Assembly: GCA_002269645.1 (NCBI GenBank)
Contig: NIVC01001504.1
Span: 124,001 to 188,000 of the forward strand
Direction: 5' to 3'
Length of the DNA stretch: 64,000 bases
DNA from: Macrostomum lignano
Lineage: Eukaryota
The notes below the pieces were generated by a model that was not told where the DNA came from, searched no databases, and saw nothing but the letters and a program-made list of their open reading frames with translations. The position numbers and the translations under genes were made by a program. Within the stretch, counting starts at the first letter, position 1. The number at the start of each line of letters is the position of its first letter. Below are positions 1 through 64,000 of this stretch, one piece after another.

Positions 1-220
1 TTGCTTGAACTGGTCCTCTGCTGGTCAGACTTGGTCAAGTCTTGTGCAGCTTTCAGCTAGCATTAATCAGGGTTTAGTCAAGTTCAAGGGTCAGTTTAGG
101 CTACTTTATGTCAGTTTTAGTTAAGTTTAGGCAAGATTTTTAACCAAGATTTAGTCAGATTTAGTTTAATTTAGATTTAGAAGAACTACCACTCTATATC
201 AAGATTATTCTATTTTAAGA

Positions 221-690
221 TCAGGTGTATTCCAGTTGACCAGTTTAGGTCAGGTGTATTCCAGTTTAGGTCAGGTGTATTCCAGTTTAGGTCAGGTGTA
301 TTCCAGTTTAGGTCAGGTGTATTCCAGTTTAGGCCAGGTGTATTCCAGTTTAGGTCAGGTGTATTCCAGTTTAGGTCAGGTGTATTCCAGTTTAGGTCAG
401 GTGTATTCCAATTGACCAGTTTAGGTCAGGTGTATTCCAGTGTCGGTCAGGTGTATTCCAGTTTAGGTCAGGTGTATTCCAGTTTAGGTCAGGTGTATTC
501 CAATTGACCAGTTTAGGTCAGGTGTATTCCAGTTTAGGTCAGGTGTATTCCAGTTTAGGTCAGGTGTATTCCAGTTTAGGTCAGGTGTATTCCAGTTTAG
601 GTCAGGTGTATTCCAATTGACCAGTTTAGGTCAGGTGTATTCCAGTTGACCAGTTTAGGTCAGGTGTCCCAGTTTGGGTCAGGTCAAGTC
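221..690. repeat. 21-bp minisatellite (CCAGTTTAGGTCAGGTGTATT), about 20 copies
   Basis: Unit read directly; occasional CCAATTGA/TTGA insertions. Confidence 0.95.
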
Positions 691-840
691 TTATTTTTGA
701 ACAGCTTCTATAGAATAATTTGGTGCTTTGATCAGAGTGCTCAGATAATTTGCCAGACTTAGCTTTGTTAGTCTTGAATGGAAGATCACTGGAAGGTCAC
801 CAGCTTAAATTGCTCCGTCGCTGTCACCTGCAAGCAGCAG

Positions 841-1011
841 TTTGGCTCGGCTTATGCGCCTGGCTATGGCCCAGGCTATGGCCCAGGCTATGGCCCAGGC
901 TATGGCCCAGGCTATGGCCCAGGCTATGGCCCCTATGGCCCAGGACAGCAGCAGTGGCTTGGCCATCCCGCTGGCCCCCAATACCAGCCAGGGCAGCCAA
1001 CCAGTGGCCAG
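841..1011 (+). CDS. Putative internal exon encoding a Gly-Tyr-Gly-Pro repeat, Gln/Pro-rich low-complexity peptide
   Basis: CAG acceptor at 838-840 and GTAAAA donor at 1012; 171 nt open, FGSAYAP(GYGP)n...QQQW...PQYQPGQP. No recognisable domain. Confidence 0.45.
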
Positions 1012-2309
1012 GTAAAACCAGCTTTGATTATATCTGAGAATCGTTTGAGCTAAACTGATGAGGCGGCAGCTGGCTGCTCACGCGCCATGACCAGAAGCTA
1101 ACAGCGTTGACTTGCTCTTGTTAAAGTACTTTTATAATCATGAAACATAGTTGCTTGCATTCTGATTTTTATAGTTTAACTGCATCAATGCGCTGGAATA
1201 CGTTGAGATAAGGCAGAGTGGCAAGGGGGTCGCCCCCCCCAAGTAGACTGGCGCCTCCTTGACAGCTGATTTGCTCCCAATTTTAGCAGTTTGCCTACAA
1301 GCTGCTGGCGAAGCCTAAGATAGCGCTCCCGAGTTGGCGCCAAAAAATCCTGGCTGCGCCCCTGAGATAAGATAAGATCACATTATTAGGAAGCACTTTT
1401 AAAGGCGATAAGGATTGATATTCAATAGCAGATACGAATTATCGGGAGCCATCAGTTATCGGTGCTAATTAAGCTAATTGGCTGGGTGCGCACCCCCCCC
1501 CCCCGCAATCAGTGCCTTTGGGACAGGGGTCGAAGTTTATCGACGTTTGTGTTAACTGTTTGTTTGCTTTGGCTTTAATTATTTTTGCGATAAGTTTTCT
1601 CATAAAAAATTTCCAAACCAAGCGTCTATTATGAGTAGAAATGCGAACATTTTAACGACTATAAAAATTTCAGCAGAACGGCAGCAGCGGCTCCAGCGAC
1701 CCGTTCGGCGCGCTCTGACGGCTTCGACTCCTCCGGCTTGACAAATCGCTGCAAATAAATGACAGATGGATGATGAACAGCCTGACTATTCCCACACTGC
1801 GACAGCATTGCACTTGCTTATTGTAGATGCCCTAGAATCTTACAAATATCTGAAATGCGCTCTCGCGTTTCTGTTGTGCGCGTCATCAATCTGCTTTCCG
1901 CTTAACCATCTACCAGCTTCCCCTGATCCGCCATCAGCTGCCCCATCAGCCCCCTACGCCTCGCTGAGTTTTATTGCGGCCCGCTGAGGCTCCTCATTCG
2001 CAGCCGCTCTACCCGTCTGTCACAATGCGCTTCTTTACACAGTGCGACACTCAATCGAAATTTCAATGCTCTTTCAGTCGGCCCCGGGCCCGCGGCAGCC
2101 CTCAGTTTTCTGATGACTCCCGCCCGCCTTTTTTGCTATCAACAAATTGGATTTGCATGCCCGCAGCTGCGCTAAAAATTGAAAATCCCTTTTTTAAATT
2201 AAATTTTCTCCCATTGCGTTCTCTTTTCTCGTTTTCAATCCCTTCTTCTGCCTGTTTTAGTATTTCTAACTGCGGCGGCGGCCGGCGGGCAGCACGGTGG
2301 CTCTTGGCG

Positions 2310-2590
2310 ATTCCCCACCGACGTCCCTCCGACATCCCTCCGACATCCTACCGACATCCCTCCGACATCCTACCGACATCTCTCCGACATCCCACCTACA
2401 TCCCTCCGACATCCTACCGACATCTCTCCGACATCCCACCTACATCCCTCCGACATCCCTCCGACATCCTACCGACATCCCTCCGACATCCCACCCGCAT
2501 CCCTCCCACATCCCTCCGACATCCTACCGACATCTCTCCGACATCCCACCGACATCCTTCCGACATCCTAGCGACACTCCACCAACCGAC
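2310..2590. repeat. 11-bp-based mosaic minisatellite (CCGACATCC-CT/TA/CA)
   Basis: Read directly. Confidence 0.9.
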
Positions 2591-3149
2591 ATGCCATCGC
2601 TTGTCCGCGGCCGCCCGGGCCGCCTAATCGCACTACATTAATCCGCGCGGGTGCGGCCTCACCGACCTCGTGCACTTTTTCACTTAGCAAAAATTGAAAT
2701 GAGAATTACACTTTTTGGACCGATCGAAGAGATTATTTCGAAGCACCGAGGAATTTTTGCAATTCCAAAGTACATTTTGCTGCGCTGGCAGACTTTTTCT
2801 TCATTACACTGTGCTGTCCTGGGCTGAAAATTGCAGAAGTTATCCGTCATTGTCCTACTTATAGAGTAAATTTAAAAAGAAGGAAAAGTTAAAATCCGTT
2901 TGTTTTGTCTGTACGCTCGTATAAGCCGCCATCATAGATAATAGAATAACTGATGTCATTCACAGTTAAAGTTGTGAAGAATATTATAGCGTCTACTTTG
3001 TTTTTAGTAGTCTGCGTGCAGTGTCACTTAAATTTAATTTGGCAGTTAAAATTTACTTTCCTTCCTCGAGGTTTGTGGCCTTCAGGAGCATATGATATGG
3101 GTTAAGAATAAACAACTTGATGTACTAAAGTGAAAGCAAGACGGACGAA

Positions 3150-3335
3150 ACTCAGAGGCAGGCCCTATCTGGCTCAGCCAATGACCGAGCTGTAAGGAAA
3201 GAGGTCGAAGACAGACGAAACGCAGCCTAGGGGGGGGGCTATCTGGCTCAGCCAATGACCGAGCTGTAAGGAAAGAGGTCGAAGACAGACGAAACGCAGC
3301 CTAGGGGGGGGGGCTATCTGGCTCAGCCAATGAGA
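3150..3335. repeat. About 72-bp tandem repeat, 2.5 copies, each with a CCAAT motif and a G-run
   Basis: CTATCTGGCTCAGCCAATGA occurs three times about 72 bp apart. Confidence 0.85.
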
Positions 3336-3648
3336 GCAGTGAGGAAAGGGGTCAAAGCTAGATACTAGCTGGCAATAGGAAAGTCAAACTGTTAACGGCC
3401 TGACTGGGGACTGAGACAACCCACCACTTTTCTCTCTTGCTCGCGTCGCAATGCACACGCACTTTTGGGTTTTTCAAGCCATGCAAGAAAAAACCAGAGG
3501 TGGTTGTTGCCAGTGCCAAATTCCGGAGAAAAAATTGCTTCTCCCCCAGAAATTCCAGGGAAAAAATCCTCTACACACTCCCGAAAAAAATCCTGGCTGC
3601 GCCTCTGGTTGCTGCAGTTTAAAAAAAGTATAATTTGAATTTTATAAC

Positions 3649-5582
3649 AACACAACAACAACAACAAAATACGCTGTCATGATGGTAAAAGTCAGCGTCA
3701 CAGGGCGCGCTTCATGGCTTGGGCGCGAACAAAGGCCGCGCCACCGGCAGTGTCCGGGGCGCCGGCGTCAGCCAGCAGACAGTCGACATAACGCCGAGTT
3801 CGCGCTTGACCTCGCCGGTAGGGTGCCTGCAGCGTGAGCAGCAGCACCTCCTGCACCGGCTGTGGGCAGTACGACTCGGCGCGGATGAGATGGCCTGCGA
3901 GCTGGAGTCGCCGACGGCGCAGTAGATCACTTGGACGTGGCAGGCCAGCGCGGCGATAGAGTGCCGCGTTGGTGACTCGCTCGACGCCGATGTTGAAGGC
4001 GGCGCGCAGCAGACCAGCGTGCGCCGCATCGACTTGCTGTTCGAGTGAGTCCGTCAGCGTCCAGGTCTCGGCGTTGTACAGCAGGACGGTCTCGATTACC
4101 GCCTGGAACAGCGCCGCCCTCTGGCGGTCCGGTAGGGCCTCGGACTGCAGGACTGCCCTCACAGAACGAAAGGCAGCCCAGGCAAGCCCGCGGCGGCGTC
4201 GCAGGTCCTCGCGAGCGTCTGGAACCAGACCGCCGAGGTAGACGAACTGCTGACATCGCGGGAGTTCGGTCGCCTCCCCGTCAGCGCCTCGGCAAAATAT
4301 TGCAGCCTCGATGTCGTCCGGCACGCAGAGCACAACGGTCTTCTGCGTGTTGACCACCAGGCCGACACTCGCCGCAACGGCAACCAGCCTGTCCAGCTGC
4401 CGTTGGGCGCCCTCGACGGTCGAGGACAGCAGGGCGAGGTCGTCGGCGTAGCCAAGCACGCTGAGCCGCTTCTCCGGTTGACGTCGACCCACGCGTCGCT
4501 GCAGCAGAAAACCGTCGTCGTCGGTAGGAAGAGCAGTCCGCAGCACCCAGTCAAGCACCAGGACGAACAGAAACGGCGCCAGCGTATCTCCCTGAAGCAC
4601 TCCGGAGGATGTCTCAAAGGAGTCCGATAGGCCGTCCGGTGTTGTCACAGCAGCTGTCGTATCACGGTACATCGCCATGACGGCGGAGATCAGCTGCTCA
4701 GGCACGTTGTACGCGCGGAGCACCATTGGAAGCACGGCTCTGACAACCGAGTCGAATGCCTTCTTGAAATCAATAAAGATTAAAATCAGGATCGACTGAC
4801 GAATCCGCGCCTCCTCGATGACTCGGCGAAGAGCCAGGATCTGCGCCACTGTGCCGCGATGGGGCCGGAACCCGTTCTGCTCTGGGCGCAGGTACGGATC
4901 CAGCACGGGCTGCAACCGCGAAAGCAGCATCCGGTTGAACAGCTTCGCTGCACAGGACTGAAGGCAGATGCCTCGATGGTCTTCAAGCCTAGTGGTGCCC
5001 GGCTTCTTTGGAACAGCGACGATGTGCGCCGTGGTCCATTCGTTGGGCGCCGCCTCACCGAAGAGCACGCGGTTCATCACTCTGGCGACCTCAGCGGCCA
5101 CACAGGGGATGCGCAGCGCCTCGATGGGCACCTCGTCCGGACCCAGCGCTTTCCCGCCCGGTGACTGCTGGGCGAGCTTGACAACGTCGGCTGCGTTGAC
5201 TGGGGCTACGCTGAAACTCTCCTCTGCCGGCAGCGGCGTCTCCGGCGGCAGCGTCAGACTGTCTGGCAGCGGGGGTGGCGGCGCGTTGACGATGGCGGCG
5301 AAGAACTCGCGCAGCTCGTTCCTACGCTCGTCCGGCGTGTCACCAGCCAGGTTCAGCGGATTGCGCCGCTTTCGTCCCGTCAGAGCGTTGATGGCGGACC
5401 AGGCCACGCGCCCTCTGGCATCGGCCCAGCGGCAGAGACAGCCTGAATGGCGTCATCGACAGCCGCTTGTTGGCGCTGCAGGTAGACAGCTGCCAGAGCT
5501 GCCTCTGCCTCGCGGGTTGGTCGCCTGCTCAAGCGGAGCTTCTCCAGATCTTCCCTCGCTGCCTGAATCGCGTTTTTGCCTA
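3649..5582 (-). mobile_element. 5'-truncated non-LTR retrotransposon (RTE-like)
   Basis: RT ORF inside; (TTG)n tail on the minus strand at 3649-3666; identical 11-bp flanks AATTTTATAAC at 3638-3648 and 5583-5593 (TSD); no endonuclease domain present. Confidence 0.9.
3698..5407 (-). CDS. LINE reverse transcriptase domain (569 aa ORF; coding sequence continues to about 5575 across a 1-bp frameshift near 5425)
   Basis: Motifs PGPD-like ALGPDEV, IVAVPKK, RGICL, EQNGFR, FIDFKKAFDSV, GVLQGDTLAPFLF, GYADD, YLG, and the RTE-type C-terminal RRLQLAGHLIR. Confidence 0.92.
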   Translation of the reverse strand: MAWSAINALTGRKRRNPLNLAGDTPDERRNELREFFAAIVNAPPPPLPDSLTLPPETPLPAEESFSVAPVNAADVVKLAQQSPGGKALGPDEVPIEALRIPCVAAEVARVMNRVLFGEAAPNEWTTAHIVAVPKKPGTTRLEDHRGICLQSCAAKLFNRMLLSRLQPVLDPYLRPEQNGFRPHRGTVAQILALRRVIEEARIRQSILILIFIDFKKAFDSVVRAVLPMVLRAYNVPEQLISAVMAMYRDTTAAVTTPDGLSDSFETSSGVLQGDTLAPFLFVLVLDWVLRTALPTDDDGFLLQRRVGRRQPEKRLSVLGYADDLALLSSTVEGAQRQLDRLVAVAASVGLVVNTQKTVVLCVPDDIEAAIFCRGADGEATELPRCQQFVYLGGLVPDAREDLRRRRGLAWAAFRSVRAVLQSEALPDRQRAALFQAVIETVLLYNAETWTLTDSLEQQVDAAHAGLLRAAFNIGVERVTNAALYRRAGLPRPSDLLRRRRLQLAGHLIRAESYCPQPVQEVLLLTLQAPYRRGQARTRRYVDCLLADAGAPDTAGGAAFVRAQAMKRAL

Positions 5583-6503
5583 AATTTTATAACCATTTAG
5601 GCAAAAACTTATTTTGCTACTGAAAAAGGCCTCATTTTTTGAAAAAAGAATGAAAAAGATCGCCTTTTTTAGTTACATCTACTTATGTGTGGTACGAGCT
5701 ATAAGCAGTTTTTGTTTTTGCCATAGAAAGCAGAGCTCCTTCATACCGCCATCAATTAAGACATCACTTCAAAAGTGATGCGCAAGGCTCCAAAGTTTGC
5801 GTAAATAATAATGACCACGCAAATTTTGGCGCGAATGATCATTTAGGAGCTACATGTTCATGCAGTGGTCATTTGTTTACATGAAAACTCGTTAAGTGCT
5901 CACTAAGCTTCACATCTCACCCCTACTTCCATGACTCACTCAGCTTCACAGCTTCCCTCCTATGACTTATTCAGCCTTGCAGCGTCCATGGCTCTGTGGA
6001 CACTAGCCGAGTCCTCTTTGCCACCTTCCATCTCTCATTCGCGCCGCCCGGGCACCACAGAAGAGCAAAAATGACGTCCCAAATCACGTGAATTTTCTCC
6101 ACGTGTACCGCGGTGCCCCAGCTTGTTCTTCCACGTGGCGTGCTGGTTTTGCCTGTGCCAGACAGAAATTGTCTTTGACTGTGTCTTTGAGCTGCTCTAG
6201 TCCGACACGCCAATTAGAAAGTCGCTACGAGTTCGAGCGGCTTAAAGTCGGTCTGCGGCAGCTGCTCCCCGAAACTCGAATAGTGGGACGCGAGTAATTA
6301 AACAGATGCGCGCAGTCGCTGCCTCGCGTGCCCGCCAGCAGCTGCCGCGAGTGGCCGACAGGCCGGCAGCCCCCGCGCTAATTTGAATTCGAGTGCGCGT
6401 CTGCAAAACACGCCGGCTCGACCCTGACACCTGCCCGCCTGCCAGCGAGGGGGGGGGCTTAATGAGGCTCCGCGAATGCGACCGCGTCTGCTTTCCGCAC
6501 GTA

Positions 6504-7811
6504 CGAGGGATACTCCAAAAGTTTTGCAATTCAACCACTTACGCAAGTCGCACAATCTTCAAAACCAACTCTCTGTACAATAAACATGTACATAGTCACC
6601 ACCTCAATTTTCAAGTGAATTCATACATATACGCCTGCTCAGCCCCCAGTCAAAGTCAGAGACTCCTTAACTGTACAGCTGCAGCCATGGAATTGAATCG
6701 TGAGCAGAATCGGCTACTAATTTGGTACTGCCACAAGCGAAAAGCTCACGGCGCTTGAGACTCATGCCGAGCTACTAGCAACATTGGAGGCTCAAGCGCC
6801 GTCATATGCTACGGTTACACGCTGGTACCGCGAGTTCCAGGCCGGCAGGACCAGCTTTTCTGACGACCCCCGGCCCGGGAGACCTCCGACAGCAGTGACG
6901 GAGGAAAACATCGCTGCAGTGCAGGAGCTGATTCATCAGGATCCGCGAATCACCACGGACATGCTAGCTATGAATGTCGGCATTGGATCGGCAGCGGTCG
7001 ATACGATTCTACACGATCACCTGAGAGTCAGGAAGCTTTGTGCCCGATGGATACCCCACATCCTGACAGATGCTCAAAAACAGGCCCGCATGGAGTTCTG
7101 TCAGTTTCTCATCGATCGATATGAGCACGGGAGCCATCAGCGCCGCTCTGAGGTCATCACTGGTGATGAGACGTTTCTGTATCATTTTGACGTCGAGACA
7201 AAGCGCAGCAGTGCAGAGTGGGTGCCGGAAGGTGGTCAACGACCCCTGAAAGCAAGGCGGTCCCGGTCCCAGGGCAAGCGGATGTTTGCCATCTTCTTCG
7301 ACTCACAAGGCGTGGTGGCGATGGTGAAGCTGGAGGGTCAAGCTACAGTCACTGCTCGATGGTACACTGAAGAGTGCTTGCCAGTCGTGATCGACAGCGT
7401 GACCCAGAGGGCGCCAAGGACGGGAATGCGAGGGCGGAAGCTTCACCATGACAACGCCCCCGCCCACACGGCTGCTGCAACTCGAGCGTTCCTGGACCAA
7501 GAGGGCATTTCAACGCTACCACACCCGGCCTACTCACCAGACCTCGCCCCTGCGACTTCTGGCTCTTTCCAGAAATCAAAAAGTCGCTTAGGGGGCGCAG
7601 GTTTCAGTCCGACGAGGAGCTGGAGCAGGCGGCGAAGGAGGCGATTGACGGCATCCCAATTGAAGACTTCCAGGGCTTGATGAACAAGTGGCTCGGACGA
7701 GCGCACAAGTGTTTGCAGTTCCGGGGAGCCTACTTTGAAGGATTGTAATAGAAAAGTTTGGCAAAATTAACTTTAAATAGTCGAATTGCAAAACTTTTAG
7801 AGTATCCCTCG
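6504..7811 (+). mobile_element. Full-length mariner (DD34D) transposon, 1308 bp
   Basis: TIRs CGAGGGATACTC(C/T)AAAAGTTTTGCAATTC(A/G)AC at both ends, flanked by TA at 6502-6503 and 7812-7813. Confidence 0.96.
6687..7748 (+). pseudogene. Mariner transposase with two single-base frameshifts (about 6742 and 7548)
   Basis: HTH region, RWIPH, TGDET, HHDNA, YSPDLAP(C)DFWLF. Correcting both indels gives one ORF ending ...GAYFEGL*. Confidence 0.92.
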
Positions 7812-9059
7812 TATCTGGGCCAATTTTCGGACTGAGGCGGAGTCCCTGATATCTGCGCCTGCAACAATTCCTGCTTGCCTTCAATGCCGACTTTTACTAG
7901 TATACGTGACCAAATATGACAGCTGTTGGTGCTCATCAAGCCTTCTGCATGTGTCCTGGATAATCTCTACACTTGTCCACCGTCATCTCTGCATGCATGT
8001 ACATCCACTCTGCATTCTTAATGTGTCTAACCTCGGTTTATAAATGTCTGCATGTGATGCAAGGATATCTTATCTTCGATTTGTACCCGTGTTCACGATG
8101 ATGCGTCCACACAATGATTGTTTATGTCCACGAGATGATTCCCACTTCTAAGCTTCTACACACGCGCCAGCAATGTCGGCTGTGGGCTCATGAAAATGTC
8201 CAGGGCCTTTGCAGCAGGTGTCCGCAATAAGAATTGATTGTCAAACGATTCCCAGTCATCTTTGTCGCATAAAACACGCCTCCGCGCTTCACTGCAGCGG
8301 CCGCTAAGCCGGATTTCTACACAGATGAACCGAAATGCGCGGGCTGTGACGGATCGCGGGATCAACGCGGCTCAGTCATGCCGGGATTGGGGGGCGGCGC
8401 CTGCGCGGATTAAAACGAAAGCCCAGCCAGCTACCGGATGGGGAAGTCGCTGGCCGATGAGCTCCCTGATTTATCTGCCGCAGCTGCCCCCCCCCCTGTC
8501 CGGGACGCCCAAGGCTTGGCAAAGAGTTTCTTCGGCCGCAGGAATTGCAGGAAGTTCGGGCAAAAGGACCGGAAGCCGCTGCGCTGAAGCATTCATTCAG
8601 GCTGGCTGGGGAGCCCCGAGATGGAGAGCATCGAAGGGTCCCAGAGGGTCTCTTTGAATCGCTGAGAGAAGAGCGACATCATGCAAATTTAAAATTTTTA
8701 ATAGACTGCAGGTTGCATCAGAAGCCAGTCAAGCGTAATGATTTATAATCAGCTGCTGTGCAATTATTGAGACGCTGGAGACGCTGGGCACGAAGGCGAG
8801 CGCCAGCCTCTTCGCTTCCTCCAATCCGACGCTGCCGCGGCGCCATTGGGCGGGGCTGCTGCAGTAAAAGCTGCCGCCCGCGGCTGCCGCGAGCCGGCGC
8901 GCACTGGTGGGGAGCGAGGCCTGAATTCTCCCTGAGCTCGAGATTTGAATCACCTTAGCTGAGGACTTCGCATACGGTTAGTCTGACTCGCTCGTTTTCG
9001 CTTCCATTGATTTCAAATAGAATAGAATAGTACGAGCGTATTAGTAATAAATCGTGTTC

Positions 9060-9530
9060 ACTGCACTTCCCTTCATTCACAGCGCCTCTCTTCATTCACA
9101 GCGCCTCCCTTCATTCACAGCGCCTCCCTTGATTCACAGCGCCTCCCTTCATTCACAGCGCCTCCCTTCATTCACAGCGCCTCCCTTCATTCACAGCGCC
9201 TCCCTTCATTCACAGCGCCTCCCTTCATTCACAGCGCCTCCCTTCATTCACAGCGCCTCCCTTCATTCACAGCGCCTCCCTTCATTCACAGCACCTCTCT
9301 TCATTCACAGCGCCTCCCTTCATTCACAACGCCTCCCTTCATTCACAGCGCCTCCCTTCATTCACAGCGCCTCCCTTCATTCACAGCACTTCCATTCATT
9401 CACAACGCCTCCCTTCAGTCACAGCACCTCCTTCCCTTCATTCACAGCGCCTCCCTCCCTTCATTCACAGCACCTCCCTCCCTTCATTCACAGCGCCTAC
9501 CTCCCTTCATTCACAGCGCCCCCTTCATCA
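9060..9530. repeat. 20-bp minisatellite (CCCTTCATTCACAGCGCCTC)
   Basis: Read directly; same family as 15170-16430. Confidence 0.95.
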
Positions 9531-9828
9531 AATTTGCACGACTTGCGAGTGTAGCAGATAAATAAAGGAGGAATGAAAGCTCACAGGCTGCTCTAAAGGA
9601 CTGGCAGGCACCATCGTGTCGGATTGAATGTACTCGTACACTTGGCTGCACTGTCTATGGCCGGAAGCAGAGGTTTAACTTAACAGAGCATTGGCTATTG
9701 CACTCTCATGGCACTTGGCGAAACTCAATCCTAATTCCTTCCTGATTCCGAATTTGTTAACCCCTGACTCTTAGCTTCTCAACCCCCTCCGCTCTCTGGC
9801 AGAGCTGCTCGAATAAAAAAGCAGGGCG

Positions 9829-12800
9829 ATGAAGCTGCAGTTGCCACTGCTTCTCCTGCCGCTGCTTCTGCCTCTGTCGGCCGCCACCGCCGCCGCAACC
9901 GCCGCCGCCGCTGCCGATTCGAAGGTCGCGACTGCCGACGCGCTGCAGGCGACGCTGGACGCTCTGACGGCCGCGGTTGATTTTGTCAGCGACAACATTG
10001 ACAGCGTCAACTTGGACGGCGCCATCGGCCTGCGGATGGCCGAGGGTACGCTGGGGCTTCTGGATGTCACACTAACCTGTCACTCTGAATGTCACACTAA
10101 CCTGTCACTCTGAATGTCACACTAACCTGTCACTCTGGATGTCACACACTAACCTGGCACTCTGGATGTCACACTAACCTGTCACTCTGAATGTCACACA
10201 CTAACCTGTCACTCTGGATGTCACACTAACCTGTCACTCTGGATGTCACACTAACCTGTCACTCTGGATGTCACACTAACCTGTCACTCCGGCTGTCGGT
10301 GAATACAAAACACCCCTGATTATTATAAAAGATTATTGAAGTGATCAGAGAAGAGCCGCCCGAACCCGCAGGCCAAACGAAGGCGCTGCTCGCCCACTAC
10401 TGGAGCCGCCTGCCTCAGGGCGCGGCCGCCCGCCTCGCTGAGCTGCACAGCCGGGCCGGCCGAGCCGCCAACCGGGCCGTCCAGTCGGTGCGCAGGCGGA
10501 CGCCGGTGTACTACGCCAGTGAGTGACAGCCGCACCCGTAGAAACAGAAGCCACCCCATTCCGACCAGGGCAGCCCTGGGTCTGAGCCGCTGTGAATCTG
10601 AGATGCGCACTCGCTTGTTGGCTGCAACAAGTCGGCTTCTCCCATCGCATCCTCCATTATCTCTAATCCTCTTGTGATTCTTTAATCCCTTCGTTTCGCA
10701 TGCAGACGCTGGCAAAATGATCCGAGAGCACTTCTGGGACACCTTCTACCCCGCCCGGCCGCTGCCTCGCGCCGCCGTGCGCGCCGCCGACAAGGACAAG
10801 GACTTTGATGAGAAATTCAGCGATGACTGCATCAAAGAGTTTTATGGGCCCGACGGGTGAGTGACGACTCGCTGCTTCTTGTCCCATCAGAGGTTTCTGC
10901 GTTCCTCTTGGGTCTCGTGGGGGTTGAGCGGGCGTGCGCTTTGACTCCATGTTGTAATCGTTCCTGATTTTAACTCCGTGCGTGTGCTCATTGTCCAGTG
11001 CTCACGCTCTATGCTCTACCGTAACTTTAATTAATGTACTTGGTTGGTATTTTAGCCCTTGGGTTGGGGTTGCTGCGATTGAACCTCGTTTATGCGAGTA
11101 ATAAATCGTCTCGTTGTTTGTCACTCGGCACTTTCGTCTCGCCTCGCATACTCTCTGCTCTTGACTTGCTCCTTTAACAGTTCCCTTCCCTGAGCTGTCT
11201 GTGTTTTCTTTTCCCTGAGCTGTCTGTGTTTTCTTTTCCCTGAGCTGTCTGTGTTTTCTTTTCCCTGAGCTGTCTGTGTTTTCTTTTCCCTGAGCTGTCT
11301 GTGTTTTCTTTTCCCTGAGCTGTCTGTGTTTTCTTTTCCCTGAGCTGTCTGTGTTTACTTTTCCCTGAGCTGTCTGTGTTTTCTTTTCCCTGAGCTGTCT
11401 GTGTTTTCTTTTCCCTGAGCTGTCTGTGTTTACTTTTTCCTGAGCTGTCTGTGTTTTCTTTTCCCTGAGCTGTCTGTGTTTTCTTTTCCCTGAGCTGTCT
11501 GTGTTTTCTTTTCCCTGAGCTGTCTGTGTTTTCTTTTCCCTGAGCTGTCTGTGTTTTCTTTTCCCTGAGCTGTCTGTGTTTTCTTTTCCCTGAGCTGTCT
11601 GTGTTCCCTTCCCTGAGCTGTCTGTGTTCCCTTCCCTGAGCTGTCTGTGTTCCCTTCCCTGAGCTGTCTGTGTTCCCTTCCCTGAGCTGTCTGTGTTCCC
11701 TTGCCTGAGCTGTCGTAAGGGTTTCTTTCCCTCTATCATCTACCATGCCCGCCATCATCAGCTGCCCGCCACCATCAGCTGCCCGCCACCATCAGCTGCC
11801 CGCCACCATCAGCTGCCCGCCACCATCAGCTGCCCGCCACCATCAGCTGCCCGCCACCATCAGCTGCCCGCCACCATCAGCTGCCCGCCACCATCAGCTG
11901 CCCGCCACCATCAGCTGCCCGCCACCATCAGCTGCCCGCCACCATCAGCTGCCCGCCACCATCAGCTGCATGCCACCATCAGCTGCCCGCCACCATCAGC
12001 TGCCCGCCACCATCAGCTGCCCGCCACCATCAGCTGCCCGCCACCATCAGCTGCCCGCCACCATCAGCTGCCCGCCACCATCAGCTGCCCGCCACCATCA
12101 GCTGCCCGCCACCATCAGCTGCCCGCCACCATCAGCTGCCCGCCACCATCAGCTGCCCGCCACCATCAGCTGCCCGCCACCATCAGCTGCCCGCCACCAT
12201 CAGCTGCCCGCCACCATCAGCTGCCCCACTCCACCCCACCGCGCCTCTTCAGGAAGTCGCCAGGCTGCTCGGTCTCAGAGCGCTGCTGGCGAGGCCTGGT
12301 GCTGCCCACAGGACTCACGGGCTACTCGCTGACTCACCAGCTGTTCTACCTCATGAACGGCGTCCAGGTGAGGCGTTATACCTGTTGCTCAGTCATAGCG
12401 AAATTTTGATGAAAGTTCCTTAGCTAACAAAACACTTCATGCTGAGGCAAAGCTGCCCCTCTGTTCGGAGAAGGTTTCTTCTTGCAGCTCGAGTCCACTG
12501 CACCGTCCCGCAGGCCGGCTGCCTGTCCAACCTGACCGCCCAGGCTCGCGCCCACCCTCCCGCCGGCACCGACGGCAGTCTGGCCGGCGTCTTCGACAAC
12601 TTCTGCGCAAGGATCTTCGTTGAGGCCAGCAAGCTGGAGACGGCCGGCTTCCCCAAGCCGGACAGGGACCTCTTCATGGAGCAGGGTGAGCAGGGACAAT
12701 GACCTCTTCATTGAGCAGGGTGAGCGGGGTCAATGACCTCTTCATGGAGCAGGGTGAGCAGGGACAATGACCTCTTCATGGAGCAGGGTGAGCAGGGACA

Positions 12801-13639
12801 ATGACCTCTTCATGGAGCAGGGTGAGCAGGGACAATGACCTCTTCATGGAGCAGGGTGAGCAGGGTCAATGACCTCTTCATGGAGCAGGGTGAGCAGGGA
12901 CAATGACCTCTTCATGGAGCAGGGTGAGCAGGGACAATGACCTCTTCATGGAGCAGGGTGAGCAGGGACAATGACCTCTTCATGGAGCAGGGTGAGCGGG
13001 GTCAATGACCTCTTCATGGAGCAGGGTGAGCAGGGACAATGACCTCTTCATGGAGCAGGGTGAGCGGGGTCAATGACTTCTTCATGAAGCAGGGTGAGCG
13101 GGGTCAATGACTTCTTCATGGAGCAGGGTGAGCAGGGACAATGACCTCTTCATGGAGCAGGGTGAGCGGGGTCAATGACTTCTTCATGGAGCAGGGTGAG
13201 CAGGGACAATGACCTCTTCATGGAGCAGGGTGAGCGGGGTCAATGACTTCTTCATGGAGCAGGGTGAGCGGGGTCAATGACTTCTTCATGGAACAGGGTG
13301 AGCGGGGACAATGATCGTAATTCATCCATCTGAAGCTGAACATGCTGCACCCCGCCCCCAGTGGGTCTCTGTGGCCTGGCGGGCTACCCGGAATTCGCCC
13401 GATGGCGCTGGCTGCCGGTGCTGCTGAGCTGGCAGCGGGCCAACGGCTGCTTCGGCGAGTTCCCCGGCGAGCTCATCAATCCTTCGAACTTCGATCCCGG
13501 TCTCTATGGCAACTACAAGCGCAGGAGGAAGCGCGCCGAGATGCGGATGCCGGAGGGCTGCCTGTCACACCGGACCTCGGTGGCCATAGCCGGGCTGACC
13601 GCCTACTGCAGGCGGCTCGTGGAGACGCTCGCCGATTGA
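9829..13639 (+). CDS. C16orf89: UPF0764/C16orf89-like secreted protein, 359 aa; exons 9829-10045, 10372-10518, 10706-10856, 12253-12367, 12514-12685, 13362-13639
   Basis: Six GT-AG exons with compatible phases total 1080 nt. Signal peptide plus family-like motifs recalled from memory: NLDGAIGLR, FDEKFSDDCI, GYSLTHQLFY, RDLFMEQ, LLSWQ..GCFG, GCLSHRTSVA. Confidence 0.85.
10058..10290. repeat. 25-bp minisatellite in C16orf89 intron 1 (TGTCACACTAACCTGTCACTCTGGA)
   Basis: Read directly; also present at 18395-18592. Confidence 0.93.
11185..11710. repeat. 25-bp minisatellite in intron 3 (TTCCCTGAGCTGTCTGTGTTTTCTT), shortening to a 23-bp unit distally
   Basis: Read directly. Confidence 0.95.
11745..12225. 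repeat. 17-bp minisatellite in intron 3 (CCCGCCACCATCAGCTG)
   Basis: Read directly; nearly invariant. Confidence 0.96.
12667..13313. repeat. 34-bp minisatellite spanning the exon 5 / intron 5 donor site, about 19 copies
   Basis: Unit GACCTCTTCATGGAGCAGG|GTGAGCAGGGACAAT; the first copy is the real exon end. Confidence 0.95.
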
Positions 13640-13958
13640 GGAACCCTCCGTGTGCTCGCAGAGAGAATGAAAATAAATTTGGAATTTCGGCAATGAAAAA
13701 GTCCCACCCACAGCCATCTGTGTGACCTGGGGATGCAGCTATTTTTCGGAGCTTCATCAAAAGCAACATTTTCTTTGCTGGCTTGTGGAAGCTTCTTATT
13801 TGGGTTCAGTTCACCATATTCAGTTGAGCCCGGGTTTGCCCCAGTGATAGTCTCAGCTCTGATAGGACAGGCAGGGAGAAGAAATGAATGAAGAAGAACC
13901 CGGCAGCCAATCAGAAGGCGAGGAGGGAGAGGCTTTAAGGAATGAAAAAATACCTTGG

Positions 13959-14006
13959 AGTCCACGAAGAAGCCTGGCCGTAGCGGGTGGGGAAGTTGCC
14001 CAGCAT
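13959..14006 (-). pseudogene. Remnant of MOB2 exon 2 (MLGNFPTRYGQA...)
   Basis: Aligns by eye to 19580-19628 (MLDNFPTRYGQAFLMDF); followed by sequence matching the MOB2 intron. Confidence 0.8.
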
Positions 14007-14007
14007 G

Positions 14008-14335
14008 TGAGCGCACCCAACCCACCAATTATCTCCGCTGAGCTCCCAGTGTACAGTGGCGCATCCACCCCACCAATTATCTCCGCTGGGGTCCCAGTGT
14101 ACAGGGCGCATCCACCCCGCCAATTATCTTAGCTGGGGATCCCAGTGTACAGGGCGCATCCACCCCGCCAATTATCTTAGCTGGGGATCCCAGTGTACAG
14201 TGGCGCATCCACCCCACCAATTATCTTCGCTGGGGTCCCAGTGTACAGTGGCGCATCCACCCCACCAATTATCTTCGCTGTGGTCCCAGTGTACAGTGGC
14301 GCACCCACCCCACCAATTATCTCCGCTGGGGATTC
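14008..14335. repeat. 48-bp minisatellite, about 7 copies
   Basis: CCCAGT(GT) recurs at 14045, 14093, 14141, 14189, 14237 and 14285. Confidence 0.93.
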
Positions 14336-14788
14336 AAGTGCTGATTCAAATCGTTGATTTATCAACTGACTTCAACAAAGCATTCGCCTTCAGTCCATTA
14401 AAACAATTGAGCAGAATTTACAGCCCACTGACTCGAGCATTTGCCCTCACTGCGACACGCACCGACTGGCTTCTTTTCAGCTGAAAGCCATTAATCGGCA
14501 GTCACGGTCTGAGCGATTTTAAAAAGCATTGAAAACAATCGGAGAAAGCATAGCCTGGAGCTCGAAGGTAAAAAACCAGAGCTCGCGCTAATTGCAATAC
14601 CTGCCTGCCAATCGCCTGAGCCACTCAGCTCGATTGGAAATGATTGCAAGCAGAATTTTCCCCCACTCAACCGGTAAGAGAGAGGCGCCTTGTCTAGACT
14701 GCTCAGACTAAAATCTGCCGAGTTAACCTAAGCCGTAAATGAAGCATACGAGCGCCGTAGTCTCGAGATGGTCTCGCTTTTGATTCAT

Positions 14789-14960
14789 GAGTCCGAGCTG
14801 CCCCCTCAATGAGTCCTCAGACTGAGAGCTGCCCCCTCCCCCCTCAATGAGTCCTCAGACTGAGCTGCCCCCTCAATATTAATGAGTCCTCAGACTGAGC
14901 TGCCCTACCCCCAATGAGTCCTCAGACTGAGCTGCCCCCTCAATGAGTCCTCCGACTGAC
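14789..14960. repeat. About 29-bp repeat (GAGTCCTCAGACTGAGCTGCCCCCTCAAT), 5-6 copies
   Basis: Read directly. Confidence 0.88.
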
Positions 14961-15169
14961 TCACTTTGCTTCACACCCCTTCACGCGCTGGTGGGGAGCG
15001 GGTCCTGAATTCCCCCTTAATCTCGAGACCGCCTTGGCTGGGGACTTCGCATAAGGTTAGCCTGACTCGCTCGTTTTCTCCAATGGGTTCAAATAGCTCA
15101 CTTAAGGACTCATTGAGCGCGGCAGATAGGTCTGAGTATTAGTTATAAGATAAATAATCATGTTTACTT

Positions 15170-16430
15170 GCGCTCTCCCTTCATTCACAGCGCCTCCCTT
15201 CATTCACAGCCCCTCCCTTCATTCACAGCACCTCCCTTCATTCACAGCACCTCCCTTTATTCACAGCACCTTCCTTCATTCACAGCACCTTCCTTCATTC
15301 ACAGGGCCTTTCTTCATTCACAGTGCTTCTTTTCATTCACAGCGCCTTCCTTCATTCACAGCACCTCCCTTCCTTCATTCACAGCACCTCCCTTCATTCC
15401 CAGCGCCTCCCTTCATTCACAGCACCTCCCTTCATTCACAGCGCCTCCCTTCATTCACAGCGCCTCCCTTTATTCACAGCGCCTCCCTTCATTCTTTCCC
15501 TTCATTCTCAGCACCTCCCTTCATTCTTTGTTTCATTCACAGCACCTCCCTTCATTCACATCACCTCCCTTCATTCACATCACCTCTATTCATTCACAGT
15601 ACTTCCCTTCATTCTTTTCCTTCATTCAAAGCACCTCCCTTCATTCACAGCGCCTCCTTTCATTCACAGCACCCCCTTCATTCACAGCGCCTCCCCTTCA
15701 TTCACAGCACCCCCTTCATTCACAGCACCCCCCTTCATTCACAGCGCCTCCCCTTCATTCACAGCGCCTCCCCTTCATTCACAGCACCCCCTTCATTCAC
15801 AGCACCCCCCTTCATTCACAGCGCCTCCCCTTCATTCACAGCGCCTCCCCTTCATTCACAGCACCCCCCTTCATTCACAGCGCCTCCCCTTCATTCACAG
15901 CGCCTCCCCTTCATTCACAGCGCCTCCCCTTCATTCACAGCACCCCCCTTCATTCACAGCGCCTCCCCTTCATTCACAGCACCCCCTTCATTCACAGCAC
16001 CCCCTTCATTCACAGCGCCTCCCCTTCATTCACAGCGCCTCCCCTTCATTCACAGCACCCCCCTTCATTCACAGCGCCTCCCCTTCATTCACAGCGCCTC
16101 CCCTTCATTCACAGCGCCTCCCCTTCATTCACAGCACCCCCCTTCATTCACAGCGCCTCCCCTTCATTCACAGCGCCTCCCCTTCATTCACAGCACCCCC
16201 CTTCATTCACAGCGCCTCCCCTTCATTCACAGCGCCTCCCCTTCATTCACAGCACCCCCCTTCATTCACAGCGCCTCCCCTTCATTCACAGCGCCTCCCC
16301 TTCATTCACAGCACCCCCCTTCATTCACAGCGCCTCCCCTTCATTCACAGCGCCTCCCCTTCATTCACAGCACCCCCCTTCATTCACAGCGCCTCCCCTT
16401 CATTCACAGCGCCTCCCCTTCATTCACACA
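15170..16430. repeat. 20-22-bp minisatellite (CCTTCATTCACAGC-GCCTCC/ACCCC), degenerate on the left and homogeneous on the right
   Basis: Read directly; paralog of 9060-9530. Confidence 0.95.
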
Positions 16431-17289
16431 CCTCTTCGTCAATTCAACAGCTAATAATAATGCAATTTGTGCTTGTCAAGCTCTCTGTCAGGACAGCAGC
16501 TGGCATGCAGATGCTTCAGCTACATGCTGTGCACGGATCGCACAGGTGCGCCAGTTTTGATTTACATAAAAATCTGCTCTGGCGTAGCGCGAACAGGCGG
16601 CCCTCGCATTGTTTCTTGGCTGCATGGCTTAGTTAAATGTTGCAGCATTTTCAAGTATTGATCTTTGTTTAGCAAATTTTTAGGTTATTATAACAGTAGG
16701 AATATCAAGCCACTACACGCCCGTAAAAAACACCAAGACATTTTTCTTGCTGCACCCCAACGGAGCAACCCAGGAACACGAAATTCGAATTGGATTTTAC
16801 AGTAATTGCGAGAACGCATTCAGTGCAAACCCTTCTGCGCCAATCAGCACTGCGCCTCAGTGCAGCCTTGCCAAGCTTTCAGATTTCACCAGCAGGTTTA
16901 CCGCATGTGTCTGCATCAGCTCTGACTTCAGTGGCCACAGGTAATTGCCCGGGTAGAGCTTCTGAACCTTTGGAGACCTTGTTGCGACTGTGTCCTGCAG
17001 TCTAATGTCCAATGGGCATTGTACAATGTCCTCTACCCAATGTCATAAATTTTTCTGGCAAGTCCTGATTATTGGCAAACCTCAACTGCTGAACTTTCTC
17101 AGCTAGTCTTTCAAGCATTCAGTCATCATCCTGACGCTGTCGGCATCTTCAGCATGAGGCACTGGCTACATACCGTAATCAACCTGCTGGATACTCTGTA
17201 ATTCTCGCAGTTCAGTAAATAACTGTGGCATAGAATTTTAGATTCATGAGACTGCGCGATTGGGTCTCTGTGGATAGTATTCTCTCTGC

Positions 17290-17640
17290 ATCTCTAGAGA
17301 GATAGATAGCATCTCCTTATCTCCCTGCATCTCCTTATCTCCCTGCACCTCCCGTCTCTCTGCATCTCCCGGCTCCCTGCATCTCTTTATCTCCCTGCAT
17401 CTCCCATCTCTCTGCATCTCCCGGCTCCCTGCATCTCCTTATCTTCCTGCACCTCCCGTCTCTGAGCATCTCCCAGCTCCCTGCATCTCTTTATCTCCCA
17501 TCTCTCTGCATCTCCCGGCTCCCTGCATCTCCTTATCTCCCTGCATCTCCCGTCTCTCTTCATCTCCCGGCTCCCTGCATCTCCCGTCCCTCTTCATCTC
17601 TCGGCCGTTCCCTGCATCTCTGCGTCTCTCTGCATCTCCC
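17290..17640. repeat. Degenerate pyrimidine-rich repeat (CTCCCTGCATCTC core)
   Basis: Read directly. Confidence 0.85.
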
Positions 17641-18394
17641 GTCTATCAATATACGCTCGCATTTGCACACCAGCCTAACAAACGAGGCCGGTAGAGCCGC
17701 CCGCAGTGAGAGTGGCCGCAGGGATTCCAGCAGTCCCAATCAATCTTCCCTGCATCGGAAGCAGCTGGGCCGGGCCGGGGGTGGCGAAGAGGAAGCGGCG
17801 GGCAGCGGATCGCCCGCCACGATAAGCCCAGGTGCCCGACCGCCTCACCCGTCCTCACAAGATGTAGAAAATGTTGATCCGAGAGTCTGGATGCATGGGA
17901 TGCTGGGCCACCCCCCTCCCCACCGATACCCCGCTGATCAATGAGTCGCAGCTCTCGCACCGAGAGCAGCATTGCAGTTTATTGCGGAACGCAGACGCGA
18001 AGCCCCACAGCGGAACTTCAGCAACAAAAGCAGCAGCTGCTTTCGCTGCGCTGAATGCGGACAGCGGGCTCTGAAGCCTTTGTGAGACATTGCTGAACTA
18101 GAAATAGAAATTCATTCGCTTCATTCTCTCTCAGAATGTCTTTGAATTCTGCTAAGCTCTACGTTATTTTGCGCAAGTCCCGCTCTGCTTCAACTCCTAT
18201 AAGTACCAAAATGCAGTGGAACCAAATTATTCTAGGATCTTGAGTAGTGCGAATTTCCTAGTGAATCTGGCCAATGCGTTTTGCAGCAAAAGCAGACCTG
18301 CACTGAAATTTGCACGACTTGCGAGTGTAGCAGACGAATGAAGGAATGAAAGCTCACAGGATTGGCAGGTACTGCATCGTGTCGGAGGGAATAG

Positions 18395-18592
18395 CCTGTC
18401 ACTCTGAATGTCACACTAACCTGTCACTCTTACTGATACACTAGCCTGTCACTCTGAATGTCACACTAACCTGTCACTCTTACTGATAAACTTGCCTGTC
18501 ACTCTGAATGTCACACTAACCTGTCACTCTGAATGTCACACTAACCTGTCACTCTTACTGATACACTTGCCTGTCACTCTGAATGTCACACT
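18395..18592. repeat. Second copy of the C16orf89 intron-1 minisatellite
   Basis: CCTGTCACTCTGAATGTCACACTAA units interleaved with a TTACTGATA variant. Confidence 0.9.
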
Positions 18593-18595
18593 AGG

Positions 18596-18727
18596 GAGAC
18601 CAGGCAGCCAATCAGGAGGCGAGGAGGGAGAGGCTACAAGGAACGAAGAGAGACCAGGCAGCCAATCAGGAGGCGAGGAGGAAGAGGTTACAAGGAACGA
18701 AGAGAGACCAGGCAGCCAATCAGGGGG
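18596..18727. repeat. 54-bp repeat with a CCAAT motif, 2.5 copies
   Basis: GAGACCAGGCAGCCAATCAGG at 18596, 18650 and 18704. Confidence 0.9.
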
Positions 18728-19337
18728 CGACCAAAGACAGACTCTGCATTGTTCGGCCGGGTTCCAGTCCAAAAGACACTGAAATAACAAACACACGCAG
18801 GGCAAGAAAAGCACGATTAGATACAGGCTAATCCAGTTAAATAAAGCATCATAATGCGCCTATTTGGATAGGCAAGATATATATTGTGCATTGATACAAA
18901 GGGACTCTGAAACTGTCGCTAGAACATCAGCGGCAAGTCAGTCAGATCAGGAATAGGTGCAATAATAGTTAACAAATTGCTCTAAGGTGCGAGGCCAATG
19001 AAAAACAAATGAGGCGAAGGCCCGGGCCGCAGGGCGTCTTGTGTACAAACTCAGTTAGCGCCGCGAATGCATCCAGTTTTTAGGGATCATAAATCATCAG
19101 CTCGAGCATCTGGGTTACGCAGATAAATAGTTAGACATCGGAGCGGGGTGGATCACAGCTGTAGAATTCGGATTAACAGCGGGTCGGAGGGGAATCAGAC
19201 CCTGGGACAGCGAGGCGTGGCAGCCCCAGAAATGAAAAAGACCAGGGCCCAAAGCTGAAAGACCAAGATGGAGCAGCCTTGCCAAGTCTGCGAAGGTCAT
19301 GGGCTTCAGAGGAGGCCGGCTGGCCGATCCCGGCAGC

Positions 19338-20480
19338 TCAGGCGGTGGAGCAGCCCGCGCCATCCACCGGCCGCATGAGGGCCGCCTGCAGATCCGCCAG
19401 CACTTCAACGTCCTTGTCGTCCACAATGCGGAATTTCAGGTTGAACGCCAGCAGGTGCCGCGCCACCGTGTTCAGGTGAGGCGTCAGGTCCATGCGGAGC
19501 ACGGAGTCAAAGTGGCAGGCGTACACGTGAGCCAGGATGTGCAGCAGGTGCCGCAACACGCAGGCGGACACGGCGTGGAAGTCCATGAGGAAGGCCTGGC
19601 CGTAGCGGGTTGGGAAATTGTCCAGCATCTCCTGGCACTGCGTCAGCAGGCTGTCAATGTGGTTGCGGGCCGAGGACCGGGCCTGCAGGGGTTCGGCGTG
19701 CGAACAAATGAGCTGTGCTCAGACTGGTCTCTTGTGAAACTGCGGAAAATGGCGCACCCACCGCACCAATAATCCCCGCTGGGAATCCCGGTGTTGATTT
19801 AAATCGTTGATTGATCAATTGATTTCAACAAAGCATTCGCCTCCAGTCCATTAAAAATTAGAGTAGAATATACAGTCTATTGAGTCCTCAGACTGAGCTG
19901 CCATGGTGGAGTTGCTGATGTCTTTTTACTGATCTAAAATCACGCATCAAATCGCCTATGCAAATACGCAAGCAAATAAGCAAAAAACTCATAGTGAAGA
20001 CTCACACTATTCCAAAAGTATTCACCAGCCTCATCTAAGCCATAATGTATCAAATTTAAGTGCAATTTCACTCCCGAAACCCTGAACGCCTGAGAACTAC
20101 AGTAACACTGACTGCATACAGATTCTCACAAGCCATCAGAAAATGCGCACCTTCTTAGTCTTTTCTTCGGGAGCGCAGAAGTTCACCCCGCCCGGCCCGG
20201 TGAACTTCTCGCAATTGCAGAAGTCGTACACGGCCTCGAACACCGTGCTGACGTTCTCATACAGGGCGCACACGTGGGTGGCCACCCATTCATTTTGCTG
20301 CAGCAGCAGCGGCTGCTCAAGCAGCTGGTCCAGATCGGTGCCCAGCACAATCTGCTTTGCCGCGTGCTCCGGCTGGGTGTACAGACGGCACTCCTCGCTG
20401 CTGTTGTTACCGGCAGACGACGGGCTGCGGTCGGCGGCTGAGCTGGGCCGGCCGCGGGCCTTGCCGATTAACCAGTCCAT
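19338..20480 (-). CDS. MOB2: MOB kinase activator 2, 224 aa; exons 20480-20151 and 19682-19338
   Basis: N-terminus MDWLIGKAR resembles MOB2 MDWLMGKS; NEWVATH, FPTRYG and RHLLHILAHVYACHF motifs; phase-0 GT-AG intron. Confidence 0.9.
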
Positions 20481-22655
20481 GCGGCCGCGGCTGTCTGTGG
20501 GAAGGCGAAAAATAATTAGGCGCTCAATGCAGACTACTGATAATAGCAAGTCAGTAGCACAGAGAATATCGCTTGTAAATTCTGCTTTCGCACAGTAAAA
20601 GAAAAGCAATACAATTTTTTTCCTAAACCCAGTGTTCGGTATGATTGTTAATATTTGATTGGAGTCAAGACCTTGTTTAGTCCCCACCCAAGACCCAATT
20701 AGTAGTGTATAAAAATCGAATTGGGTTGAAATATTATTTAAGACAAGGATCTATATATGATTATTGGGATGCTAAGATTCTTCGATTGGGATTAGGATCA
20801 AATATGTTGTAGTCTATAATATGAGCTACTGAGTACATATAATGACAGCTATACCTCTTCACTAAGCATAAAAGCATGTATGCTAGAATATTTTTCCTTA
20901 TAACTGTTATCATTTATTTGTATTTTATAAAAAAGAATACATGTGTTTTTGGTGCCCACATATAGTGTCATATTTTGAATCAAATTTTTACCACAGATAG
21001 GAGGCCTGATGTTACAACTGGCAAAATGAATTAGTGCCCATTCTGCTAACTCCTCTGAGTAGACACACCACAGATATGTATGCAGTTATATGCACAGGCA
21101 CATGCTCACAAGAGTGTACAGTAGCCCTAACTTTATTTATTGTTAGGCATGTACACTTCTCTATACCTTGGAGATTAGACTTAAAGGATGTTTATTACAC
21201 AAGCAGGTCAAAGCTGAGATTTAAATTTAGTCCTAAATTTTAATGTTATTGCACTTAGAATTGAGCCTAGGTTGCTGGCTTATAAGAGTACTTTGTTAGA
21301 CCAATAGGTTATAGTCCCCTTGTTCAATTAATATTAGTCTATAAAAATAGCATCACTTAACTTAAGAAAAGAAAAACATCAAAGTCTTATACAGTAGATC
21401 ATAGTCTAAAAGACATTAGATTAAAGCTATCCTAATCAGTTTTTTGTATCTTGTATTTCAGAATGTTCAAGATAAATTGCTCACTAGTGCATGCCATAGA
21501 GTGGCAACTTTTCAATGTTGTTGAGTATATATAAAAAGCATATATATTCTTAGAACCTATGAATTGAAATTGGTACTTTGTTGCTAAGTATATTTTTTAA
21601 ATGTATATGTATATTATTATATATTTATATTTAAAAAAAGATTTTTCATTAATGCACTAATATGATAGAAGCTACAAATGTGATCTTATAGTCAAAATTT
21701 AAAAGTCATGTCTATGGGCTTTTGAATATCTATGCTGCAGAGCTATTTTTTCAATATGTAGCCACGCACTTAGTGAGTATAGCAAATTGTGTGCTACTTA
21801 TCTCCAGAAGATGTAGTGCATGCCAGAATTTTCCAGCATGCATTTAAAAATGTTAATGTACATGGCATGCATAGTAAAATATCAACATGCATGGCATGCA
21901 ATAAAAAGAAAGTGTAGTAATCAGGGTGCACAATTGCCTTACAATCTATATTACAACATGCCAGTGTGAGGCATATGATGGATAGACATTAAAGTTATTT
22001 GCAGTGAAAAGCAGAATATATTTACAATTTGAGAAAAAAATTAGAAAAGCAGTTTTTTCTATAGGTGTAAATATACATGCGCAACAGTCGGCCGAGTCGG
22101 CCGATCTGGATGACTGATTTGGCAGCCAACCAAGGTAAATCGCAAAAATGCCCACCTCAAAGAATATGGACATAGTACTAATTAGATGACAAGGCATTTA
22201 GCCTTTATATAAGACAGTCATAGTTACTCCTACTGTTTACCCAAAATTGCGTTCATTTTGCTTTAAGGTTTCTTTCATAGGTAAGTCACATTTTTGGTCA
22301 AAAATTATGTTGCATTTTTGTTAAAACTAAGTTGCACAGCCAACTGAATTTTTGAGGTTGCACATGTATGGGTATAAAGTTAAAAAAAGGACATGTATTT
22401 AATCAAGAATCTACAGGCATAAACAGTTTGTTAGTAGCAGCCGAAAAATGTTCCCATGTGGCCAGCACATCCACAAGACTTAAGACTATAGAGTATCATA
22501 TTATATTTTTTAGCAAAAGAGCTTTCTTTGAGCTATCTTTTGTTTATCATTTTGGAAAATGTTTTCTTCAACTTCTTGTACTATATGGCTCAAGTGCAAT
22601 GGAAAGTTCATTATTTAATAAAATAATTTTATATAAGAAGATAGAGACTAGAGCC

Positions 22656-23058
22656 TAGAGGTTGGATGGGATTAAAATCTTCAGGTGGGATCGGGATCAG
22701 GAATAATTTTTTTCTTGGGATTGGGATCAGGATTAGGATTCGGGAATTGGGATCAGGTCTTTTAGTGTATTGTAGCTTGTAAGTCCATATAAAGTTAAAC
22801 AAAATTGAGCTAAAAATGTCAAGATCAAAAAGTAGAATACAACAAAATTGATGCAAAGTTTTGTAACCAACAAATTAATAATGTAATGAGTACAAGGTGA
22901 AACAAAATACATTCAAGTAATCACTAATTCTATAAATTTTTAATCAAAAGACCTGTTCCCAATTCTCGCGTTTTTTAAGGTCAGGATTCTAGTCTCGCGG
23001 GAATCCAATTTTCCTTGGGATCCTGAGATTTCGAGATCGGGATTCCATCCAACCTCTA
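22656..23058. mobile_element. hAT-like MITE, about 400 bp
   Basis: TIR TAGAGGTTGGATGG at both ends; GGGATC-type subterminal repeats; flanks CTAGAGCC and ATAGAGAC match at 6 of 8 positions (degenerate TSD). Confidence 0.55.
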
Positions 23059-24479
23059 ATAGAGACGAACCATTTTTAGTATATAGATAGGATTAATAAA
23101 ATAAGTTTATATAAGAAGATAGAGACTAACCATTTTTAGTATATATGATAATAGTAAATGTTATGTAACATTGTATAAAACAATTAAATAACCAACTATA
23201 GGCCTATATAAGATTATTAGGATTTATTAAATGTCATAGAGGCCTAACTTACCACGTCAATTTATAAAAAGTATAACTGAGCAATAAAGTGCAAAACTTA
23301 AGATAATATGCAAAATGGGTAATAGCAACAGGAAAAGTGGAGCATATCCGATCCGAAGAAAATACTTAGGTGAGTATCAACTTAAACTTAAATTCAATTT
23401 TAAAGACAGTTATGCTAGCAATAGAAAGTAATAAATTTTTCAATACCTGCACGGCCGAATGATTTTTTGAATATCTGGCAGTGCAGTAAGAGTTATTGTT
23501 AGCCTTGGCTGGTTTATCAGTCCGTCTGCTACGCGCCTAGACCTAAGCTGATAATAATAATTTAATGTATATATATGGTTCTTAGAACTCTAAATGATTA
23601 AAAAATATCTAATATAAAATTATGGTATTTCAAACAAAGTATTTGTAACATACATGGGCTAATATACAAGTTTTAGAGACTATAGTACACTTAAATTTTA
23701 CCATTTTTTATTTTTTTTAATGACAATGTCAAGATTTGTATCATTGAGATTCTGACGTTTTCAACGATAGGTTAAAAAAATTAAATAGTTTCCACCATGC
23801 ATGCATTGATTGATTAGCAGAGAATAAGTTTTTAATTGAAACACGTAAGCACATTGGCCTACACCTAGTAGGCAGTAACTGCAGCTGATGGACTTGAACT
23901 TTGCTGTTATATAAAATACTCATCTGATAGTTGCTGTGCCATTGGCATTTTCATAGCCGATGGCGATAGGCTTAGCTAGGATCAATCAAACTGTACGACT
24001 CTACTCTAACTAGCCTAAAACTAGGCCTAACTCTAGGCCAGCTAAGCTAAGGAAGGCTTAGCTGGCATAGCTGAGTCAAGACACTAATAAAATATTGGAT
24101 AAAATTACTAGAATTAGGCCTAGCTAGTATTTGATGTGGTCACCGATCACTTCGGCGACAGGTCACTTCGGCGACAGTCACTTCGGCGACAAGTCACTTC
24201 GGCGACAGTCACTTCGGCGACACATTTGGATTACTTTGGCGACAGACATATATTGCATAAGCAGTTTATACCCTGGTATAGCGCCTAAAATAAAAAAGAA
24301 AGCAATTAAAAACGAATGCAAGAATAACAAATTTATAGCACCAAGTTTTTTACGCATTATAATAGAAAGCATTGCAATTATTTCGTTCTAAAAAAATACT
24401 GGTATACTGAATACATTACACACTTGTACATGTACAGTGTTTAGATGTTCTAGTTCAAACAAAATCGTCTTTCATTTCT

Positions 24480-24630
<151 letters not shown>

Positions 24631-25189
24631 TCCCGTCTCTCTCATAGCACAGTGCTAATCCTAGTAATAATATCGCTTAAATATATAATATCGCTTGCAT
24701 TATACACTGTACTGTACTCGCGTGTATTCTAATGCGCCTCTATGTGCATATTCGTTTTAGCACATCTTCTCTTCGGATTCATACATTCATTTTAAAATGC
24801 AATGCATATAGTTCAGCCTACCCACGTTTTATCACCTCGCTCTACTTTTCCACACCTCGAGCACGTTGTGCTCACAACACAATACATACTGCGGTATGTA
24901 CTGGCCTGTGTTTAGTGTTTCATATTCGATCTCCCACTGCTTGAGATTTACACCTGTAATTGATTTGACACGACAATGCATTAGTTGTACAGGTTAACTC
25001 GCAAAGCTGGGTATTAGTAGTCAAGGCCGTCCTTCTCTGAATACATTTATAAATACATGTACGAGCTGCCTACATGTACATGTAACTTTAACTGCGCTGC
25101 GATTTACCAACTTTTACCAACACATCATCTGAAGAGGATCAATACTATAATTTGTATCTTAATTCGACAATGCAAAGCGACACCTTTAA

Positions 25190-26565
<1,376 letters not shown>

Positions 26566-27679
26566 TCACAATGCTATTAACTTACATAATACCTTACCTT
26601 TATTACCATACTTTTGCCTCTTGCCTCCTCTTCTCTCTCCACTCTCTCCTCTCTTTCTCTCCACCATCTCTCCTGTCTTCTGTACACTGGTGCATCTGCA
26701 TATGCTTAACTTCTGTAATGCTAAGACTTCTAGTTGCTTGCTACATGTAACATCTTACTTTTAATGCATGTTTATTATTCTCTTTCTCTTTCTAATTTCT
26801 GCAACGGAGTGACAGAGTGTATGTGCCTGTACAGTGTACATGTACTTGTGTATGCCAAATAAATTTATCACAATACTTACAGTACTATATAATGCAAGTC
26901 AATTCATTTTGTACTTTATCGTAATGGGCGAATATCAATCAAAGAAAACGTGATATCAATCTATTAATTTAATTATCGTTCATAACGAAATACTGAAAAT
27001 TTGTGTTGCCTTTTTAATAAATCCGGATAAATCACACTTTTTAATCGTGAAGTTTCATTGGCAAAAAATACGTTATTATAAATGCGCTCTAAACAGAGAA
27101 CCTACAGTATTTAGCTAATTGTCGCCGAAGTGATCCAAATGTGTCGCCGAAATGACTGTCGCCGAAGTGACTTGTCGCCGAAGTGACTGTCGCCGAAGTG
27201 ACTTGTCGCCGAAGTGATTGTAATTCTTTGATGTTATTGATCATTAATACTATTAATTCTATTAATAATAGAATAGATGATGATGATTTTGTTATTGATT
27301 TCAGGATTTCAGTTCAACAAATTTTTTTCAACTAATTCCAAATCATATTTATTGTGATGGGAGACACATTTGATGATACAAAACTGTGCAAAAACATAGC
27401 ACAACTTGTCAGCTAGATAGACAGTAATACAATTTCAGTAGGCCTAGGTTACAATATAGGCCCTAGCCCCTAGGTAATAGGCCTAGTGCCATGGCTAATC
27501 TAGTAGAGCATTCTAACCAAACTGCCCTTTAGGTAAAGGCCAAATGAGCACAGATTTTTGGTTAAGCCAAGTTTTGAGTCAAAACTTACCAGTGCTTACA
27601 TCAAAAAGTTGAGAAATATTGAGAAAATAATCTGCATATTTTTATGTCCCTTTTTCTATATAGTCACACTATTATAGTG

Positions 27680-29111
27680 GAATTCCGGTTGTTTCACCCC
27701 CAAACTGTTTTGGCCATGTACATTTCGGCCCTAGACCATTTTGCCCATAGGCCATTTCACCCATAAACCAGTTCGGCAACGGGCGTTTTGGCCAAAATGG
27801 TGATTATGTATTTTAGAGATACAGCCATATATGTTATCTGTAACGAGTCCATCGGGGAGGCGAGCAGCAGGTGATCGAGAAGCCAGTGACAGTGGTCACT
27901 TACTCGAAGAGTATGGGCGATGTGGACCATATGGATTCGGTAGCGAACCCCTACCTGGCCAGCCGGAAAACGCTGTGCTGGTTTCAGAAACTTGCGCTTT
28001 ACCTGCTGCTGCTTCTAGTTCGGAACTCGTGGATTGTCTACCGCCAGCACAGAGATACCAAGACTTTCGTGGCATTTCTGCGCAAAGCGGTCAGCATCTT
28101 GGTAGAGGAGACTGGCAGGGGCAGGCACCATTTCGCTGTCAGGGCAGGCCATCCTGCAGCAGTCAGACCAGCAGGTGATGGTCCTGCAGTACAGCATTTG
28201 CCGACCAAAGCTCCATTGAACGCTGCCCATGTTCAGCCATGCAATCGATGCCGCGTGTGCAGCGAGAACCAAATTGCAAAGAAGACAGTTTACATATGCC
28301 CTGATTGTCCGGGAGTACTAGCACTTTGCATAGGCCAGTGCTTCAGAAACTGGCACAGCCAACCGCATTGACTATTACAGACCTCGTCTTCATGTTTTTT
28401 TCTTCCACACCCCCGGTTGACTTTGCTCTCTCCATTCCTAACCTGCTCTCCTTTTTGTCTCTACCCTTGAATAAAATTTAAGTAAATATTTATAGAGTAC
28501 CCTAACAAGGAGCTTTCCGTTGCTATGGTGTCAATCCAAAATCATCTGTTCTAATCCTGTTTCTGTTTTGTTAGCACTGTAAGATTACTACTAGGCTTAC
28601 TCATGTGATAATAGTCTGTAGCACTCGTGCTATTACTACTAGGCTTTCGAGTGCGATAATAGTCTTGGCTTGAGTAAGCCTAGTATTGGTTTTTGCATGC
28701 TAAGTGAGACATTTTTCAAGCAATCTGAGACTGAATAGCAAAAACACTATTGTCTATGGCCACCCCTCACTGCAGCCTAGCTTTTTGGGATCGCCTTGCA
28801 AGCAAAGTGAGAAATTTTTTAAAGCTAATGTAATACATGTGCTCATGGTCCGTGGCTCACGCTCAATTTGCACATCTCTGCTCTATCTGCTTTACATTAG
28901 TATATAGATTGTTAGTGTTTTAGCCCTGGAGTGGGGGTGGCTACTATTGAACCTCGCTTATAATAAATTGTATCGTTGCACACATGTTCATTTCAACCCT
29001 GGTCCAAATTGGAGGCGAAATGGTCCATGGCCGAAACGGTCTGTGGGCGAAATGGTCTGGGGGCCAAATGTCCATGGCCGAAACGGTTTAAGGGCAAAAC
29101 GACCGGTTACC
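27680..29111. mobile_element. Non-autonomous foldback-TIR (Mutator-like) element carrying a piggyBac fragment
   Basis: Imperfect TIRs GAATTCCGGTTGTTTCACCCCCAAAC and (reverse complement) GGTAACCGGTCGTTTTGCCCTTAAAC with CATTTCGGCC-type subterminal repeats; exact 8-bp TSD TTATAGTG (27672-27679, 29112-29119). Confidence 0.75.
27843..28371 (+). pseudogene. piggyBac transposase C-terminal fragment
   Basis: KP..V..Y.K.MGDVD (third catalytic Asp region), RKTLCWFQKL, NSWIVY, and the Cys-rich tail CRVC...T.Y.CPDC...LC...CF..WH. N-terminal two-thirds and TTAA-flanked ends are absent. Confidence 0.85.
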
Positions 29112-30799
29112 TTATAGTGTCATTTCATACAAAAATTTATATATATGAATATATTGTATTATAAACAATTTATACTATTGTGCAACAATACAATTGATAC
29201 AATTGTTAAAAAAGGAAAATGCCATGTTGAAATTTTGGCAATCCTCTAGATTTGCACATTTAATTCTTTTTTTGAAAAATAGTAACTTAATTAGTTATTG
29301 CAAGTAAATATTTAAACTTGCATGAGTGTAAGATGTGGTAGCAATCATTCTTGATTGAATAATTATTCATCTTAAACAATAACTCTTCTTGGTCATGGCT
29401 AGATACCCTGAGTACTCACTAGCATAAGCCTAGTTCAAGGCCATACTGATATTTCCTACATTAAAAGGCATATTTGGGCCCCATTTCATATAATTTATAT
29501 ATAGACCTATTAAAAATATTTAACTTCTCAACTTGACCTAAGTAAAATTTCTCAACAATTGAATAATTGAAAAAAATAGTTGATTGCTTGATATGTCAAG
29601 TAGGCCTACTTAGTTAAATACTCGTTTAACCTCTACCTAGGGGCAAAATACTTTAAACCTCTACCTAGAGGCAAAATAAAAGTTAACACGGGTAGATATC
29701 TAGTCATCTAGTCACTGCAAATAATGGGACAATTAGTTGAAACTTATTGAGATAAAGGTTTATAATAAATACAGGGTTATAATTTAAAAATTAATAAAAA
29801 TAGTTTTTTTAAAAATTGAATAAACTCTGCTTTGGCATATATTTATGACTAAGTTGAAAAATAATTAAATGTGCATTTCTTTACAATTGTTGATATAAAG
29901 GGGGCTAGATAACTGATAATAGAAAAATAGATAAGAATGATATATTTGGCTTAGTAATATTCTGCTAGGCATATAACTATTTTTTTTCTTATACTATTGG
30001 TTATTACAACTATATGAATACAACCATATTTTGCAAATGTATCTATAGCATTTAATCTATATTGACTTGATTGCCTTTTTGACTAGGCCCCTATTCATTA
30101 TCTCTTCCCTTTTTTCTTTTCTCTACTATATGTCTATTTCTTTTCATTTTCTTCTTTTTTCATTTCCCTTTTTCTTTCTTCTTTTTTTTCCTTTATCCTT
30201 TTCTTTTTTCCTTTCTCCCTATTCTTCATATATCTCCTCTTATATAGTATTTAAGTAACTAAAATAACAAAGTCTCTAATTCTAATTAAAGTTTTCTATA
30301 AGAGCAATGGCTTGTTTATCAGTTGGTTTCTAAAAAGCTTCATTTGTAATCTAGCCTTTAATCGTGGAAAGTGTTAGGCAAGTTTTCTACAAGTCTTAAT
30401 TATCTTAACTTATAAGATCTTCTATCCCAACCACAATGTGCATATGGTATTAGGAATATTGTTTGAGTCTTTGACCCTAAGGTCTTAAGAAATCCCCTTG
30501 TATTTTGATAATAAAAACATTAATATTAACTATAGCTCCATCTATTCAAACCCTAGTATATATATAATATCAACATTTCTGTCTTTGGGGCTTTTGTAAC
30601 TATATCTATATCTATAGAGCCTATGATATAGAGAACTCTAAAAGGTATCATGTTAGACTAAAAGAAGTATAATATAAAAAATAATCATGTTAAACATAAA
30701 AGAAGCCTTATGCCAAATAGAAAGAAGTATGGTATAAAAATAAAAAGAAGTAAATGAAACATTGTTTGAAACTGTATTATGATTCTTAGGAAGAATTAC

Positions 30800-31042
30800 T
30801 GAGATGTCAAGGCTTAGAAAGGTAATTTCTTAGATGTCAAGGCTCATTAAAGGAATAGTTAAGATTTTTAGTATATGGAGTTCAAGGCTTATAGAAAGAA
30901 TTGTTAAGTTGTCAAGGCTTATAGGGGAATTGCTAAGTTGTCAAGGCTTATAGGTGGGGATTGCTAAGATTTCAAGGCTTATAGCAGGGAATTGCTAAGA
31001 TGTCAAGGCTTAAGGAGGAATAGCTAAGATGTCAAGGCTAAA
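30800..31042. repeat. About 30-bp degenerate repeat (GTCAAGGCTTATAGG-AATTGCTAAG)
   Basis: GTCAAGGCT recurs about 8 times. Confidence 0.8.
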
Positions 31043-31329
31043 GTCAATAGTTATATAGTTTAGTCAAAAACTGTATTCTATTCTTTTTTGGCTCCTCCTC
31101 CTCAATAAGGATGCTGATTGTTAATATTATATTATACAAGTGGAACTCCTTTGGGGAAGAAAGGGAAGAACTCTCATTGCCAGAATTTTATTCTTTGAAA
31201 TTCTATGCTTTGAATCCCATCTTCCAAATTGTCTCTGAATTCTTTACAAAACTGTTTAAATATCATAGTCCATATATTGTTTTCCCTGTTTGAAACAACT
31301 GACTGCTATTGTCCAGACTAAGACTCTTA

Positions 31330-32195
31330 TGTCTCTTCTCTCCTCTCTGCACTCTTATTGTTACTCTCTTCTCTCTCTCTTCTCTCTCCTCTCATCTTTA
31401 CTCTCTTATTTATCTCTTTTCCCTCATCTTTTGTCTATTATCTCTCCTGTCTCCTCTCTTCTCTTTCCTCTCCTCTCTTATCTCTCCCCTCTCTTCTCTC
31501 TCATATCTCATCTTTAAACTCTTATCTATTGTCTTTCCTCTACCCTCTCTTATCTCTTTTCTCTCCTCTCATTTCTCATATAACCTATACTCTCTCACCT
31601 TCTCCTCTCCTTTCTTATCTCTCATCTTTCTTCTCTCCTTTCTACCATCTGTCTTCTCTCTTGTCTTCTCTCCTCTCCTTTCTCCTCTCATCTTCCTTCT
31701 CTTCTCTAATCTCTAATCTCTTCTTTCTCTTATTTTCTCACTCATCTCTTTTCTCATTGCCTCTCATCTTTCCTCTTGCATTCTTATCTTTACCTCCTTC
31801 TTTCTCCTCACTACTTTCTTTACTTAACTCTCTCATGTCTGATATTTCATCTCTCTTCTCTCTCCTTTCTCCCCTCATTTCTCTCCTCTCATTTCTAACT
31901 CCCTTATTTATCTCTTCCTCCCTTACTCGTATTTACAATCTTCTCTCTTCTATTTCCTCTGTATGCTTTTATCTCTCCTCTCTTCTCTCTTCTCTAATCT
32001 TTCTTGTCTGTATCCTCTCTATTATCTCATATCTCCCCTCTCATCTCCTCTTTCCTCTTCTTTTCTTTCTCCCTCTTCATTCCTGCCTAACTTATCTCTT
32101 TTCTCCTATCTGTAATCTCTAATCTGTCTTCTTTCATATCTGCTCTCTTTTCTATCATCTCTTCTTTCTTCTCTTTTCACTCTTCTCTCTATTCT
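31330..32195. repeat. CT-rich low-complexity tract
   Basis: Read directly. Confidence 0.9.
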
Positions 32196-34423
32196 CTTAT
32201 CTGACCTACTGAAGGTGCCAAATCCATCAAAACCCTCCCCATGCAATAGAACTCTACAAATTTTATTCATGAAACTAAAATTCTCTCTGTCATCAAAATG
32301 CTCTCTGTCAAGCTGCAATCAATTAATTTAATCAATATCAAATTGCAGTCATAAAAATCATAATCATGCAGTCAATCAATATCAAATATTCAATGTAGAG
32401 GCATTAGCAATTAGAGTAAGGATTATGGTTAAAATATTTCATTCATTGTTAGTCATAGCCTCTCCACTGGGATAGCAATGAGGGCCGGGCCGCAAATGAA
32501 GTAATTCTAAAACTCAGTACTTTGCTATGTACACTGAGCCCTATTGCCACCAACCCCTAGCACAAGGGGTATTTGCATTAAACTCAAAACATGTGTCAAA
32601 AAGTTAAAAGTATGGAATTTTTTTAATGCTGTGCTTTCTGTTTTCATATTTAAAGCAAACAACTTATATCCCTAAACTCAGCATTGCAAGATCTTTCCAG
32701 CAGTATAAGTCTTTCCTTTCAAAGTTTAAAACTTAAGGAACAGTTAGCATTTGAAATTTCCTGACTTCCCAACTACTTGCTTGAGATGCTTGCAAGTTTA
32801 TTTATTGAATTTCACTGCTTAGCTAATACATGAGGCTGCCTATTGAAAGGCAGCAATAATAAAACCAATTGAATCTCTACATAGTACTAGCTATCTGCTT
32901 ACACTGTACAATTGCTATGTACACTCAGCCCAACCCCCCAGTTTCGGGGAATCATTAAACTTAATTGCACCCCTGACATGGGGGGTACTTGGCTTGACAC
33001 AGAACATGTGCACCTATCTCCCCAAGACACAGTGACCTGCTAGCAGAGGTTAGGGTAGCTTTTTACAAACAGGCTGCAACCCCTCTACTAGAAAGGCAGA
33101 GTGGCCACAGAAAGGCTAAAGAAGGTTAAGAAATCAGTTTTTTGCTTTTTTATGGATCTTAAAATGTAAAAATGAAAGATTAAAATAGCCTAAACCATGA
33201 TCTAGAAAAAAATTGCAGTTTTCCTATTTAAGTTTCAATGGTGACTTGCCAGTAGTATAGGGGTTCACTTGCAACACATACACACAGACAAACATTGCAT
33301 CAGTTTTAGTAGTGAAAAACAATCTCTATCCTATTGAAGTTATTACTTACATTTTTAACAAAAACCAGATAAGTTCATTAATAAAAATCAAAGAATATTT
33401 AAATCTTGACATATGTGATTTTTAAACTAGTCTTTATGCTTACATTTAAAATAATTTTGATAAACTGTAGGTTTCATATAGTTTTTATTAGTTAAAAAAG
33501 GCATTTTTAATGCTATTAAAGTAAGCTTTATGTAGGTGAGAGTCTTGCTATAACTGAATTTTCCATACACATTTTAATCCTTTTTTATACTATAGCTTTT
33601 TTGCATCTAGTTTTTTCCCAGCCTATTGGTATAAATATATTTGTCTATACATAGCCAATAAATTTTGCATGATTTAATGGCATTAAGTCAAATGACAGTA
33701 GTTGTTTTATATATTTTTTTTCATAATTTGATCTAAAATCTATGATATATTTAATAGTAATAAAATAAATAGTAATGTTATAATGGCTTTATCTATCATT
33801 CATTAATATTTCCCCCTCTAACAATTTACTAGCAATATAGTCCTCCCCTTAGGGGTGCTAAGTCCTAGAAATTATATTATGTTTGTGCCCTAGCCAAATA
33901 TTTTATTAATTTGATTATGACTTATATCAGCTTGCAAAGAATATTCTATTTGGTTAGATAAGTTTAATAGGTTATTATGTTTAGGTAGCAATTAGTAAGT
34001 TTTAATAAGTTTGGTCAGCAAGATTTGCCCTATTATGGCCAAGGCAAAACTGCCATATAGTTCTTCAAGTATATTAGATAAGTTGTAAAAGTGCTTTCTT
34101 TGTTTTGTGGCCTTACCTTGCCTTTCTACCCTAATAGTATTTGGCATTCAAGTAAGGTTGATTTATTGACTTGTTTTATTTTCATAATCATGTTGAGCAA
34201 TAAGTTTATTATCCATCTACTAAACTAAAAATTTACTACAGTAAAAATATGTTCTAAATATCTATAGTTACATATTGAACAAAATCTGAATAAGTAATTT
34301 TGAATTCAAAATCAGAACACAATTCCCTATCACCTACTTATTTTACTTGCATGCTGACTAGTGCCCAGTAACATATTGAGTCCAGCACGTACTGCAGCAT
34401 ACTACTGAGCTGCAGGGCTCAGC

Positions 34424-37400
34424 ATGGAACCGCCTTCCCGGTGGCTGAAGTGTCCTCGGAAGGGCACCCTTGTGAATGGTGAGCTCAATGCGTATTTAAT
34501 ATACAAAGCGATTCAGTGCTTCATCTTTATTGCCATTTTCCTCACAGACCTGTTCCTTCCCTGCAAGACGCCCTTGGATGCCAATTCGACAGGGAAGTCC
34601 CGCTTCAATACCGCTTTGATCTGTTCATGCTGTTCTCGTCTATGGCCCAGTATCAGGTGAGTGACAGCACCAGATTGGGTCAGTGTGTCAGGTGAGTGAC
34701 AGCACCAGATTGGGTCAGTGTGTCAGGTGAGTGACAGGACCAGATTGGGTCAGTGTGTCAGGTGAGTGACAGCACCAGATTGGGTCAGTGTGTCAGGTGA
34801 GTGACAGCACCAGATTGGGTCAGTGTCAGGTGAGTGACAGCACCAGATTGGGTCAGTGTCAGGTGAGTGACAGCACCAGATTGGGTCAGTGTGTCAGGTG
34901 AGCGACAGCACCAGATTGGGTCAGTGTGTCAGGTGAGTGACAGCACCAGATTGGGTCTGTGTCAGGTGAGTGACAGCCCCAAGTCTTGTCGAACCCCGCA
35001 GTGCAAGATCGGCATGCTGATCGACCTGACGAACACGGACCGGTTCTACGACAAGGCCCTGGTGGAGGATCAGTTCCGCTGCAAGTACGTCAAGCTGCAC
35101 TGCAAAGGCCACGGCCAGACGCCCACGGCCGATCAGGTTGGCCTGTTTATCAACTGCGTCAACAACTTCAGGCGGCAGTATCCGCTTGAGAAGATCGGTG
35201 AGCTGCTTTGAACTAGTTTGAGTGTGGGTGAAACAAGCCGGGGCTCTCACTGACCCGACCCGCCCATTGCAGCTGTGCACTGCACGCACGGGTACAACAG
35301 AACCGGCTTCATGATCATCTCCTACCTGGTTACCGAATTCGACTGGAGGTAAAGCTGGCCATCGTGTCTCATGTTATTTTTTCTCGGTGATTTCCACACA
35401 GCCAGCTGCATTTCCCATTGCATTAACAGCTGCGAGTTGGCTGTGCAGGCCTTCGCCGAGGCCAGGCCGCCTGGCATCTACAAGCAGGACTACCTGGAGG
35501 AGATCTGGAACCGCTTCGATGACGCCAAGGAGTGTCCGGCTGCGCCTCCGCTGCCAGACTGGTGCTGGGGTGAGCTGGGGCTGTTGCTGGGGTGAGCTGG
35601 GGCTGTGGCTGGGGTGAGCTAGGGCTGGTGTGAGCTGTGGCTGGGATGAGCTGTGGCTGGGGTGAGCTGTGGCTGGGGTGAGCTGTGGCTGGGGCTGTTG
35701 CTGTAGCGTGCTTGCTGGTGCTGCACGCAGGTGTAGGATCCCTGAGCCGCCAACCCAACTGCTTGCCCCGCAGACGAGGACGAGAAGGACGATGACAACC
35801 AGCCGACGGACGGTGCAGCAGCTGGCGGCGCCCTTGACGACGAGGACGCGGTGGTGCCGGCGGCCAAGGCCTCCGCAGCGGCGGGCCGGAAGCGGCCTTC
35901 CAAGGACTCGGCGGCGGCTTCAAAAGCCAAGGCTGGCCGCATGGGCGCCATCAAGATCTCGCAGTTCATGTCTGGCGTTGAAGGAGTTCAGCAGGTAGAT
36001 ATCGCGGCCCAGCCCATCTACCCTTCTGTTTCCCTGCTGTGAAGTTCAGAAACCAGTTTGCAATGTACTTTCCCTTGTCACCGCCGCTGTCAGGTCCTGG
36101 ACTCGGAGGTGGTGTCCCGTGTCCGCGAGATCGTCCGTCGCGCCTGTGGCTTCGAAGGCGGCCGCTTTCCCGGTTGCCAACCGGTATCCATGGACGCCAA
36201 CAACCTGCAGCTGCTGCAGCAGAAGGACTACCGCGTGTCGTGGAAGGCTGACGGCTTTCGCTACATGATGGCCGTGCTCGGCCGCGGCGAGGTGTACGCC
36301 ATCGACAGGGACAACAGCGTCTTCCTGGTGCCCAACCTGGAGTTCCCCAGCCGGAAAGACCCGTCCAAGCACGTGGCCGACACGGTGCTGGACGGCGAGC
36401 TGGTCATCGACACCGTGCAGGGCGCCGCCATCCCCCGCTACCTCATCTATGATGCCGTGCAGTTCGAGTCCCAGCCTGTGGGCCGCTGCCCCTTCGCCAG
36501 GCGGCTGCAGTGCATCGAGCTGGAGCTCATTGGCCCGCGTAATGCAATGAAGCAGCGCCTGGGGCCTCAGCTGCCGAAGGAGCCCTTCTCAGTGCGTCTC
36601 AAGGTGGGTTCACAGCGAACTGTTTTTTGTCTTGCGATTAAACAGTACCACTCCTGTGTCCAATCACCTGAAATCCCTTTCTCATCACCTGAACTCCCTT
36701 TCTCATCACCTGAACTCACTTTCATCACCTGAAATCCCACTCAATCACCTGAAATCCAACCCAATTACCTGAAATCCCACTCAATCACCTAAAATCCCAC
36801 TCAATCACCTGAAATCCCACTCAATCACCTGAAATCCCACTCAATCACCTGAACTCCCACCCAATTACCTGAACTCCCACCCAATTACCTGAAATCCCAC
36901 TCAATCACCTGAAATCCCACTCAATCACCTGAAATCCCACTCAATCACCTGAAATCCCACTCAATCACCTGAAGTCCCACTCTTATCGGCTGAAATCAAA
37001 CGGTTCCCCCACTCCAGGGCTTCTATGGTCTGGACGCTTGCGTGAAGCTGCTGAGCCAAGAGTTCACCGAGAGTCTGGGCCACGAGACGGACGGCCTCAT
37101 CTTCCAGCCGGCCGGACCGAGCGACATCTACACTGGCGGCTCGCTGGCCACGCTGATGAAGTGGAAGCCGCCGGAGCTGAACACGGTGGACTTCAAGCTG
37201 CAGTGGATCCGCCGGAAGGAGCCCGGCTGCCTGGAGGAACACTTCGGCGACCTGTACGCCGGCGGCAGCGACGTCTCCATGGGCCGCATCCGCATGACAA
37301 AGAAGGACGCCACCAAATACGACGGAAAGATTGTGGAGTGCCGCTTCGACTCCCAGATGCGCACCTGGGTCATCCTCAAGGAGCGGGTGGACAAGTCCTT

Positions 37401-38669
37401 CCCCAACAATATTGATACCGTCAATGGTGAGCGGGCATCCCATCCAATGCCCCAGCCATTCAACAGGCATTCTATCCCTTGTCCCAGCCATTCAGCAACC
37501 ATTCTATTCCCTACCCAAGCCATTCAGCAGGCATTCTATCCCTTGCCCCAGCCATTCAGCAACCATTCTATCCCTGCCCCAGCCATTCAGCAACCATTCT
37601 ATCCCTGCCCCAGCCATTCAGCAACCATTCTATCCCTGCCCCAGCCATTCAGCAGGCATTCTATCCCTGCCCCAGCCATTCAGCAGGCATTCTATTCCTG
37701 TCCAGCCATTCAGCAGGCATTCTATCCCTGCCCCAGCCATTCAGCAGGCATTCTATCCCTGCCCCAGCCATTCAGCAGGCATTCTATTCCTGTCCAGCCA
37801 TTCAGCAGGCATTCTATCCCTGCCCCAGCCATTCAGCAGGCATTCTATCCCTGCCCCAGCCATTCAGCAGGCATTCTATTCCTGTCCAGCCATTCAGCAG
37901 GCATTCTATCCCTGCCCCAGCCATTCAGCAGGCATTCTATCCCAATCCCTCAGCAGGCATTCTATCCCAATCCCTCAGCAGGCATTCTATCCCAATCCCT
38001 CAGCAGGCATTCTATCCCAATCCCTTAGCAGGCATTCTATCCCAATCCCTCAGCAGGCATTCTATCCCAATCCCTCAGCAGGCATTCTATCCTAATCCCT
38101 CAGCAGGCATTCTATCCCCTACCCCAGCCATTCAGCAGGCATTCTATCCCCTACCCCAGCCATTCAGCAGGCATTCTATCCCTGCCCCAGCCATTCAGCA
38201 GGCATTCTATCCCAATCCCTCAGCAGGCATTCTATCCCAATCCCTCAGCAGGCATTCTATCCCAATCCCTCAGCAGGCATTCTATCCCTACCCCAGCCAT
38301 TCAGCAGGCATTCTATCCCCTACCCCAGCCATTCAGCAGGCATTCTATCCCCTACCCCAGCCATTCAGCAGGCATTCTATCCCCTACCCCAGCCATTCAG
38401 CAGGCATTCTATCCCCTACCCCAGCCATTCAGCAGGAATTCTATCTTAATCCCTCAGCAGGCATTCACCCCACTGTCTCACTGAGCTACTGTCAGTAGCC
38501 ACCAACGCGCGCATTTCCCTCCCCCCCGCCCGCAGCGGTGATCGCCAGCATTCTGAACCCCGTGACCAAGGAGCGGCTGCTGGAATTCGTGGACAACGCT
38601 TTGATAGCTCGCGAGCGCAGCCGCGATCGCCAGCTGATGCCGCCGCCGCGGCCCATGACAGTTCGTTGA
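34424..38669 (+). CDS. RNGTT: mRNA capping enzyme (RNA triphosphatase + guanylyltransferase), about 616 aa after correcting a 1-bp deletion near 34583; exons 34424-34478, 34548-34656, 35002-35197, 35273-35348, 35430-35569, 35774-35994, 36094-36603, 37018-37426, 38536-38669
   Basis: PSRWLKCPRKG, IDLTNTDRFY, HCTHGYNRTG P-loop, ARPPGIYK, SWKADG (catalytic Lys), LDGEL, DGLIF, KWKP; all junctions GT-AG. Confidence 0.95.
34657..34978. repeat. 33-35-bp minisatellite of GT...AG cassettes in RNGTT intron 2
   Basis: GTGAG(T/C)GACAG starts at 34657, 34692, 34727, 34762, 34797, 34830, 34863, 34898, 34933 and 34966, each preceded by CAG. Confidence 0.95.
35560..35700. repeat. Degenerate donor-containing repeat (GGGGTGAGCTG(G/T)GGCT) in RNGTT intron 5
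   Basis: Read directly. Confidence 0.85.
36660..36975. repeat. 20-bp minisatellite (AATCACCTGAAATCCCACTC) in RNGTT intron 7
   Basis: Read directly. Confidence 0.93.
37445..38465. repeat. 31/25-bp composite minisatellite (CAGCAGGCATTCTATCCC core) in RNGTT intron 8
   Basis: Read directly. Confidence 0.95.
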
Positions 38670-39149
38670 CCCCGAGGGGTGTTGCTGAGCTGATTGAACT
38701 GACCATTTCTGCTTCTGCTATAACTGGCTACATTGACTGCTCAGTATGCGCAGGCATGTTATAAGGCCTTGCAGCGCCCTCTCTCACGTCTTACATGTCT
38801 CTCGTATGTGTCAGTTAATTAATATTTAATTAAGATGAGCCACAGTAATCCCGAGATGTACCATTGCCTGTCTGGTGTCAGTTCAACTGTGCCTGATATC
38901 TTCCCATCTGATCCCATTGTAAATTCCAACTGAGCTGTCCCGCTAGCGGTGTCTGCTAGCGCGCAGCTTTAGTGCGTTTTACCAATAAAATTCCCTGCCT
39001 TTGCGCAGGCAAACGGCGGCAGCTTTTTTTTCATTTATTTTACTGTTTTTTTGCAATAGCATTAGCTGTTGTTTTTATGTACTGGCCTGGGAACGCCAGG
39101 GAGTGTCCTAGAGACAGAGTCGAGCGGAATTCTGTTTTTGTCCTTGTCG

Positions 39150-41298
39150 GAGCTCCGTATTGCCTAGCCAGATACCTATGTAGCTTCTGGCGTCCCTGCA
39201 GGTGTCTGAGAGCTCCGTATTTCCTAGCCAGATACCTATGTAGCTTCTGGTGTCCCTGCAGGTGTCTGAGAGCTCCGTATTTCCTAGCCAGATACCTATG
39301 TAGCTTCTGGTGTCCCTGCAGGTGTCTGAGAGCTCCGTATTTCCTAGCCAGATACCTATGTAGCTTCTGGCGTCCCTGCAGGTGTCTGAGAGCTCCGTAT
39401 TTCCTAGCCAGATACCTATGTAGCTTCTGGCGTCCCTGCAGGTGTCTGAGAGCTCCGTATTTCCTAGCCAGATACCTATGTAGCTTCTGGTGTCCCTGCA
39501 GGTGTCTGAGAGCTCCGTATTTCCTAGCCAGATACCTATGTAGCTTCTGGTGTCCCTGCAGGTGTCTGAGAGCTCCGTATTTCCTAGCCAGATACCTATG
39601 TAGCTTCTGGTGTCCCTGCAGGTGTCTGAGAGCTCCGTATTTCCTAGCCAGATACCTATGTAGCTTCTGGCGTCCCTGCAGGTGTCTGAGAGCTCCGTAT
39701 TTCCTAGCCAGATACCTATGTAGCTTCTGGTGTCCCTGCAGGTGTCTGAGAGCTCCGTATTTCCTAGCCAGATACCTATGTAGCTTCTGGTGTCCCTGCA
39801 GGTGTCTGAGAGCTCCGTATTTCCTAGCCAGATACCTATGTAGCTTCTGGTGTCCCTGCAGGTGTCTGAGAGCTCCGTATTTCCTAGCCAGATACCTATG
39901 TAGCTTCTGGCGTCCCTGCAGGTGTCTGAGAGCTCCGTATTTCCTAGCCAGATACCTATGTAGCTTCTGGTGTCCCTGCAGGTGTCTGAGAGCTCCGTAT
40001 TTCCTAGCCAGATACCTATGTAGCTTCTGGTGTCCCTGCAGGTGTCTGAGAGCTCCGTATTTCCTAGCCAGATACCTATGTAGCTTCTGGTGTCCCTGCA
40101 GGTGTCTGAGAGCTCCGTATTTCCTAGCCAGATACCTATGTAGCTTCTGGCGTCCCTGCAGGTGTCTGAGAGCTCCGTATTGCCTAGCTAGATACCTGTG
40201 TAGCTTCTGGCGTCCCTGCAGGTGTCTGAGAGCTCCGTATTTCCTAGCCAGATACCTATGTAGCTTCTGGCGTCCCTGCAGGTGTCTGAGAGCTCCGTAT
40301 TGCCTAGCTAGATACCTGTGTAGCTTCTGGCGTCCCTGCAGGTGTCTGAGAGCTCCGTATTTCCTAGCCAGATACCTATGTAGCTTCTGGCGTCCCTGCA
40401 GGTGTCTGAGAGCTCCGTATTTCCTAGCCAGATACCTATGTAGCTTCTGGTGTCCCTGCAGGTGTCTGAGAGCTCCGTATTGCCTAGCTAGATACCTATG
40501 TAGCTTCTGGTGTCCCTGCAGGTGTCTGAGAGCTCCGTATTTCCTAGCCAGATACCTATGTAGCTTCTGGTGTCCCTGCAGGTGTCTGAGAGCTCCGTAT
40601 TTCCTAGCCAGATACCTATGTAGCTTCTGGTGTCCCTGCAGGTGTCTGAGAGCTCCGTATTGCCTAGCTAGATACCTATGTAGCTTCTGGTGTCCCTGCA
40701 GGTGTCTGAGAGCTCCGTATTTCCTAGCCAGATACCTATGTAGCTTCTGGTGTCCCTGCAGGTGTCTGAGAGCTCCGTATTTCCTAGCCAGATACCTATG
40801 TAGCTTCTGGTGTCCCTGCAGGTGTCTGAGAGCTCCGTATTTCCTAGCCAGATACCTATGTAGCTTCTGGTGTCCCTGCAGGTGTCTGAGAGCTCCGTAT
40901 TTCCTAGCCAGATACCTATGTAGCTTCTGGCGTCCCTGCAGGTGTCTGAGAGCTCCGTATTGCCTAGCTAGATACCTGTGTAGCTTCTGGCGTCCCTGCA
41001 GGTGTCTGAGAGCTCCGTATTTCCTAGCCAGATACCTATGTAGCTTCTGGCGTCCCTGCAGGTGTCTGAGAGCTCCGTATTGCCTAGCTAGATACCTGTG
41101 TAGCTTCTGGCGTCCCTGCAGGTGTCTGAGAGCTCCGTATTTCCTAGCCAGATACCTATGTAGCTTCTGGTGTCCCTGCAGGTGTCTGAGAGCTCCGTAT
41201 TTCCTAGCCAGATACCTATGTAGCTTCTGGCGTCCCTGCAGGTGTCTGAGAGCTCCGTATTTCCTAGCCAGATACCTATGTAGCTTCTGGCGTCCCTG
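39150..41298. repeat. 60-bp tandem array, about 36 near-identical copies
   Basis: AGCTCCGTATTTCCTAGCCAGATACCTATGTAGCTTCTGG(C/T)GTCCCTGCAGGTGTCTGAG in perfect 60-bp register. Confidence 0.98.
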
Positions 41299-41619
41299 TA
41301 GCTGTCTGATCTGGGAAGCCCCAGTTTGACCCTCCTCCCCTCCGTCTTTCGACGCGCTCGTTAACTATGCGCGCGCTTCTTCAACGTGCCGCAGGGAGGA
41401 AGGTGGGTTGCCGGGCGCTAGCAAGAAAAGCAACGCAAGCGAAATCGCGTGCCGCTTGGTTTTTTTCGATTAAGAAGCGGATTTTTGTCTGCACTGCAGG
41501 TACGCGGGCCCGCTTCAATAGGAGTTGTTGGTCTGTAGCTTTGCGTGGACTCCAAAAGTCTCGTGGGATTAATGGATTTAAAGAATTTATTTGGATCTTA
41601 TTCTCATTAGATTTCATAG

Positions 41620-41720
41620 CGGTAGATTCCACCTCATAGCGGTAGATTCGACCTCATAATGGTAGATTCGATCTTATAACGGTATATTTGACCTCATAAC
41701 GGTAGATTCAACTTCACAAC
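41620..41720. repeat. Short GGTAGATTCGACC repeat (left part of the interrupted 42640-43070 array)
   Basis: Shared core with 42640-43070. Confidence 0.75.
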
Positions 41721-41929
41721 GGTTACTTGGGTGCCCGTGCACCGACGCTCTTGGGAAGATGAGTCTACGATTCTTGACTGTGAGTAAAGGCCCACTCGTG
41801 ACACCGCAACGAAGACGCGATCGTAGGTTGGTGCAACGAGATTGCCATTGCAGCCATTCAGAGACCGAGCTTCGCACAAAGTCTAAGATTAACACCAAAA
41901 TGTTTGGAGCTCCTTCGCCTGGACCGTGA

Positions 41930-42570
41930 ATGCAACAAAGGTGGCTGGTATCTTTGTCTTAGTCCGTCAGAACATCACCTACGCAGCGTCAACTTCCACT
42001 CTTGGCATCGAACTGGACCCTTTTGAGCATCTCAGTCACCTTTGCTCTGGGGAAAGATCAACTCAGGATCTCTAATGTCTGAGTGCCACTTAGACAGTAA
42101 ACAACTACTTCTTCAGCCTGCACAAGCTCGAGGACGACGGCTTCCAAGGTTCCAGATTAGTTAACTTTAAGAAAGCTGATCGGCCCGCTTTCTCTGCTGA
42201 TTAAGCTAAGTTTTCCATACACGTTCATCTGGGCGAAAAGCCCTAGCAATCCGATGTCTCTACTCTCTGTAAAGAACGAGATCAGATCCACATAGCCAAC
42301 CTGTCTTCACCCGCATATCGCCGAACTTCAAAAGCAAATTGATCCCTTCCAAGTCAAACATTGGGGAAGTCTGGAGAGACAAAATTGCCTCCTTCAGCAT
42401 CCGTGAAAGCGCCGCAGCTCTATGGCGAACCATCAAAATTCTTGCGGGGAACACTTAAGCCGTCTTCAGCCGGCATCGCCTTCAAGGGAAAATTTCTCCA
42501 GGCTCCAGAAGACATCGCCAACCAGTTAAAACTACTGTTGCACGACACCCTGTACGGAAAACAGGCCTAG
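41930..42570 (+). mobile_element. Decayed LINE fragment (AP-endonuclease remnant and linker, RT missing)
   Basis: Broken translations LVRQNITY, LRISNV*VP, NFKKADR, WRDKIASF...LWRTIKIL, PEDIANQL resemble LINE ORF2 motifs. Confidence 0.5.
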
Positions 42571-42639
42571 CTAGACAGATCAACAGGTAGTGTCGCTTCG
42601 GTCAATGGCTCGATGCGTCTGAGTTTTCCGACCTTAGAG

Positions 42640-43070
42640 TCACGGTAGATTCGACCTTATTCAGTGTAGATTTGACTTCGACATTAGTTACGGTAGATTC
42701 GACCTTATTCAGGGTAGATTCGACTTTATTCAGGGTAGATTCGGCCTTAGTCACGGTAGATTCGACCTTATTCAGGGTAGATTTGACTTTATTCAGGGTA
42801 GATTCGACTTCGACATTAGTCACGGTAGATTCAACCTTAGTCACGGTATATTCGACCTTCTTCAGGGTAGATTCGGCCTTATCCAGGTAAATTCGACCTT
42901 ATTCAGGGTAGATTCGGCCTTATTCAGGGTAGATTCGACCTTATTCAGGGTAGATTCGGCCTTATTCAGGGTAGATTCGACTTTAGTTACAGTAGATTCG
43001 ACCTTATCCAGGTAAATTCGACCTTATCCAAGTAGATTCGACCTTATCCAGGTAGATTCGATCTTACTCA
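42640..43070. repeat. 21-bp minisatellite (GGTAGATTCGACCTTATTCAG)
   Basis: Read directly. Confidence 0.92.
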
Positions 43071-43110
43071 CGATAGATTCAACTTTATTTTCTGCGGAAG
43101 CAGCCAGCCC

Positions 43111-44108
43111 ATGGCTTCATCCAGCGACGTAAAAGACATCCTTGGCGGCGGTAGTCGCGAGGCCCCGCCCGCGGAGTCGCCCATCACCGGGATGTACTGC
43201 TGTCCAGAGCGATGCCGCCACCTAACTCCGGCCGGGCTTCGGCGGCCAAGCCAGTTGGCCGGCAGCCGCAGGTGAAGCGGCCCAAAGGCATGGCCAGGGA
43301 GCTGTGGAGCCTCATCAGCGCAGACACGGACACGAACACCCTGATGCCCACCGACACCGCCTACAAGCAGCCCAAGGCGCGCCTCGGCCCCACCCGGGTC
43401 CGCCGCTGGTGCTGGACGGCCTTCCGCAACCCGGCCCGCACCGACCAGCTGGAGCTGCGGCACTGGCGCCGGGCCTGCGACCCGCCTGCCGAGTACAGCT
43501 TCGCCAAGTTCAACAAGCCGCCAGATGTGCCCGACTGCACCGAGGAGCAGCTGGCCGCCTCCCCAGCGCTGGCCCAATCGGGCTGGACGGAGGCTGAGAC
43601 TCTCCATCTGCTGGAGCTGATGCGCAGGTGGGTTCGAACCGCTTGGCTTGCTATGAACTCTTGCATCAGGACATAAGAAATGCCCTGTCTTATGATTGAT
43701 CCATTTTACCAACTTAAGAATGACCCGAATGTCAATGCAGGTTCTACATGCGGTTTGTCATAGTGCTGGACCGCTGGGACTCCGAGAAGTTCGGCCATCG
43801 CACCCTCGAAGACCTGAAGGAGCGGTTCTACGGCCTGTGCCAGGCACTTGAGGCCCAGAAGGCGGCCGCTGCCGGCAAGCCGCCGCCCCGGCCCAGCTTC
43901 GTCTACGATGCCGAGCACGAGAGGCGGCGCCGGGAGCAGCTGGGCCTCCTGCTGGTCCGCACCAAGGAGGAGGCCGCCGAGGAGGAGCGGCTGCGGCACG
44001 AGCTGGTGGGCATCGAGCAGCGACGGCAGGACCGGGAGAAGAAGACAGTACACCTGCAACGGCTCATCTCGCAGGTGGGTTGGGCCGCATACTGACTGAC
44101 ATACAAGC

Positions 44109-44149
<41 letters not shown>

Positions 44150-44200
44150 CAGACAGACAGACACAGACAGTCTGTCAGACACAGACACAGACAGACAGAC

Positions 44201-44269
<69 letters not shown>

Positions 44270-44302
44270 CAGACAGACAGAGACAGTCTGTCAGACACAG
44301 AC

Positions 44303-44367
<65 letters not shown>

Positions 44368-44398
44368 TAGACAGACACAGACAGACAGATAGACAGGC

Positions 44399-44443
<45 letters not shown>

Positions 44444-44462
44444 GAGACACAGACAGACAGAC

Positions 44463-44497
<35 letters not shown>

Positions 44498-45779
44498 CAG
44501 ACAGACAGACAGACACAGACAGACAGAGAGACAGACAGACAGACACAGACAGACAGACAGACAGACAGACACAGACAGACAGACGGACGAACGTCCCCGC
44601 CTCCACTTCAACCCAGGCTGACGCGACCGCCGCTTCCCGCCGCACGGACACGCCGGGCTCCCGCCGCCCCCACCAGGCTGGTGGGGGCTTCGGCGGCAGC
44701 GGCTCCGTGGTTTGTGGCTCTGCTCGCAAGCGCGCAGCGGCGACGCCATCTGCGCTTCTGGACGGTGGCGCTGGCAGCGGGTTTCGCTTCCAGGATGGCC
44801 GGCAGGCCGGCGCCTCGCTGCGCAGCGCCCGCATCCGCCTGCCGCAGCTGTTCGGCCAGAAGAAGGCGCGCATGCTCGACACCTGCCTGGAGAACCTGCG
44901 GGTTGACACCAACCCCATCGCCACGGAGGAGGTGGCTGACGAGTTCAACCAGCTGCGGTCGGACATCCTACTCTACTCGGAGCTGAGGACCCACCTGCAG
45001 GCTTTGGACTACGAGTTCCAGACGCTCAAGCATCGGTGAGTCGCCGAGTGGATTGGTCATGGAGTGGAATGGTCATGGAGTGGTCATGAAATGGTCATGG
45101 AGTGTAATGGTCATGGAGTGGAATGGTCATGGAGTGGTTATGGAGCGGAATGGTCATGGAGTGTAATGGTCATGGAGTGTAATGGTCATGGAGTGTAATG
45201 GTCATGGAATGGTCATAGAGTGTAATGGTCATGGAATGGTCATGAAATGGTCATAGAGTGTAATGGTCATGGAATGGTCATGGAGTGTAATGGTCATGGA
45301 GCGGAATAGTCATATAGTAGAATGGTCATGGAATGGTCATGGAGTGGAATGGTCATGGAATGGTCATGGAGCGGAATGGTCATGGAGTGGAATGGTCATG
45401 GAGTTTAATGGTGATGCAGTGGCCAATAGCTCAACCTTCAACACCCGCTGCCCGCAGCTACGAGCAGCTGTCCGGCAAGCCCTGCCCGGTGCACTGGGAG
45501 CCGTACCGCGGCCGCAGCATCGGCGGTCAGGCGCCCTCCGGCCCCGGCACCCGCAACAAGGGCGGCGCTGCGGCCGCCGCCACCTCCGCTGCAGTCGCCG
45601 CTGCTGTCACCCCGGGCTCCGCCGCCGGCGCCAGCACCTCGAGCAGCCCAGTGCTGGCCGCTGGGCCGCCGGGCGGCACCCCGAGTCCGACTCGGCACAA
45701 GCGGCAGGCGGCCATCGGCCAGGAGCAGATGATGAAGAAGCTGAAGACGGTCGGCATGGGTCGCTACAATGTCAATTGA
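43111..45779 (+). CDS. DMAP1: DNA methyltransferase 1-associated protein 1 (SWC4/EAF2), about 530 aa after correcting a 1-bp deletion near 43189; exons 43111-43627, 43741-44074, 44617-45035, 45458-45779
   Basis: [39 protein letters not shown]-like [35 protein letters not shown]; GT-AG junctions in phase. Confidence 0.93.
44095..44585. repeat. (CAGA)n microsatellite in DMAP1 intron 2
   Basis: Read directly. Confidence 0.96.
45053..45410. repeat. ATGGTCATGGAGTGGA-type degenerate repeat in DMAP1 intron 3
   Basis: Read directly. Confidence 0.92.
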
Positions 45780-46039
45780 TGAGGGCGGCCTGGGCTGACC
45801 AAGCAATAACTGTTCAATTTGCATCTATTTGAGCATTTTGGTGCGATGTGCAAACCATTGCTGTCCAACCATTTTAGGAATTCTAATTGTAACTAATCGG
45901 TAATATAAAATTCACATTACTTGGCTCTCACATGTGCTTCTTGGCTGAGTTCCTGGCCTGCTAATATTTTATGTGCCTTGCATTTTGGTCTTTTTATTTG
46001 TTCGCATCAAAAAGTAGCAAAACTCAGTTCCATTGGTCA

Positions 46040-47585
46040 TGAGAATCAGTCATGAACAGCCCGTGAGAATCTCATAAAATACATGAAAATCGGTCATATA
46101 CAGCCGAGAATCGGTCATAAGCAGCCGTGAGAATCTGTCATAAACAGTCATGAGAATCGGTTATAGAAAGCTCTTGAGAATTTATCATAAACTGTCAAAA
46201 ACAGCCCGTGAGAATCTGTCATAAACAGCCCATGAAAAGCTGTCATAAAAAAACTTGAGAATCAGTCATCAACAGCCCGTGAAAATCGGTCATAAACAGC
46301 CTGTGGCAATCGGTCATAAACAGCCCGTGAATATCGGTCATAAGCACTTAAAAAAATTGGTCATAAACAGCCCGTGGGAATCGGTCATAAGCAGCCCGTG
46401 AAAATCGGTCATAAGCACTTAAAAAATTGGTCATAAACAGCCCGTGGGAATCGGTCATGAACAGCCCGTGGGAATCGGTCATAAACAGCCCGTGAAAATC
46501 GGTCATAAGCACTAAAAAAATTGGTCATAAACAGCCCGTGGCAATCGGTCATAAACAGCCCGTGAAAATCGGTCATAAACAGCCCGTGAAAATCGGTCAT
46601 AAACAGCCCGTGGCAATCGGTCATAAACAGCCCGTGGCAATCCGTCATAAACAGCCCGTGAAAATCGGTCATAAACAGCCCGTGGGAATCGGTCATAAAC
46701 AGCCCGTGGCAATCCGTCATAAACAGCCCGTGAAAATCGGTCATAAACAGCCCGTGGGAATCGTTCATAAACGACCGTGGGAATCGGTCATAAACAGCCC
46801 GTGAAAATTGGTCATAAAAAGCTCGTGGCAATCGGTCATAAACAGCCGTGAAAATCGGTCATAAACAGCCCGTGAATGTCGGTCATAAACAGCCCGTGGC
46901 AATCGGTCATAAGCACTTAAAAAATTGGTCATAAACAGCCCGTGGGAATCGGTCATGAACAGCCCGTGGGAATCGGTCATAAACAGCCCGTGGCAATCGG
47001 TCATAAACAGCCCGTGAAAATCGGTCATAAACAGCCCGTGAAAATCGGTCATAAACAGCCCGTGGCAATCGGTCATAAACAGCCCGTGGCAATCCGTCAT
47101 AAACAGCCCGTGAAAATCGGTCATAAACAGCCCGTGGGAATCGGTCATAAACAGCCCGTGGCAATCCGTCATAAACAGCCCGTGAAAATCGGTCATAAAC
47201 AGCCCGTGGGAATCGTTCATAAACGACCGTGGGAATCGGTCATAAACAGCCCGTGAAAATTGGTCATAAAAAGCTCGTGGCAATCGGTCATAAACAGCCG
47301 TGAAAATCGGTCATAAACAGCCCGTGAATGTCGGTCATAAACAGCCCGTGGCAATCGGTCATAAGCACTTAAAAAATTGGTCATAAACAGCCCGTGGGAA
47401 TCGGTCATGAACAGCCCGTGAAAATCGGTCATAAACAGCCAGTGAATGTCGGTCATAAACAGCCCGTGGCAATCGGTCAAGCAGCCCGTGAAAATCGGTC
47501 ATAAGCACTTAAAAAATTGGTCATAAACAGCCCGTGGGAATTGGTCATGAACAGCCCGTGGGAATCGGTCATAAACGACCGTGAG
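46040..47585. repeat. 24-bp minisatellite (CCCGTGAAAATCGGTCATAAACAG) with a higher-order period of about 452 bp
   Basis: Read directly; two near-identical antisense ORFs end at 46831 and 47283. Confidence 0.95.
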
Positions 47586-48505
47586 AAACTTGTCGGTGCC
47601 TCTTTGCTCCCTAATAAGCGCGGCTGTCATCTGAGCCTCAGCGGCTCATCTGCTAATTGATGCTGCATTGCTGCAGCTCCTAATGCTGCTCACTCATCCC
47701 GCCTTGGCTGAAGGGATCTCAGTTATCATCTTCGCACCTCTACGTAATTAGTGAATCTTCTGACCCCGCCCCTCGCTGAGATCCCCGAGCCTCGCGGGAA
47801 AATCAATCAATAATTGGCAAAAGTTTGCAAGCAGAAACAGTTCATCGTTAATGCAGCTTTATCATGCTATTAATTTTCAATTCACTTAACCGTGCGGCTT
47901 GCGATTCAGTCTTTTTTTGGGGGGGGGGAGAGGCGACTTTCTAACTGGCTGAGCATCCGGCATGCAGCCTCCGCTCCTCATCAGTCACAGTATTTTCTCC
48001 CCTTCCGTTTGTCGGAAGTGTCTGTCGCTGCTGGCTCAACTGAAAAGCCTGAAGCCTCCAGCTTCCTGCATCTTCCCATCTCCATCGGAATTGGGAGTAT
48101 TTTTAACTCAGTAGACTATTTAGTGCCTAGCAACGCGCCTTGTTTACGCTCGTATTTTGGATACAACCAACCCCTCTCTATCTGAGGAGCTGTTTTGCTA
48201 GTTGCACTGATGCCCCAGCGGCCGGATTAAAGACAGGCGGGAGACGCTGAGTCTGAGGCCTGGCCAGTGGGGATTAGCCGGCACGATCCCCTCATTTGAT
48301 TGATACATACTTGGTCCTGATGCGCTGCTGCCCACCCTCGCGCTAATCCCCGGTCTGTTTAATCAGCGGACGCCACGCTGATCCTCGGCAGGCAAAATAA
48401 ACAGTGGCAAGCCGCTTCAAAGCTTTTTTCTGCTGGTAGCCGGCTTCAGGACCGAGACGGGAGGTAAAGTGCAAGGCGACCCACGCTACTCAGCAGGGGG
48501 GGGGG

Positions 48506-49114
48506 CATCACAAACCCGAAATATTTCCCGATGTAAACCCGATGCTATTTGAGTTTTTGACGTTATGATTTTTCTGGTTTGTGATATTTCTGGTTTGTGA
48601 TGTTTCTGGTTTGTGATATTTCTGGTTTGTGATATTTCGAGTTTGTGGTATTTCTGGTTTGTGATATTTCTGGTTTGTGATATTTCGGGTTTGTGATATT
48701 TCTGGTTTGTGATATTTCTGGTTTGTGATATTTATGGTTTGTGATATTTCAGGTTTGTGATATTTATGGTTTGTGATATTTCTGGTTTGTGATATTTCGG
48801 GTTTGTGGTATTTCTGGTTTGTGATATTTCGGGTTTGTGATATTTCTGGTTTGTGATATTTCGGGTTTGTGATATTTCTGGTTTGTGATATTTCGGGTTT
48901 GTGATATTTCGGGTTTGTGATATTTCTGGTTTGTGATATTTCTGGTTTGTGATATTTCGGGTTTGTGGTATTTCTGGTTTGTGATATTTCGGGTTTGTGA
49001 TATTTCGGGTTTGTGATATTTCTGGTTTGTGATATTTCTGGTTTGTGATATTTCGGGTTTGTGGTATTTCTGGTTTGTGATATTTCGGGTTTGTGATATT
49101 TCGGGTTTGTGATG
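48506..49114. repeat. 16-bp array (TTTC(T/G)GGTTTGTGATA) preceded by one inverted unit
   Basis: CATCACAAACCCGAAATA at 48506-48523 is the exact reverse complement of 49097-49114. Confidence 0.9.
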
Positions 49115-49376
49115 ATCGTTGCTAACCATTTCGTAGTTGTGATTTTTCGCAGTTTATGATGGCGACCCTCAGCAATAACTGCCCCCCCCCCGGCTATCAC
49201 GCGGCACAGTTAGGAAATTTATATTATAGTTATTTATAGTCGGCGATTTCTGATGCCCCTCCCCATCAACGATCCTCGCTACGTCGACGAATGAGGGCTC
49301 TCGCGGTGCTTCACGCGTTGCCGAATCACCAAGGCGGTTGCTTAACTTCTGCTAAACGGGTTCGCAGTGATTTAGA

Positions 49377-50482
49377 GGTGTGCAGCTCAGTGGATTAGGG
49401 GTGTGCAGCTCAGTGGATTAGGGGTGTGCAGCTCAGTGGATTAGGGGTGGGTAGCTCAGTGAATTAGGGGTGTGCAGCTCAGTGGATTAGGGGTGTGCAG
49501 CTCAATGGATTATGGGTGTGCAGCTCAGTGGATAAGGGTGTGTAGCTCAGTGGATTAGGGGTGGGTAGCTCAGAGGATTAGGGGTGTGCAGCTCAGTGGA
49601 TTAGGGGTGTGCAGCTCAGTGGATTACGGGTGTGCAGCTCAGTGGATTAGGGGTGTGCAGCTCAGTGGATTAGGGGTGTGCAGCTCAGTAGATTAGGGGT
49701 GTGTAGCTCAGTGGATTAGGGGTGTGCAGCTCAGTGGATTAGGGGTGTGCAGCTCAGTGGATTAGGGGTGTGCAGCTCAGTGGATTAGGGTGTGTAGCTC
49801 AGTGGATTAGGGGTGTGTAGCTCAGTGGATTACGGGTATGCAGCTCAGAGGATTAGGGGTGTGTAGCTCAGTGGATTACGGGTATGCAGCTCAGTGGATT
49901 AGGGGTGTGTAGCTCAGTGGATTAGGGGTGGGTAGCTCAGAGGATTAGGGGTGTGCAGCTCAGTGGATTAGGGGTGTGCAGCTCAGTGGATTACGGGTGT
50001 GCAGCTCAGTGGATTAGGGGTGTGCAGCTCAGTGGATTAGGGGTGTGCAGCTCAGTAGATTAGGGGTGTGTAGCTCAGTGGATTAGGGGTGTGCAGCTCA
50101 GTGGATTAGGGGTGTGCAGCTCAGTGGATTAGGGGTGTGCAGCTCAGTGGATTAGGGTGTGTAGCTCAGTGGATTAGGGGTGTGCAGCTCAGTGGATTAC
50201 GGGTATGCAGCTCAGAGGATTAGGGGTGTGTAGCTCAGTGGATTACGGGTATGCAGCTCAGTGGATTAGGGGTGTGCAGCTCAGTGGATTAGGGGTGTGC
50301 AGCTCAGAGGATTAGGGGTGTGCAGCTCAGTGGATTAGGGGTGTGTAGCTCAGTGGATTACGGGTGTGTAGCTCAGTGGATTACGGGTATGCAGCTCAGA
50401 GGATTAGGGGTGTGCAGCTCAGTGAATTAGGGGTGTGCAGCTCAGTGGATTAGGGGTGTGCAGCTCAGAAGATTAGGGGTGT
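49377..50482. repeat. 23-bp minisatellite (GGGGTGTG(C/T)AGCTCAGTGGATTA), about 48 copies
   Basis: Read directly. Confidence 0.96.
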
Positions 50483-51139
50483 CTACTGAGTTAAATACCT
50501 GACGACGGGAAGTCAGGGCCGCTGCACACCCTGTGTGATCTGTGTGCAGCCAGGAAGGAGATCCTCCGTAGCGATGGGACTGCTGGATGAAGATGTGCTA
50601 TGTTGCTATCAACTTTTATCCTAATATGGAAGCGGCAACCATAAAAAGACATCATAAAAATCCCTAATACGCATACGCATCACAGCCTCAGTGGGGATCT
50701 TGAAGATGACTCCAGTTCGTACCACTCCAAAGGCGCTTTTATGGCGGCTTTTTTCCGAACTTTTTAAAGTTAACAGAGGAAGGCAGGGAGGAAGAAAAAG
50801 ACGGGAACACAAAACTTCTCCGGCCTTCAAAACACCCCTCACTGCGTGCACTAAGCCGGTTTGCACTGTCCGTCACCAGCAACTTGCACAAACAAATTCA
50901 TCTTCTTTAAAGTCGGCTTGGGATGCGCGGTAGCCACGATAAATTATGCTAAATTATGCCCAGTCAACTCACATGGCTTTTCTGTCTTTGAGCTGGGGTG
51001 AGCTGTTTTGCTTGAGGAGCCGCCTCTGCGGGTGAGCAATTCAACAAAAGAGCGATACCGCCTTTGGATCCTGAATTAGCATGCCGCCTGCACTGGGAAC
51101 TATTCATGCTGATGAGGAATGGAGGCTGACAACTTCTGA

Positions 51140-51662
51140 GATCATTCATTCTACTCCATCCTTCATCATCAGCCTCCATCCTACATCAGTCTCCATCCTT
51201 CATCAGCCTTTGCTCTTCATCAGCCTCCATCCTTCATCAACCTTCATCCTTCATCAGCTTTCATCCTTCATCATCAGTCTCCATCCTTCATCAGCCTCCA
51301 TCCTTCATCAGCCTCCACCCTTCATCAGCCTCCATCCTTCATCAGCCTCCATCCTTCATCAGCCTCCATCCTTCATCAGCCTCCACCCTTCATCAGCCTC
51401 CATCCTTCATCAACCTTCATCCTTCATCAGCCTTCATCCTTCATCATCAGCCTCCACCCTTCATCAGCCTCCATCCTTCATCAACATTCATCCTTCATCA
51501 ACCTTCATCCTTCATCATCAGTCTCCATCCTTCATCAGCCTCCATCCTTCATCAGCCTCCATCCTTCATCAGCCTCCATCCTTCATCAGCCTCCATCCTT
51601 CATCAGCCTCCATCCTTCATCAGCCTCCATCCTTCATCAGCCTTCACCCTTCATCAGCCTTT
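51140..51662. repeat. 17-bp minisatellite (CAGCCTCCATCCTTCAT)
   Basis: Read directly. Confidence 0.92.
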
Positions 51663-52089
51663 GCTTCCTTATCCAGCAGCTGTCACCGAGAGCTAAAGGA
51701 TGTCAGTACGCACTGTCATTGCAAAGTGCACGTACACAATCAGCATAGCATTACTTACAATAGTAATAACGGTGAGTATTGCAGTATGCGTGCCACTCCC
51801 AGGCCGGCATCAATCTTGGCATTCAGGGCCTCCTCGCCAGCGCCCATTCCGCAGCTCTGAGCGGTCAGGGCAAACAGTCGCTGTCTGGCAGTCCCCGCCA
51901 GCCTCCCTAACTGGGCTGGGGCGCTGCGGCAGCACGGCTGAGATGTAGGGGGAGGGGCGGTCCGGCTGGGAAATCTCGCCACTCTACTCATCTCGGCTCC
52001 CTTTTCCTCGCATCTCCCTGCTTTCTGAATTCATCTGGTGCTGTCTCTGGCTCTCGTCTCTTTCCTCTGTTTCGTTTTAGTAGCGAGAG

Positions 52090-54478
52090 AGGATCAGATA
52101 GATATTCAATGGACACCCGATAGATATCAGACAGATATTCAATAGACATTCAATAGATATCAGACAGATATTCAATAGACATCCAATAGATTTCAGATAG
52201 ATATTCAATGGACACCCGATAGATATCAGATAGATATTCAATGGACATCCAATAGATTTCAGATAGATATTCAATGGACACCCGATAGATATCAGACAGA
52301 TATTCAATAGACATTCAATAGATATCAGACAGATATTCAATAGACATCCAATAGATTTCAGATAGATATTCAATGGACACCCGATAGATATCAGATAGAT
52401 ATTCAATGGACATCCAATAGATTTCAGATAGATATTCAATGGACATCCAATAGATATCAGATAGATATTCAATGGACATCCAATAGATTTCAGATAGATA
52501 TTCAATGGACACCCGATAGATATCAGACAGATATTCAATAGACATCCAATAGATTTCAGATAGATATTCAATGGACACCCGATAGATATCAGATAAATAT
52601 TCAATGGACATCCAATAGATTTCAGATAGATATTCAATGGACACCCGATAGATATCAGATAAATATTCAATGGACATCCAATAGATTTCAGATAGATATT
52701 CAATGGACACCCGATAGATATCAGATAGATATTCAATGGACATCCAATAGATATCAGATAGATATTCAATGGACATCCAATAGATATCAGATAGATATTC
52801 AATGGACACCCGATAGATATCAGATAAATATTCAATGGACATCCAATAGATATCAGATAGATATTCAATGGACATCCAATAGATATCAGATAGATATTCA
52901 ATGGACATCCAATAGATATCAGATAAATATTCAATGGACACCCGATAGATATCAGATAGATATTCAATGGACATCCAATAGATATCAGATAGATATTCAA
53001 TGGACACCCGATAGATATCAGATAGATATTCAATGGACACCCGATAGATATCAGACAGATATTCAATGGACATCCAATAGATATCAGATAAATATTCAAT
53101 GGACATCCAATAGATATCAGACAGATATTCAATGGACATCCAATAGATATCAGATAAATATTCAATGGACATCCAATAGATATCAGATAAATATTCAATG
53201 GACATCCAATAGATATCAGATAAATATTCAATGGACATCCAATAGATATCAGATAAATATTCAATGGACATCCAATAGATATCAGACAGATATTCAATGG
53301 ACATCCAATAGATATCAGATAAATATTCAATGGACATCCAATAGATATCAGATAGATATTCAATGGACACCCGATAGATATCAGATAAATATTCAATGGA
53401 CATCCAATAGATATCAGACAGATATTCAATGGACACCCGATAGTAGATATCAGACAGATATTCAATGGACATCCAAAAGATATCAGATAGATATTCAATG
53501 GACATCCAATAGATATCAGACAGATATTCAATGGACATCCAATAGATATCAGATAAATATTCAATGGACATCCAATAGATATCAGATAGATATTCAATGG
53601 ACACCCGATAGATATCAGACAGATATTCAATGGACACCCGATAGATATCAGACAGATATTCAATGGACATCCAATAGATATCAGATAAATATTCAATGGA
53701 CATCCAATAGATATCAGATAAATATTCAATGGACATCCAATAGATATCAGATAAATATTCAATGGACATCCAATAGATATCAGATAGATATTCAATGGAC
53801 ACCCGATAGATATCAGACAGATATTCAATGGACATCCAATAGATATCAGATAAATATTCAATGGACATCCAATAGATATCAGATAGATATTCAATGGACA
53901 CCCGATAGATATCAGACAGATATTCAATGGACATCCAATAGATATCAGATAAATATTCAATGGACATCCAATAGATATCAGATAGATATTCAATGGACAC
54001 CCAATAGATGCCGGATAGATGCCAGATAGATGCCAGATAGATGCCAGATAGATGCCAGATAGATGCCAGATAGATGCCAGATAGATGCCAGATAGATGCC
54101 AGATAGATGCCAGATAGATGCCAGATAGATGCCGGATAGATGCCAGATAGATGCCAGATAGATGCCAGATAGATGCCAGATAGATGCCAGATAGATGCCA
54201 GATAGATGCCAGATAGATGCCGGATAGATGCCATGCCAGATAGATGCCAGATAGATGCCGGATAGATGCCATGCCAGATAGATGCCAGATAGATGCCGGA
54301 TAGATGCCGGATAGATGCCGGATAGATGCCTGATAGATTCCAGATAGATGTCACATGGATGCCGGATAGATGCCAGATAGATGCCAGATAGATGCCGGAT
54401 AGATGCCAGATAGATGTCACATGGATGCCGGATAGATGCCGGATAGATGCCAGATAGATGCCGGATAGATGCCAGATA
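52090..54478. repeat. Compound array: 33-bp unit (to about 54005) then 11-bp unit GATAGATGCCA
   Basis: Read directly. Confidence 0.97.
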
Positions 54479-54744
54479 CTCGTAGGCTGCAAGCCATGCA
54501 GCGGAGACCAGGGCAGAGGCGGCCTGAGCGCTTTGAATAAAGGAAGGGTGGGCGCTGGGCGGACTTTGTCAAACTTGTCGCTGTCGCATAGGGGCTGCCG
54601 CAGCCCTCAGAGAGGTCGAAGGAGTAGCGGCGGGGATTTGATTAGAGCGGCAATTTTGGCTGTGAGAGGCGTGGGGGAATGAAATTATCCCGGAGCTCTT
54701 GGAGTGCTCAGCTGCCCCTAATGCAATTTTCCTGCGTTGCACAG

Positions 54745-55080
54745 CTGGATTCAGGTTCGGGTTCCCGATTTCGGATTCGGGTCCCCGATTTCAGATTCGA
54801 GTTCCCATTTTCAGATTCGGGTTCCTGATTTCAGATTCAAGTTTCCGATTTCGGATTCGGGTTCTCGATTTCGGATTCGGGTTCTCGATTTCGGGTTCGG
54901 GTTCTCGATTTCGGATTCGGGTTCTCGATTTCGGGTTCGGGTTCTCGATTTCGGGTTCGGGTTCTCGATTTCGGATTCGGGTTCTCGATTTCGGGTTCGG
55001 GTTTCCGATTTCGGGTTCGGGTTTCCGATTTCAGATTTGGGTTCCCGATTTCAGATCCGGGTTTCTGATTTCAGATTCGG
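54745..55080. repeat. TTCGG(G/A)TTC(T/C)CGAT-type 20-bp repeat
   Basis: Read directly. Confidence 0.9.
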
Positions 55081-55324
55081 TCCGCGGTCGGGAACCGAGC
55101 TTAATTAGCCACTTCATTAGCTGGACTGTGCTGACCAGGCTGCCGCTAAACACTGATTAGCACCTTGGGAAATCTGAGTGATTAGTCGGGAAATATTCGG
55201 TCAAACATTCGATTGCAGGGGCTGCAGTCGCCGCAGTGTGGATTCTTCCGGCTCGGCAGGGCGGGCTGGGTGCTGCTCATAAAATCCGTGGGCTCGCGGT
55301 CATAAAGTGCTGCTCACAATCACA

Positions 55325-57255
55325 ATGACAACCATGACCATCTCGTCACTAATCAGCAGGATAATCATGACCATCTCATCATCAATCAGCAGGATAATCA
55401 TGACCATCTCATCATCAATCAGCAGGATAATCATGACCATCTCATCACTACTCAGCAGGATAATCATGACCATCTCAACACTGATCAGCAGGATAATCAT
55501 GAACATCTCAACACTGATCAGCAGGATAATCATGACCATCTTAACACTGATCAGCAGGATAATCATGACCATCTCAACACTGATCAGCAGGATAATTATG
55601 ACCATCTCAACACTAATCAGCAGGATAATCATGACCATCTCATCATCAATCAGCAGGATAATCATGACCATCTCATCATCAATCAGCAGGATAATCATGA
55701 CCATCTCATCACTACTCAGCAGGATAATCATGACCATCTTATCACCAATCAGCAGAATAATCATGACCATCTCATCATCAATCAGCAGGATAATCATGAC
55801 CATCTCATCATCAATCAGCAGGATAATCATGACCATCTCATCATCAATCAGCAGGATAATCATGACCATCTCATCACTACTCAGCAGGATAATCATGACC
55901 ATCTTAACACCAATCAGCAGGATAATCATGACCATCTCATCACTACTTAGCAGGATAATCATGACCATCTCAACACTGATCAGCAGGATAATCATGAACA
56001 TCTCAACACTGATCAGCAGGATAATCATGACCATCTTAACACTGATCAGCAGGATAATCATGACCATCTCAACACTGATCAGCAGGATAATTATGACCAT
56101 CTCAACACTAATCAGCAGGATAATCATGACCATCTCATCATCAATCAGCAGGATAATCATGACCATCTCATCATCAATCAGCAGGATAATCATGACCATC
56201 TCATCACCAATCAGCAGGATAATCATGACCATCTCATCATCAATCAGCAGGATAATCATGACCATCTCAACACTACTCAGCAGGATAATTATGACCATCT
56301 CATCACCAATCAGCAGGATAATCATGACCATCTCATCACCAATCAGCAGGATAATCATGACCATCTCATCATCAATCAGCAGGATAATCATGACCATCTC
56401 ATCACCAATCAGCAGGATAATCATGACCATCTCATCACCAATCAGCAGGATAATCATTACCATCTCATCACTAATCAGCAGGATAATCATGACCATCTCG
56501 TAACTAATCAGCAGGATAATCATGACCATCTCGTCACTAATCAGCAGGATAATCATGACCATCTCGTCACTAATCAGCAGGATAATCATGACCATCTCAT
56601 CATCAATCAGCAGGATAATCATGACCATCTCGTCACTAATCAGCAGGATAATCATGACCATCTCATCATCAATCAGCAGGATAATCATGACCATCTCATC
56701 ATCAATCAGCAGGATAATCATGACCATCTCATCACCAATCAGCAGGATAATCATGACCATCTCATCATCAATCAGCAGGATAATCATGACCATCTCATCA
56801 TCAATCAGCAGGATAATCATGACCATCTCATCATCAATCAGCAGGATAATCATGACCATCTCATCACCAATCAGCAGGATAATCATGACCATCTCATCAT
56901 CAATCAGCAGGATAATCATGACCATCTCAACACTACTCAGCAGGATAATTATGACCATCTCATCACCAATCAGCAGGATAATCATGACCATCTCATCACC
57001 AATCAGCAGGATAATCATGACCATCTCATCATCAATCAGCAGGATAATCATGACCATCTCATCACCAATCAGCAGGATAATCATGACCATCTCATCACCA
57101 ATCAGCAGGATAATCATGACCATCTCATCACCAATCAGCAGGATAATCATGACCATCTCATCATCAATCAGCAGGATAATCATGACCATCTCATCACCAA
57201 TCAGCAGGATAATCATGACCATCTCATCACTACTCAGCAGGATAATCATGACCAT
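55325..57255. repeat. 33-bp minisatellite (ATCAGCAGGATAATCATGACCATCTCATCATCA)
   Basis: Read directly; explains the long ISRIIMTISSS and DEMVMIILLI pseudo-ORFs. Confidence 0.97.
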
Positions 57256-57799
57256 TGCACCTCCAAGAGTTTTCAACATCCACTTGAGTGACTGCACCAA
57301 AGCATATTTGCCCTGTGTCTCACAGCTCACGCAAGCAGAAGTCACTCCAGCCTTCTCATGCCAATATCATTTACTCAGTCCAACAAAAATGCAGCAAATT
57401 GCTTTTTTCAATTTCTGCTAAAGCCCGGACTTGCCGGCCACCCCCCGCTGCCCAGGTGTGTCAATCAATGCGGTCTGCGTGCCAAGCTCATTCCGGGTGC
57501 CCTTCCCTGTGGCAGCTCACGAGGTGAATCTCTGTTGAGCTGGGAGAAAAACTGCTCAAAATGGAAGTTGTGGAAAATGCCCCCTCCCCAAAGCCGGGAC
57601 AGCAAAGTTGGCTGTTGAGGAGCTGGGAAGATTCTGGCTGCTGGATGCTTCATCTGCCAGGCCGCCTCATCCAAGATTCAGCAATATTCTGCCACCTCTT
57701 TGCTGCTTTGGCAGGAAAAAGCAATGCTGCTTCTGCCTTTTATTTTATGACACTTTCAGATCTGAATGGAATGAGCTGTCTCACTTTAATGTGTTCTCC

Positions 57800-59180
57800 C
57801 TGAGAGTCTGAGAGAATCTCTCTGAAGTCTGGGACAATCTCTCTGTGAGAGTCTGGGACAATCTCTCTGTGAGAGTCTGGGACAATCTCTCTGTGAGAGT
57901 CTGAGACAATCTCTGTGAGAGTCTGAGACAATTTCTGTGAGAGTCTGAGGCAATCTCTCTGAAGTCTGGGACAATCTCTCTGTGAGAGTCTGGGACAATC
58001 TCTCTGTGAGAGTCTGAGACAATCTCTGTGAGAGTCTGAGACAATTTCTGTGAGAGTCTGAGGCAATCTCTCTGAAGTCTGGGACAATCTCTCTGTGAGA
58101 GTCTGAGAACATCTCTGTTAGAGTCTGATACAATCTCTGTGAGAGTCTGAGACAATTTCTGTGAGAGTCTGAGACAATCTCTGTGAGAGTCTGAGACAAT
58201 CTCTCTGAAGTCTGGGACAATCTCTCTGTGAGAGTCTGAGACAATCTCTGTGAGAGTCTGAGACAATCTCTGTGAGAGTCTGAGACAATCTCTCTGAAGT
58301 CTGGGACAATCTCTCTGTGAGAGTCTGGGACAATCTCTCTGTGAGAGTCTGGGACAATCTCTCTGTGAGAGTCTGAGACAATCTCTGTGAGAGTCTGAGA
58401 CAATTTCTGTGAGAGTCTGAGACAATCTCTCTGTGAGAGTCTGAGCAATCTCTCTGTGAGAGTCTGAGACATTTCTGTGAGAGTCTGAGACAATTTCTGT
58501 GAGAGTCTGAGACAATCTCTCTGTGAGAGTCTGAGACAATCTCTCTGTGAGAGTCTGAGACAATCTCTCTTAGAGCCTGAGACAATCTCTCTGTGAGAGT
58601 CTGAGACAATTTCTGTGAGAGTCTGAGACAATCTCTCTGTGAGAGTCTGAGCAATCTCTCTGTGAGAGTCTGAGACAATCTCTGTGAGAGTCTGAGACAA
58701 TCTCTCTGTGAGAGTCTGAGACAATCTCTCTTAGAGCCTGAGACAATCTCTCTGTGAGAGTCTGAGACAATCTCTCTGTGAGAGTCTGAGACAATTTCTG
58801 TGAGAGTCTGAGACAATCTCTCTGTGAGAGTCTGAGACAATCTCTCTGCGAGAGTCTGAGGCAATCTCTATTAGAGTCTAAGACAATCTTTCTGTGAGAG
58901 TCTGAGACAATTTCTGTGAGAGTCTGAGACAATTTCTGTGAGAGTCTGAGACAATCTCTCTGTGAGAGTCTGAGACAATCTCTCTGTGAGAGTCTGAGGC
59001 AATCTCTATTAGAGTCTAAGACAATCTTTCTGTGAGAGTCTGAGACAATTTCTGTGAGAGTCTGAGACAATCTCTCTGAAGTCTGAGACAATCTCTCTGT
59101 GAGATTCTGAGACAATCTCTGTGAGAGTCTGGGACAATCTCTGTTAGGGTCTGGGCAACCTCTGTAAGAGTCTGAGAGAC
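57800..59180. repeat. 22/24-bp minisatellite (GAGAGTCTGAGACAATCTC(TC)TGT)
   Basis: Read directly. Confidence 0.96.
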
Positions 59181-59689
59181 AGTTTAAGTCGCAAACAAAA
59201 AGGATTCAAATACTTTGATCTGCATTTTCACAATTGTTAGCAAATACCCGAACCAACTCTCATATATTTGAATTGTGCCGCTTACCGGGGTGGGTGCAAC
59301 AGGCAATTGCAGTGTGGTTGCGCAAAGCTAAAAATAGTATCTTAGGCATAAGCAGAAGCATTAAGTATAATGTATCAATATTCATTGTCTACCAAGGGGA
59401 ATTTACGTTTTGTGACTGTCGCATCATCTGCTGCGGCGAGTGAAGCCGCAGTTTCTCCCTAGTCCGGTAGCTGGAGAAAATCGGCACCGGAGTCCTGCGC
59501 CAATTCTTGCATTTTTCTCTGCTTCTAAAAGCAGCTTAGGCCGGACTTGGACGCCCAGAAGTGCCGCGAGATGCGGCAGCAATTAATGATGCATGATGAG
59601 GCTGAGGATTCTGAGAGAGGAGCTGCCTGCCCGCCCTGCCAGAAGGTGAGCGCCTTGAATAGCCAGGGGCAGCTGTGGGAGCCCTCATC

Positions 59690-60250
59690 ACTCTGGACTG
59701 TACACCCTCATCACTCTGGCCTGTACACCCTCATCATTCTGGCCTGTACACCCTCATCACTCTGGCCTGTACACCCTCATCATTCTGGCCTGTACACCCT
59801 CATCACTCTGGCCTGTACACCCTCATCACTCTGGCCTGTACATCCTCATCATTCTGGCCTGTACACCCTCATCACTCTGGCCTGTACACCCTCATCATTC
59901 TGGCCTGTACACCCTCATCACTCTGGCCTGTACACCCTCATCACTCTGGCCTGTACACCCTTATCACTCCGGCCTGTACACCCTCATCACTCTGGCCTGT
60001 ACACCCTCATCAATCTTGTACACCCTCATCAATCTTGTACACCCTCATCAATCTTGTACACCCTCACCAATCTTGTACACCCGCATCAATCTTGTACACC
60101 CTCATCAATCTTGTACACCCTCATCAATCTTGTACACCCTCATCAATCTTGTACACCCTCATCAATCTTGTACACCCGCATCAATCTTGTACACCCCCAT
60201 CAATCTTGTACACACTATCAATCTTGTACACTCTATCAATCTTGTACACC
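59690..60250. repeat. Compound 23-bp then 19-bp minisatellite (TGTACACCCTCATCA core)
   Basis: Read directly. Confidence 0.94.
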
Positions 60251-60299
60251 CATGCAGCCCAAAGTCAGTCAAAGTCGGTGCCCGAGCCGCCCGCGCCAT

Positions 60300-63221
60300 C
60301 TAGCCGCTGCAGCTCGTAGGCCCTCCGACATGCCGAGCTCTCATCCTCCTCTTCGGCGCAGGAGCACCTCGCCTTCTGCTGCTGCTGCTGGCGACCCCGC
60401 CGGCTTCCCGAGGCTGCCCGGCAGTCGAAGAATTTCTCTTCTGCTTGAGCGGCGCCTCGTTGCCGCTGGCGCCCTGGCTGCGCCGCCTTCGGCGCCGGCG
60501 CCAGCGGTCGCAGGGCCAGCAGAGGAGGTCGCGCAGGCTCTGCCGGAACTTCTTGCCGATGACGCAGTAGAGAATGAAGTTCAGGCAGGAGTTGATGAGC
60601 ACCAGGAAGTTGGTGGCCACAATCAGCAGCTGCATCTGCTGCTGGTACTTCTCCGAGGGCCTGGCGACCGTCTCGATGATGGTGAGCAGCACGTTGGGCA
60701 GCATGAACAGGTAGAAGGACACCACGATGGCCAGGGACACATAGGTCAGCTGCGCCTCCTTCTCCTGCCGGCGGGTCACCTGCGGAATGGAGCGAATGCC
60801 GCCTCTGGCGCTTCAGAGCCTGTGTACAGTTCTCAGCACCTGTGTCAGAGCCTGTGCACAGTTTTCAGCATGTGTCAGAGCCTGTGTACAATTGTCAGCA
60901 CCTGTGTCAGCAGAGCCTATGTACAATTGTCAGCAACTGTGTCAGAGCCTGTGTACAGTTGTCAGCACCTGTGTCAGAGCCTGTGTACAATTGTCAGCAC
61001 CTGTGTCAGAGCCTGTGTACAATTGTCAGCAACTGTGTCAGTGCCTGTGTACAGTTGTCAGCACCTGTGTCAGAGCCTGTGCACAGTTGTCAGCATCTGT
61101 GTCAGTGTCAGAGCCTGTGTACAGTTGTCAGCACCTGTGTCAGAGCCTGTGTACAATTGTCAGCACCTGTGTCAGAGCCTGTGCACAGTAGTTTATTCGT
61201 GAAGTTGCAATCAACAATGTCTGAAAGTACTGAAAGTAGTTGTGCGCCAATCATTTCGTTGTCAGACCAGCCGCCTCTGTGGGAACATCATAAACTATTT
61301 GTCTGCAATCTGCAAACTTGTTGCCACATGAAACTCCAGCTTTTCAGAAAGCAACTTGGACTGTCCTGCGCCCTGGAACCCCTGTCTGACGGATTTGCTA
61401 TCCTAGCTGTCAGCAGTGATTAAGCACCTGTCAGCAGTTATTAAGCACCTGTCAGCAGTTATTAAGCACCTGTCAGCAGTGATTAAGCACCTGTCAGTAG
61501 TGATTAAGCACCTGTAATTAGCGACCTGCGATTACGCGCTGATTAAGAACCGGTCAGTAGTCATTAAGCATCTGTCAGTAGTGATTCAGGCACCTGTCAG
61601 CGAATCCCAGTCTCTAAAAGACCCCCATTTCATCCAATCCAATGCGACTAAATTGACATCAAACTAAAATTGCATTCGTAATTGACGCCAAAACTTACTA
61701 AATGCAGTTGTAATGAATCGATTCCTAAAAATGGTTTCAATGATGAATTTCATTCGTCCTGCTCTCTACACCCCTCTCAGTCTGAGGCTTCTCCCGGATC
61801 TCAAGCGAACTTCAGTGCCGGCAACTCCGTCCCCGATGCGAGCGCCTTCTCGCAGCAGAATTCAATCAGAGCGCCGCTCTGAGTGGCACTCGTGCGAGTG
61901 GCCATTACTGATTTCTTGTCCGCTCGGCCTCTTGGCAACTGGCTTTGGCCGCCATTTGCGGGCTCTCATCCGGCTTTTGGAGGCTCTGAACTGCCGACAG
62001 ATTGACTGTCTGCGATGCAGGCCTCTAATGCCGTCATCCCTAATGCCATTATCCCTATTGCCGTCATCCCTAATGCCATTATCCCTATTGCCGTCATCCC
62101 TAATGCCATTATCCCTATTGCCGTCATCCCTAATGCCATTATCCCTATTGCCGTCATCCCTAATGCCATTATCCCTAATGCTGTCATCCCTAATGCCATT
62201 ATCCCATTATCCCAGAATATGGCAGTGTGACTAGCTGCCATTATCCCAGAATATGGCAGTGGGACTAGCTGCCATTATCCCAGGATGTGGCAGTGTGACT
62301 AGCTGCCATTATCCCAAGATGTGGCAGTGTGACTAGCTGCCATTATCCCAAGATGTGGCAGTGTGACTAGCTGCCATTATCCCAGGATGTGGCAGTGTGA
62401 CTAGCTGCCATTATCCCAGGATGTGGCAGTGTGACTAGCTGCCATTATCCCAAGATGTGGCAGTGTGACTAGCTGCCATTATCCCAAGATGTGGCAGTGT
62501 GACTAGCTGCCATTATCCCAGGATGTGGCAGTGTGACTAGCTGCCATTATCCCAGAATATGGCAATGTGACTAGCTGCCATTATCCCAGGATGTGGCAGT
62601 GTGACTAGCTGCCATCCCAGCCACCGAGAACCCGCCGCTGCGCACCTGCCACATGTTGATGCTCCTGCGCAGCGACCTGGCGATGCGGATGTTCATAAAG
62701 GTGATGGCCGTCACGGGGATGATGAAGTAGAACAGCGAGTACAGCACCCCGGAGTAGATCACCTCGTACAGCCCGGTTGCGGTGCCGTTGCCAGGCCGCT
62801 GCATCCACGGCGCCAGGACGTAGCCGGAGACGAGGACCTCGCAGCCGCTGCCGTTCGCCGGCCTGGCCCGGTAGCAGCCGAACTGCTCGGCCGAGTTGCG
62901 CACCAGCTGCGCCCGCTTCCACGCCTGACTGTCCGCCAGGTCATCCCCGATGGGGAAATCGAACACCTCCAGCTCGAAGAACTTCGGCACATTGTAGGCC
63001 GCGCTGAGCAGCAGCACCAGGCCGATGTTGCGGTACACGGCGCGGCCGGCGGGCTTGCCGTTGGCCACCGACAGCGGCCGGCAGACGGCCTGGTAGCGCT
63101 CGAAGGACACCAGCAGGGTGATGTAGATGGAGGCCAGCTGCATGGTGAAGCACACGGGCAGCAGGTACTTCACCGTGCTGCCCCGGCTCAGGTAGCAGAA
63201 GTACAGCAGCAGGCTGGGCAC
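60300..63221 (-). CDS. Rhodopsin-class peptide GPCR, FMRFamide-receptor-like, partial; exons 63221-62646 (TM3-TM5 region) and 60779-60300 (TM6-TM7, C-tail); upstream exons lie outside the window
   Basis: LLVSFERYQAVCRP, YNVPKFFE, FYFIIP, LPNVL, NSCLNFILYC...KKFR; GT-AG boundaries in phase 0. Confidence 0.85.
60815..61190. repeat. 32-bp minisatellite in the GPCR intron
   Basis: CAGCACCTGTGTCAGAGCCTGTGTACAGTTGT units. Confidence 0.93.
61410..61600. repeat. 21-bp repeat (TAAGCACCTGTCAGCAGTTAT)
   Basis: Read directly; decays rightwards. Confidence 0.85.
62025..62612. repeat. Adjacent 30-bp and 34-bp arrays sharing the core GCCATTATCCC
   Basis: Read directly. Confidence 0.94.
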
Positions 63222-63244
63222 CTGGCGGAGTCACGGTGATTTAT

Positions 63245-64000
63245 TCAGTCATACCTGGTAATACTCATAGAACCGCAGTCATACCTGGTAATACTCATAG
63301 AATCGTAGTCATACCTGGTAATACTCATAGAACCGCAGTCATACCTGGTAATACTCATAGAACCGCAGTCATACCTGGTAATACTCATAGAATCGCAGTC
63401 ATACCTGGTAATACTCATAGAATCGCAGTCATACCTGGTAATACTCATAGAATCGCAGTCATACCTGGTAATACTCATAGAATCGCAGTCATACCTGGTA
63501 ATACTCATAGAATCGCAGTCATACCTGGTAATACTCATAGAACCGCAGTCATACCTGGTAATACTCATAGAACCGCAGTCATACCTGGTAATACTCATAG
63601 AACCGCAGTCATACCTGGTAATACTCATAGAATCGCAGTCATACCTGGTAATACTCATAGAATCGCAGTTATACCTGGTAATACTCATAGAATCGCAGTT
63701 ATACCTGGTAATACTCATAGAATCGCAGTCATACCTGGTAATACTCATAGAATCGCAGTCATACCTGGTAATACTCATAGAATCGCAGTCATACCTGGTA
63801 ATACTCATAGAATCGCAGTCATACCTGGTAATACTCATAGAACCGCAGTCATACCTGGTAATACTCATAGAATCGCAGTCATACCTGGTAATACTCATAG
63901 AACCGCAGTCATACCTGGTAATACTCATAGAACCGCAGTCATACCTGGTAATACTCATAGAATCGCAGTCATACCTGGTAATACTCATAGAATCGCAGTC
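63245..64000. repeat. 30-bp minisatellite (GCAGTCATACCTGGTAATACTCATAGAA(T/C)C), runs off the window
   Basis: Read directly. Confidence 0.97.

What the first reader, a model, noticed from the sequence alone, without database searches (positions are those of the whole stretch)
8904..19905. Tandem duplication of the C16orf89/MOB2 block with reciprocal gene loss
Seen: collinear matches 8904-9000 to 14988-15095; 9060-9530 to 15170-16430; 9531-9625 to 18307-18384; intron-1 array 10058-10290 to 18395-18592; 13890-13945 to 18600-18650; MOB2 exon piece 13959-14006 to 19580-19628; 14335-14430 to 19790-19885; 14811 to 19882. Copy 1 keeps C16orf89 and only a 48-bp scar of MOB2. Copy 2 keeps MOB2 and has lost every C16orf89 exon. 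Inference: duplication then complementary deletion restored one working copy of each gene but left duplicated upstream sequence between them.
Basis: partly seen in the sequence, partly recalled or inferred. Interest (0 to 1): 0.7.

Follow-up and report, generated by a model that had tools for sequence, protein, structure and literature searches.

The report
Old decayed tandem duplication in flatworm
A roughly 5-6 kb stretch of the flatworm Macrostomum lignano genome, holding a C16orf89-like gene and the last exon of the neighbouring MOB2-like gene, was duplicated in tandem long ago and the redundant parts have since been deleted; this is real but ordinary genome decay.

Summary
Window 8903-14959 (copy 1) and 14985-19902 (copy 2) share eight collinear, same-strand blocks. 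The unique-sequence blocks are about 88% identical. Nothing else in the 64-kb window matches them.

The window is Macrostomum lignano contig NIVC01001504.1. Copy 1 holds an intact 6-exon DUF4735/C16orf89-like gene (+, 9829-13639) and a 51-bp relic of MOB exon 2 (13956-14006). Copy 2 has no DUF4735 exon and ends inside the single intron of an intact 2-exon MOB2-like gene (-, 19338-20480).

Two other contigs of the same assembly carry the same structure and the same junction sequence. One of them is about 4% diverged. Copies at the same position in different contigs (orthologous) are 96-98.5% identical, against 87.6% between copy 1 and copy 2. The duplication is therefore one old event that predates the split of the subgenomes. 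It is not a mis-assembly and not a set of dispersed repeats.

The interpretation needs one correction. MOB exon 1 lies outside the duplicated unit, so the simplest history never made a second whole MOB2. There were two DUF4735 genes and one orphan MOB exon, and both redundant pieces decayed by deletion. A larger duplication followed by a deletion across the junction cannot be excluded. Interest is low.

The parts
8903..14959 (+). Copy 1 of the tandem duplication (about 6.06 kb)
   Evidence: Collinear blastn blocks. The left edge of homology is at 8903/14985. There is no homology further left.
14960..14984 (.). Junction between the copies: about 25 bp of filler (CTCACTTTGCTTCACACCCCTTCAC) with no counterpart at either outer boundary
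   Evidence: The same junction sequence is present in L001 and L005, with one C/T difference.
14985..19902 (+). Copy 2 of the tandem duplication (about 4.9 kb). It ends inside the MOB intron.
9829..13639 (+). Intact DUF4735 / C16orf89-like gene of 359 aa. Exons: 9829-10045, 10372-10518, 10706-10856, 12253-12367, 12514-12685, 13362-13639. All introns are GT-AG.
   Evidence: Pfam PF15882, E=1.2e-41. Exon model differs by 1 aa from P0004. The predicted N-terminus looks like a signal peptide; this was read from the sequence and not tested.
19338..20480 (-). Intact MOB2-like gene of 224 aa. Exon 1 is 20480-20151, the intron is 20150-19683, exon 2 is 19682-19338.
   Evidence: Pfam PF03637, E=4e-32. 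Contains P0001 exactly. Best solved-structure relatives are MOB1A/B and yeast Mob1/Mob2.
13956..14006 (-). Relic of MOB exon 2 in copy 1 (51 bp, encodes ...MLGNFPTRYGQA...)
   Evidence: blastn 86.8% to 19576-19628. tblastn 14033-13971, E=1e-4. It also matches the paralogue's exon in L004.
8903..9020 (+). Anchor A, copy 1 (upstream of DUF4735). Its partner is 14985-15096.
9057..9528 (+). 19-bp minisatellite, copy 1 (24 units). Its partner is 15170-16451 (66 units).
   Evidence: Unit numbers in L001 are 33 and 34; in L005 they are 11 and 136.
15170..16451 (+). 19-bp minisatellite, copy 2
9522..9629 (+). Anchor B, copy 1. Its partner is 18297-18392 (about 90%).
9630..10058 (+). Copy-1 sequence missing from copy 2 (429 bp: 5' flank, the whole of exon 1, and 13 bp of intron 1)
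   Evidence: copy 2 passes from 18392 straight into the 25-bp array.
10059..10297 (+). 25-bp minisatellite in DUF4735 intron 1, copy 1. Its partner is 18392-18593.
18392..18593 (+). 25-bp minisatellite, copy 2. It is the only remnant of the DUF4735 gene body.
10298..13868 (+). Copy-1 sequence missing from copy 2 (3.57 kb: exons 2-6, three intronic arrays, start of the 3' flank)
   Evidence: No sensitive blastn hit to copy 2.
16452..18296 (.). Copy-2-only segment (1.85 kb, contains the 17-bp array 17320-17644). Origin unknown.
   Evidence: No match to copy 1. No Pfam, Rfam or tRNA hit. No terminal repeats. Present in copy 2 of L001 and L005.
13869..13954 (+). Anchor C, copy 1 (single 54-bp unit containing GCCAATCAG). 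Its partner is the 2.5-unit array 18596-18730.
18731..19575 (.). Copy-2 sequence missing from copy 1 (845 bp: MOB 3' flank plus the 3' 238 bp of exon 2)
14011..14331 (+). 48-bp minisatellite in copy 1 (6.7 units). One unit lies in the window's MOB intron at about 19750-19790. L005 has 9.9 units in its MOB intron.
14297..14423 (+). Anchor E, copy 1. Its partner is 19750-19875, inside the MOB intron.
   Evidence: (85.8%, E=2e-33)
14801..14959 (+). 35-bp motif array at the end of copy 1 (4 units). A single unit lies at 19881-19902 at the end of copy 2. L005 has 26 units.

Best explanation
This is a relic of one old local tandem duplication in Macrostomum lignano.

Ancestral state (inferred): a DUF4735/C16orf89-like gene and a MOB2-like gene lay tail to tail, with their stop codons roughly 0.9 kb apart.

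The duplication (shown): a segment was duplicated head to tail. It started about 925 bp upstream of the DUF4735 start codon (window 8903) and ended inside the single MOB intron (window 19902).

Immediate result (inferred): the outer context of both genes stayed intact, and two redundant items were created. One was a second complete DUF4735 gene, lying between the first DUF4735 gene and MOB. The other was an orphan copy of MOB exon 2 without exon 1 or a promoter.

Decay (the deletions are shown, their neutrality is inferred): neither redundant item was needed, and in a genome with very high indel turnover both were removed.
- Two deletions took DUF4735 exon 1 (429 bp) and exons 2-6 (3.57 kb) out of copy 2.
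- Deletions and array growth removed all but 51 bp of the orphan MOB exon from copy 1.

What remains: short unique anchors at about 88% identity and four minisatellites. The minisatellites have expanded and contracted independently in each copy and in each subgenome.

The feature does not carry out a function. It is a structural fossil that lengthened the spacer between two convergent genes from roughly 1 kb to 5.7 kb.
For: 1. Eight collinear, same-strand blocks with sharp outer limits. No other copies exist in the window or in the paralogous locus.
2. One block is a piece of MOB coding sequence in the expected position and orientation. A repeat-family explanation does not predict this.
3. The same structure and the same junction sequence occur in three contigs of assembly GCA_002269645.1: the window itself (100% identical to L003), L001, and L005.
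4. Anchors are 98.5% (copy 1) and 96.4% (copy 2) identical between the window and L005, but 87.6% identical between copy 1 and copy 2 in every combination. The Jukes-Cantor distances are 0.136 against 0.016-0.037. The duplication is therefore several times older than the split of the subgenomes.
5. Both genes are intact with GT-AG introns in the window and in L005. Most differences are synonymous for MOB (9 synonymous, 3 non-synonymous) and they are mixed for DUF4735 (6 and 5).
6. MOB exon 1 lies outside the unit and has no relic in copy 1.
7. Published context: M. lignano has three subgenomes about 2% apart in SNPs but more than 30% apart once indels are counted (PMC10733133). Simple and tandem repeats make up 15% of the genome (PMC5730564). 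This fits fast decay driven by deletion.
Against: - No outgroup locus was available, so the single-pair ancestral state is inferred and not observed.
- A larger duplication that included all of MOB, followed by a deletion spanning the junction, would give exactly the same present-day structure.
- Whether the 1.85-kb copy-2-only segment is an insertion into copy 2 or a loss from copy 1 is unknown.
- The junction carries about 25 bp of unexplained filler, so the mechanism of duplication (unequal exchange, end joining or template switching) cannot be read.
- No transcript data were examined, so 'non-functional relic' is an inference from the lack of ORFs, domains and annotated genes.
Confidence: 0.7

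Rival explanations
1. The duplicated unit originally contained both whole genes. Copy 1 later lost MOB2 and copy 2 lost C16orf89 (true reciprocal loss). The present junction at 14960-14984 is then the scar of a deletion that removed the rest of MOB from copy 1, together with the start of copy 2.
For: The locus shows at least four other large deletions between the copies. The genome is known for heavy indel turnover. One more deletion across the junction is therefore not far-fetched, and it would leave the structure seen. The unexplained 25-bp filler at the junction is compatible with a secondary event.
Against: It needs one more event than the partial-duplication model. No trace of MOB exon 1, or of sequence upstream of 8903, exists near the junction in any of three contigs. 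Even in this version MOB in copy 2 was never broken, so nothing was 'restored'.
Confidence: 0.22
2. Assembly artefact: two haplotypes or homeologues of one locus were joined head to tail by the long-read assembler.
For: The assembly is known to be redundant and partly chimeric between subgenomes. The locus is 44% tandem arrays, which are hard to assemble.
Against: - The two copies are only 87.6% identical in unique anchors and differ by kilobase-scale deletions. Real homeologues here differ by 0-4%.
- Three separately assembled contigs, which carry different transposon insertions and array lengths, share the structure and the junction.
Confidence: 0.02
3. The shared blocks are members of dispersed repeat families (a composite transposon or minisatellite-bearing elements) that happen to lie in both places. 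They are not a duplication of this locus.
For: 39% of the window is minisatellite. Transposons are frequent here. Copy number across the whole genome could not be measured with the tools at hand.
Against: - Seven or more blocks lie in the same order and on the same strand (about 3e-6 by chance).
- One block is MOB coding sequence and another is MOB intron.
- No further copy exists in the other 50 kb of the window or in the 20-kb paralogous locus.
Confidence: 0.03

Closest known systems
Tandem segmental duplication followed by loss of the redundant copy (non-functionalisation, the commonest fate of gene duplicates)
   Same: There are two adjacent head-to-tail copies and a single junction. Divergence between the two copies is greater than divergence between homeologues. 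One copy of the duplicated gene is kept under constraint and the other is destroyed.
   Different: The redundant gene was removed almost entirely by deletion, not left as a point-mutated pseudogene. Its only remnant is an intronic minisatellite. Only about 15-20% of the unit can still be aligned.
Reciprocal gene loss after duplication (described mainly after whole-genome duplication, for example in yeasts and teleosts)
   Same: Today each copy holds a different one of the two genes.
   Different: Reciprocal loss needs both genes to be complete in both copies at the start. Here MOB exon 1 lies outside the unit, so a second complete MOB probably never existed. The two 'losses' lie within one haplotype, a few kb apart. 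They are not between populations or subgenomes, so the usual consequence (hybrid incompatibility) does not apply.
Partial gene duplication with a breakpoint in an intron (orphan exon relics)
   Same: The distal breakpoint lies in the MOB intron. Copy 1 carries only 3'-exon sequence with no promoter or first exon.
   Different: The orphan exon has been cut to 51 bp and is flanked by an expanded 48-bp array. There is no sign that it was recruited into a chimeric transcript.
Homeologous structural divergence in neopolyploid M. lignano (PMC10733133)
   Same: The three contigs differ mainly by indels, array lengths and transposon insertions, with few SNPs, as that paper describes genome-wide.
   Different: The duplication is older than that divergence and is shared by all three copies.

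Membership tests
Tandem segmental duplication | Two adjacent copies with several homologous blocks in the same order and orientation | tested here: met
   All hits are plus/plus and collinear.
Tandem segmental duplication | Homology ends at the outer boundaries, and there is one novel junction between the copies | tested here: met
   The junction sequence is shared by three contigs.
Tandem segmental duplication | The blocks are locus-specific, not dispersed repeats | tested here: inconclusive
   There are no other copies in the 64-kb window or in L004. The whole genome could not be searched.
Tandem segmental duplication | The duplication is real in the organism (independent support) | tested here: met
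   Three contigs with different array lengths and transposon content carry it. Raw reads were not examined.
Reciprocal gene loss | Both genes were complete in both copies right after the duplication | tested here: not met
   MOB exon 1 (20151-20480) lies outside the unit and no relic exists in copy 1. This cannot be strictly excluded if a later deletion crossed the junction.
Reciprocal gene loss | Each copy lost a different gene | tested here: met
   Copy 2 lacks all DUF4735 exons. Copy 1 keeps only 51 bp of MOB exon 2.
DUF4735 / C16orf89 family (Pfam PF15882) | Profile match above the curated cut-off over most of the domain | tested here: met
   143.6 bits against a cut-off of 31.2, profile positions 24-281 of 283. 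All homologues found carry PF15882. That PF15882 is the human C16orf89 family is from my own knowledge; no paper was found linking the two names.
MOB kinase-activator family (Pfam PF03637 Mob1/phocein) | Profile match above the curated cut-off | tested here: met
   111.9 bits against a cut-off of 27. PDB relatives are MOB1A/B, Mob1 and Mob2.
MOB2 subfamily | Closer to MOB2 than to MOB1, MOB3 or MOB4 in a proper phylogeny | tested here: inconclusive
This is a lead, not a test.
Haplotype mis-join (assembly artefact) | The two copies are as similar as haplotypes or homeologues (at least 96%) and have the same gene content | tested here: not met
   87.6% identity in anchors and kilobase-scale differences in content.

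The most novel reading that the evidence does not exclude
The minisatellites may be more than passive survivors. About seven of the roughly 17 boundaries between homologous and non-homologous sequence lie within 4 bp of an array edge. Four arrays have outlasted almost all the unique sequence around them at about 13% divergence. One reading is that arrays in this genome start or guide the deletions that remove redundant DNA, and that they regenerate themselves. They would then be the main driver of the very large indel divergence reported between M. lignano subgenomes. A related possibility is that the duplicated upstream blocks kept in copy 2 serve as a spacer or terminator between the convergent genes.
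Probability: 0.12. Interest if true: 0.45.

Novelty: new member of a known kind. Interest (0 to 1): 0.18.

Why it matters
It matters little beyond this locus.

- It is a clean, datable example of how a small tandem duplication decays in a genome with extreme indel and minisatellite turnover. The redundant gene is excised rather than left as a pseudogene, and arrays are the last landmarks.
- For annotation, the 5.7-kb spacer between the two convergent genes is a relic and not a missed gene.
- The MOB-like 51 bp at 13956-14006 should not be called an exon.
- For M. lignano genomics, it shows that all three subgenome copies share structural features that predate polyploidy. These can serve as markers of homeology.

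Tried and rejected
- Rfam at permissive E-value on 7000-22000: no hit.
- tRNA/tmRNA scan of the whole window: none.
- Six-frame Pfam scan of the copy-2-only 1.85 kb: nothing. Terminal-repeat search there: no transposon signature.
- Bacterial promoter/terminator scan: irrelevant for a flatworm, so ignored.
- Sensitive blastn (word 7) for hidden DUF4735 remnants in copy 2, and for homology beyond the unit's edges: none.
- Search for conserved DUF4735-MOB linkage: the M. lignano MOB paralogue locus (L004) has no DUF4735 within 10 kb. The Adineta vaga DUF4735 locus has no MOB neighbour. The Owenia protein could not be located.
- Homologues from other Macrostomum-like sources (P0003, P0005) sit on contigs of 0.7-1.6 kb, so no outgroup locus could be read.
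- Microhomology at the breakpoints: TGGTGG occurs at both 8906 and 19904. Because the junction has 25 bp of filler, I give this no weight.
- Literature search for DUF4735 together with C16orf89: no paper.
- Test of whether copy-1 anchors are more conserved than copy-2 anchors between homeologues: 7/452 against 15/412 mismatches, Fisher p=0.055. This is suggestive only.
Full report
**Source and genes**

The window is animal DNA, not prokaryotic. The two predicted proteins have their best database matches in Macrostomum lignano. Window 9338-22000 is 100% identical to contig NIVC01001504.1 of assembly GCA_002269645.1 (Mlig_3_7), in reverse orientation.

Mapping the M. lignano proteins onto the window and testing splice sites gives two intact genes.
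- A DUF4735/C16orf89-like gene on the + strand: 359 aa, six exons (9829-10045, 10372-10518, 10706-10856, 12253-12367, 12514-12685, 13362-13639), all introns GT-AG. Pfam PF15882 scores 143.6 bits.
- A MOB-family gene on the - strand: 224 aa, exon 1 at 20480-20151, one intron at 20150-19683, exon 2 at 19682-19338. Pfam PF03637 scores 111.9 bits. The best solved relatives are MOB1A/B and yeast Mob1/Mob2.

The MOB protein aligns better, and over its full length, to human MOB2 than to MOB1A. The two genes are convergent, and their stop codons are 5.7 kb apart.

**The observation**

Written as copy 1 / copy 2:
- Anchor A: 8903-9020 / 14985-15096.
- 19-bp minisatellite: 9057-9528 (24 units) / 15170-16451 (66 units).
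- Anchor B: 9522-9629 / 18297-18392 (about 90%).
- 25-bp minisatellite of DUF4735 intron 1: 10059-10297 / 18392-18593.
- Anchor C, a 54-bp unit: 13869-13954 / 18596-18730 (2.5 units).
- A piece of MOB exon 2: 13956-14006 / 19576-19628 (87%).
- A 48-bp unit: 6.7 copies at 14011-14331 / one copy near 19750-19790.
- Anchor E: 14297-14423 / 19750-19875 (86%, E=2e-33).
- A 35-bp motif: four copies at 14801-14959 / one copy at 19881-19902.

All blocks are on the same strand and in the same order. A self-comparison of the whole window finds no other partner for any of them. Sensitive searches find no homology to the left of 8903/14985 or to the right of 14959/19902. The chance of that order and orientation arising from unrelated repeats is about 3e-6.

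**What each copy lacks**

Copy 2 lacks two stretches of copy 1.
- 9630-10058: 429 bp, comprising the 5' flank, all of exon 1 and 13 bp of intron 1.
- 10298-13868: 3.57 kb, comprising exons 2-6 and three intronic arrays.

The intron-1 array is therefore the only remnant of the DUF4735 gene body in copy 2.

Copy 1 lacks two stretches of copy 2.
- 18731-19575: 845 bp, comprising the MOB 3' flank and the 3' 238 bp of exon 2.
- 19629-19749: the 5' 54 bp of exon 2, the splice acceptor, and the start of the intron. In copy 1 the 48-bp array sits in this position.

Copy 2 also has 1.85 kb (16452-18296) with no partner in copy 1. This segment has no Pfam, Rfam or tRNA hit and no terminal repeats. Copy 1 has 377 bp (14424-14800) with no partner in copy 2.

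**Is it real, and how old is it?**

The assembly holds two further copies of the locus.
- NIVC01001057.1 (L001) is essentially identical to the window in unique sequence. All five anchors are 100% identical, and there are 6 mismatches in 3.3 kb of flank. It differs in array lengths and by kilobase-scale indels.
- NIVC01000020.1 (L005) is about 4% diverged in unique sequence.

Both have copy 1 and copy 2 with the same blocks and the same missing parts. Both also have the same junction, GACTGA(C/T)TCACTTTGCTTCACACCCCTTCACGCG|CTGGTGGGGAGCGGG.

Between the window and L005, anchors are 98.5% identical (copy 1 to copy 1) and 96.4% identical (copy 2 to copy 2). Copy 1 against copy 2 is 87.1-87.7% in all four combinations. 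The Jukes-Cantor distance is about 0.136 against 0.016-0.037.

There was therefore one duplication event, several times older than the divergence of these homeologous copies. This divergence fits the three-subgenome structure published for the sequenced DV1 line: about 2% SNP divergence but more than 30% once indels are counted (PMC10733133). The assembly is also known to be redundant (PMC5730564).

These results rule out a mis-join of haplotypes, because the copies are far too different and the structure is replicated in three contigs. They also make a dispersed-repeat explanation very unlikely, especially since one block is MOB coding sequence that also matches the paralogue's exon.

**Interpretation**

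The right edge of the unit (19902) lies inside the MOB intron. MOB exon 1 and everything upstream of it lie outside the unit, and no relic of exon 1 is found in copy 1 of any contig.

In a tandem duplication A-[B..C]-[B..C]-D, the first copy keeps its original left context and the second keeps its original right context. The simplest history therefore produced:
- two complete DUF4735 genes;
- one untouched MOB gene;
- one orphan MOB exon 2.

The inner DUF4735 copy and the orphan exon were redundant and were removed by deletion. The outer DUF4735 and the real MOB stayed under constraint. Both are intact in the window and in L005. Codon differences are 9 synonymous to 3 non-synonymous for MOB and 6 to 5 for DUF4735. 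Coding divergence is 1-2%, against about 4% in the flanks.

'Reciprocal gene loss that restored one working copy of each gene' overstates it: MOB was probably never duplicated whole and never broken.

One caveat applies. A larger duplication followed by a single deletion across the junction would leave exactly the same structure. The locus clearly deletes readily, so I give that version about 0.2.

**Comparison with known things**

This is an ordinary fate of a small tandem duplicate (non-functionalisation), combined with a partial duplication of the neighbouring gene. Two details are unusual: the redundant gene was excised almost completely rather than left as a pseudogene, and minisatellites are the most durable landmarks.

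The DUF4735-MOB adjacency is not conserved in the M. lignano MOB paralogue locus (L004) or in Adineta vaga. No outgroup locus from another Macrostomum species was reachable with these tools.

**Novelty and score**

This is a new instance of a known kind of feature, with no functional element implied. It would not surprise a specialist in a genome with 15% simple and tandem repeats and massive indel divergence. Interest is about 0.18.

The most novel reading still open is that the arrays themselves guide the deletions, since about seven of the roughly 17 block boundaries lie within 4 bp of an array edge. This count is confounded, because the arrays are themselves the surviving blocks. It would need a genome-wide test.

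Noticed in passing
window 12660-13314 (and L001 12983-13739, L005 12605-13427): The 34-bp minisatellite in DUF4735 intron 5 begins inside the 3' end of exon 5. Every unit repeats the exon end plus the splice donor (CTCTTCATGGAGCAG|GTGAGC). The gene therefore carries 19-24 tandem copies of its own donor site in all three homeologues. Reading through the first donor meets a stop codon within a few codons. How the spliceosome picks the first donor is not obvious.
   Followed up: partly
window 6502-7813: A Tc1/mariner-type DNA transposon with 40-nt terminal inverted repeats and an ORF carrying HTH_32, Transposase_1 and DDE_3 domains (6784-7680, +). It is absent from the same site in both other homeologous contigs (L001, L005), so it is a recent private insertion.
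   Followed up: partly
window 24146-27218: A 3.07-kb element bounded by 99-nt inverted repeats (96% complementary) that contain 15-bp subterminal arrays. It encloses a FLYWCH zinc-finger ORF (25870-26487, +) and is probably a DNA transposon. The MOB paralogue locus L004 also has a FLYWCH gene 3.3 kb upstream of its MOB gene.
   Followed up: partly
window 3698-5407 (-): A 569-aa ORF with a reverse-transcriptase domain (RVT_1, E=2e-28). This is retroelement sequence upstream of the duplicated block.
   Followed up: no
whole window 1-64000: 39% of the window lies in tandem arrays with period 7 or more, in dozens of distinct minisatellite arrays (108 partly overlapping TRF rows). Many are 0.5-2 kb long with 90-98% unit identity, for example 39150-41309 (60 bp x 36), 52093-54020 and 55333-57255 (33 bp x 58). 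This is well above the 15% simple and tandem repeat content reported genome-wide.
   Followed up: partly
window arrays compared with L001 and L005: Array copy numbers differ strongly among the three homeologous contigs while flanking unique sequence is 96-100% identical. Values are given as window/L001/L005. 19-bp array of copy 1: 24/33/11 units. 19-bp array of copy 2: 66/34/136. 48-bp unit in the MOB intron: 1/1/9.9. Junction motif: 4/4/26. The MOB intron is 468 bp in the window, about 990 bp in L005, and 58 bp in the paralogue L004.
   Followed up: partly
window 13905-13925 and 18596-18730: Anchor C contains a perfect CCAAT-box-like motif (CAGCCAATCAG). It is present once in copy 1 and in each of the 2.5 units of the 54-bp repeat in copy 2, and it lies between the 3' ends of the convergent genes. 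No function was tested.
   Followed up: no
window about 21592-21594 compared with L001 21391-22687: L001 carries about 1.3 kb that the window lacks just upstream of the MOB gene. It also has a further 1.3-kb length difference before window position 3165. These are more indel polymorphisms between near-identical contigs.
   Followed up: no
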